Positions 1-62,102 are shown, counted from the first letter of the whole stretch. The stretch is 62,102 bases of DNA, filler included, from Dugesia japonica (GCA_001938525.1; 6 parts of 6 records of this genome joined end to end with filler, not necessarily neighbours in it); one strand, 5' to 3'. Notes: generated by a model not told the origin, from the letters alone. Program-made: numbers and translations.

Positions 1-96
1 ATTTTTTCAGTATCTCGAATTTTTTAATTTAAATTAAATTTTATAAAGAAATTAATATAATTTTTTGATGTATCGAATTTCGATAAATCTTATTTT

Positions 97-555
97 GGTA
101 CTTCCTTTTTAATTCACCGGAATTTTTATTTTTTAATTTTTTTTATTTAATTAATTTGTAATCTTTGTAATTTATTTATTTAATAATATATAAACAAAAC
201 AAAAAATTATTTAGTTGCATACACTAAATTTCCGAACAGAGATGTCTTGCTTACAAGTACATTGGTGACATTTCCAACGATCTTGTCGATCCATTAGCAA
301 TAAATCCATAAGATGATTGGTTGAACAACATCTTGCATTGCGAACAATATCATGCTGTTGTAAAAGTTCTACACTGTTTTCCTTGTCAAGAACCACAGCT
401 GACAACCGGAGAAAATTNNNNNNNNNNNNNNNNNNNNNNNNNNNNNNNNNNNNNNNNNNNNNNNNNNTAAATTTGAAAATTGATTTTTTTATTTATATTG
501 ACAATAAAAAAGTTATATTTAAAAATTAATTCCGGTGAATTAAAAAGGAAGTAAA
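97..555 (-). mobile_element. Internally deleted Merlin (IS1595/ISXO2-like) DNA transposon
   Basis: Perfect 26-bp inverted repeat TACTTCCTTTTTAATTCACCGGAATT at 99-124 / 528-553, preceded by GG on the left. The minus-strand ORF 211-405 (LQQHDIVRNARCCSTNHLM...DRWKCHQCTCKQDISVRK) resembles the N-terminal zinc ribbon of Merlin transposases. Confidence 0.75.
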
Positions 556-1811
556 TTTTTCGAAAAAACGAATAATCAGTTCGAACTTTTTGACTCCTTG
601 AAAAATATTTTTTGAAAAATTCCTATATGAAAAACAGATCGAGAANNNNNNNNNNNGATCGAGAATACTAACAATTTTCTTTTAACCTTGTAATTAATTA
701 AATTAATATCCTAAATATTAATAATAATTAATATTCTTTATTTAGTATAATTTGACAAATATTATTTCATAAACTACTAGATGATAAACAAGTAAAATTC
801 TTTTGAATGATTCTAACAAAAATTCATTAAAACAATGTTAAAGTACATAATGTCGAATTATATGTAGATAAATTGATAAAAATCATTTAGTAATTTATAA
901 ATACTTTTTGTAATTGTATAGAAGGTCTGGCGGGTGGAACTAGCGAGGGTTTTGGACCTCAAATAGAAGTTGACATTAAATTCATTGTACTACAAATGTT
1001 GATTTTGTTTTTAATAATAAACTAGTCTTTGGTTTGTGAAGGAAAGAATCTTCTTCAAAAAAAATCAATTATTTATTTACCAATCTTACCTATATCTATA
1101 CCTTTATGTAAATATATAATTACTACATGCGTAGAATTTTCATTTTATTTATATTATTTTGTCCTTCAAGTTTTTTACCACTGAATATTAAAATTTCATT
1201 GGCGTGTTAGAATATAATGGTTATTAATTATCAATTGTTAGATATTTCAGTGTGTTCAAATTTTTGATTTTTATTTGTTAAATCTCAATGAATTAAAAAG
1301 CTGAGTTCAAAAAGATCTTGTTGAATATTTTCTTATCTCTCAGAATTTTCGACAATACACTTTATTTAAAACCGAGTTAAAATTTTTTATCGTTCAGTTG
1401 AAATTTCTGTAAAATACTTTTCTTTTAAATTAAATTGAAATCAATAGAATTACGTTTTTACAAAGAAAAATGTGAAGTAATAAATATTAAAATTTTAAAG
1501 AAAATTTTAGAAATCGATTAAAAGAATATTTATAAATTTAATTTTATTACAAATTTATTTTAAAATAGATAAATATTTTTGAATTTATTTAATGAAAATT
1601 TCTAAGTCAATTTTGGTAATTTAAAATTGTTATTTAAGAATGAAAGAGTATTTTAAAATTTTAAATTTTTACAAATAAGTAAATTTAATAAAAAAAAAGA
1701 TTAAACAAATAATTTACAGATAAATTAAATTTTACAATATTTCATTTAATAATTTTATAAAAGAGTTACAGTAAATTGTTTTTACTTTGTTTAAATAAAT
1801 AAATATGTGTT

Positions 1812-2268
1812 CAGAGCCAGATTTACCTAAAGGCTAAGTAGGCCTCAGCCTAGGATCTCGAGTTCTAGGGAGGCCTCTATGTGAGATGTATTAAATTAAT
1901 GATGTTTGATTAATTGCTGTCATAACTTGTTGTAATTGTTGTTATACATGGCGGTAAGAAGATAAATAAATAAATGTTCTCTGATTTTTTATTTATTACC
2001 CTTGCCAATTTTTTTTAAAGGTTAAAAAATGCATAAATTTATTATAGACCATATGTATATAATAATTATTATATACATTATACTAATCAAAACATATTGC
2101 AGTTGACATATTGACATATTATAGTATTGATATGTTTTATTATAATTTTTCATGTTTACAAAAATGAAAATGGGATATGGAACGGTAGCACCTATAGAAT
2201 TCCGACTTTGTGGAGGGTCCTCATAATTAAAATAGTCTAGGGCTTCGCGTCATCTAAATCCGGCATTG
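1812..2268. mobile_element. hAT (Tip100-like) MITE
   Basis: Termini CAGAGCCAGATTTA ... TAAATCCGGCATTG form an imperfect TIR. The flanking 8-mers TATGTGTT / TTTGTGTT are an 8-bp TSD with one mismatch. Confidence 0.8.
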
Positions 2269-2720
2269 TTTGTGTTGTTATAGTTTTATTAATAAAGTTT
2301 TATGGAGTCATCTGATCTTTTAAATTCAACGATGAGTGGTACAGACTCATCTTACACTCTAATTTGAAAATTCGAATATCTAATATAAAAAACAGCAAGA
2401 AAAATCTATTTTGTCTAATTTATTTTAAACTGGAAAAATGTTATCAATGATTTAGGGTAACAATTATTCCATAAATAATTCCTGTGATTGTAAATATTTT
2501 TAAATTAATATTAAACTACAGTTAATCCTTTCTAATTCGAAAATTNNNNNNNNNNNNAAAAAAAAATACTATTCTAATTTTACTGATATATCGAATTTAT
2601 TCGAAAAATAGAATAAATGCAAATAATTTTTTTACTAATTCAGACTTTTTAACTCCTTTCAAAGCAGAATTTATTATCAAGCATCAAGTTGTAAAAAAAA
2701 ATAATTATTATGGAAAAGTT

Positions 2721-3190
2721 TTCATTAAATTAAAAGCTGCGATCAAAATATTGGTTTTCATTTTTTTAGTTCTTAATAGTAATTTGACATTTCGACTTTG
2801 CCTTCGTCAGTAATTGTCTATGAGATTCATTCAATATTTATTGTTAAAATAGAAATATTTTTTGGAATTAATTTATTTTATTGAATTTTAATTAGTTAAT
2901 TTATTTAATTGTGATTTTAAATTTATCCTCTTTAATTAGTAATTCTTCATGTTTTATCCTTTGAAGTGTGGAAAAGAAGTCTGTTACCAGTGTTTCCCAT
3001 GTTATGATGTTGTTTTGGTGAAATATTATGTTTGTGTTTAAAATGTTTGAAGACTACTCTTTTTGTTTCAGATGTTCCTTAATTCTTGTTCGGATGGTTC
3101 TGCATGTTTCCCTTATGTTTCTTATAATACTATCAAGAACTTAAAAAACCAAAAACAACAATTAGATCGAAGCTTTTAACTTAATGAAAT
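2721..3190. repeat. Degenerate inverted repeat pair, probable Tc1/pogo-type MITE interior
   Basis: 2721-2783 (TTAAAAGCTGCGATC...GTTCTTAATAGTA) is the approximate reverse complement of 3125-3190. A TACAGT pogo/Tigger-like terminus lies at about 2517. Confidence 0.45.
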
Positions 3191-4407
3191 CTCAATGGTT
3201 AAGTTCAACAATTATTCTCGTAATAATTTGATATAGAAAGGTTTGTTTTAAAAAATCCTTGGGCATCCTACTACAAAGTCATTTATTACGTTTTCATTAA
3301 TTCGATGTAGATTAATTATAAATTCGTGAAATTAACATGCAACCTTTATTTTTATTCATCTATGAATAATACTAATGTATACAAACGGGGAAAAATCTCT
3401 AATTCATTATAAATAATGATTTAATTTAAAGATTTTATTTTGTACACAAATCTATCGAGAAAGACACGACTTAGATTCTTCATTTCCTCCGCCATTTACT
3501 CTAATGATTCATTCAGATTTGTCTTTAGACACCAGTAGAATACGGATTAGTTTGAGACGGTGGAGAATAATAAACTATTTGTTATCAATAATAAAAAAAA
3601 CTCATTTAGTTATGTATCAACAGATTCGTTGACTATTTCCGAAAATAAAGAGTTGTAAGTAGAAATAATTTTTATCGTTGAATAATTATTTTTTTTTNNN
3701 NNNNNNNNNNNNNNNNNNNNNNNNNNNNNNNNNNNNNNNGTCGTCATTAACAATAATTATCTTTATTAGCGATTATTTAATAAAACAAATAATTTTTGTT
3801 TCGTTATTTAAATACATTATGGTTATAATTATAATTATTACAGAATTTCATTAGGAATGAGTCATTCTTTCAAAAACAATTTAATACCGAAATTTACAAT
3901 ATGTAGAAAATTATTTTATTTTACTAGTATTACCTGATATTATCGATCTGGTTTTAGAAAACTTGAAGCGATTTAACTATAATAAATAAGGAATTGAAAT
4001 TTTTATTATATATTAAGAATGTATAATATTTCTTTTTGATTTTTGTTAATAAAATCTTAATACATTTTTCAAGTTATAGAATTATTAAAAAATCAATTAA
4101 CCTTGTAACATTAACTTGTATTTATTTTTTAATCTTTATGTTGCCTTTTATAAAATTTATAGATAACTAAAAGTTAACATCATTGTAAGGATTAATTCTG
4201 TTTTTAAAATTTATTAATTTAGGAATTTTTTGCAACAATAATTTGCTTTTTATATTTTACAATTAACTGTTTACTTTTATTAGAATTTCGAATATTAATT
4301 ATGAGTTTCAGATAATCATTAAAAAATATAATCTAGTTTTAAATTACTTAAAGATTTTATTAATTAAAATAATAATTGATTAATAATTAACAAGAAAAAA
4401 TCATTAC

Positions 4408-4599
4408 TTCGTTTTTATCGATAAATTTCCAAGAATAATTGTTCAAAGGATTATGCATTTTTTCTGGTATTAAACAAACAGTTCGAGTTTTAGTTGGAGT
4501 TAATTTCAACTTCTTCCTGGGTGGAGATGAAGATGACATAACATCAATGTCATTATCGATTGAATTGTTCGTATTGATGCAATCAGATTGATCAGACAT
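4408..4599 (-). CDS. Probable first coding exon of a nuclear host protein
   Basis: ORF MSDQSDC...SSSSPPRKKLKLTPTKTR with a classical monopartite NLS. A GTAATG donor follows ...FIDKNE. Downstream exons were not resolved. Confidence 0.45.
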
Positions 4600-4699
4600 G
4601 TTTCATAAACTGTATAATAAAATCGATTGAAACATGACAAAATAAAGTTGCGAGTGTGAATAATTGCAATAATCGAAAATAGCTAGTGTCTGGTATTGA

Positions 4700-5950
4700 T
4701 GTAGTTACAGCGTCAGTGCAGGAAGTGATCTTTCGAGTCCAACGTAGACGGTTAACAAATAGACACAAATCCACCAATCATCTAACAGCAGGAAGATGGA
4801 GCGGAAGGAAGCTTATTTAGCTTTTGATCGACCCACGAAGGATAGGAAATAGACACAAATTAACACACTGACAAGAAGTAGCATACAAACACACTGGGTA
4901 ATTCATCAGGTCAATGCGGCCGAATAGAGTATAACATTTGGTTTGTATCAATTCGATAGTCTTATTTATAGTTAATAGTTGAATTACTGATGAATATCTC
5001 TATCGATGTGTGCGAGTTAAACACACGCACAATATTGTTGGATTAACACAAGGCAAGGAAATAGGAAAGACGACAGGAAGGAAGACGGAAACACACAAAA
5101 AATGAGTCACAGTTATGGTAATTTTCTATGTACTGATATTTGGGTTAGAAGAATACCATTGCTTTGTTCAGCAGAATTTTAAAGATATGTAATTTGATAA
5201 ATAAATTATACAGTTAAATAATAAAATAAAACTTACATCAAATTTGGAATTTCAACCAGAAATAGAATATATCCGATTTTTAATTGGTACAGGATGTATG
5301 AAAATAATAGTCCAGAGAAATTTTGCTGCACACTCACAAAAATAAGAGAACCTGATAAAACATTTGCGATTAAATTAGTGATTTCTAACTATTTGTTTGT
5401 TCGCTTGTATCAAAGGAAGCACAAAATTCCATTAAATGTCTTTTCTATTTCCTGATTAAATGTTATAAATCGTCTACAATCGACTAAAATTCTGTTGGAA
5501 AATAATTTGAGTGCTTCCTAATCACTGGATGTGTCTCTGCACCTGTAAGCTTTGTGTGTAATTTTTGTCGTCAGTTAATCAGCGTTTGTATGCACGACTG
5601 CTAATACTTCTACTAAAGCGTTACAATAATTCCTATGCGCTGATTGTTGGCAAAGCCGGATTTTGCAGGTAGATCTGCTGATGACTTCCTCTCTCATAGT
5701 ACGATACACACAACATTAACATTCACATCCGGACATTGACTAATGTAACCGGTAGTATTAAGCAACATCAGTGTCATCAAACTGGTTTTACTTTACTCAT
5801 TAAACATTAATTCTATTGCTTCGAATTTAACATTTTAAATTGATTTTTTTATAAATAAATTTCTATTATTATTGTTTAAATTAAATTCCCTGATTTATAG
5901 CATTTTCTATTGCGAATTAAATTTATTTGTAGGAAGGAATTTAGCTGGTT
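4700..5950. promoter_or_regulatory. GC-elevated cis-regulatory region with clustered ETS (GGAA/GGAT) motifs and an AP-1 site
   Basis: Motifs include CAGGAAGT, CAGGAAGA, GCGGAAGG, AGGAAAT x2, CAGGAAGG, CGGAAAC, CAGGATGT, CTGGATGTG, GACTTCCT and CACATCCGG. TGAGTCA lies at 5103. TATAAAT-like elements are on the minus strand at about 4965 and 5895. Confidence 0.5.
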
Positions 5951-7549
5951 TTCGTGTATGTATTACAGAACAATTTCGTGAATTTATTTTTTATTCGTTA
6001 TTTAAAATATAAATATTACATTTCAATTTTTGTAGAAAATCAAGAGAATACTTTTTTATATTACTGGGGTCATGTATACCAAAATTGAAATTAAAACATC
6101 TAACCTTTGGGTTTTAATTTGATATTTATTTTAAAAATAAATGATTCCAATTAGAATTGTTTGTAAAATACATTGCTAAATATTTTGGGCTTAGGTTTGA
6201 ATTGGTTTCAAATTCAATCAATCTAATGATTCGCTTTTACATGATTTTATGAATAATTACTTTATTTCAAATAGAAGCTTTTGTTTTTACCGAACCTTTG
6301 AAAATAAAATGGGAGTAAATTTTCAAATTTGATTAATAAATACTTGAGATTATTTTATTTGTATCAAAATGTTAATAGTAAAATTTTGATGAAATGTTAT
6401 TGGTTGCACACATACTACATTTTAATACACAAATAATGTGGTCAGTTGATATAAATATAAATAAAAAAATGCAATCATTATGGATTTAGAATCAGGTTTT
6501 ATCAACTTCAACTTTCAAAGTACATTATCATTTCATATTTAGAATTTACAATAATTTCAGCTATGTGGAGTTTCTAGGTTTAATAAATATGTTTTATTCA
6601 TTCACCGTTGTATTCTTTGTTTCAATCCGCCAATACAAATCGATTTCAATACTTTTCGTATTGATAGTTGAAAGTTTTCTTGAACTCAGATTTTCTAGTT
6701 AATTTCCAATTAAACATTTTACTGTTTATTTAGTTGATTTACGATTTATTTATTGAGATTTAAATATTTTATCGTCCATGTAAATATAATTAAATGATTA
6801 ATTTGTTTAACAAATTTACAAAACAATGACTCGGTTCTTTTAATCAATAATTAACAACTTCCAACCATATATTGATTTATTAAATACATTAAATTTATTG
6901 ATTATAATAAATATATTTAATAAAAATTTATTATAATTACAAGAGCATCACAAATATTTGTCAATATGATTTAAAATTTATAACAATGATGGATTGGGAC
7001 CCTTCATACATGATTTCCAAATCTGCGCATTTTTAAATATATTAATCTCTTTCTCTACAGGCTATATAATGATATGGAACGTCTAACCATATGAATATAA
7101 TTTATCAAGCAAAATGAGGAAATATGATTGAAGCAATCCATTCACTCAATCCTCAACTTTGGAAGAAATACTTGTTTATTTTGAAGAGCATATTTATCCA
7201 ATAATATTTTCATTGTTATCAATTTTTTGTAGTTTCTGAGACCTCAGTTGTAAGAAGCTTTCCATGCTTAAGAAGATTGAAGACTTACTTAAGAAATAAG
7301 ATAAATTGTTAGATTTAGCATTATTAAATATTCATATAATAACATATTCATATACAAACATTTTCGTAAAAATTATGGAAATTTTAAATATTTTTTTGAG
7401 TATTTTATTTATTCGGGTNNNNNNNNNNNNNNNNNNNNNNNNNNNNNNNNNNNNNNNNNNNNNNNNNNNNNNNNNNNNNNNNNNNNTAATCGATAATTAA
7501 TTAATTATAATACATTTCTTAATCAATTAATATCAAATAATATATAAAT

Positions 7550-7842
7550 CAAGGGTATACAACCCACCAAATGTTTTTCTGGCCCTCGGGAAAATTAAAA
7601 TACCACAAAAAACTGTACTGAAAACAATAATTTTGGCATAGAAATTATGTATTTACTGCCTTAGAATTTCATATCCATCGGACTACTTCCAAATACGACC
7701 TGTGACAGAAGAATACAGAGATGGGTGACTAGAAACTACTGTGAAAACGTGCTGTATAAATTAAATATATTATAAATTATAAAACATACATTTTAGAGAT
7801 TGCGGCCCTCTAAAATTTTAGAATGTTCAATTTTCACCCTTG
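7550..7842. mobile_element. hAT (Charlie-like) MITE
   Basis: Termini CAAGGGT ... ACCCTTG, internal GGCCC motifs and a perfect 8-bp TSD ATATAAAT (7542-7549 / 7843-7850). Confidence 0.85.
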
Positions 7843-8379
7843 ATATAAATAAATAAATTCTATAGATTATAATATATTCGATATTAAAATTTATTAATTA
7901 AATTATTTTACATAATTAATAATTGCAACATTAAATAAATTATTTATCAAAATTTTTATCTTCACTATATTTTCCAAGAAATTAATTAGCTGATTTAAAT
8001 TGTAATCATTGTTAATGTTCAATTTTCCACGGAATCATCAGTTGAAATCTGTCAAATTACAGAATTTATGAATAACAAATTAGATTTTAATAAAAAAGCG
8101 ACGTTTTACTTGTTAAGAAAAATTATCTGTAACAATGTAAACAAACACATTTTTATTTCTTTTAATACAACATATTGAGTAAAATAATATCACTTGTTTC
8201 TATTTCACATTTAAACAAAGCATTTATTTATTTATTTCCACTAAATCTCATCATTGATTCGATATCATTTCGTTAATAAATTCTAATATTAATATATTGT
8301 GAAATAATTATAGATAATTTCTTCGTTATGTGGCAAATGAAACTAAATTTAATAATTTCCCATTTAATACAAATAATAA

Positions 8380-8804
8380 GGCTTTTTCCGAAAATAGTAA
8401 ACTATCTTACTTTCATTTTCGTCCAAAATACGTGTTATGGCTTATTATCGGGAGATGTCTTATTTTTCAAGTTTTGCAAGATATATTCGTTTAATATTTA
8501 NTTATATATAAGAATTTCACATTTATTATTTTTATTTTAGCTAACATATGTACATTTTAGGTAAATTTAGGTATATGTTTATGTACATTTAAATTTATTC
8601 ATATATAATCATGTCTTCTTCTTCTGGAACATCGTCAAACTTATAACACAAATGAAAAATTTAAACAAAATGTATTTTTGATAATTATATATTTTTTCAC
8701 ATTAATTTATCTTAATCATATTTTTGGGGGATTATATTCTGAAAAACCTTAAAATCACACTAGGGCTTAATTTCGGAGGATGTATTATTTTCAGGAAAAG
8801 GCGG
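8380..8804. mobile_element. Tigger/pogo-type MITE remnant
   Basis: Termini TTTTCCGAAAATAG ... TATTTTCAGGAAAAGGCGG, with internal GGCTTATTATCGGG / GGGCTTAATTTCGG subterminal repeats. Confidence 0.5.
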
Positions 8805-9550
8805 TTGATGACAAGATTAAGATGTGAAAATTCTTTACAGTAAAAAATATAAATAATTGTGGGATCGTGAAGGTTGATGTAATGTTACCCTGATTCGACC
8901 TCACCGAGAAACATTTCAAACAATTTCACATAAACCAGCCAAATAAACCAGAGCAAATGAATTAATTACTATAATTTATTATGATTAATAAATTAGTATA
9001 AATTATTAAAATTTTATAAAATACTAATATAATCTTATTAATTATTACAAAATATTATTATTAAAACAATGCAATAAATGAATAATTTTATAATTTTAAT
9101 TCTTTTAATAAATATTTTATGTTGTAAATGTTATTTTTCTAATGAAAATAAAGTGAATAATTTATCACTACATTTTTTAAAAACTGTATAAAATAAACTA
9201 TTTAGTGCTACAAATGAAAATAATTATAAAAATATTTCAAATAATAAATTATTAGAAATCATTACTATTTTATTTCTCTTAAAAATCCATTTTCCCCTCT
9301 GATATTTTAATAAACCTTTTTGTAATATTTTCTAAAAATAAATTGTTTAAATTGTAAATTTTATATTATTTTATATTATTTTTTAATTTTATTTTATATT
9401 AAAATATTTTTTGTANAATAATTAACAAGCATTTTTGGTTAGGAAAAATAATCTTTTTCTGCAAAATAATTTGTTTCAATTAATCATTTTGTATATTTTA
9501 ATATTTCCAAAATGATTCAGATAAACAAAATCGAAAGAAATCAAATCTTG

Positions 9551-9650
9551 NNNNNNNNNNNNNNNNNNNNNNNNNNNNNNNNNNNNNNNNNNNNTTAATT
9601 AATTAANNNNNNNNNNNNNNNNNNNNNNNNNNNNNNNNNNNNNNNNNNNN
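9551..9650. other. Artificial scaffold spacer (44N-TTAATTAATTAA-44N); same spacer at 20203-20302, 30168-30267, 43646-43745 and 53800-53899
   Basis: An identical 12-mer with stop codons in all six frames is centred in identical 100-nt gaps five times. Confidence 0.95.
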
Positions 9651-11587
9651 CTGTTCTTCTCCGCTACTATCTATCTACTCGTATTAACCCAGAAAAGTGC
9701 ATTTTCCTTCAGAAAGAAATTAAATTCTTAGGACACATTATCAGTTCAGACGGAATTCGTATAGATCCGGTAAAAATAGATGCTAATAATTACAGGCATC
9801 TGTAATTATTATAGAAAGTTTATTCGAGGATATGCAAATAAAACTAGAAAATTGGAGCAGCTATGTAGCGGTCAAGGTAATATGAAGATAGTTTGATCTT
9901 TAGAGTTATCAGATGTGTTTAAAGAAATAAAGAAAGCTTTAATTTCAACAACAATTTTAGGATATCCGAATCTGCATGAGAAATTTATTTTAGACTCCAA
10001 TGCTAGCTTCGAAACGATTGGTGCGGTGCTGTCGGAGAGGGATGAAGACGGAAACAAAAGAGTGATAGCGTACGGGTCTCATGGAATGTCTACCCACGAA
10101 CAAGGATACTGCATAACTCGTAAGGAACCTCTGTCAGTATATTACTTTTGTTTAAACTTTAAACATTATTTATATAGTCGATGATTTATTTTAAGAACTG
10201 ATCACAAAGCAATCACGTTCATGTTGCACAAAAAACAAACAATCACATCGCAGTTCCAAACCTGGATTAATTTTCTAAGTAGTTTGGGCATGAAATTGGA
10301 ATTCAGGAAAGGTGGGAATCATGGCAATGCAGATGCTTTAAGTAGATTAAACTGTGATAAATGCGTACAGTGAAAATTGATACATAAGAAAGCAAAAATT
10401 GGAAAATTGAAGACAAAGAGACTAAGAGACACTGAGGGAATAAACGAGTTTGATATTGACATGAGCGGAAATAGAATGTCAGAGAAAATTTGGCTATCAG
10501 AGGAGACAATCGAGCAGAAGATTGTGGAGATTCATAAATCATTATGTCATGCAGATATAGAGAAATCCAAGGAATATATCTGCTCAAGATACGAAGGGAG
10601 ACAGTTAAGATCAAGAATTAAAGAGATGATAAAAAGCTGTATTTTCTGTCAAAAAGCTAAAGTTTCGACAATTACAAGACTCGAAATAACTAAAGAATCA
10701 GACAGTTACGCTCCGTTGAAAGTGATACTTATAGATATTTGTGACCCATTAAAAGAGACGAAGAATAGAAAGAAATACATCCTTGGCATAATCAACCAAT
10801 GTAAGAAGTTTGTAGTTTTATTAAGTTTAACTAGACAGGATGAAGGTACGATTCGAAATTGTATTTAGAAGCACTAGATTTTGAGATTTGGATGTCCAAG
10901 AGTGATACGTTCTGATTGTGGGAGGGTGTTTGAATGAAAAGAGATGAAAGAGTTCGCAGATAAAGGAAAGATTACGTAGCAAGTGTCGAGTCCTTATAAC
11001 CATAAGACAAACGGTCAAATCGGACGCAAATTTCAGACGATTAAAGATCTATTGAACGCATCGATGCTAGAAAGAGGAGCTTCAGATTGGGCAGACATCC
11101 TGCCGGAAGTAGAGTTTACGTTTAATGCGACAAAACAGAAAACTACACAATGTAGTCAGACAGAATTAGTATTTGGGAGACAGTTGTTAAAGGAAGGGTG
11201 GTGGTCAAAAGACAAAACGAAAACAAATCAGGTGACAGATGTGGCTGAGAATAAAAAAAGGCAGACAAGAAGGCATTTCCAAATAGGTGAGGAAGTACTG
11301 GTAGAAGTAGAATCTCGGGATAAAAACCAAGATCGGTATGAGGGACCGTGTGTAGTGATGAAATAGATTCATGAGAGACGTTATGTAGTAGAAAGGAAAG
11401 ATGGCATTTCCAAATAGGTGAGGAAGTACTGGTAGAAGTAGAATCTCGAGATAAAAACCAAGATCGGTATGAGGGACCGTGTGTAGTGATGAAAAAGATT
11501 CATGAGAGACGTTATGTAGTAGAAAGAAAAGATGGAAAAAATTGACGCGGAACATCAAAAAACGTAAAAATTCTGGAAGGAAGGAGA
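9651..11587 (+). mobile_element. Ty3/Gypsy LTR retrotransposon pol remnant (RT end, RNase H, integrase), frameshifted
   Basis: INPEKCIFLQKEIKFLGHII (RT), FILDSNASFETIGAVLSE and YCITRKE (RNase H), IHKSLCH...C..CQKAK (integrase zinc finger), SPYNHKTNGQ and YEGP (GPY/F). A polypurine tract GGAAGGAAGGAGA ends at 11587. Confidence 0.92.
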
Positions 11588-11880
11588 TGTCAGGATAAAT
11601 AAATGAATATTTTAAGTTTTAATTTGAGAAATTAATTTAAATAAATAAAGAAGCTGTTTAAATATTCAAAGTACTTGGCAGAAGATTGAAAAGTAAATAA
11701 AAAGAGTTAATAATTAAAAGGTGTAATTTATAATTGTTTTAGAATAAATATTTGAAAGCATGACTGACTGTTTACTGAATGAGTTCGTATGCTCTGTTGC
11801 TAATAATAATAATAGTTGAAACAAAGTAACAGTAATAATAAAAGGATAGAAAATAAAATTAATACCTGAAAATAATTGAC
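11588..11880 (+). mobile_element. Probable 3' LTR of the Gypsy element
   Basis: TGTCA starts immediately after the polypurine tract and AATAAA is present. The right boundary is uncertain. Confidence 0.5.
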
Positions 11881-12149
11881 GAGTGTGGCGCTCGCCAAAG
11901 TGAAAAATGAAAATGAACAGCTAATTATAACCTTTGAAAATCAATTGATCATTTATCAAGTTGACATGAGTAAACTCAAATTTGGTAACTTTTTTTTCGA
12001 AAACATCATACGTAACTCAAAAACTATCGAAAAAGATACTATTTGATAGGAATATTTACAGTGAGTACAAATAGCACAATTAGAAATCAACAAACCTTAT
12101 ACATAAAAAGTTATATAGAAAAAACAAGTACTTTATTTGGTAAGGAAAA

Positions 12150-12610
12150 AATTAGGGTAATATTGGTTAGGTTAATTTGGTTAATTTTTGGATAATTTGA
12201 TCATTTATTTACTCGGTTTAGGTAATATTGGTCAATTACTTACTCGGAAATGATCAGTTTGTTTAATTTTAGGGCGATTCAGTCGAATATTTACTCAGGA
12301 ATAAAAGTTTTGGATGATTTGGTCAATTATTTCCTCGGCTTGGTTGGTGGGGGTGATTCTTTTGTGATTCGTTAAATTACTTACTCACAATAATTAGATT
12401 TTGGTTGACAGTGCTCAGATTTTGGTTGATAGTTCTCAGATGTTAAATGATTTGGTCAATTATTTACTCATTGTGGTTAGTTTTGGGTGGTTTTTGGATG
12501 GTTATGGTCAATTATTTAAAAACAAGGGTAATGGTTCGATGATTTTGGGTAATTTTTTCAAGCTTCTTAGTTGATAATAATTTTCAAGCCATTTAGTTGG
12601 TGATAATGTT
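12150..12610 (-). repeat. Copy of the dispersed CCGAG-AAATAATTGACC repeat module (reverse orientation)
   Basis: Degenerate units GGTCAATTATTTACTCGG are the reverse complement of the units at 16390-17500. Confidence 0.75.
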
Positions 12611-15298
12611 TAGAGTTTTAGATTGTGAAAGTGAATCAATCAATCTTTAGAGTATAATTTCATTTAAATTAGTTAATCTCATATGATAAAAATACAGGTC
12701 GCTCCAGGGTACATTAAAAATTAGTTGACCTTCATTAATAAAATATTTATAAATTTTATGTTTTATTAATTTAATTTCGATTGAAGATTTCATCGACAAA
12801 GTTGATTATTGCTTATTTTTAGTATATTTTGACAGTTTCAATGATTTAAGTTTAATAATTTACTAAATGATATCAAATCGAATCAATGTTCAGTTAATTA
12901 CGGCCTATTTGTTAAGGAATTTCGTAGTAGTTATCTATTTGCTAATAAAATTTATTGGAAATGTTCAAATTTAAATTTCAATATTAGCTGCTTTCCATAG
13001 AAATTTAACATTTGATAATAAATAAATTATAAAATTAATTAATAAATGATAAAATATTCTCATACATTATTTACCATAATAGTTTGTTTTCTTTCAATAT
13101 CATTACATTACCTCATCCGGGTATTACAGTCGAGCTATTATTCCAACTGTTTACATCAAGTCTCAAATTGTCAAGCTCAAGACCGTTAGTTTTCAATTGA
13201 GTCCGTTCATACATGAAATTATCGATCAGCTTGGGTAGTTTTAACCAGGCTAAGTTTGATTACGGTATGTGCATCTCCGGTAGCAGTGATTCTAACCATT
13301 CACATCCGGTCATGAACGCATATCGCTTTAATGGTTTAAAAAGAATAAGTCATCATCGTCAATAATTTACTAGACTCGGATCTGAAAAATGTTCTGAAAT
13401 TCCACTCACTATTATCAAATCAAATGTATGTATTAAAAAAATGAAATATTAAATAAGGACAATAATAATCAAATAATAATAAATTCAAATGATAATAGTC
13501 TATTCATAATAAATTTAACAAATAAAAATTCATCAATAATAATCAAATAATAATAATAAATGGTTAATTATGATAAATGTGTAATAACAATGATAATAAA
13601 GAAAATTCTAAATCAAATATCGAAATTACAATTCTAAATGTAATTCATAAAAATCTTATTTTAAATTTTCATTAAATGTCTAATTCTTATTTCCAAATTA
13701 TAATTCTAAAATTAATTCATATTTCTAAAATCTTATTACAAAAAATTAAAATTTTCGTTAAAAATACTAATTTGTATTTCTACAATCTTCAACGCAAAAC
13801 CTTTGATAAATTCAAGGTTAAAATTTATGATTATAAATGATAGATTATTTAAATAATTTTCAAAATTAAATATGTCGATTAATTTAAAATTTATTAAGTT
13901 AAAAAATAGTAGCACAAATAATTATTTGATTAATAATAATTAAATGAATAAAAATCAAACATTTTAAGTTAGATAAGGGTAATACAATAATAATCAATTA
14001 ATTATAATCAAATAATATTAATAATAATAAATCATAGAAATCAATAATAATAAAATCAAATAATACAATTCTTATAATGATAATAATAATTAATTTAACT
14101 ATGAAATTTAAATTATATTTATTAAAAGAATAATAAATAAACTAACTTCATCATTATGACTATTAAATTCATACTCTTCATTTTACATTTCATTTTCTTT
14201 AAATTTCATCATCTTTATAATTTTTCTCTTCATCATCATCACTGTCTATCAATATTATGACAATCTCCATTGACTTCATAATTTCATAAAAATGAAAGCT
14301 TTTATCAAATAATAATATTAAAACAAATATATTTTGAAATTAAATTGAATCAAATCTAATACAATATATTAAATATAGTAGATAAATTATAAATGCTACT
14401 TTATAAAATAAAAGCTTTAACATTAAAGAAAATTTTGAATATTGGTTAAAATTAATAATAAAGAGGAAAAAACTTATTAAAATAAAAAATAAAGACCATT
14501 TTTATTTTTAATTATGATATTATAATATTTTATTCGATTATTATAAATACTTAATGTATTTAATAATTAAGATTTATTTAAACTTTTGTATATGTTCATT
14601 CTAAATTTTAATTGATTGCAAAAAATGTCTTTGAAAATTTTATTAATTAATTAATTTCAAAGGTAAATATGAATAATTCTTTATAATTTCAATGAATAAA
14701 AGAATAAATTTATATTAAAAGTTGATGATTAATTGGTTAATAAAGCACATTTGAAGGTCCATAGTCAAAGAAATTTTCTATATTAAGATGAAAATATGTG
14801 AATATTTAAACGGTTATTAATTGTAAAGTAAATATTCAGTGTTGACTATAAGATATAGGCGATGAACAGATTAAACCATTAACTGAATAATCAATAGGTA
14901 CATGATGATGGTAGCGAGTAAATGTTAATACCTAATGATGGTGAGTATTGTACATAGTAATACTTAATGATGACGATAATTGTGTATGTTAATACTTGAT
15001 GATAGTAAGAGTTGTGTTTATCAAGAGCTGTTGGTAACGTGTATTGTGTATGTTTAGATATTCTCCCCATAATATTAACAATTGAAATCGATTTTTACCA
15101 AGTAACTATATGAATTAATTAGTGGTTCATGAAATTTAGTATTATAATCAATAATTTTCATGCATTTCTTTCCTTGAGTAATATTCGAATGTCATGTAAG
15201 TGGCATTTATATTTCACTATTCTCACACTTATAATGGACACATATTTTATATATAATGCAACATATTATTCATTCATCTTGCATACTTCATATAAATT

Positions 15299-15430
15299 TC
15301 ATAACATATTTAAATACTACTGTACAATTTCATAACATATTTAAATACTACTGTACAATTTCATAAAATAATTTGTGACTACTATGCAATTTCATAAAAT
15401 AATCTTTGACTAGTGTGCAATTTCATAAAT
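15299..15430. repeat. ~31-bp minisatellite (ACTACTGTACAATTTCATAA); related arrays at 18755-18870 and 39145-39310
   Basis: Tandem copies visible directly. Confidence 0.8.
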
Positions 15431-15795
15431 TATTTAGACACTTCTAGTCACTTTTAGATTTATTTCTCCATTCTTTTACACAGGATTTTGAAAATATTGT
15501 TGCGGTCCCATCTGAGTTTGTAGTAGAAAATATATTGTTGGATGAAAATTCAGTCTTTGGGGGACCCTTCCAAGAATTTACCTAATGTCCCTGAATAGGT
15601 TATCAGTAAAGAAGAGTTGAATTCCAATGCCTTACTTGAAGTGCTCACTCGTATAAATTTATTTCGGGTTCATTATTTTCCCCACTCTTTTCATTTATCA
15701 AACAAATTAATAATAAATTTGAATCTAAGATTTATTTTTAACTAATTACATATAGTCTAGAGCACCAGGGTCTAACCACTGATTGGGCTCGCTAT

Positions 15796-16390
15796 TCATA
15801 AAATTGAAGGCGGCCACATCATCGTCGCTGTTCCAAGGCGGTTTACCAGATCAGCTATATATTGTTCCAAGAATTCGATCTTATGGGTGAGAATCTGCTT
15901 GGTGTGCTCTGCCAGCTCACCCTGTTTTTTGACGATCAGGTCTAACTTTTTTATTGAGCGATTTTGCTGTGTAAGATGACACAGAAGAGCCTGATCATTT
16001 TGGTGTCGAACGTACCTTTCTAGTAGAAGTTTTTGAATGAGGCAATGACATCTACGAATGCTCGTGGGCAGTTGTATTCTGAGCACTGCAAGAAAAACAT
16101 GGATTTAAAACTACAACACAAAACCATTAAATCATTAAGATTGTCATAGAATAAGTGGTTAAGTTAAAATTAGACAATCAATTTAACCAACAGAATTTTT
16201 CTTGAAAACGAAAATAACAGTCACAGAATTTGTCACGGCCGCGTAGTTTGAGTGGACTTATCCACCATTAAAGGTTCAAGTAACATGGTTTTCCTCAACT
16301 CCATTATGTCGTTGACTAGTTTATTCTCTCGGTCATGGAGGGACCGGATGGTATCAACAAATTACTCCAGCTGCTTTTTCCACAGCCATT
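15796..16390 (-). pseudogene. GC-richer coiled-coil ORF remnants of unknown function next to the repeat module
   Basis: A 96-aa heptad-like ORF at 15796-16086. An upstream broken frame reads ...RENKLVNDIMELRKTMLLEPLMVDKSTQTTRP*. Confidence 0.4.
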
Positions 16391-17690
16391 CTAAATAATT
16401 AACCAAAACCAGACAAAAATCATCCAAAACTAACCACCATGAGTTTATAATTGACCAAGATTACCTAAATTAAGTAAATAATTGACCAAATTGTCCAAAC
16501 CCGAGAAAATAATTGACCGAATTTACCAAACAATTACTCTTGTGAGCAAATAATTAACCATTCCCGAGGAAAAATTTGATTGAATTCATCTAAAACCGAT
16601 TAAGTTTGCCCGGATTTGACCTCACCGAGAAAATTTAAACCTATTTCACCTAAACCATCCAAAAGATTACCAATGACGACAAAACATTTGACCAAGTCAT
16701 CCAAAAAATTACCCAAGCTGACCATTCCCGAGGAAATAATTAACCAAATAACCCAAAGATTTCCCAAATTAACCATTCCCATGGAAATAATTGACCGAAT
16801 TCATCTAAAGAAAAACCCTTGCGAGCACATAATTAACCAAGTTTGTCCAGGTTTGTCCTCATCGAAAAAATTTTGAACCAATTTCACCTAAACCATCCAA
16901 AAAATTTACCAATCAAGAGAAAAACTTTGACCAAGTCACCCAAAATTTATCCAAACCTAGCAATCCCGAAGAATTATTTGATCAAATCACCTAAAAATAA
17001 CTTTAAACCATTCAAATATTGATCATATTCTACCTCACCGAGAATTTTTCAATCAATTTTACCTAAATCACCCAAAAATTACCAATACCGAGGAAAAATT
17101 TGAACAATTCACCCAAAAATTAGCCGAACCGAGCAATCCGGAGGAAATATTGGATCAAATTTATCTGAACCAACCAAAAATTAACCTTATTTGACCTTAC
17201 CGAGAAAACTTAGGACAAAAACCACCTAAAACCAATCAAAAATTACCCAAATTGACCAACCCTAAGGAAATATTCAACCAAATCTCCGATAAATTACCTA
17301 AAACCGACCAAGTTTGCCCAAACTGACCAATACCGAGGAAGTATTCGACTAAATTCGCCGGAACCGACCAAAAATTGATCTTATTCAACCTTATAGAGGA
17401 AATTTGGGACAAAAATCACTAAAAACTAAGAAAACATTGACCTCATTCAACCTCACCGAATAAATTCACAACTAAAAAGCCCTAAAAAATATTGCTGCTT
17501 AAAAAACTTGAAAAAGTTTCTTAACTAAATACACAGTAAAATTTAAAAACTGTTAATCCTATTTTATAAAATTTCACCGAGGAAATTAATCTGATGACAT
17601 AATTTGTGTGCAAAAATAATTTGTCAACTAAATACACAGAGAAATTTAAAAACAGTAACGTAATACTGTCACGACGAAATTAATTACATT
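16390..17690 (+). repeat. Longest copy of the repeat module: degenerate ~35-45 bp tandem array plus conserved tail
   Basis: Many CCGAG(G/A)AAA(T)AATTGACC units, followed by the tail AAAATTTCACCGAGGAAATTAATCTGATGACATAATTTGTGTGCAAAA...CAACTAAATACACAG. Confidence 0.85.
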
Positions 17691-19049
17691 ATGTAATGCA
17701 CACAAATGTTGAGTTGTTGAGTTAGTAACATATGCAACAAAGTACATAAAGCGAGCATGTAGACATAACATATAGAAATAAACAATCAAATCAATCAGAT
17801 AATGAAAAAAGAGAGGTCAGAATCAACCAAGTCAATCAGATGCTGCAGACGTTTGATTATGAATTATCCTACATTATTTGACATTATTTTTGATAATTTG
17901 ATCCTACATTATTTGAAATTATTTTTGACAATTTGATTTATGAATTATTTGTGAATATCCTTAGACAATGTGAATTATTTGTGAATTATTATTTGCTTTT
18001 GATAAATTACTAATTATTTGCGTTTGTTATAAATAGCTATGTCATTCAAACAATTCAATGGTAAATTTGCTAAAATTACTAATATATTATAAATAAGTCA
18101 ATTGTATAAAGGTTATAAATAATTCAACTGTATGAATAATCTTATTAATTGATAATTAATATTTAATATTTTGGATAAATAAATGGGTATGTTTAGAAAA
18201 TTCTATAAATATTTTCATGAATAATAATTTATTTTTAATAATGAATAATAATTTATTTTAATAATNGATGTATGAATGATTGATAGGTGTGTGCTTTAGA
18301 AATCAGTATAAATACTGATGGTTAATTGTGAATTTTTCAGACTTTTTGTGAGCTAAGAAAACCTACTTCTACAGTTGGCTTTTTTTTGTTTCATTAATTT
18401 ATTGCGCATAGCATTAGAAATAAAAATTACAAAAGGTTTTAGTTTATTTTTAATTTCATNNNNNNNNNNNNNNNNNNNNNNNNNNNNNNNNNNNNNNNNN
18501 NNNNNNNNNNNNNNNNNNNNNNNNNNNTATAATACAGTATCGACATATATTTAAAAATATTAATATCAGTTACGCATACAAATAAAACAACGAACCATAA
18601 ATATTCTTTTGTTGAGTTGTAATACCCAACACAAATGTGTGCCGCCGCCTATTTACATTAGAAAAATACAACAACAGTTATGTAATAATCCGATTACGTA
18701 GGGGGGAGGGGGTACCAAATGTGCGCTGTTCATTACTGCTACTATCCCTCTAATATCGACTACAATGCAATTTCAAAAACTTTTTATCGACTACTGTGCA
18801 ATTTCATAACATCTTTATCGACTACTGTACAACTTCAGATAATTTCTATTGACTACTATAAAATTTCAGATTAAATTTCACGGGGCTTAGTGAATTTGAT
18901 CATTCTCACTTTTTCTTTACTCATCATTTTTCTAACTTCAAGCAACGAAACCTACTAAGAATGAAGCAAAACCTAGTTTGGACCAGAAAAATTCAATAGG
19001 TATTACTTGATTGCCTCTGTGTTGGACTAAGTGTTGAATATATCAATAA

Positions 19050-19620
19050 ATCTTAATATAGTGTTTTGAATATATTTTCATTATTAAACCCATATTTCTT
19101 TGTTAAAACCAGTATTTTCATGATAAAACCATTATTTCCACAATAATTCTTATATTTACCATTACCAAACCCGCATTTTCATGATAAAACCTCTGTTCTT
19201 ATTGATGAGATCATAAATATATCTATTGAAATTAATATTTTCAATGTTGTATCAAGTATCTTAAATGATGAGATCTGTATTTTTCATGTTGAACTATTAT
19301 TCTTTAAAAATATATCTAAATATAAGGTATTTAAAAGAAAAATTAACCCATTAAAAACTTAAAGAGCAGGCAAAGAAGCAGAAAAATAATCAGATGATTA
19401 AAATGTAATGAAATAGTTTTATTATTTTAAATAAAAAGCATATTATATTAGGTCTCACTCATTCTTATTGTCTTCTTTTATTAATATATGACACTTTTTA
19501 AAGATTAATGAAGTGAGGTCTATGAAAATATGAAGTGAAAATATGCATTAAAACCCAATAGAAAATTAGGTCAAAATAGTGTAAATATGGAAAAATATAG
19601 CTAAATAAGGGTAAATTTCA
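19050..19620 (+). repeat. Dispersed repeat block homologous to 36890-37520
   Basis: Shared collinear strings TGTTAAAACCAGTA, ATCAAGTAT, AATAATCAGATGAT, TCTTATT(G/A)TCTTCTTTTAT and ATATAGCTAAATA. Confidence 0.75.
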
Positions 19621-20302
19621 GTGATGTAGATATTAGATATTATTTAAAATTGAAAATCAAAATTAAAATAATTGATATTAAATTAATATTTAATACGGTT
19701 GTTTAATATTCAGATTTCGGATTGGTGATATTTTAAATTAATAAATGATTTATGGATCTGATTTCGGATTTAATCAAGCTAGCAGTAGACATCAAGGATT
19801 TTAATGGTCGTTACAATATCTTACAACATTTTTTTGATTTCGAAATTTATTNGTTGAGTTTTTTTTCGTTAAAGTCAAATTTTTGAATTTTGGTTTGTAA
19901 AGATTTTTGGCTGAGAAATTATTTATTGAAACCTTTAATTAAAAACTTCAACATTGATTTTCATAGAAAGGCAGTATTTTCAAAAAAATGCACGGATACA
20001 TCCTGATATACTTTTCAATTATCTATTCAATGATACCGGTTTCGATTCAAAATCGTCTAGATCATTGGAGGTATGTGCCAGTGCGCCACTGATTTTTCTG
20101 AGAGAACCAAACATATTTAGAAAAAGTTAAATTTTTTCTTATAGAGTTTTTAGTTCTGAGTTTAATGGTACAAAATATTTTGAAAGTTGTTTATTTAATT
20201 ATNNNNNNNNNNNNNNNNNNNNNNNNNNNNNNNNNNNNNNNNNNNNTTAATTAATTAANNNNNNNNNNNNNNNNNNNNNNNNNNNNNNNNNNNNNNNNNN
20301 NN

Positions 20303-20550
20303 GAATTGAGATCCTGGAGGAAAATGTGCGGCTCCTCATGACCCAACAGGATCAATTACGAGCGGTTACTGAGAAAATCGGCTCGGGAACATCGACGGAG
20401 AACAATGGAGATTCGATAGCGGAAAGGGGGAGCTGGGTTGATGAGAGCAGTACCCTGGAATCCCAAGTCGAGAAAGAGGAATACACAATCATTCGGGATT
20501 TAATGGGCCTGAGTGGCCCTGTCACGAGCTCTACTCTCATAAATGCTTGA
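20303..20550 (+). CDS. Partial GC-richer ORF of unknown function, 5'-truncated by the gap
   Basis: Open frame IEILEENVRLLMTQQDQLRAVTEKI...LINA*, followed directly by AATAAA. GC content is well above the flanks. Confidence 0.4.
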
Positions 20551-20575
20551 ATAAAATATGTAGAATTGTCAGATA

Positions 20576-21215
20576 AGAGTAGTGGCGCATTGCCAGCATT
20601 TATTTTTTATTGAAGACCCCCCCCCGTTGGAAGGGGAGGGAAAAAAAATATTTAAAAAAAAATCTGGCATAAAAATTTAAATGAAATTAAAAAACTAGCA
20701 TTAAAATTTAAAAGAAATTAAAAAACTGTCATAAAAATTTAAAAAAAATAAAAGGTTTTTAAAGAAAAAAAAATTTCATTTCATAAAGACCCCCCCGCTG
20801 GGTGGAAGAAAATAAATATTAAAAAATGATCATAAAAATTTTTAAAAAATTAAAAAATGGTCATAAAAATTTTTAAAAAATTAAAAAATTTAAGATAAAT
20901 TAAAAAACGGGCATAAAAACTTAAAAGAAATTAAAAAACTGGCAATAAAATTAAAAAATTGGCATAAAAATTTAAAAGAAATTTAAAAACTTGCATAAAA
21001 ATTTAAACGATATTAAAAAACTGGCATAAAAATTAAAAAGAAATTTAAAAACTGGCATAAAAATTTAAAAGAAATTAAAAAACTGGCATAATATAGTGCC
21101 AGCATTGATTTTTTATTGAAGACCTCCTCCCTGGGTGGAAGGAAAAAAAATATTAAAAAACTGGCATAAAAATTAAAAAGAAATTAATAAACTGGCATAA
21201 AAATTGAAAAACTGG
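20576..21215. repeat. ~30-bp minisatellite (AAAAAACTGGCATAAAAATTTAAAAGAAATT) with higher-order GC spacers
   Basis: About 15 units, interrupted three times by AAGACC(C)n..GG(T)GGAAG at about 20612, 20786 and 21118. Confidence 0.85.
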
Positions 21216-22269
21216 TTGTTTTGTTGATTTGTTTATTTGAGTTTTATAGCGAAAATTAAGGTGATATGTATGTCACGGTACTTTGCAGAGGCAGAGTTGA
21301 ATGAATTTCGTTTATTTTATTTTATTTCGTTTATTCTGAAGTACATATAATTTCCATGAATGTGGACATGGAAAATTATCCAATTCGAAAAATTATAGAA
21401 TATATTCATTGAACGTTAATTATTTCAGGAATGGTATCAAAAATATTACAGAGAAATTACGATTTTCAAGGATCATTTTGGGTTAATCGAATCTTTTTGC
21501 TAGAGTTAAATATGTGTTGAATTATTTATTGGATTAAAGTATCTATTTTAATTCCTTAAAAATAAAAATTAAGCCCAGATCGGTTAAAATCAGGTTTTAG
21601 TCGCTAGTATTTTATTATTCATATATTTGACAATAGTTTCAATTTGATTTTTTGTAATAATTAGGGTATTATCAACAGTCCTATTAAATGTTGAAATAGC
21701 TGAAATATCGTGCTAGTTTGCCTAATGGTCAGAAATGAACGATTTAAAATGTTTATGGACAACAAACACTGAGCAACTGAGTGTAATGCTAATTGGGATT
21801 CCTGAAAAAAAAACGTAAGACGCGATACCACAAAGTCACGTTGAACCCGCGGAAAAGAGGGGCATGTCACAGAGGTGACTAACTGCTTGTGGTTTTTAGG
21901 TATGCCCCTAGACGAAAACTATCGAATTTATTTAGTTATGGAAACAATCGAGTCTGCAGAGCGTAGATATTCAACCCAAGTTATTCAAAATCCTAAAAAC
22001 CCAACACTTATAATCATAAAAATTCGGAACCAATACATTAAAAGTTTAAGCAAACACAATAAAAATTGTAATCAAAAGTATTAAATTTATAATTTATTTA
22101 CATGCAAAAAATCAAAATTAATACTTAAAATTTCAAAACCAATACATAAAAATTCTACGTTAGCATAAAAATTAATACTCAGCATGTAAAATATTAAACT
22201 CATGACTTGAAATTGGAAACAATTTCACTAAAATTCTTAATTGATACTGTCTTTTAATGGTTTGAGTTC

Positions 22270-23040
22270 TGTGAATGTGAGATGAAAGTTATATCAAATA
22301 AAAGGGAGCAGGAAAGGGGGGTCACCTGTCTAAATGATGAAGAACTATTCGCTAAATATGCTGAAACATTTTAAAAAATAGAATGTTTCCAAGGACAATT
22401 AAGACGTGTATTTAGTAAAGAAAGAGATGTCATTCGAGACATGATAAATTACAGGAGAAGAGTCGAGAATATCGATAATTATATCAAGAAAGTAGAAAAT
22501 TTCGTGGAAAAACACTTTGCAAATAAAGAATTCAGAAAGGAAAAGTTCATTACTAGGTTGTTGGTACTATGTGTTGGAAATAAAAGTTTAATAGAAAAAG
22601 TAATTTTACGTAAGATACAAAAAGTTGAAGAAATTAAAAGAGACTTTGAAACCTTTAGATAAATTGAGAAATAATGAAGACACAGATAACATTATGAGTT
22701 TTACAGCAGCTGTGAACAGAGATAGAGAGACAAATAGAGGTCCTGAAACGAGACAACCCGAAATAAAAAATTTTGAAACGCGATAAAAGGTAATACCAAA
22801 ATTTGGAAATGAACAACTGGATAGACATAGTAATTGGAAAACGACGTTGGTGTATTAGAATTTTATTAAAGTCAGTCACATGAAATGGCAATGTCCGCTT
22901 AATTCAAGCATCAAGTGTTAGACATACGAACGAGTTGGTCACATTAGCAGAAAATGCTAAAAGAAACAATCTATTCAGTGTTTTTAATGCCGATAGAGAG
23001 ACCATATCAATAGAGAATGTCAAGAAATGAACAATAAAAC
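22270..23040 (+). mobile_element. Ty3/Gypsy gag remnant
   Basis: CLNDEELFAKY...INYRRRVENIDNYIKK is homologous to the gag at 57300-58123. Degenerate CCHC knuckles (GHISRKC, DHINREC) are present. Confidence 0.7.
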
Positions 23041-23289
23041 GAACAGTTAGGGAAGATATGAAACATGAAGAAAGAAAATTGTCACTAGTAATATGTTTTT
23101 ATTTAGAAAATTGTCATTATTAATATGCTTTTTATAGAAAATTACCTAGCTAATATGTTTTTAAAATTACGTTCTATGTTTTTATCACCTTCTAAAGAAA
23201 GGTTTTAATTTGAATATAGAATGTAAAAATATAGAATATGTAAATATCACAAAGTAGTCTTTTTGATAGAAATATTTTATCATGGAAAT

Positions 23290-23950
23290 ATCACATAGAC
23301 TCCCCTTTTTAAATATTTTATCATGTTAATTAATTAAAGACTGCCAGAACATATAAAGGTCGTCCAATATCTTTGCAAAATATCAAGACTATCCAGTGTC
23401 TTGCAATAATATCAAAAATATCAAGACTGCCCAATATCATGCATAAATATCAAGACTACCTTAATATTTTAATAATGATTGCAATAGAGATGCAATATTA
23501 ATGCAACACACATATACTGAAAATCACGCACTTAGGATTTTTTTTAATATCCCGCCAAAAAGAAATTTTAGAAACTCAACATAGGCGCTATTTTGTATTT
23601 TTTAAAACTCAACATAGCCACCTATTTGATTTTTTTAATAAAGGAAATAGTCATTCAACTCAGGTGTAACACACATGCCACACACATACGCTGAAAATCA
23701 TGTGCCTAGGAATTTTAGACTGCCTTTTCCCTTGCTAAATATCAAGTCTCACTAATCTCATTCAATATAAAGAGACTCCCCATACTAAATATAGACTCTC
23801 CCGATGCTATATATAGAGACTTTTCATGCTAAATATATAGATTCCCTATGCTAAATATAGAGACTCCCCTCACTGCATGCATAAATATCAAGACTGCCTA
23901 TACCATGCATAAATATCAATTATACTATGCATAAATATCAAGATGGCTAA
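23290..23950. repeat. Degenerate minisatellite (AAATATCAAGACTGCC / ATATAGACTCCC); related sequence at 53900-53990
   Basis: Tandem units of about 23-31 bp visible. Confidence 0.75.
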
Positions 23951-24619
23951 AAAATAAATTTTAATTTCACATACGAAAGGAAATTTTTGAATTTCCTACC
24001 AAAAACCTTTTAAACCTTCACGCCAAAACTTTTTTAAAATTTCTCGCCAAAAAACTTTTACTAAAAACATCAAGACTCTACTCTTCCATGTATCAAAAAA
24101 TATGAAAACCAAGCCTTTCACTCAAAAATACTCAAAAATAACATTATTCATAACAATTAATTCATCATTTTAAGCAAAATACAGCATTTTAATCAAAAAT
24201 AAATATTTCAAACACTTATGACGTCATACTTTCTCAACCGAAAATTTCAAATAACTAATAAAAATCTGATAATTAATTCTTTTTCTACCCATACCACTTT
24301 CCCCCCCTGGAAAGTTATTGCTTTTATACTACTTTTAAATATCAACCAATCAAATTCAAGTGCGAAAAATCAGAAACTAAAGCACAATCGATATCTCAAA
24401 TATTCCTCATCGCATAACCTCTTCAACAACTCACCCTACAACCAAATCCTAAAAACATATAGCTTCCCAAAAACAACAAGCGATTACTCATATGCCTGGG
24501 CAGTGCTTCAATAACCTTCTAGCTAAAACCATCCATCTAATATCATAAGTCCTTTAGAAAATAAATAGACCAAATTTTTTTCATACCACAACCAAATCTT
24601 AAAACCATCAAAAAAATTA

Positions 24620-24900
24620 TTTCCAAGTTGACTTTAAGAATGAATTGAGTCTTTATCCAATAAATTTTCTAAATCTTAGTCTTCAAATTTGGAAGGATGG
24701 CCTTAACTTTATTTGCGCTTTACATAGAAGTTGTTTTTTCTGAAGCGCTTAAACCAGCTCTAGTACATATCCTGCAATACTACATGTTTTCCAAAAACAT
24801 CACAAAATATTTGGTAACTTTCTGCAGCATTTTAATTCACCATTAAATAACCAATAACAACTTCCTGCAAATGATCCTTGCTTTGTATAAATGTTGACAT
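24620..24900 (-). mobile_element. Mariner (Mos1-like) transposase N-terminal HTH pseudogene fragment
   Basis: The minus strand reads MSTFIQSKDHLQEVVIGYLMVN*NAAESYQIFCDVFGKHV...SWFKRFRKNNFYV...KFED*DLENLLDKD, matching the Mos1 pattern KTAAESHRML...RWFQRFKSGDF...YEDAELQALLDED. A possible TIR lies at about 25053-25075. Confidence 0.8.
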
Positions 24901-25373
24901 ATTTATATTTAAAAATGTTTAATATTTTAACATATTATGAAAATTTACATAATTACTCTACTAATTAGAGATTATTAAAAGAAAATGAATTATATTTAAA
25001 TTAAAAATTATATTACTATATATTAGTTAATTGGTTATAAACACAATCCACATTATTTATCTGAACCCTTAATAATATAATAAGATAATTCACAGAAACT
25101 CACGTTTTATTCGGAAATATGTTTTCTTCAGACCAAACAATACACTGAACTTCTGATGAATTTTCTTCAGGCTGTTACATATTCATACAAAATTACGAAT
25201 TAATTAATTAATTAATCTGCATTCTGAAATTGTTTTTCAATTAAAATATTTTTCAGTTAAAAAGTTTTTTCATTTCAAATATTAAATTTATAAAAATCAT
25301 ATAACAATATTTTATGATCTTAGTTTTTGTCGCATTATTTAAATTACAAATAATATATTATTTTTTGAAAACA

Positions 25374-25730
25374 GGGGAACTACACGTACTGATGCACCGC
25401 GATAAACAAAGCCATTTGCCGACTGAAGACTACGTTGAATGGGCATCGTAGATCAGATGTTGCAAGGATATCAGCTAGCAAAAATCGGAATCTACCACTA
25501 GCAGTCTTGTACAAGAAAGAATTCATCCAAAAACTATGCGAAAATGGTTTGAAACTTAAAACAATGTTAATTTTGAAAAGAGTAAAATCATTATAGAATT
25601 CAGCCAGATTTTATTTATTGGTCTAAAACTTGGTAAGAAATCGATTAATGAACTATAAGCGAAATGGAAAAACACCATTTAAACATCATTCATACATGAT
25701 GAAATATTAAACAGATAAATATCAAAGAGT
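25374..25730 (+). pseudogene. Possible tyrosine-recombinase (Crypton-like) fragment
   Basis: KAICRLKTTLNGHRRSDVARI and KNRNLPLAVL, then a frameshifted HDE-I-N-DKYQ, resemble the RLTxFNxRRxGE, GKRxxxVPVL and GHxxxIxxxxY segments of invertebrate YR-like proteins. The match is from memory. Confidence 0.3.
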
Positions 25731-25955
25731 GTTTAAAAAAAATGAATCAGTAAAATAAATACCAATTTATGAACCGAAAACAAATAAAAGTAGCCAATAA
25801 ACAAGACAACAATATTATGAAGAAACCGAAACTTATGTTTATTCAGAAATAATAACTATTCATAACCTGAAGAATTAAATCGCTACTCTAAGAATATCAA
25901 ATAAATAAAATGAATTGTTCAAAAGAAGCGGAAGATAAAACACACATCACATTAA

Positions 25956-26197
25956 CCCATTAACGCCCAATTTAATTTAAATTTATGTGACGCAGTGCAG
26001 AGAGCTAAATAAGTATATAAGCTTAGAAGCTAATAACAAACACTAAAATATGTCTGATAAAAGCAATATATACCAAGTGTAGGTATATTATTATTTATTA
26101 TTCTTATTCTAAAATTAGAATTGAATAATGTTTAGGTAGAGTACTAGACAAATTATAAAGCGTGTCCTCAAAAGAGGACGCTGGATGCTAATAAGTC
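25956..26197. mobile_element. piggyBac-like MITE remnant
   Basis: Left end TTAA|CCCATTAACGCCCA. Subterminal palindrome GTCCTCAAAAGAGGAC and a decayed right TIR GGATGCTAATAAGTCAA. Confidence 0.5.
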
Positions 26198-27959
26198 AAT
26201 AACGTCCTTATAATTGTTTTCAGTTCTTTAAATAACGTTTTAGAAAATATAAGTGACACTATTTGATGGATAAATTCACGATATGCCAATATATTGAGGC
26301 TGATTTACATATAAATGATTAAAAAATTTATTATCGTATTTTTATATTTTTAGACATTGATTTACGGATTTCAGTCATTGCAGATTTTGAAAGATCAAAA
26401 ACTTATTTACTTCTTTGCTTTTTAACAACCCTGCACCAAGTGACTGAAGAATGGCCATTATTGAACCAATAATAAGAAAGGAAGATGGTAAATTTCTAAT
26501 AATTAATTAACCCTTATTTAGACACAAATAATAATTAAAAAATCAATAACTCTCATAAATATTAACTAAAATCAATAGTTTTTCAAAATATTTTATCTGA
26601 AATAAGGTGTTTTTATTTTTTTTGTTAGTTTTAGAAAAATTTTCAAATTTAATTCAACTTAAATATCAAGACTAGACGTTTGCGCACACGGAAAAATCTT
26701 AAAAGATTTTTTTGAGTTCTTCGTCAATGTTTTCAACTTATTCAAAATCAATTAAAAGCATCGTATTAAAGATACTGCAATTATTACAAAGATTCAAGAG
26801 CATAAACGTTTTGGCAGTGGTAGAAATATTGCTGAAAAGAGATGGATAGTGGCACATTAAGCCAACCCTTCCAGGCTTTTTTTAAAGTCAAGTTGCCCAA
26901 AATTTGATTATTCAAAATTAGGCGTGCAAATTTTTAAGAGTTTTGATTGGTCAAAACTTGTTTTAAAGATCATGTTGCCTAAAGATTGATTAGTTGAAAT
27001 TATTTGTGTCGGTGATGTATAAATTACGTAATAAATATGCAATATAATCACTTTAAATTGCAATTTTCGTTTAAATTTATTGAAATTAATTATTTTTTGT
27101 TTTAATCAAATGCAATTAATAATTCTTTAAGTAAATTTCTTCGAATAATATTAGTATCAATATCTATTGCCCCAGAAAACATTAATAATAAAATAATAGT
27201 GATAATGTTGTGGTAGCTCAACTGGTATCGGATAATAATAATATCGATAGGTAAGGTTGTAATAGAAGAAAATGATATAAGGAGAGGAAAGGAAAAATCT
27301 AGTAAATAGAAAGACAAGATCAGTAAAGTGAAGAAATAATTTTAAAAAACCGAGATTTAGTAACTAAAACATGAAATAACCAACAAAATCTTGAATCAAA
27401 GAGAAACAACTTGAAAATGAGACAACCAAAAAAGGAAAGAAATGATAGAAGTCATTAGTGGACTGTGAAAACAAAGAAATTGGTATGTAATAACTAAAAC
27501 AATTATTTCATTAAGTAGAATAAAGAAAATAGAATTAAATTAATAATTAAAGTAGAAAATAAATTAACTGAATTAATTATGGAAAGAAACGCCTTAATTA
27601 AATTAAATTTCAATTTAGAAACGAAAAACGGAAATCAAATACGACCATGAAATTTATGGAATAAGGAAGACCCCTGATATGTCATTAAATCGCAAAATAT
27701 ACGAAAGAGTGTGCATGTAGTATGCCGTGTAGGTGTACAATTAAAATTAAGAAATAAAACATTGATTACACAAGTATAAAAATAGATAGAAATAATTCTA
27801 GTATTTATGAGTAATTGGGCACATGTAAATCAATGCAAATGGGTCGTCATGGTGATTACAATTACACTAATGTGCAGCTGTAACAGATAGAATGTTTAGG
27901 AGTGGTTAGAAAACTATTTGTTCAATCGGGTATTCATGATTATTCCAATGTGGTTAGTA

Positions 27960-28830
27960 GTTAGATAGTGGTGCACTATCACAAAGACATTTTACCCCCC
28001 CCTGTTGGAAATTTTTTTTTCCGACAATTAATTTTTTTTAAAATTAGACTAGCTTAAGTAAAAAGAATGAGATGAAAACAAACTTGGTGTCATTAGATGT
28101 AAAATGAGGCTCATAACAATAAGGTATGCTTTGATCTGTCACAGTATTTAAATGTAAAATAATATCAAAGATTTAAACAACAAAAAAAATTTACAGTCGC
28201 CATTTTAAATTCTTTAAAGTTCATTCCTACATTATTGAATAGAAAATTTAAAACTACCTATACATTACCTAAAGTACTTTTATCGTAAAGCGCTTCGTTT
28301 TCTCAGAATTAAAAAAACCAAACAAAGACGTCTCTCCCACCCCCCATTAGCGGTCGAAATATAAGCCTGGTGAAAACGAATTTTGACAGACTTGTGTAAA
28401 CATTACTTCTAAGATCAATGGCACAGGTTTAAATTTTGTCAGACATGTCGATAAAACGTTATTCACGATTTAAATTTTAAAAAGTTTAATTTAAAATATT
28501 TCAATTACAGCCATAAATATTTTGGTACAGATCGATAGATTATGTAAAGTAAAATATATTTCGCTCCAAATTTATTTTAAAAACATGGTTTTTAAGCAAG
28601 AATTTTATAAAAACGACATATATAAATTGCTTAAAGGACTATATTCAAAAAACGCTTCTTTTATGGTTAAAAATGTGGTTTTGTTGGAGTAGGTAGATAT
28701 TTGCGCACTATCAAAGACATTTTTAAATTTAAAAAATTGAATTTAAAACGCATATATACATGCTATGGTGACAAACTTGGTATCGTTGGAATTGTAATTA
28801 GATGACGGACATTACATAATATCTCTGAAT
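27960..28830. repeat. Non-coding dispersed repeat family, also at 37740-38900 in several tandem degenerate copies
   Basis: AACTACCTATACATTACCTAAAG at about 28252, 37746, 38318 and 38740. AAACTTGGT(G/A)TC(A/G)TT and GCACTATC(AC)AAAGACATTT are repeated, and GCCATTTT(A/G)AATT is shared. Confidence 0.7.
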
Positions 28831-30267
28831 TTCAATCTGACGTATTGGTGAGAAGTTATTAAATATTTTAAATTTTAAATTTAAAAAACCATTTTTAAAA
28901 AGCATTTTTTTTAAAGCGAATTTAATCTGAAAATGAATTACTTTATATAAATTTTGTTGTAACACAACCTGCCCAATTAAAATCAACAAATGAAAAAGTT
29001 GGAAATGCTTTGTTTAATTTACATCTGCTTTGCATTTGTATTGCATTTATTATGTTTAAACCTAGAATTACCAATCAAAAAATGATAATAAAAAAAAGTA
29101 ACACATTTCAAACAATCAAATAAATACATACAAAATTTACTAATCAAAATATAGTTTTAAAGCAAAAACATTTAATAAACTTTCATTATTTACTATGCAA
29201 CTGTCTATTAGTTTAAAAAAAGATAATGTTATGTATATAATAGTAGATTATGAAAAATTGACGGAATTTCATGGAATACAAATGAAATTCTTTAATAGAT
29301 CAATAATTTATACATTTCAAATACTTGTTTTTTATTTATTTTATTATTTAATATTTTCATTTAGGAACCTGTAAAGATACAAAAATCTACCTATAGTTTG
29401 TTGATATCCGATATCGATTGAAGTGACATGAATATTTTGAATTTATTATTTCATAGAATTAAACAGCAATTACAATAAAGGATACAGTTTTTATCAATTA
29501 AAACGATACGAAAGGAACCATATTTGAAAAATATTTCATCGAAGTGGAAATACAAGGAGTTAAGAAAAATGGTGGCAATATGACGTCTTTAAACAAAAAA
29601 ACTATGTCTCTAATTTTGAAAACTTGAATGATTTATTGCTTGTGTAATTTATAATAAATGTTATTGATTTTATTTAAATTCCTTTTTTTAAGATAAATAT
29701 CGATCAAATTAATAAAGTCTTCAGTTCAATTAAAAACTTAATAAAATTTAAACTCTTTTAAATAAATACTAAAATAAAAACTTTACGACTAATACAAAAT
29801 ACTTAAAAACTCTACTAAATTAGAAAATAAAAACTTTATGATAAATAACTAACAAAATAACTATATAAAAAAAAGAACAAATTTTAACAACAAAATTTAT
29901 TGATTTAAACTTATTATTAAGTCTAAACTTATTAATAAGTCTTAATAAAGACATTAAATGTTATTTTTGTTTCACAAAAATGTTTTTTCAATGAAATATA
30001 TGCATATAAATAGATACATACAAAGATGTATGTATACCTTAAAATAAAAATTATGATAATAATAAAAAAACTGTCAATAAAAATTATTGAATAAAAATTA
30101 GAATTTTATAATTACAATTATTGTGAGAATAATTGTTGGACTTAACCATTGATCGGATTTGAGATTTNNNNNNNNNNNNNNNNNNNNNNNNNNNNNNNNN
30201 NNNNNNNNNNNTTAATTAATTAANNNNNNNNNNNNNNNNNNNNNNNNNNNNNNNNNNNNNNNNNNNN

Positions 30268-31921
30268 ACAGACTATTTGAAGCAAATAGAAAGTAAAGAA
30301 AAAGAGATGGCTTTTAAAGCAAAGAAATTAATACGTTTTCTAAATGAAGATATTATTTTCTCAATCAACAGAGAACTTCACAAAATTCGCTTAGTTTTTA
30401 TTTATATTGAATATTTGAAAAAAATTTACCAAATCGAAAAAGATATTTATTCAAACATAGAAGAATTAATTAGAAAAGAATTAATAAGGGTTCCAATACA
30501 ATCAATTTNTTCTCATAATTTCATGAATGCGTTGAGATTATTAATTATTGATTTATTATCTAATAACTATATTAAACTGGAATATTTCAATATCGGAAAA
30601 GTGTTGATATTATATTTTACTAAATATTTAGATAAGAGAAAGTATATTCATTTTATTAATAGCATAAACTACTCAGATAAATCAATATATTCAAATTTGA
30701 AAGAAATGGTTGGACGACAATGTCAAATGTGTATGGAAATTCCTAGTCAAAATTATATGGAAATCCCGTGTCAAAATTGCAGAGAATTATATTTGAGAAC
30801 TAAATGGAATTATCATATGAATGAAAATAAAATCTGTAAACCGATTTCAAATTTAGAAGAATTAAAAGATAAAGTCGTACAACAATATTTAAATGATGAA
30901 AATCATTTTAAAAAGATGAAACTGTCGATAATAAATTCCAATTTAACGTCTATCAAATCTGCACTCGATTCAATAGATCGCATCACCTATGCGANNNNNN
31001 NNNNNNNNNNNNNNNNNNNNNNNNNNNNNNNNNNNNNNNNNNNNTTCTCATAATTTCATGAATGCGTTGAGATTATTAATTATTGATTTATTATCTAATA
31101 ACTATATTAAACTGGAATATTTCAATATCGGAAAAGTGTTGATATTATATTTTACTAAATATTTAGATAAGAGAAAGTATATTCATTTTATTAATAGCAT
31201 AAACTACTCAGATAAATCAATATATTCAAATTTGAAAGAAATGGTTGGACGACAATGTCAAATGTGTATGGAAATTCCTAGTCAAAATTATATGGAAATC
31301 CCGTGTCAAAATTGCAGAGAATTATATTTGAGAACTAAATGGAATTANNNNNNNNNNNNNNNNNNNNNNNNNNNNNNNNNNNNNNNNNNNNNNNNNNNNN
31401 NNNNNNNNNNNNNNNNNNNNNNNNNNNNNNNNNNNNNNNNNNNNNNNNNNNNNNNACTGTCGATAATAAATTCCAATTTAACGTCTATCAAATCTGCACT
31501 CGATTCAATAGATCGCATCACCTATGCGACTAAAGAGGAAAATCCCCAAGATGTGATTTCTCACAGTTTAAATATATCGTTTATCCTTACGTACACAGCT
31601 AGATTGTATTACGAATTCTTTATGAATATGTTTATCCATAGTCTCCATTGTCATCATCCTTCAAGTAAAACCGATTCGATTTATCAATCAGAATTAATTA
31701 CCAGCAAAAGTGCTGTTAAAAATATGCTTAAGCTATTACATTATATGGAAGAATTTTTCATTGATTATCGAAAATTATCGTTACAAAGACGTATTGAAAA
31801 ATTTAAACCAAAAACAAAGGATTTACTGATATCTTCTCTTTACATTCTTGATAAATTTCAAAATACCTATGAAATTCATAGAAAATTTACTCAATTTTAC
31901 TCCTTTTTGTTTTCTTGTTAG
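30268..31921 (+). CDS. Large exon of an unidentified helical host protein; 5'-truncated and internally duplicated by the assembly
   Basis: Long open frames of 258 and 310 aa in ~75% AT DNA. 30510-30994 is duplicated at 31045-31528 across an N gap. Contains CQMC...CQNC. Confidence 0.6.
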
Positions 31922-32569
31922 ATTTATTTGAATTGAAAATTTAAAAAAAAATTGGAAATAAATAAATGTGATTACTTTTTGATGTTTCAAATTTTGTGGT
32001 TTAAAATATTGACATTTTTGAAATATTATTTATACAAAATATATTTTCAAGTTAATTTATTATTTCTTTCATACTGTTTAAACATTTTTATATTTCGTGT
32101 GCAAGTATGACTCTGCTTTTATTATTTTTGAATAATTTTTTTTGAAGCTGTGAAATGTTATTGGAAGTGCAATTTAAGTGATAAAATACTTAAGTTAAAT
32201 AATGAAACCGAAAACTGGTTGGATTTTAAAATCATAGACNNNNNNNNNNNNNNNNNNNNNNNNNNNNNNNNNNNNNNNNNNNNNNNNNNNNNNNNNNNNN
32301 NNNNNNNNNNNNNNNNNNNNNNNNNNNNNNNNNNNNNNNNNNNNNNNNNNNNNNNNNNNNNNNNNNNNNNNNNNNNNNNNNNNNNNNNNNNNNNNNNNNN
32401 NNNNNNNNNNNNNNNNNNNNNNNNNNNNNNNNNNNNNNNNNNNNNNNNNNNNNNNNNNNNNNNNNNNNNNNNNNNNNNNNNNNNNNNNNNNNAATTTATT
32501 TTACTCTTTCTTGACCTCATTTCATATTTAACAATTCGATGTAATATCTAGAGACATACATAAAAACTA

Positions 32570-33060
32570 CAAGTATTTATGGTACCTTTGTACCATGCCC
32601 CTTTCTTTCCTGAGCCCAGCGCAACTATGCGGTATCGTGAAACTCACTCTTATAACTCCTGGACAACTCGCTCAGTCAATATTCGTTATTGTATTTAAAC
32701 CGTGATTTTAATTTCATAGGACATACAACAAAATTCGAAACAACTCAACGAACATCAATTCATATTTATTGATATATACTATTCTCCTGCCACTACGCGT
32801 TCAGATTCACCGTTTTGTCCGGATTGTCGGTAAACTCTTCTGACAACTGGTAATTTAACCAGAATGTTTGAAGGGTGAGGAGCATTGTGGCTTCTCTGCG
32901 TATACTTTCACGACATATGCCAATAATCTGTTGGCCTGTTGTAGGGTCAGCTCTTTTTCTTTCAGTTGTTATAACTTGCAAGATTGTTTCACCGCCTGGC
33001 CCTTGAATCTTAACACCTCATTTTGGAGTTCCTTGTGCTCTTCTTTCTATCAATAATTAA
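32570..33060 (-). pseudogene. GC-richer coiled-coil ORF remnants upstream of a repeat-module copy
   Basis: Broken frame KEEHKELQNEVLRFKGQAVKQSCKL*QLKEKELTLQQANRLLAYVVK. Same position and orientation relative to the module as 15796-16390. Confidence 0.35.
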
Positions 33061-33399
33061 TAATTTATAAATAATTAAATATTAATAAACAATTAAATAT
33101 TAATTAAACTGTACATATACTACTAGTAAAAACCTGCAAATAGTGGATTAAAACCAGCAAGTAATAGAAAAGACAAGTATTCAGTAAGATCATTGATAAC
33201 TGAAATCCAATGCACTGTGATCAGAACACTGAAATCCAATGCATAGCAATCATAACACTGTGATCAGAGCTTTGATAAGTTAGTAATTGTGAAGTGTGGG
33301 TAAACTAATACATAAATAGGCTGAAATAAATAATAATAATAATAAAAAATAATAAAATAATACCAAATCTGAGTCGATTTATGTTCTCTTTGAATTGAG

Positions 33400-34092
33400 A
33401 TATGAGCGCTAATATCCGAGTTTTGAGATTTTTCACCACATATTTTCATTTATTTCAATGAATATTGACTTTGGCGATTTTAGATCAATATATTTGGAAT
33501 TATCCAAAAATTCTTTATCGAATTATTTATCTTTACCTCTTATTAACATATTTTAGAAGAAAAGTTTTTTCGAAAAATTTTTATTTGTGAAAAATAATTA
33601 CCGCAAAATTCTTAGCAGTTTGGTATAAAAATCTTTTAAATATGATATAAAAAACATATTTTTTCAAACCTTTAGACTGTTCATCCAAATTCCCATAAAT
33701 ATTTCATTAAAAAATTTTAAATGTTCTTATTATTTAAACAACATGAACGGTTTGCCNNNNNNNNNNNNNNNNNNNNNNNNNNNNNNNNNNNNNNNNNNNN
33801 NNNNNNNNNNNNNNNNNNNNNNNNNNNNNNNNNNNNNNNNNNNNNNNNNNNNNNNNNNNNNNNNNNNACTTAATAATATTACCGCCTAAAAGCCTTAAAA
33901 ATTTCCCAACTAAATTCATTGGAAAAATTCAAAAACAGTTAATCCTATTACATAAAATTTCACCGATGAAATTAATCTGATGACATAATTTGTGTGCAAA
34001 ATTTTTTCCCAACTAAATACACAGGGAAATTTAAAAACAGTAACGTAAAAGTTACTTAATGATGCAATTTTTAAATTCCCAACTAAATGCAT
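33400..34092 (+). repeat. Copy of the repeat module
   Basis: CCGCAAAATTCTTAGCAGTTTGGTATAAAAATC is shared with 45300. The tail AAAATTTCACCGATGAAATTAATCTGATGACATAATTTGTGTGCAAAA is shared with 17570 and 45685. Confidence 0.8.
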
Positions 34093-34397
34093 TAGGCTTA
34101 AATTTTATTAGGTCACGGGGTTCTTACCGAATGTGTTATGTTCTTGACTCATACTATATATATACATTAGGATTAAATTTCATAACATCACTATACTGGT
34201 GGTGGTGGGTTACTGAATGTGTGCTGTTTTTCCCTGCCACTATCCATCTACTATCGGGCAGTCTTGATATTCTGATATTATTGCAAGATATTGTATTGTA
34301 TAGTGTATTATTTACATAGTAACCGTGTATTATATGGTTTATTGGTGAATTATTTACATAATATCCCGTATTCTAGGGTTAGTAGCTAGTAACATAT

Positions 34398-34890
34398 GCT
34401 TATAAACCTAGCTTTCGGAAATCATTCAAGATTGCAGAAAACCTTATAGTAACTTAAATGAATAAAGATTCAGTATGTTTAGATCGTCCAAGCTACATTG
34501 GTCAATCTGTACTTGACTTGAACAAATTACGAATGTACCAGCTACATTACATCAAACGAGAAGTACAGAAAAAAGAAAAATGTAGTATTATTATTTTAGT
34601 TGGTGATACTGACTGCAATTTCTTTCTAGATTTGGAGGATATAAGTATAGGAAAACTGACTGGATATATAAAGAAAGACGGTTTATTAGATACTTTAAAC
34701 AATAGTAATACAATGAATTATATTATTGGCAGGTGTAAAGATGAAAATAAGGGAAAGAAGTATTTAGAATATATATTCTTACGTCAAAAATTTTACAGCT
34801 TGCTTTCTGAGAAAGAAACAATGAAAAAAAGACTTAACGTTGAAAAATAGCGGCATCAACCATCAGACATATGTTGACTGCTATAATTGT
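34398..34890 (+). pseudogene. Polinton/Maverick-type protein-primed DNA polymerase B, C-terminal remnant
   Basis: LDRPSYIGQSVLDLNKLRMYQLHY (KPxYxGxxILDLSKxxMY motif), GDTD(C) motif C, LDT..N, IGRCKDE and EYIFLRQKFYSLL. Confidence 0.85.
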
Positions 34891-35109
34891 GATAAAAAGG
34901 TCTCAATGTATTTTTAGTGTATAAAATATATGTTTTATTGACAAATAAAACAAAAATCTTGGTTATTTTTGAAATAATACTAAACAAAGTACTCTATTTA
35001 TTAAACTTGTTATATTTGTTTCATATTATGTATTAAATTTTGTGAACTTGTCATGAACATGAGACGAGCATGAATTTACATTACTTCCTCATATTTCTTG
35101 GTTAATTTG

Positions 35110-35602
35110 TAGTTAAACCATATATTACACGGTTGCTATGTCAATAATATACTCATAAACCCTATAATACATGGTTACTATGTCAATAATACCTTATAAT
35201 ATTGGGTTGCTATGTAAATAATACAAGGTAACTATGCAAATAATACACTCGTAAACCTTATATTTCACGGTTAATATGTAAATAATATACACAAACTTTA
35301 TAATACAGCGTTACTATGTAAATATTACACCCATATACCTTATAATATTTGGTTACTATGTAAATAATACAAGGTAACTATGCAAATAATACACTTGTAA
35401 ACCTTATATTTCACGGTTGATATGTAAATAATATACACACAAACCTTATAATACAGCGTTACTATGTAAATAAAACACCCATATACCTTATAATATATGG
35501 TAACTATGCAAATAATACACTCGTAAACCTTACATAACACGGTTAATATATAAATAAATAAATAAATCATAAGCCTTATAATACAAGGTTACTATGTAAA
35601 TA
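35110..35602. repeat. ~40-bp minisatellite (GGTTACTATGTAAATAATACAC...AACCTTATAATAC); inverted relics at 34310-34385
   Basis: About 12 tandem units with higher-order periodicity. Confidence 0.85.
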
Positions 35603-35609
35603 TTTGTTA

Positions 35610-35741
35610 CATGACAATTCGACACATGAAAAATCGACACACGACAATTCGACACATGACAAATCAACAACTGACAAATCGACACAGAGACAATTAGACA
35701 ATTCGACACAGAGAAATTGACATATAGACAAATCGACACAT
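35610..35741. repeat. 15-bp minisatellite (GACAA(T/A)TCGACACA)
   Basis: About 8 tandem units. Confidence 0.85.
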
Positions 35742-36185
35742 ATTTTTTATAATTTTTTAATATTTTTTTATTATTTTTAATAACTTTTTGNNNNNNNNNN
35801 NNNNNNNNNNNNTTTTTGGTATAATTTTTAATAAATATAATATATTCATAAACCTTATAATACATGATAAAAAAATTTTTACTGAATTTTTGAAGTATAA
35901 TTTTTAATACTGAACTTTCTTGTTATAATTTTAATAATAAATTTTTTTAGTATAATTTTTAATAATGAATTCTTTGGTATAATTTTTAATACTGAAATTT
36001 TGACGTATAATATTTAATACTGAATTTTATTGGTATAATTTTAATAATACATTTTTTTGCTATAATTTTTAATACTGAATTTTTTTCGTATAATTTTTAA
36101 TACTGAAAATTTGAGGTATAATATTTATTACTGAATTTTATTGGTATAATTTTAATAATAAATTTTTTTGCTATAATTTTTGTAA
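35742..36185. repeat. ~29-bp AT-rich minisatellite (TATAATTTTTAATACTGAATTT)
   Basis: About 12 tandem units. Confidence 0.85.
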
Positions 36186-39100
36186 TGTTATAATATTGTT
36201 TGTAATAAACTTGTAATGTTTTGTATGTTAAGACTTGATGATTGTGAGCATTGTGTATGTTAATACTTATTGATAGTGAGTATTGTTTATGTTAAGACTT
36301 AATGATAGCGAATATTATATTAAGTGTGATTGATAGGTGTATAATGTACATTAAATGTATTTAACCTGTATTTTCAAAGATTTTATGATATTAAGATAAA
36401 AATACGCGAATGATTGACTGAATTATTTGTTTTGATTAATATCACAATCAAAGTACTTTTGATTGAATGAACAATTGGTAGATTGTATATAGTCACTTGT
36501 CAGTATTAGAGTCATTATTACAGAAAGGTTTATGAAAATTTTAACAAGCTTTAGAAAAGTTTGTGAAAGTTTTTAACGATAATTAAAATGTTCATGTAAA
36601 TTTCAGATAAAATTATTTGACTTCAAGTAAAATAATACTATAAGATATTACTATTTCACTCCTTCTTTTCATCATTGGCATTAGCTTTCTCACACTCTTG
36701 TTCTTACTTATAATTTTTTATAACTTAAAGCAATGAANNNNNNNNNNNNNNNNNNNNNNNNNNNNNNNNGATAAGAAATAATTGAAGAAGTATTATATAT
36801 TTGTCAATATGTTGTTCTAAATAATAAATTATAATTTAGTAGAGCCTACTTATAACAATCGGTTTATGGAATACATCTGGTTTAATGGTCTTATATTCAA
36901 TGATAAAACCAATATTTGTATTATAAAACCCACATTTTCCTGTTAAAACCAGTACATTTGTGATAATATTCATATTTGCCTTGTAACATGTATTTTCCAT
37001 TAAACTTACATTTTTAATGTTGAATCAAGTATTTCTAATGACGTGATTTGTATTTTCTATGTTGAACTCATATCTTTTAACAACTTTACTGATAATTGTG
37101 TATTTAAATAAAATAAACCATGAAAAACAAAGTGCAAGCCAGGTTGCCAAGGTGCATGCAGGGAATCAAGGAGCTAGCAAAAAGTAGAAGAATAATCAGA
37201 TGATGAAAAATATACTGAAAAGGCTATATTATTTTAAATAAGAAGCACGTCATATAGACTCTTACTCACTATCACTCAGTCTTATTATCTTCTTTTATCT
37301 CTAAATGTTACTCTTTAAAGATTAAGATCCAATAGAAATTAGAGGAAAATATAGCTAAATAATAATAAATGATGGAAAATAAAGAACAATATAGCTAAAT
37401 ATGGCTAAATAGGGGTAAATCAGGAAATTATAGCAAAAATAAATAAAGTAGATGAAAATGGTAGGAAAATAGGCAAAAAAGTGACAAAAAATAGACTAAT
37501 TAAGCATATTAAATGNTTATGTATAGAATAAATGCAGTAAATAAAATCTCAACTGTTTTTTCTTTATTTTTTATTTTATTTCTTTTAAAAATTTATTCAT
37601 TAATTCATTTTATTTATTTATTTATTATTTTTGTTTTCAATTTGGGTTTTTTTGTTTTATATTTTTATTTTGTTTTTTTTTCAAATTTGATTTATTTATT
37701 TTTTTGAAATTTTTATTTTATGAAATCAACAGATGGAGAATTAAGAACTGCCTATACATTACCTAAAGAACTTGTATTGAAAAATGCATTTTCTATAAGT
37801 AATTCACCTTTGAAAGTGTAGAACATACCCCCATGACGTCCGATCGAGACAAAATTTTCAGCATAGATAGAGAAAATCAAAGTTAGATAGGAATGTCTCA
37901 TGAACTCGTATCCTAAAATTTATCCTTTCTTGTTAAAATAATATTTGAAAATTTAATTNNNNNNNNNNNNNNNNNNNNNNNNNNNNNNNNNNNNNNNNNN
38001 NNNNNNNNTCCTTTCTTGTTAAAATAATATTTGAAAATTTAATTATTTTTTATTACATATTCGATTGCGTAATAATTAAATTAAATACGTAATCAATTTT
38101 TAAAGATTTTGCAGTTTTTTGATTTTCCTGTGCTTAGCTTTCATCGTATAAAACCAAATTTGGTATTATTAGTCGCACAAAGTGAAGCCGCTCAATGTTA
38201 TCCATTTTAAAATTTATTCAGATCGGCTCCTAAAACGTTATAAAAGATTTTAATTAAAGAACACCACTATTTTAAAAGATATCGACTCAACATTTTACCA
38301 ATCTTCCTAAAATTAAAAACTACCTATACATTATCTAAAGTATTTGTATCAAAAAATGCTTCAATTCGTCACAAAAGGTATGATCGCACTGGAATACCCC
38401 CCTTGATGACAACCGATTAGGTCGAAAATTTATAGTTAGATGTAAAATTAAAAAGAATTATAGGAATTTCTCATGGACTTGTATCCTAAAATAGTTTTTT
38501 CTGTTGGAAAAACGGGAACAAAGGAATTTTTTTCTGGATAGAGTCTGGTAGAAACATAATATCGTGCCACGCTTTACATCGTTGGATGCGCAATTACACA
38601 ACGGAAAAATTAGTATATGAAAAAGTTCTAGTGACGTAATCATAAAAAGTTATTAAACAAAGAAACCTTTAAAAAGGAATAAAAGCCGCCATTTTGAATT
38701 TTTTAAAATTCTTTCTTTTAAAATTTGGTAAAGAATTAAAAACTATCTATACATTGTTTAAACGATTAGTATGAAAAACTGTATACATTACAAGAAAATC
38801 ACATAAGAAAGAACAAAGGACTTTTAAAAAAAATTTTTAAAATGTGTTTTTGGCAGCATTTCTTTATCAACATGTATCAAACTTGATATCATTAGCATAA
38901 TAATGAGACGAAAAATACGTCTGTTATGTTTTCAAAATAGTTTGATAAATATGTATCGATTTATTTGTCATTTAAACTTTAAACATAAATAAAAATGAAT
39001 AAATTAACTACTGACAAATTTTAAATAGATAAAATTTATTTTAAAATGATTATGGAAAATTTTTAAATTTATTTATATAACATTCGTGTTGCACATGTCA

Positions 39101-41046
39101 TATTTAATGAAAATAAACACACATACAAATACTTTGTTATATTTTCATAGACTTCTAAGTAATTTTTATAAAATTTCACCGACTTCTATGTAATTTTTAA
39201 AATTTTTTGTTGACTTTTATGTAATTTATAAAATATTTCACCGACTTTTATTTAATTTATAAAAAAGTGTAATGACCTCTATGTAATTTTTTAAAATCTT
39301 TTAAAGACATCTAATTAATACATTTGGAATGCCTATGTAAGATAACACACAAAATTAATATTTTAAATAGATGAGTATATTTGCTGTATAATGTGTATTA
39401 TATGGCTCTATTTAGTTTATTGTTTGTATTTAACTGTATGTATGGTGTTTATTATATGTTTTAACTAGTTCAATTAAGTTATTTTTGTGAGCATTGATTA
39501 TTGAAAACTAGTGAACAGTGGTCAGATCTCTTATGACNAGTGCACAGCTAGCATAGTTTTGATGTCTGAGGACTAATGCAAAGACTTCAGAATATTGATG
39601 ACTGAGTACTAGTAAACAGAGATTTGATAACTGAGGATTAGTGAGGTGTGAGAAAAGATCAATGAAGAGCAAATTATTATATAAAGGAGTTAAAACCAGT
39701 CAAAAAGTAGACCTGATTAGATATTAAATTTGACTGAGCATCTAATTTTAACATTAATACTGTTTGGAATCATCCATCATTTAATATTACTAGAAAACAA
39801 CCTATATGAAGTACTTGTTTTTTGATTTATTTCATTAAAGATAAAGTTTGACAAATATTATACTAATATTAATGAATTTTATGTTTGTTTAATCGCATCA
39901 AATTAATTAAAAACATGTGTGTAATTATTTTGTATGAACACGTTTTATTTCAAAATTTTAAAATTCAGATAAACAAAAAGTGATTTTTTTAATTTNNNNN
40001 NNNNNTTTTAATTTAAATGTTTAGAAAAAATGAAATTTTCAACCAAATGTTATGATGAAAATTGAAAATATTTGAATTATGAAAATTAAATCCGGTTAGT
40101 TTTGTTAAATTTAAAATTTTTAATTGATTTTGGTAATGTGTTACTAATGATTTTAATTTGGATTTAGAGTCAAATAATATGAATGACGTATGTATTTTAA
40201 TTAAAATTAATAGTTAATTATATTAACATTTTTAAAAAAACTTTTTTAAATTCATTGTTTGTAATAAATGTAAACTTTTGAAATTTCAAAATTGAATTTG
40301 ACTGGGTTTAGAAATAATAAATTCAAAATATAGACTAAGTTCTTTAAGTTACTTAGAATTTTAATAAATTTATTTAAAAGTTTAATAAATATACTAAGTT
40401 CTATAACCTTTCTTGAATTTCATTAGATTTTCACCAACCGCCCAACTGGACCAATAAATAACATAAATTATGATCCAGATTTTAAGAATTATATGAAAAA
40501 TGTAATGAAATCAGTTGGGATTTGTTGATTATTTTAAATGTTCACCATTTATTTTAATTATTACTAAAAATGTATGTATTTTCATTTACTTTAACTTTTG
40601 AAATTTGAATTTATTTGAATTAAATTATGATTTTATTGTTTCTTTTACGATTAACTTGATGACAATTAATTAATGATGAATTAAATTTTTGATGATTAGT
40701 TTAATAAATNCAATTAATTTATTTCAAATTTAATGTTATCAATTTAAATTTCATACTTACAAATTTTCTCAGGGACCAACTTATATAAAGTAATAGCTTT
40801 TTCAATTTTTTTAATCAAGGATAAAGATTGGTGATTTTTAACTATGTTTTTCGTACTCAACATAAAATTTTCTATTTAATAGATACCTTGGTGTTCAAAT
40901 TTGAGTTACCTTTTATTTTTCGACATTCTCATTAGAGATTACAATTATTCATGATAACAACCCATGATAAGTAATGTTTTTAATTTTATTCAGTTAATGA
41001 TAAAGTTTGACGTTATTTTATGTATTAATACTGATATTTCAAAAAA

Positions 41047-41120
41047 TTCTTATTCGTCCAGTGGTAAGAACTTACTTTTGCAACTCATTAGTGGTAGGTT
41101 CAAATCCAATGAATGATCAC
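41047..41120 (+). pseudogene. tRNA-derived cassette, copy 1
   Basis: A-box-like TCGTCCAGTGG (41054) and B-box GGTTCAAATCC (41097). The cloverleaf is decayed. Confidence 0.55.
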
Positions 41121-41390
41121 TTACTTTACACTGTTTTTTCGGATTTTACCAGTCTTTTATAATGTATGGCGATTTAAGATGATGCTATTCAGAATCAGTA
41201 AAACATTCTCTATCCAATAGATACTTTGATGTTTAAATTTGAGATACTTTTTTATTTTTTCAAAAATTTCAAAGACTAATTATCCATGAGAGCAACCCAT
41301 AATTAGTACTTGTTTTAAATTTATTTCATCAATAATAAAGTTTGATTATTTTTTATACGTATTAATAATAATATTTGAAATATATTCAAT

Positions 41391-41469
41391 TACTGCATGG
41401 TCCAGTGGTAATAGCAGTTCTTTTACAACTCATCATTGGTGGTTCGATTCCATTGAGTGACTATTTTTT
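41391..41469 (+). pseudogene. tRNA-derived cassette, copy 2 (Lys-UUU-like loop)
   Basis: A box TGGTCCAGTGG (41398), arm AGTT-CTTTTAC-AACT, T-arm GGTGG-TTCGATT-CCATT and a T6 terminator at 41464. The acceptor stem is imperfect. Confidence 0.6.
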
Positions 41470-41664
41470 CACTTTGTTTTTTCTTAATAACTCTTTATGT
41501 ATACAATTTGACGATTTGTAACTATGTTTTTCTTATTCAAAAGAAAATTTTCTATCGGATAGACTAGTTTAAAATTACATTCTAATTTCCCTTTAAAAAA
41601 TTCATAATTCCCTCCCAGACTCCCAAAATGAAGAACATGTTTTTTCAATATAACTTTTTATTTA

Positions 41665-43645
41665 TACAATTTGGTGATTTTCGGTTTATACATTTGGAAT
41701 CAGCAAACGATTCTCTATCAAATACATATCTTGTTGGGAAATTTTAAGATACTTTTTTAATTTTCGAAAAAAGTTACCAAATCCAAGAGGACTGCTGAAA
41801 ATCTTCGTTAGGAAGCATTTTTGTCGATACGATACTTTAACTTTACATAGTCACATTTTTNTTCTGAGTAAAATAATACTGAATTCAAAACCATACGAGT
41901 TATGTACGCAGAGAAAATTGAGCACCGAAATTCAAAATTTGAGATTTTCCCCATAAAATCTAATGTATTTCATCGGGTAATAACTTTAAGGATTTTAGGT
42001 TTATATATTTGGAATCAGCAAAAAATTTTCTATTTAATAGACATGATTACTGTATGTTAAGATGAGAAATAATTTTTTCGAAAACTTTTTATTTGTGAAA
42101 AATAATCTCCATCGAATTCTTCATTGATTGATGTAAAAATCTCGATACAAGATTTTTTCAAAAATTTTCGAATTTTTGGATGTTCTCCCGGATTCCAATA
42201 AAACTTTGATTTAAAAATTTTTAAAATCTGAAAATTTAAACAAAAATGACTTAATTTCATCAATATACCACAAAAAGATAAAATAATTTTAAAAACTTGA
42301 AAATTTAAACAAATTCCAGTTTTTCTATGAATTTCCGTAAAACTTCAACCCAAATTGACCATCCTGAAGAAATAATAGACACAATCACCCAAAAATTAAC
42401 CAAATCGATCATTCCCGAGGAAATATTTGACCGAATTCACCTGGACCAACCAAAATTCGATCTCATTCGATCTCACCGAGAAAATTCCCAGCTAAATATA
42501 CAGTAAAAATATTGCCGCCTAGAAAGCCTATTAAAATTTTCACAACTAAATACATAGTAAAAATAAAAAATACTGGATCACTTATGTAATAATCTCGTGA
42601 CGAAATTAATCTCGCACACATAAATTTTGNNNNNNNNNNNNNNNNNNNNNNNNNNNNNNNNNNNNNNNNNNNNNNNNNNATACAATTTGGTGATTTTCGG
42701 TTTATACATTTGGAATCAGCAAACGATTCTCTATCAAATACATATCTTGTTGGCAAATTTTAAGATACTTTTTTAATTTTCGAAAAAAGTTACCAAATCC
42801 AAGAGGACTGCTGAAAATCTTCGTTATGAAGCATTTTTGTCGATACGATACTTTAACTTTACATAGTCACATTTTTCTTCTGAGTAAAATAATACTGAAT
42901 TCAAAACCATACGAGTTATGTACGCAGAGAAAATTGAGCACCGAAATTCAAAATTTGAGATTTTCCCCATAAAATCTAATGTATTTCATCGGGTAATAAC
43001 TTTAAGGATTTTAGGTTTATATATTTGGAATCAGCAAAAAATTTTCTATTTAATAGACATGATTACTGTATGTTAAGATGAGAAATAATTTTTTCGAAAA
43101 CTTTTTATTTGTGAAAAATAATCTCCATCGAATTCTTCATTGATTGATGTAAAAATCTCGATACAAGATTTTTTCAAAAATTTTCGAATTTTTGGATGTT
43201 CTCCCGGATTCCAATAAAACTTTGATTTAAAAATTTTTAAAATCTGAAAATTTAAACAAAAATGACTTAATTTCATCAATATACCACAAAAAGATAAAAT
43301 AATTTTAAAAACTTGAAAATTTAAACAAATTCCAGTTTTTCTATGAATTTCCGTAAAACTTCAACCCAAATTGACCATCCTGAAGAAATAATAGACACAA
43401 TCACCCAAAAATTAACCAAATCGATCATTCCCGAGGAAATATTTGACCGAATTCACCTGGACCAACCAAAATTCGATCTCATTCGATCTCACCGAGAAAA
43501 TTCCCAGCTAAATATACAGTAAAAATATTGCCGCCTAGAAAGCCTATTAAAATTTTCACAACTAAATACATAGTAAAAATAAAAAATACTGGATCACTTA
43601 TGTAATAATCTCGTGACGAAATTAATCTCGCACACATAAATTTTG
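41665..43645 (+). repeat. Repeat-module copy present twice (41665-42629 and 42680-43645, nearly identical; probable assembly duplication)
   Basis: Near-identical ~965-bp blocks flank a 50-N gap. They contain TTTGGAATCAGC motifs, CCGAG units and the CAACTAAATACA tail. Confidence 0.85.
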
Positions 43646-44439
43646 NNNNNNNNNNNNNNNNNNNNNNNNNNNNNNNNNNNNNNNNNNNNTTAATTAATTA
43701 ANNNNNNNNNNNNNNNNNNNNNNNNNNNNNNNNNNNNNNNNNNNNCACAAATAACTCAATTGAACTAGTTAAAACATATAATAAACCCTATACATACAAT
43801 TAAATACATACAATAAAACGTATAGAGTCATTAAGTACATAAAATAAACCTATTATATACAATTACATACTCTCAATAAACCCAAAAGAGTTATATATTA
43901 CACATATTATTAAAGGTTTCCGGGGGAATATTAAAATTTTATTCATATTAATCTATATGTGCATCATAAATACATGATATGCAACGACAATGTAAAATAA
44001 ACAAAGGATTGATATAAACTTAACAACTGATNNNNNNNNNNNNNNNNNNNNNNNNNNNNNNNNNNNNNNNNNNNNNNNNNNNNNNNNNNNNNNNNNNNNN
44101 NNNNNNNNNNNNNNNNNNNNNNNNNNNNNNNNNNNNNNNNNNNNNNNNNNNNNNNNNNNNNNNNNNNNNNNNNNNNNNNNNNNNNNNNNNNNNNNNTTTG
44201 AAATTGACGAAATAGATGCAACATTAAAGAGAGTGATCAACGATACTCAACCAAATGATGATATTATTACAGAGAAACTGATTGATGCACAGCCAAAAAA
44301 AATGGGGGAAAAAAATCTTTGATTTATAATTTTCTTAGTCATTGGGGGTCTTTGTTCTGACTAGAATCATTAAGACTACATAAATAACTTTCCAAAATGA
44401 GTTTTTATGAAGGACATTCATTCTTTTGTAAAGAAACCT

Positions 44440-45366
44440 TTGAAAAAATATGTTTTATATTTCATATTTCAAAGACTTTTATACCAAACTACTGAGAATT
44501 TTACGGCAGTCTTTTTTGCACAGAATGTTTTGTAAAAAAATCTTTCTTTTCAAAAAAGGTTAAGAAAGTGTCTTTTCGGTAGAGAATATTTTGCTGATTC
44601 CAAATATGTTAACTTAAATCGTCAAAGTTAATAATCGATGAAGTAAATTAGTTTTTGTTGTGCGAAAATCTCAAAAATCAGATTTAAGCACTCAGTGCTT
44701 TGTGTGCAGGTGTCAGCTATCGACTCAAATTTGGTATTTTTTTACTCAGGAGAAAAATGTGTAAAAGTTAAAATATCTTCTCAAGAAAAATACTTCCTAA
44801 CGAATATTTACAGTTGTTTTCCCGGATTTGGTAACATTTTTCGAAAATATCAAAAGTATCTCAAACTTTAATAAAATTGATTCTATTCGATAGGAAATGT
44901 TACAGTGACTAACACAGTTAAAAATCAACAAACCATATACATAAAAATGAATATCAATAAAATTGTACTTAATTTTGAGTCTACCCCGAGTAACATTAAA
45001 ATAATAAAAACAAACTGTAAAAACTAAATAATAAGATAATATAATAAGATAAGATAAAGAGATTTTAACTTTGTACAGTCAAATTTTCTTCCTGAGTATA
45101 ATAATACCAAGTTTTAGTAGATAGATGGCATCTGCGTACGGAGCACTGAGTGCTAAAATCTGAATTTCGAGATTTTTTCAACACAAAACTTCATTAACAT
45201 ATTTGGAATCAGGGAAAACTTCTGTACCGAATAAACACTTTTTTAACCTATTTTTGAAAAGAAAGATTTTTTTCGAAAATAATTCTGTGCAATAATGATC
45301 GCCGTAAAATTCTCAGCAGTTTGGTATAAAAATCTTTGAAATCTGAAATATAGAATATATTTTTTC
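44440..45366. repeat. Long imperfect inverted repeat (foldback), arms about 44440-44770 and 45075-45366
   Basis: TTTTTATACCAAACTACTGAGAATTTTACGGC versus GCCGTAAAATTCTCAGCAGTTTGGTATAAAAA. GCACTCAGTGCT versus AGCACTGAGTGC. CTGATTCCAAATATGTTAA versus TTAACATATTTGGAATCAG. Confidence 0.8.
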
Positions 45367-45790
45367 AAAAGATTAGACTGTTCATCCAGATTCCCATAAA
45401 AATTTCATTTAAAAATTTTTAAATATTCATATTATTTAAACAGCATGAACGGTTGGCCAGGATTCCAATAAAAAAATTCTAACAAAGAAATTTTCACAAC
45501 TAAAAAGCTTGAAAAAATATTACCTCTTAAAAGACCTTAAAAATTTTCCCGATTAAAAAGCCTAAATTTAAAATTATTTGGTCAAATTTTTCAAAACACG
45601 ATTAAGAATTACATAATTTCTGTGCAAAAAAATTTTGTCAGCTAAAGTCATTGGATCAAATGGCCTGTCTTAATCTTATTTCATAAAATTTCACCAATTA
45701 AATTAATCTCTTTACATAATTTGTGTGCAAAACTTTTCCCAACTAAATGCCTAATATGATGTCATTTTTGATTTCCCAGCTAAATGCATT
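45060..45790 (+). repeat. Copy of the repeat module, immediately upstream of the TBP-like locus
   Basis: Collinear with 33400-34092, ending at the same TGATG(T)CA(A)TTTTT..TTCCCA(G/A)CTAAATGCATT. Confidence 0.8.
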
Positions 45791-46216
45791 ATTACATCAT
45801 TACATCACTAATCTTGGGGGTACTTAATGTTTGCAGAGGTTTACAAATAAAATTTCAAAATATATTACACAACACAATTAGTTTATTTAAACATTTTAGT
45901 TGAACAAGGAGCGTTTTCTTCTTCATCATCCAAAAGTTTTCATCAAGTGAACTTATTGATTGAATCGACGTTTTACTGTCTTCATCTATAAGATTTTTTT
46001 CATCATCAGTCATATTATTGATCATCCAAAATGGTTATTTGTATGAAGAAAGCTTCAAAACTTCATCAATTATCTGAGTTGCTTAATCTCTGATTATGAT
46101 TAAAATCGTTTCTTTACTATTCATGACTGTAAACTATTTTTCAATTGGTATATGGATTTTGTTTATACTTAAAAAATTATAAATGGATGGAAGCAGGTTA
46201 TTTTTATTTTGTAATT

Positions 46217-46646
46217 ATGTTGTCAAATATAAACTATAAAGGATATACTTCACAAAAATTTGATAGTCTTCAATTTGGTTATGAACCAAAACAATGTGTA
46301 TTAAAGTACCGAGATTATACAATAATCATATTTTCAAATTGAAAATGTAGAATGATGGGTTCCAAAAACCAATAGAAAGAAACAAACTTTCATTCGAGAT
46401 AATTGTTGATAAAATACAATCAGTGACAATGACCCCTTGGTTGGAGATGTCAATAGATTTAGAAAAATTAATGGAAAAGAAAAATTGTATATATGAACCG
46501 GAAATATTTCCAGGTCTTTGATTAATAAAATACAATCCTTTATGTGTAAACGTTTTTCATTTTTGACAATAGTAATAATTGGTTTGAAGACTTCAGATTT
46601 TTTTGATGATGTAAATACAATATATGTATTAGATTTAATGAAATAA
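46217..46646 (+). pseudogene. Compact intronless TATA-binding-protein (TBP)-like pseudogene, about 143 codons
   Basis: Repeat 1: MLSNINYKG...PKQCVLKYRDYTIIIFSN*KCRMMGSK. After a frameshift, repeat 2: KIQSVTMT...IDLEKL...CIYEPEIFPGL*LIKYNPLCVNVFH-IVIIGLK. Canonical TBP has LIFSSGKMVCTGAK, KIQNMV, YEPELFPGL and LIFVSGKVVLTGAK. Confidence 0.8.
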
Positions 46647-46769
46647 ATGTATTAACTTTGTTTTTTATGTCTTGCTTATTAATTAATAAAGTTATACGTA
46701 AATAATAAATAAAGTTAATAATAATTGTTCCACGTGTAATCACGTTAAAATGCAAAAAAATTAATTAAT

Positions 46770-46783
46770 GTTGCCATGGGAAC
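46770..46783. promoter_or_regulatory. RFX X-box
   Basis: GTTGCCATGGGAAC is a 13/14 match to the palindrome GTTGCCATGGCAAC, inside a GC-elevated island upstream of a spliced gene. Confidence 0.55.
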
Positions 46784-47309
46784 GGTGCTACCAGTTACTA
46801 TTGCTATGACTCTAATGAGTTATGAGTTAGTAAGCCCCCCATTCTTTCCCACTGCTACAAACAATTGTGCTATTATTTCAATATGGGCAAAGCTTCAATG
46901 AATGTTCCCGATGAAGCTAAGAAGTATAAAAATGACCATTCGTTTTAGCACTAATTTAAATGTATAGTTGAGCTGTTTTTAAGGATCAGTTATTTAATTA
47001 ACTCGGTCTGCCAATTAAGGGGCTGTTAAAATAAAATTTTTAAATAAATTTAAATCAAGCATACTCAATTGTTTTGAATAAAACAATTTTTTTAAAACTG
47101 ATTTTTAATTGCAAAAATATCTGTTTAAAGAGACTTTTATGTAAAATATCACTTGATTGGCACAGTATGGGTTCCGTTTATGGCAGGTAGTTTTCAGTTT
47201 AAATAAATCCTGATTTTAAAATTATTTAATAAAGTTTTGTTTAAAAATATTTTTAATTCAATTTTCATTTCTTATGAAAAATATTATGATTTCTCCTAAT
47301 TTTTTGCAG

Positions 47310-48318
47310 ATGAAGTCATGCATCTGCTTATTATTCCTGCAAATCCAATCATAAAGATTATTAATTATAAAAGAATTTTATGTTACCTTTATCCAGAATT
47401 AGTTCCAGCTGATAGAATTGTTCTATCAACTAAAATGATAATGGATGCCAATGTTGGTCCTAATCTCATTATTTTAAATAATTCATTATTGTATGAACAA
47501 CGTTGTTTGTGTTTTCGTTGTTCCGTTGACAGATTTATGACAAAAGATAAATGCTATTGGGTAAAAAGTAAGGAAAATTTCAATGAAATGATTCTTAATA
47601 ATTTATTTAAATAAGCAAACATCAAATTTAAAGCAATTCCTACTCAAAATATTTACTTTTCATGGATTAGTATGACATTAAAATCAATTTTTATCAAAAG
47701 TGATCGAAAATATTTGGCACGCTGTATTTATAGCGGGAAAAGTAATATCACATTTAATTTAGGTCAAATTGGTATTAATAGTAATATAAGAAATGGTACT
47801 TATCCTCTTAAATGTACAATTCCGAATACTGGTGCACTATTTGAATTCCAATTGAAAATATTTGGTGATTTATTAAAACAAATTAACATAAAATTAATTA
47901 ATAAATAATTTTAAGCATTGAAAGTTGATTTATTTTTTTCGCCGACGGACAGTGATGTTTATATTCTTAGTCAGGAAATGGAAATCACTTGTGAAGTTCG
48001 ACCAGAAGAACTTTTATATCATTTACCAGATATTCGAATTCTCTCTGTAAATTCTACAGAGTTCGTTAATGTTTCCTCTAGAGAAATAAGTATTGGTGGA
48101 ATAAATTTTATTTCTACAGATATTATTTGCCTAGTTTGCGGTCATCCTTTACTAAATAGAACTGTTTCAAAATGTTTTAAACCATATGGTATGTATAGGA
48201 ATTTAAATATTAACAATATGAACATATTATCAGTAATAATATAGATTTTCAGCTTAAGAATGCAAAGCTTGAATATCAGTTCTTTATTCTGATATATTTG
48301 AGATGTATTAATCTTTGA
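47310..48318 (+). CDS. Spliced host gene: extracellular protein with three Cys-containing beta-rich (Ig-like?) modules and a hydrophobic C-terminus
   Basis: Exons 47310-47567, 47616-47864, 47916-48188 and 48245-48318 are joined by 48, 51 and 56-bp GT-AG introns, all phase 1, giving one open frame. N-glycosylation sequons (NIT, NGT, NST, NVS, NRT) are present. The first exon(s) are unresolved. Confidence 0.72.
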
Positions 48319-50043
48319 TTTAAAGTGTTTAAATTTATTTTTACAATTCTATGTAAATATAAAAATGAATTTTATATTAATATATAATTTTATTTAATTT
48401 AATCATTTTAAAAATAATATATAAAAATTTCTTTACGCAAAATAATTCTAATAAACGGTTATTAAAATATTTTGATTTAAAACGTTTCTAAAGCATGTCA
48501 TCATTTATATTTCAATAATTTCACTGGATAAAAATAATCACTTTTTTTCTTGAAAAGCGAGAAAATTAGAAAATAAAAATTTTAATAAAATTAGTTGAAT
48601 TATTATTTCTATTTTTCGAGTGATTTTAGATTTTTCTGTTTCTTTAAAATAAAAGCTTCGATTAAATTGTTTTCGTTTTTCGACCGTATTTCGTATTTTC
48701 GATTTTATCTTCGTCAGGAATTGAATTTTTTTTCTTTCTATTTCGTATTGATATTTCAATTTACAAAACCTTTGATATGTGTTGTAAGGATTAAAAAATT
48801 GAAAATTGCAATTTAGATTTTAAAGAAGAAAATGTTAAAAAATATTTCAAGAATTTTTTAAAAATATTTAAAATGTTTGTTTAAATATTCAGCTTTTAAA
48901 AACAGAGTTTTTTAAAGATTGGAAGATTTGAAATTTTTAGTTATAAATAAAAAAAATTTTGAATTTTATGGAGATTTCAGAAAGTTTATCTGTAACTAAC
49001 ATGTGTAATAATTGAAAAATAAATAAACAAAAAACTAAAGTTACCAAAGATTTTNNNNNNNNNNNNNNNNNNNNNNNNNNNNNNNNNNNNNNNNNNNNNN
49101 NNNNNNNNNNNNNNNNNNNNNNNNNNNNNNNNNNNNNNNNNNNNNNNNNNNNNNNNNNNNNNNNNNNNNNNNATATATCTCTGGTCAATTGGATAAAGTA
49201 AAAATGCGCTTCATCATAAAAATCTTTATCGTGAAGTTTAAGCTCAAATTAAATGAAAGAAAATTATCAATAATGAACCGGTCATTAACAACATCGTGGG
49301 AGGGAGTTTGAAATAGTTTGGCAATTGTTAAACAAAGGAAAAGATTTATATAGGGAATTTTTCGTTGTTTTAATATTTCAATTTAATTTACTGTAAACAA
49401 TAATATTTAAATCTCATAAAAATTTTTATAAATTATAAAAAACAAATTATAAATCAAAATTATATATAAGAAATACATAATAAACACAACACATACATAA
49501 TTATAAATACAAAATAATAATCATAATTTTAAATACCATAATAATAATAAGAAATAAGAAATTTTTAAAACTAATAAATTAAATATACTTTGTTCTATAA
49601 GAATTTTCCTCGATTAATTTTATTCGATTTGTTTCCACTAGTCAATTTTAGATTTTAATTTTATTCGATAGATTTTCATGGTAAATATCTTAAACTTAAT
49701 TTTAAGAATTTTAATTAGGTTCAATTTGCACCATATAATTTTTCATAGGTTTACTTTTAACAGTTAATTTTTGAATTAGTTGATATTAGAAATTTTACAT
49801 AGATTAATTTTTACATATTTAATTTAACATATAATAATTTTAACAGTTAATTTTTAACCCGGTTAATAATAAAAAGTAAATAATATGTCAAAGAATTATT
49901 CATAAAATACATTTATTTAATTATCAAATGTTGATTTGATTTGAATTTAACGGATTTGATTACTTAAACATAAAATTAATTTTAATTAATATCAAATAAA
50001 ATTCTTACCTGGATATATGCGGATTAATTATTAGTTTTATTTA

Positions 50044-50510
50044 TTATGTGTTTAAATTATACCCATATGGTAAGCTGTTATTATTTTCTGTCCAACCTCG
50101 TTTATCGTCATTATTATTCAAAGTTCCCTTAGGTCCAAAGAAACTATATAATTGATGGTTCTTTGTTTTAATCCTAATCAGGTTTACTGAGACGGCTTGA
50201 TTGTTGTTATAACAATCTAGATAAGACTTATGTGTTAAGTCAGTGTCTTTTAATGTTATTTCCTTTTCCTTTATGTTTGTTTTTTCACTAAGAAGACTGT
50301 AACATTTCAGAAAAACCCATTTCTTAAATTTATGATATTCTAGTCTTTGAACTTCCTTACTGCTGAATTTAAGTTGTTCTTATATAGTGTATAACTTGTG
50401 CTATAGTTTGAAGTGTCTAATAATTTATTGTTTACTATTGATTCCAATAACTTTTCCATTTTATTTTTTTTTACTTCCAAGAAAAGGTTATCGGTATCAC
50501 CAGTAGGTAG
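50044..50510 (-). pseudogene. Polinton/Maverick-type protein-primed DNA polymerase B, extreme C-terminal remnant
   Basis: GDTDNLF, LLDTSNY and KFKD, then a frameshifted CYSLLSEK...HKSYLDCY...KNHQL...NDDKRGWTENNNSLPYGY*. DDKR..PYG is the typical Maverick pPolB terminus. Confidence 0.88.
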
Positions 50511-50689
50511 ATAGTGGCGCATAACACTACTTGAATTTTAACAAAATTAAAGCCCCCCTTTCCCCTTTCCTCCTGTAGTGTTTAAAAGTGATGTTGAATT
50601 TTTTTAAATTTTTTATAAAGAAATTAAAAGTGGGGTTTAAATTTTTAAAATAAATTAAAAGTGGTGTTTAATTTTTAAAAATAAATTAA

Positions 50690-51330
50690 AAGCGGAAATA
50701 TTTTTTCAGGTTTTTAGCGGTAGAATTTTTACTGTGTATTTAGGTGGGGAAATTTTTAGGCTTTTTAAGCCTAATATTTTTCACGTGTATTTAGTTCGGA
50801 ATTTTTTTGGTGATGTAGAATGAGGTTGATTTTTGATTAGTTCAGACGAATTTGGTTAGGAAGTTTTTTCGATGAAGTCGAATTTTAGTTGGTTCAGTTA
50901 AATTTGTTCAAAGGGTTTCTCGGTGAGATCGATTATGGTCAATTTTGATTGGTTTAGAGTAATGTTTTGATGACTGGGTCGAACTTTTCCTTAGGATTAG
51001 TACCTTTTAAGATGATTGGATCAAATATTTCCACGGGCTGGTCAGTTTGGATGATTTTTTGGGTGAATTGGTCAATTATTTACTTGGTTTAGATAATATT
51101 AGTCAATTATTTTCTCGGGTTTGGTTAATTTGGATCATTTTGGATGATTTTGTTGAATTATTTTAGATTTTAAAATTTTTTAAATCAAATTATTATAGGA
51201 ATACATGAAAAGTACTAAAATTTTGAAAAGTTTTTGAAAGTTTTTGTCGAGATTTTTATATAATTCGATGCAAAATTCGAAGAAGATTAAATTTCACAAA
51301 AAATATTTTTCGAAAAAATTATTTCTCATC
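50690..51330 (-). repeat. Copy of the repeat module (reverse), directly upstream of the pPolB remnant
   Basis: TTTTACTGTGTATTTAG, TTCTCGGTGAGATCGA, GTCAATTATTTTCTCGGG and TTTTCGAAAAAATTATTTCTCATC are reverse complements of 42060-42560. Confidence 0.8.
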
Positions 51331-51334
51331 CTTT

Positions 51335-53662
51335 CATGAAATGAAGTTTGTTACTATCCTCAAGGGGTCAAAAAGTGGGATGATATCGGAAAAGTTACAG
51401 AAAAAGGATACAGATTCTCAAAGAGGGAAAATTTTGCGGATGATAGAAAAGTAGAATTGGTTGCAACAGTTGAAGCAGAACAGAAAACAAATATTTCGTA
51501 CCATAAATTGCAAGGCAGAACAAGTGTTACGGTATCAATTCAAGAAAATTAAGTCGAATGTCTATTAGATACATAGGTTAGAATTAACGTTGAGTTTGAG
51601 ATCTTTTTAATAAATTACGAGAAGTACATTTAGAAATGAGTGATGAAAGATTGCGTTGTGCAAATAATAGTACACTTGAAATTGTTGCGAAAAAGTTAAA
51701 ACCAGAGTGATAATTGATGAAGTTTGCAAAGAGATTACTTTCTTAGTTGCTGAAAGAGTGACACTAGATCTGATAGGATCAATAGATATTCAGAAGANTT
51801 TTGGATATCAGCTTAAGCGAATGGTTGATAGCCAAGCGGATGAAAAAGTTGAAAATTACTTTGGTATATTGAAGCGAAATTTGGGAGACAAATTAAAAAA
51901 GGAGACCGATTAATAAGAGCCTTAAATATTTTGATGATTAAAGAGGATCAACGGTTATTGAAAACAATTGAAAGTAAAGAAGATACCTTAATGGCAGATA
52001 AACGGAATGTAGGACGCATACATCTAACAAGACACAAAATAAGCACAAGTGGTGAACCAATCAATGTAAAACCATATAGGCAACCAATGAACTCAGAATC
52101 TAAAATTGAGGAAGCTATCCAAAACTTTTTCGAGAATAATATTATTTGGAAATGCAACTCTCCTTGGAATACCGCATTGATTTGTGTTTGGAAAAAGGAA
52201 AATAAGGACATAAGAATATGTTTGGATTTCAGACAATTAAATGCAGTAACGAAAATACAAGCCTTTCCTATGCCTAATGTCAATGAAATGCTGGACAAGT
52301 TAGATAGAGCTAAATATTTCAGTTCAAAAGACTTTGGAAATACGTACTATAAAGTAGATCTCGAAGAAGAATCTCAAGAAAAAACGACGTTTTCAACGAA
52401 ACACGAACAATATTGTTTTAATAGAATGTCATTTGGCATCGCATTGGCACCAGGGACATTTTAGGAGATTATGACAAAAGTNGTTGGTGGAATCAATGTC
52501 ATCTTGATGAAATTGTAATATTTACGAACAATAAAGATCAACACTGTGAAGTCATTGAAAACGTATTGATGGAAATAAGGAAGGCTGGTTTAAGAACTAA
52601 TCCAGAAAAGTATCAGTTTCTTCAAAGCAAAATCAAGTTTCTTGTACACATAATTAGCATGGATGGTGTTAGAACTGATCCGTCTAAAATAGAAGCAATA
52701 AGAACTTTTTACAAACCTAACTGCGTGAAAAAGTTATGAAATTCCTTCGGAATTTGTAATTATTACAGGAAGTTTATAGAAAACTACGCAAAAAAGTCAA
52801 AGATATTAGAGAAGTTGTGTAGCGGACCAAGCAACACGAAATTAGAATGGACAGATGAAATAAACGATACTTTTTAGGATCTGAAATAATCTCTAATGAC
52901 TGCACCAATATTGTGTTTTTCAGGCATAAACAAAGACTTTATATTAGATACAGATGCCAGTTTCGATACAATTNGACCAGTATTGTCACAGAGAGATTAA
53001 GAAGAAAGAGAAAGAGTTGTTGCTTATAGATCACACTCAATAACAAGTTATGAAAAGGGATACTGCATTACACGAAAGTAGTTATTAGCTGCTTATTATT
53101 TTTGTATGCATTTCAAACATTACTTGTACGGTAGAAGATTTACTCTTAAAAGCTCTAACTTTCATGATGACGACGAAGAAACCAATCACATTACAATTCT
53201 AAACATGGATTAATTATCTGAGCAGTTTAGACATGATTTTGGAATATAGAAAAGGAATTCANNNNNNNNNNNNNNNNNNNNNNNNNNNNNNNNNNNNNNN
53301 NNNNNNNNNNNAGTTATGAAAAGGGATACTGCATTACACGAAAGTAGTTATTAGCTGCTTATTATTTTTGTATGTATTTCAAACATTACTTGTACGGAAG
53401 TAGATTTACTCTTAAAAGCTCTAACTTTCATGATGACGACGAAGAAACCAATTACATTACAATTCTAAACATGGATTAATTATCTGAGCAGTTTAGACAT
53501 GATTTTGGAATATAGAAAANGAATTCAACGTGGTAATGAAGATATACTATCTAGANCAAGATGTAAGGTATGTGTACAATGTCAAATGCCACATGAAGAT
53601 GCCAAGAAAGGGATAATTAAAACAAGAATACTGGACATAATTGAAAAGGAAAAAAGTAGATA
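51335..53662 (+). mobile_element. Ty3/Gypsy pol remnant (protease, RT, RNase H), truncated before integrase
   Basis: ECLLDT (protease), PINVKPYR, SPWN, RICLDFRQLN, YFSSKDF, RMSFG.ALAPGTF, FILDTDAS and YCITRK, with many stops and frameshifts. Confidence 0.93.
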
Positions 53663-53674
53663 AATAGAAGCGCA

Positions 53675-53790
53675 TGTAACCACCTGTGTGCGAACCCCCC
53701 CTCCCGCCCCCTTTACGTAATTAGGGCGATTATCGGTAATTTGATATCTTAATCTGTGATGTAATTGCATCATCGGTAATTTAATCCATC
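53675..53790. mobile_element. PIF/Harbinger-like MITE end; related motif at 18690-18725
   Basis: CCCCCCTCCCGCCCCCTTTACGTAAT versus ATTACGTAGGGGGGAGGGGG. Confidence 0.35.
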
Positions 53791-54329
53791 AATTAAATTN
53801 NNNNNNNNNNNNNNNNNNNNNNNNNNNNNNNNNNNNNNNNNNNTTAATTAATTAANNNNNNNNNNNNNNNNNNNNNNNNNNNNNNNNNNNNNNNNNNNNC
53901 AAAGACTCCCCTCTTTGAGCTTTTTTAATATATTTTATCGTGAAAATATATCAAAGACTCCCTTCTTTAGTTATTTTTCATATATTTTATTAAGAGGAAT
54001 TTTGTTTCTCTTTATCATAGCGAACGCAAAGCTTGGAATGAAGTAGCAATGAAAAACAGTGAGATGGTTTTCGATTTTTTTGTCGGTTTGGTTGTCACTG
54101 AACCAGAAAGTGTTTTTGTCAAGTGGCTTGTCTACAATCAGCTGGCACATAGATTGAGAACTGATAAACACAAGGCCAGACTGTGATTCTGATTCAGGAG
54201 CGTTTTTTGAAGAATCGTCTTTGAGAGATTAAAATTTTTTATGGAATTTTTGTTATGGAGATTTTTTACTTTAGATTCTCTAGCCTTCACAATTCTAGAT
54301 ACAACAGTGCTAGAGTTCAGATTAGATTC

Positions 54330-54660
54330 TGGATACCTTTAACACCTGTTTTATCAATGATAAAAACAGCGCAATACAAAGTTGCTAAAGTACTTGACAA
54401 AATGCTTAAACCATTAATATGTAATGATAGAGAATGTTAGATAAATTTTTAATGTGTAAATTCCTTAAAAAATAAACAACTTACCTCAGATAAGGAAATT
54501 ATGGTTTCATTTGATATAGTTAGTCTGTTCACATACTTTCCTATAAATGAGACTATCAATATTTGTGTTGATCTCTGGGTAAATCATTACGCAAATTTAA
54601 ACTATACATTTTATGAAACAGCTCTGAATGAACTGTTGATTTTTGCGATAACTTATATTG
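54330..54660 (+). mobile_element. Penelope-like element reverse transcriptase fragment
   Basis: IPLTPVLSMIKTAQYKVAKVLDKMLKPL and MVSFDIVSLFTYFPINETINI are characteristic PLE RT motifs. Confidence 0.8.
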
Positions 54661-54722
54661 GACATAGATTTGTCAAAAACATGTCTTACAAATAAATGTT
54701 TTAAAAAATTGCAATTTTTCAT

Positions 54723-54753
<31 letters not shown>

Positions 54754-54927
54754 ATTTAATACGATCTAATTAAATTTGTCTTTTAAAATAGTTGCAATTA
54801 ATGAATATTTTTTTCTAGAGTGCATTTTAAAAATCAATTCATATGAATAATATTTAATACACATACCATCTGGTATTGTTTTTAAATTATTCAATTTATA
54901 GTTATCATTTATTCAATACAAAACATC

Positions 54928-55962
54928 ATGAATTCTAATAAAGATTATGAATGTGTAAATGCCACTTTCAGAGGTCTACAAGAATTGATCAAATCTAGCG
55001 GAACGTATTTATTTCCTGGTAATTTATCAATATTAAAAATAATTTATATTTTGATCAAGAAAATTTGAAAATTCATATTGAAAATTTGAGCGAACAATTT
55101 GAATTTAAGAAAGAATTGCAAATAACATTTTGTATAATTTGTGACAAGTTTGTTTTACTTTTGATATTGAGAAATATTTCTATAATTTAATGAATTTATT
55201 TTTTCCCTTTCAGTCTTGACAACAAATCCACATTAATTGATGCTCTATTGAAAGAAAAGATAAGTGATAGTCTGAGATCAAATCATCGATATTTGCTCAA
55301 ATCAATTCAAGTTTGTTTTGTAATATATTTTCCGACATTCTCATTTCAATTTGATTATAGAAAACGATTATTGGTGATGAAAATCAAGTTTGATAAATTC
55401 TTATAAAAATATATTAATTTAAACAAAATACAGAAATTATGTTCAATTACTGTTGAAAAAGAAAGATTGAAACTGTTGAATAATTCAAATATTGTGTTAT
55501 CATTTGAGAAATATTCTCAATTTCTGGAAGAGATTCAAATGACAAATGCTTACAAACCAGATGTTGTTGTTTTGGTTATTAATTCACCGAAAGATCTTGA
55601 AAAAGATGATGTAAATAATCTTATGCAGCGTTTTATTATAATTGACAAAATGTTCTTTAGATTCAATCATTTCTCAATTCAATTGAAGATCAATTCAATG
55701 ATGGAAACTTTATATTTGTCCTGAATGAAGGTCACGAAGGGGATTGTACTGCAACAAATATTTGTGTATGATCTAAATAATTAGATCAATTTAGATCATT
55801 TATATTCAGGATGTGTGTTACCCATCAAATATTCGATATTTGTTTAGCCAGCATAAATTAGAAAATCGTCAATTTAAAATCTCTGCATCTCGATCTTTCA
55901 ATGCCGAATATCAAGGTAGCTGTTACAGGATTTCATATATTGAATCATTATTGATATTATAG
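54928..55962 (+). CDS. Spliced host gene (about 245 aa): dynamin-like/TRAFAC GTPase fold with degenerate G motifs
   Basis: Exons 54928-55018, 55060-55147, 55214-55310, 55361-55387, 55434-55610, 55661-55765 and 55810-55962, with GT-AG introns of 41-66 bp, splice into one frame. Motifs: ITFCIICDNLDNKSTLIDALLKEKI, DVVVLVINS, FIFVLNEG and FKISA. Confidence 0.72.
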
Positions 55963-56149
55963 CTTTTACCTTAAATGTTTGGCCTTACCTTCATAAAAGC
56001 AACATACACGTTAGATAAGCAATTTTAATTTTTATAAAGTTAAGTTAACAAAACAATAAAGAATAACAATGAAAGTAGATGAATATTAGCATAAGGGGCT
56101 ACCCACCGAGGTAGAAATCTTTTTGCAACTTCAGTTTATTATAATTGGC

Positions 56150-58140
56150 AACACTCATGCTTCCTTCATCATGAAAGGTAGAGCTTTGTGATATGTTCTA
56201 AGAGTAAATCTTCTGCAGTACAAGTAATGTTTGCAATGCATACAGAAATAATACACAGCCAATAACGTTTTTCGTATTATGCAGTATCTTTTTTCATGAA
56301 AAGGTTTTGGATAGCTTCTTCAACTTTAGATTCTAAGTTTATTGGTTGTCTATACGGTTTTACATTGATTAGTTCACCACCTGTGTATATTTTGTGTCAG
56401 ATGTGTGCATCCTACATCCCATTTATCCGTCATAAAATCTTTTTTTTTACTTTCAATTATTTTCAATAACCGTTGATCCTCTTTAATCTTCAAAATATTT
56501 TAGGCTCTTGGCAATCGCTCTGCATTTTTTAATTTGTCTTCCGATTTTCGCTACAATATTGCAAATGAAATTTTTGACTTTTCCTCCGTTTTGGGATCGA
56601 CTTTTGCATAAGCTAGTATCCAAATATCTTCTGCATATCTATCAGATCTGGTGTTACTATTTCAGCAACTAAGAAAGTAATCTTTTCGCAAACGTTATCA
56701 ATTATCACTTCGGTTCTAACTTTCCCAACAATTTCAAGTGTACTATTATTTGCACAACGCAATCTTTCATCACTCATTTCTAAATTTAATTCTCGTAATT
56801 TATTAAAACAACTCAAACTCACGTTAATTCGAGCCCCTGTACCTAATAGACATTCTACTTTATTTCCTTGAATTGATACTGTAACACTTAATCTGCCTTG
56901 CAATATATGGAACAAAATATTTGTTTTCTTTTCTGCTTCAATTGTTCCAACCTATTCTATTTTCCTCTCATCCTCTTTTGAAACTGCTTCTATATCATCC
57001 CACTTTTCGAACCCTTGAGGATAATTACTAACGTAATTTTACAAAAAATGGCTTCAACTAACTTCTCTTCTGGTGGAGCTTTGCCTTTTGGGTACTGCCT
57101 TTCAAAATCACTTTCATATACTTCCTCATATCAATTGTTTGTACTGACATCTTCATTTTCAATTGCATGCACTCGATTATTTCGGTTTCTTGATCTTTCT
57201 GCAGTCACAAACTTCTCACTTGTTCTTTTCATTTTCAAATTTGTGTAACACTCTTCTGCTCTATGTCCACCATTACCACATCGTTTACACCTCAGTTATT
57301 GACATAACCTTCATATATGGCTAACGTTTCTACAACCAAAACACTATGTTGGTTTTTTGTTAGGAAAATCTCGTTGGACAACTCTAGCACTCTAAGACTT
57401 TTTTTGTCGGACAATTTGCTTTAGTATGACCGATCTTATGACATAACCAACATTCAATATTTTATTTTTCCTTTCTTTGCTCCACATGTCTATTCACTGT
57501 ATGATTTACCGGTTTTTGATAATTTTTATTTGTAGATCTCGCGTAACTTCTACCTAAATCAACTCGATCTTTGTTTTTCTCTACTCGATCTACTAACGTC
57601 ATTGTTTTTTCAATTTCTTCTATATTCTCTCGTTTCCGCAAAAGTCACCTCTTCCTCAACTTTGTTGTTATCTGAACTATATAATAGCATCTTTGCTACA
57701 ATTTTTCCTTCAGTAAAATCTTTATTTGTAAATAATCTTTTTACTTAATCTTATACATTTTTAAAATAAACTTGAATCTCTTCATTTTCATGCCTGTAGT
57801 TAATCAAAATTTTAAAATCTTTGATAATATCTTTCTTTTTCTCAAATGCCATACATAAGCGAGCTTAAAACCCTTCAACATTTTTTCAACGTCTTTCCAT
57901 ATTTTTCCAACAAATCTTCATCTAACAAACATGAGACTAATCTCTCCTGTTGTTTCACATGGGTGATGTTTTTGGCTTCAAAATGCAATTCACACAGTTT
58001 GATAAATTTCTCAATATTATCTCCTCTGCAGAATATCTTTGGTGATAGCCTCTCAGTAATAGAATTGGTATTTACCGCTGCCACCATGTTAGATATAATT
58101 TCAATTGGTAATTCATTTTGCAAATCACTACTTATATTTT
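56150..58140 (-). mobile_element. Ty3/Gypsy gag-pro remnant with internal RT deletion, same family as 51335-53662
   Basis: Gag (PKIFCRGDNIEKF, CCHC relics) and protease ECLLGTGARIN. The RT start (NVKPYRQP...EAIQNL) is fused at about 56300 directly to RNase H (HEKRYCIIRK). Confidence 0.88.
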
Positions 58141-59479
58141 AAGACATCATTTACTTTACTACTTCAAACCATGTTTCATAATATAAATAATATTGAAATA
58201 CAAGCATTTCAATATTAATATTTATATAACTCAATTTCTATTGTGTGAAATAAATAATTAATAATTTTTTCCAAATGAGAATATAATTTTATTTTTCTCA
58301 AAACATATTTGGTTCACAGATATAATAATAATTAATAATAATTTGAATAATAATTACTAATAATAATAACACAGATAAAATGTTTTAACACATAACCACT
58401 CGGAAAAATATGTTTAACACAACACAGTTAAATATATTTATGATGTTTTAAATATACATCTATTGAGTTATAAATCAAAAATTAAAATTATAATAATAAG
58501 AAATAATGTTTAATAATTAATTAATTAAAACTTTGAAATTATTTTAAATAATTTCTATTTGTAATCGTAAAGCTATTTTATTGATAAAATTAGCATTATA
58601 AAAATTTTAAACATTGAGATAACTCAATTTGCATTAAAATAATTCTAAAATAATACATATAATTTAAATTACAAGATTTTTTTAAAATCATATGGTATCT
58701 TTCGTTAAGCGAAATTAGTCTGAATTCTATGAACAGTCTAAAATTAAATACAATAATTTAAGTAAATTGACTGATTTAATCGAGTACTGTGATAAAATAC
58801 TACTAGTCATATTCACTAATTTACTCTATTCATTGATTTACCGAAACACATAAGCTTACTCTATCCATTGGTTTACTCGTAAGTTTTACTGTATCACATC
58901 GCTTTTCTGTACGTATTTTCTAACTCTATCCATTGATTTTAATGTATCCAATGTATCCAATAATGTATACATTAATTTTAATGTATAACATGAGATTACT
59001 GTACATATTTACTTATGTATTTCACATTAGTCTCTTTTAAAAATGTACATGGGCTTTATTATGTAACAGTTTTTGTGAATCTAATTTGTCTACTCTACCC
59101 ATCAGTTTCACATCAGTATCACATCGGTTTTCTGTACTCATTTGCTTACTGATTTTACTTAGAGAAATTAAAAAAATTAATGGAAATTTAATAAGTCTTA
59201 ATAAATTTGGTTTAAATTATTACATTGGTTTCAAAGATTTTACTGTAACTATTGGTCTACTGTTTAAATACAACTAAAAAAACTCTTCAAAACACAGACA
59301 ATACAGTACACCTAATAAATACCATAAGTCTATTAATCCTATTATATTCGATGAAACCTATTGAAATTAATAAACATTTAATCAACTTTACTGAAAGTTA
59401 TAGAAATTTAATAAATCTTTATAACATAAGTCTATATTCTTATATTACGAGTCTATACATTTTAATGGAATTGCTGTTA

Positions 59480-61182
59480 AACCATTTCTGTAACATCTTT
59501 GGGGAATATGTTTTCAAAGATTAATTTTTGAGCACTACACAAGTCATAAAGTATAGATTTAGAACATATTTCAAACTAAAATCAGGTGACCAGAATAAAC
59601 ATTTTGCTCCTCATATTGTATGCAGAAAATGTTCTTCAAACTTTACCATGTTTGAAGCAGGTAAGATAAATAACTTACCGCTTAGTACGCCGATTGCTTA
59701 GAGGGAGCAAAAAAATAATTATGACGATTGCTAGTTTTGCCAAAACAGAGTATTAAGTTTTAACAAGAGGTCAGCAAAGCATATTAAATATCCAGATTTG
59801 CTATCAGCAATAAGACCAACACCATATAATAAGGATGATGATTCAATGGCTCCTTATCCAAACAGTGATATATCTGACGTGGCTAGTGATTCTTTAACGC
59901 ATGATGATAACAATGAGAAATGGGAAAATGATAACTGCAATCAAATCAGATAGCATTAATTGGATTCATTTGTTAGTGGACTAGGGTAATCAAAGAAATA
60001 TGCTTTTAAAGCTGGTTCAATGCTAAAGAGATTCGGTGTTTTTGCCCTCGAAACCTGATTTTACTGGTATAAAAGAAAAGATAAGCGGTATGTTGGGATT
60101 TTTCAAAAAGGTGAGCTGGCTTTGTGTACTGTAGCAATATTGCCAGTTTGCTGAATAAGCTTAACATAATATATAAAGTCATCACGGACTGGTGGCTATT
60201 TATTTATTACAGCACGACTATTGTAAAGGCTGTTCTCCTTCATAAGGGAAACGAATTTCCTTCCATTCCGATTGTGTGTTTTAGTTAAGCCGAAGAAACA
60301 TATGACATCATGAACTATCTTATAGATATGTTGCATTTGGATGACTATAGGTTCAAAGACTGGCGGAGATCTAAAGTTAATAGGCATCCTGAAAGTATTA
60401 CAAGGTGGATACAACGAATACTGCTGCTTTCTATGCTTATGGTATGGTAGAACTCGGGATCAACATTATAAAATTAATGAATGACCAAGCCTGGCAAGAC
60501 AATATCAAGCATTAAGCCATTGTCGATGTACAGAACATTATATTGCTTGCTCTTCATATTAAGTTACGCCTTTTCAAGAACTTCATTAAACCTTTACAGT
60601 CTAAAAACCAACCAATAACTTCAAAAAATATTTCCCAAAGTTATCATAGGCAAAAATTAAAGAAGGGATTTTAGTTGGACCTTAAGTGCGGAAATTCATG
60701 AGAAATAAGTATTTCAAAGAGGGCCTAAGTCAAATTTAAAAAATTGGTATTAATATGTCACTAAATATACACTTTTTGAAGTGCCACCTCAGCTTTTGCC
60801 CCTAAGGATTTTGTGAAAATTAGTGACCAGCATGGTGAAAGATTTCAATAGACGAAAAGTACCGTCAAAAAGCAATACCAAGGCCATGCTAATGAACGCA
60901 TGAAAGGGGACTTTTGCTGACTGGTAAAGGTTTGATAATACTTCAAATAAAAAGTAATATGACTTTGTTTTGGTATCGTAGCTACATGTCAGCCTTAATT
61001 TAAATGGCAGCGTAAGTGCATTTTTATGTAAATTTCCTGTTTTTTAAAAAGTCCATTATTTCCAAAATGAGACGTGATATAGAAAAAATGAGATTATATT
61101 TGGAATTAGCTCAAACGAAATATATATGGTAGATACCTTTAATCTCTGGAAAATTTTTGAAGTTTAAAAACACCAAGCAGTA
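59480..61182 (+). mobile_element. Chapaev3-like (CMC) DNA transposon with a decayed transposase (about 59480-60935)
   Basis: FCNIFGEY, GDQNKHFAPHIVCRKC, *REQKNNYDDC*FC, GDLKLIGIL..LQGGYNEYCCFLCLW, LHIKL and SDQHGERF. Subterminal TTTGGAATTAGC. The superfamily assignment is from memory of these motifs. Confidence 0.78.
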
Positions 61183-61184
61183 TA

Positions 61185-61765
61185 ATTGGAAATTAATTAT
61201 AGAAGTTGAATATATAATTATATTCAATTATATATAATTATATAATTATATAAGTTGAATAATTATATAAGTTGAATAATTTATTTTAACAATTTGATTC
61301 GATCAGGTAATATGTGTTAGTATTCATTAACTTTACTATATTAGATTGGTTTTACTGTCACACATTAGTTTACTGTACGATATAGGTTTACTGTATAACA
61401 TTTGGATATTCATTTTATAGATACAATGCATTTCATCATACAACTAATGATACAGTTAATCAATTTACAGAATTATTTATTAAGTGGTATAACAATTTTG
61501 TCAAGACTACTGCACTAATTAGCCAATGAGTACAGTGTGATAGAGTAAGCAAATGAGTATAATAAACCAATTTAATAAAGTAAACCAATATGGTACAGTA
61601 AACTAATGTGTAACAGTAAAACCGATGGTCACAGTAAAGCCCAAAGGTTAAACCAATGTAATATAGTAAAGTTAATGACTATCACTCATAGTACCTGATA
61701 TAATCGAATTGTTAAAATAAATTATTTAACTTATTACTAACTTATCTAATTAATTTACAATTATC
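61185..61765. repeat. Foldback inverted repeat, arms about 61185-61395 and 61578-61765; related sequence at 58850-59160
   Basis: AATAATTTATTTTAACAATT versus AATTGTTAAAATAAATTATT. CATTAACTTTACTATATT versus AATATAGTAAAGTTAATG. CACATTAGTTTACTGTAC versus GTACAGTAAACTAATGTG. Confidence 0.8.
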
Positions 61766-62102
61766 AGTTTCTTAAGTCCAATGATTCATGCATTAATTTC
61801 ATTGCGTGATCTGCAAATTGTAACTACCTATACATAAATTACCACAACCGTTCGCATAAATTGTATACACATATTAGTAAATTATCACTAACCATGTGTA
61901 TTTTGTAACTATAATTGTACAAATTACAACCAACAATGAATAAATTTTATACATCAATAAGAAACCTTTCACTACATATGTGTAAAATATAGTAAACTAT
62001 GTACAAATCCTTGAAAGCTATGAGTAAATTGTTACCGAGTATATGTAAATTACAACTATATTCGTATCAATTGAGACATTAGTTTGACATTTTTACTTCT
62101 AA

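Follow-up and report, generated by a model that had tools for sequence, protein, structure and literature searches.

Several described systems bear on the repeat-rich DNA considered here. The ends of Mavericks (Polintons) are most often (AGT)2, according to part of PMC8097293, and excerpts of 10.1101/2024.01.15.575659 place C. elegans Polinton TIRs beside the gene encoding a protein-primed DNA polymerase (pPolB) without an integrase. Among rolling-circle elements, CTRY ends are known (PMC6544945, in excerpt), as are Helitrons made largely of minisatellites (an excerpt of PMC12001565), and a passage of PMC6431247 describes giant Gypsy elements with thousands of copies and tandem repeats in an AT-rich animal. 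A literature search joining Polinton, TATA-binding protein (TBP), and protein-primed returned nothing; the supplements of PMC8502044 and PMC8097293 may list TBP-bearing elements or end motifs. Likewise, a search of titles and the starts of abstracts found no paper on a high-copy Polinton-derived MITE.

The window (62,102 nucleotides, filler included, from Dugesia japonica, GCA_001938525.1) joins six scaffolds of only ~10 kb each through linkers at 9551, 20203, 30168, 43646, and 53800. It holds six loci of a repeat module, which is tentatively read, at somewhat less than an even chance, as a stretch of a very abundant family of non-coding repeats, probably a Polinton-type element without genes, with an end motif that either inserted into dead copies of a TBP-bearing Polinton and of other transposons or came to abut them by deletion. 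The linker positions place these loci two each on three scaffolds, not on different scaffolds as the preliminary description had it, and 42680-43645 is an assembly duplicate (99.7%) of 41664-42629 across a 50-N gap. Self-BLAST with +1/-1 scoring produced many AT-rich false matches; background-corrected nhmmer together with shuffled alignments took its place. Three blocks, in the constant order A-B-C, compose the module, and its copies are given below; read depths come from three DNA runs over 32493-37600, and summed depth is not copy number.

33352..33756, plus strand: block A (partial), then a 111-N gap; E 1e-24 to 5e-17 against copies at 45098, 44744, and 41870; depth 93,000-161,000
33868..34133, plus strand: the conserved tail, block C; matches 17482-17663 at 84.7% across 183 bp, end set by homology with 45833; depth 581,000-759,000 in bin 33861-34031
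16389..17690, plus strand: module copy with expanded B, then C; farther on come motif M (see below) at 18699-18754, a 31-bp array, and block Z (18892-19617), in that order
11950..12521, minus strand: module copy, B head-to-tail with the start of A; the start of B is an 86% inverted match to 16389-16458
40773..42629, plus strand: a tandem of two partial A starts, followed by the fullest A-B-C copy, which the scaffold end truncates
44434..45833, both strands: back-to-back pair whose arms are 75-81% alike, A in minus orientation (44982-44434) and A+C in plus orientation (45057-45833)
50502..51353, minus strand: module copy with the end of A, B, a short C, a 31-bp array, and motif M at 50502; other side joined to the mid-gag of a Gypsy relic
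8885..8953, plus strand: block B relic, 56/68 identical, z 16.8

The claim that one module recurs at six sites holds insofar as shared A/B/C blocks are present at all six, but their make-up is not constant: the locus at 16390 has B and C, that at 12150 has B running into the start of A without C, that at 45060 has A and C without B, and that at 33400 has a gap at the expected position of B. The relic proposed near 8890 was recovered as the piece of B listed above. The start of A is common to five copies, with a variable 3' extent, and three of the five are head-to-tail. Inverted A pairs and B pairs are 68-86% identical and occur in both polarities in the window, C pointing outward in the back-to-back A pair and in the B pair. 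At the start of A, no A|TC, AG end, or target duplication was found. The tail patterns had 0 matches in the metagenome, viral, and prokaryote collections, the module DNA had no match in the 40 loci compared (where the TBP gene was the sole match), and no Rfam match was obtained. Block A was also considered as the end of a transposon at 59500-61200, which was ruled out (z 2.0-2.2).

Distal to tail C in three loci lies a 17-nt motif, designated M, that resembles a Polinton end (AGTAG...).

34197..34252, minus strand: motif M, a candidate element end, with AGTAG..GATAGTRG at 34252 and a C-rich tract after it; 44/60 letters agree with 18699-18758 (z 10.7)

With 2 mismatches or fewer allowed, M has 9 matches (0.55 in 20 shuffles), but the pattern itself was drawn up from 4 of these; AGTAG is present in 7 of the 9 and complete AGTAGT in 1. 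Its left edge is sharp in the alignment, and a pPolB relic and two Gypsy relics stop exactly there, their ORFs being cut at 50501, 9680, and 53654. In the viral collection, the M pattern occurred at 3 loci, none with a pPolB match, and these were taken as chance. In no scaffold of the window does a pair of M ends enclose an element; none of the 10 hexamers flanking M match as a target duplication, and no left and right ends stand in order on one scaffold. M ends are co-oriented within scaffolds (2/2, 3/3, and 2/2), an arrangement more in line with a one-ended element than with one bounded by TIRs. Between 18754 and 34252, homology continues for 4 nt beyond the edge of the motif, and both copies of block Z stand downstream of C-M in the same orientation; M may therefore be internal at those loci. 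The tail at 45833, beside the TBP-like gene, has no M, and a partial M at 45830 was ruled out, that position being the end of C.

On the opposite strand M reads CTAC|T, which fits CTRY and fits a CT-3' Polinton end equally well. The module could be a non-autonomous rolling-circle (Helitron- or Helentron-like) element in which A is the fixed 5' end, reverse-strand M (CTAC ahead of a target T) forms the 3' end, and read-through has picked up neighbouring DNA; this appears unlikely. The five copies with a common A start, variable 3' extent, and three head-to-tail arrangements speak for it, as do the one-sided, co-oriented M without target duplication and the CTRY ends and minisatellite-rich Helitrons cited above. 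Read joints from C to M (33941-34209) and over pPolB (34333-36138), found in 3/3 DNA runs, also agree, but their short side has only 24-25 letters and they were flagged weak. Against rolling-circle transfer stand a start of A other than A|TC and the lack of a conserved subterminal GC-rich hairpin (the 8 ends folded gave z between -1.62 and +0.86, none exceeding shuffles, and 1/8 had a perfect 7-bp stem); moreover, the junction that would have been captured is not amplified, and three captures of Polinton DNA only would be left unexplained. No RepHel was found among the non-exhaustive set of window ORF pieces scanned.

The coding relics beside the module tails belong to Polintons.

34386..34908, plus strand: dead C-terminal fragment of pPolB (Polinton protein-primed DNA polymerase) with one stop and one frameshift, cut at both ends; residues 1000-1183 of P0005; depth 648-2865
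50053..50501 (match to 50510), minus strand: second dead C-terminal pPolB fragment, beginning exactly at the M edge; residues about 1073-1225 of P0005
46214..46646, plus strand: TBP-like gene, full-length, intronless, broken by two frameshifts plus stops; PF00352 E 4e-7; three frames cover residues 1-146

The reference P0005 has 1242 aa and carries PF03175 and PF02945; 19 pPolB relatives were found at E 6e-41 to 9e-25 (PF03175 in 14), P0001-P0003 being the closest. The TBP-like family is compact (145-152 aa), with 9 relatives at 53-72% and P0020-P0025 closest. No viral loci were recovered with P0005 or with an alignment of TBP. Polinton core genes occur in 12/38 TBP-related loci, and in 10/16 of those of at least 2.5 kb, with TBP, ATPase, integrase, capsid, and pPolB all together in two (L008 and L015). 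The intact clade members L008, L015, and L024 carry an A32-like ATPase, an rve integrase, and an adenain protease, each identified by Pfam, and a jelly-roll capsid; the double jelly-roll assignment comes from a fold search of a low-confidence model (pLDDT 51), which alone identified the L008 capsid, a protein with no sequence match in the PDB. In a midpoint-rooted tree, both pPolB pieces of the window group with the TBP-bearing L008 and L015, apart from L039 and L040 (support 100/100). On sequence grounds, then, the TBP-like gene is native to a Polinton clade and not, as had been proposed, cargo of a composite element. Of the acidic ORF and TBP-like gene said to follow one tail (45890-46646), the latter is real, but for the acidic ORF (45890-46140) neither Pfam nor PHROGs nor the 244 ORFs from the 40 loci gave a match. 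A search of the window at E 0.05 with 16 query proteins, taken from L005, L008, L015, and L024, recovered pPolB alone, without any relic of an integrase, ATPase, protease, or capsid.

A Polinton gene lies beside 3 of the 4 testable tails, a post hoc count; no Polinton gene follows the tail at 17690, and that at 42629 ends at the scaffold edge. The three relics lie 130, 253, and 381 bp from their tails (random placement gives P 1.5e-5 for the three together, with a post hoc threshold, in a window itself picked for this pattern), and all three read away from the tail. Both pPolB fragments described as adjoining tails (34398, plus strand; 50510, minus strand) are real, but at the 33400 locus 253 bp intervene, comprising motif M and two minisatellite types. 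The arrangement 45057(+)..TBP(+)..pPolB(-)..51353(-) repeats the convergent order found in L008 and L015; random insertion would yield such orientations 1 time in 8. The Polinton link proposed for the module is supported: the adjoining gene pieces share one Polinton clade, and within the window they stand closer to the tails than random placement would put them.

Such proximity, orientation, and layout would need no added assumption if the module were the TIR of the TBP-Polinton, with A outermost, and the loci old internal-deletion derivatives that keep gene scraps inside and have no active polymerase themselves. In 3/9 loci of relatives, contigs end in tandem arrays (33 bp in L008, 24/31 bp in L005, and 92 bp in L024); these and the C. 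elegans TIRs are in keeping with this scheme, which is nevertheless rather doubtful. The likeness between the two arms of 45057-51353 is only 68%, their make-up differs, and no ATPase, integrase, capsid, or protease match lies between TBP and pPolB. Block A has neither an AG end nor a target duplication, and other module pairs in the window have the opposite polarity. Finally, M would be internal, yet it also cuts two Gypsy relics.

Read depth separates the repeats from the genes. In 3/3 DNA runs, the block C bin has 18,700-22,200 times the depth of the low-copy bin and 265-955 times that of the two pPolB bins, and the contrast between repeat and gene pieces is 100- to 1000-fold overall. Between module and pPolB, at 34361-34364, depth falls to 8-16, with one contig per run, i.e., to single-locus depth, and 7 of the 24 listed contig pieces start at 34396-34411 with unaligned letters before. 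The two pPolB fragments are 62% identical (188/302), with different breakpoints and spacers, so no amplified polymerase-bearing composite is seen. The proposal of one amplified composite with pPolB/TBP cargo, replicating with its own protein-primed polymerase, is not supported by these data: the one junction covered by the reads is at single-locus depth, pPolB is present as dead C-terminal scraps with unlike breakpoints and spacers, and TBP is native to its clade. The counter-hypothesis offered with that proposal, a very high-copy independent repeat at random distances from pPolB/TBP, agrees with read depth in its first half, and in its second is at odds with the distances within the window.

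Independent, very high-copy repeats piled up by chance in small repeat-rich scaffolds, the abundant insertions defining where relics break, would account for depth that varies 10,000-fold along 5 kb with three single-locus troughs and for Gypsy relics cut by the same family; the window, moreover, was picked for this pattern. The proximity P of 1.5e-5, the constant A-B-C order, and Z downstream of C-M twice in the same orientation make chance accumulation quite improbable. The remaining features of the region are as follows.

32570..33060, minus strand: GC-richer (39%) broken ORF remnant of low depth (summed 27-41 in bin 32664-32834); no Pfam or PHROGs match
34253..34383, minus strand: short pieces of two minisatellites, one shared with 23371-23436 and the other copying, in inverted form, the 42-bp array at 35114
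35086..36181, plus strand: minisatellite arrays of 42/146, 15, and 28 bp; depth up to 758,000 at 35058-35228, down to 12-95 at 35892 and 36003-36004
36222..37459, plus strand: 32-bp array X, spacer, and block Z, a high-copy non-coding repeat; depth 92,000-639,000

The blocks reported as shared between loci were confirmed (14922-15054 with 36225-36352, 93/128 identical; 18916-19615 with 36703-37419, E 1e-13), and the X-to-Z spacer has no homology between the two loci (z -0.4). Of the ORF remnants assigned to the far side of the module (15796-16390 and 32570-33060), both are indeed GC-richer (39%), but they are mutually unrelated, with no DNA or tblastx similarity, and searches found no relative of ORF 15799-16104.

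Gypsy relics adjoin two module copies, and the blocks might belong to long LTRs, rich in tandem repeats, of a giant Gypsy element such as those noted above; this is very improbable, as a purine tract or primer-binding site lies within 60 bp at 0/10 block ends, the junction at 51332 falls in mid-gag, and the Gypsy element at 9680-11600 has its own short LTR. That LTR was read from the sequence.

Under the preferred reading of an abundant gene-less family, M (AGTAG..., like the Maverick AGTAGT) would be the outer end, and C, B, and A, inside M, would form a long minisatellite-rich terminal repeat. Intact helper Polintons may supply polymerase and integrase in trans, and a preference for Polinton-rich sites, which is assumed, would leave gene scraps just outside the ends of the family. 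If M-end insertion is correct, the pPolB and TBP genes are targets rather than cargo, and 32570-37520 is an old nested mosaic rather than a moving unit. A more specific version, in which a family of thousands of copies derived from the minisatellite-rich terminal repeat of the TBP-Polinton homes into and breaks its own helpers as a MITE-like parasite, is speculative and rather unlikely. Were it true, protein-primed elements could drive MITE-scale amplification, and there would be a reason why most Polinton copies are broken. As it stands, the stretch is decayed transposon DNA; it contributes a further genome in which TBP-encoding Polintons have left relics, and it offers a candidate end motif for an abundant repeat of no assigned class.

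Compared with known systems, the window resembles non-autonomous Helitrons and Helentrons (Heli2Xen, DINE/HINE) in its modular minisatellite blocks, head-to-tail partial copies, shared start, and one-sided CTAC|T end, whereas its family has no conserved terminal hairpin or A|TC start and the flanking gene pieces are not amplified. The C. elegans Polinton_CE_TIR, a long terminal repeat involved in rearrangements, is also found beside pPolB without integrase; as excerpted from 10.1101/2024.01.15.575659, however, that TIR is tied to intact elements (63/107), and the window module is far more abundant. Compared with Polinton/Maverick elements (adintoviruses), the window shows no integrase, ATPase, protease, or capsid relic and, within scaffolds of about 10 kb, no paired ends or 6-bp duplication, but the pPolB and TBP pieces come from a clade with pPolB bearing an endonuclease VII domain, ATPase, integrase, protease, and capsid, M resembles the (AGT)2 end (PMC8097293, in part), and a figure legend in section 3.4 of PMC8502044 labels a 'TBP' gene in MELD viruses with adintovirus-like PolB. 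Vertebrate Mavericks reach a mean of 22 and a maximum of 287 copies; the repeat blocks of the window are far more abundant.

The repeat module of the window is tentatively attributed to a gene-less Polinton-type element that ends in a motif, M, is driven by helpers and has inserted into Polinton relics, a reading somewhat short of probable that draws on block order, the motif edge at three cut ORFs, an abundance contrast, a unique junction and the clade of the genes. Background-corrected self-comparison of the window resolved the repeat module into three blocks.

Blocks of the module
A: about 630 bp, fullest copy at 41617-42249
B: 200-1100 bp, a degenerate internal repeat
C: about 250 bp, the tail

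Where two or more blocks are joined, their order is always A-B-C, with the sole exception of 12150, where the start of another A comes after B. The preliminary description had placed one and the same module at six loci on different scaffolds; the repeat is real, but three scaffolds carry two loci each, and the copies are 65-85% alike and unequal in block content. The duplicate at 42680-43645, 99.7% identical to 41664-42629 over a 50-N gap, is an assembly artefact. The blocks reported as shared downstream, a 32-bp array (X) and block Z, are genuine, but the two GC-rich ORF remnants proposed as a further shared part are unrelated to each other. Two protein searches returned no relatives of the remnant at 15799-16104; on another scaffold, 21823-21943 is a 70% inverted match to the 3' end of the other (32520-32637). 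One 31-bp minisatellite, at 15295-15456 and 18755-18880, brackets a 3.3-kb stretch that contains B, C and M together with an ORF remnant; the stretch looks as though it had been inserted into the array or tandemly duplicated.

These copies sit in a stretch of 26% GC, in which 100-bp linkers at 9551, 20203, 30168, 43646 and 53800 separate six small scaffolds filled with decayed transposons, of which Gypsy was identified through Pfam. Gypsy relics lie at 9680-11880 (where 131 bp are duplicated in tandem and a purine tract, a short LTR and a sequence resembling a primer site are present), 51332-53654 and 56160-57300, and 51332-52139 is 80-84% like 57046-56290. The other transposons are named from their motifs, and the remnants resemble a cut-and-paste transposase (59500-60950), a hAT C-terminus (7100-7320), a Penelope-type RT (54300-54650) and a GIY-YIG domain (2950-3150). 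An open frame of 240 codons, which includes clustered cysteines as well as a 24-bp repeat and has no family match, occupies 30271-31000, a region whose duplication over a 50-N gap is an assembly artefact.

Motif M (AGTAG.TRGATAGTRG, then a C-rich tract), absent from the preliminary description, occurs nine times at up to two mismatches versus 0.55 in shuffles, the pattern having been written from four of these nine. Its left edge is sharp. Three copies of M, those at 18754, 34252 and 50502, are distal to C; at 50502 a polymerase frame, and at 9679 a Gypsy RT piece, starts at the first base outside M, and a Gypsy pol piece terminates at M at 53655. Two copies remain alike 4 nt beyond the edge, and the tail beside the TBP-like gene has no M. 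Copies without an adjoining module lie at 9679, 26837, 27956 (which contains a perfect 7-bp stem), 28688, 53655, 56074 and about 20580, the last between a GC-rich coiled-coil ORF remnant and a 31-bp array resembling 50603-50692. M ends share orientation within scaffolds, left and right ends pair within none of them, flanking hexamers do not match each other, and no conserved hairpin was found at M ends. A rolling-circle family (compare PMC6544945, PMC12001565, PMC2817418 and PMC6431247) would account for the start that copies have in common, for their tandem arrangement and for ends on one side only, yet is rather unlikely, its expected hairpin and start being absent. PMC8097293 gives (AGT)2 as the commonest vertebrate Maverick end.

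The genes reported beside the tails were borne out, both as pieces of Polinton protein-primed DNA polymerase (pPolB) and as a TBP-like gene.

Gene relics
34386-34908, plus strand: C-terminal pPolB piece, broken
50510-50053, minus strand: C-terminal pPolB piece, broken
46214-46646, plus strand: TBP-like gene, whole length but broken, of a compact family of 145-152 aa

The pPolB pieces start about 70 residues apart and are identical at 188 of 302 positions in their overlap; no other Polinton genes were detectable in the window. Inverted copies of a 42-bp minisatellite (34288-34383 and 35086-35611; 84% over 62 bp) flank the first piece. Between TBP and pPolB, 47300-48244 forms a single frame of about 310 codons that just 3 stops interrupt, without matches in Pfam, PHROGs or the Polinton loci.

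A scan of metagenome contigs yielded 38 loci of the TBP-like family, 12 of them with Polinton core genes (10 of the 16 that are at least 2.5 kb long). Two, L008 and L015, carry TBP, an A32-like ATPase, an rve integrase and a convergent pPolB; Pfam identifies a protease in L024, similarity points to one in L008 and L015, and a low-confidence capsid protein model matches virophage and NCLDV jelly-roll capsids. The minor capsid and PZ labels are presumed from gene order. In a midpoint-rooted tree of short alignments (P0017, 99.5% identical to L015, left out), the window pieces group with the pPolB relatives P0001-P0003 or P0002-P0003, within the clade holding L008 and L015 and separate from two loci that gave no TBP hit. 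Thus, TBP and pPolB both belong to the gene set of a single Polinton clade. The window's gene pieces are remains of an element type that is already known. A TBP label appears in a figure legend of PMC8502044. Other genes of the relatives encode a ubiquitin-conjugating enzyme and a dual-specificity phosphatase, and a small, conserved ORF adjoins the protease (L015 225-719; L005 4008-4316; L024 5870-6352), and TBP precedes the ATPase in some loci and follows the protease in others.

The distances of the three Polinton relics to a tail are 130, 253 and 381 bp (P 1.5e-5 under random placement); as the threshold was post hoc and the window selected for the pattern, this clustering supports a link without measuring it. 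Chance piling of repeats (improbable) and giant LTRs (highly improbable) are the least likely readings. The preliminary description, whose observation is confirmed in part and whose interpretation is supported in part, offered, as one option, deletion derivatives of one large repeat-rich element; this accounts more simply for proximity and orientation, but does not explain why Gypsy relics are cut, why core genes are missing or why pairs point outward, and is unlikely if still credible.

Part of the stretch occurs in eight public runs of one organism, and contigs of three DNA runs were mapped on 32493-37600 at 80% likeness.

Summed depth in three DNA runs (inflated by tandem units and not equal to copy number)
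GC-rich ORF: 27-41
Block A: 93,000-161,000
Block C: 581,000-759,000
pPolB: 648-2865
42-bp array: up to 758,000
X-Z: 92,000-639,000

Repeat blocks and gene pieces thus contrast by two to three orders of magnitude. In the gap between module and pPolB (34361-34364) depth is 8-16, with one contig per run, and the pPolB-matching contigs among those listed start at 34396-34411 after unaligned letters; therefore, the junction is not amplified. Counter to this, C-to-M joints that skip the pPolB piece occur in all three runs, their short side being only 24-25 letters. In one RNA run, 1388 of 1878 mapped reads are less than 90% alike, and three pPolB bins are strand-biased (31.2, 4.75 and 12.7 vs 4.07, 0.15 and 1.38); provided that the library follows the usual stranded design, a diverged pPolB copy would be transcribed elsewhere.

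Under the gene-less Polinton-type reading, M would be the outer end of the element and C-B-A with minisatellites its long terminal repeat; its copying and integration would depend on helper Polintons, and insertion into Polinton relics followed by deletion may have left gene scraps just outside its ends. Because paired ends, target duplications and an intact helper are lacking, the repeat family is not filed as a Polinton member and stays unclassified; it acts most like a non-autonomous Polinton end.
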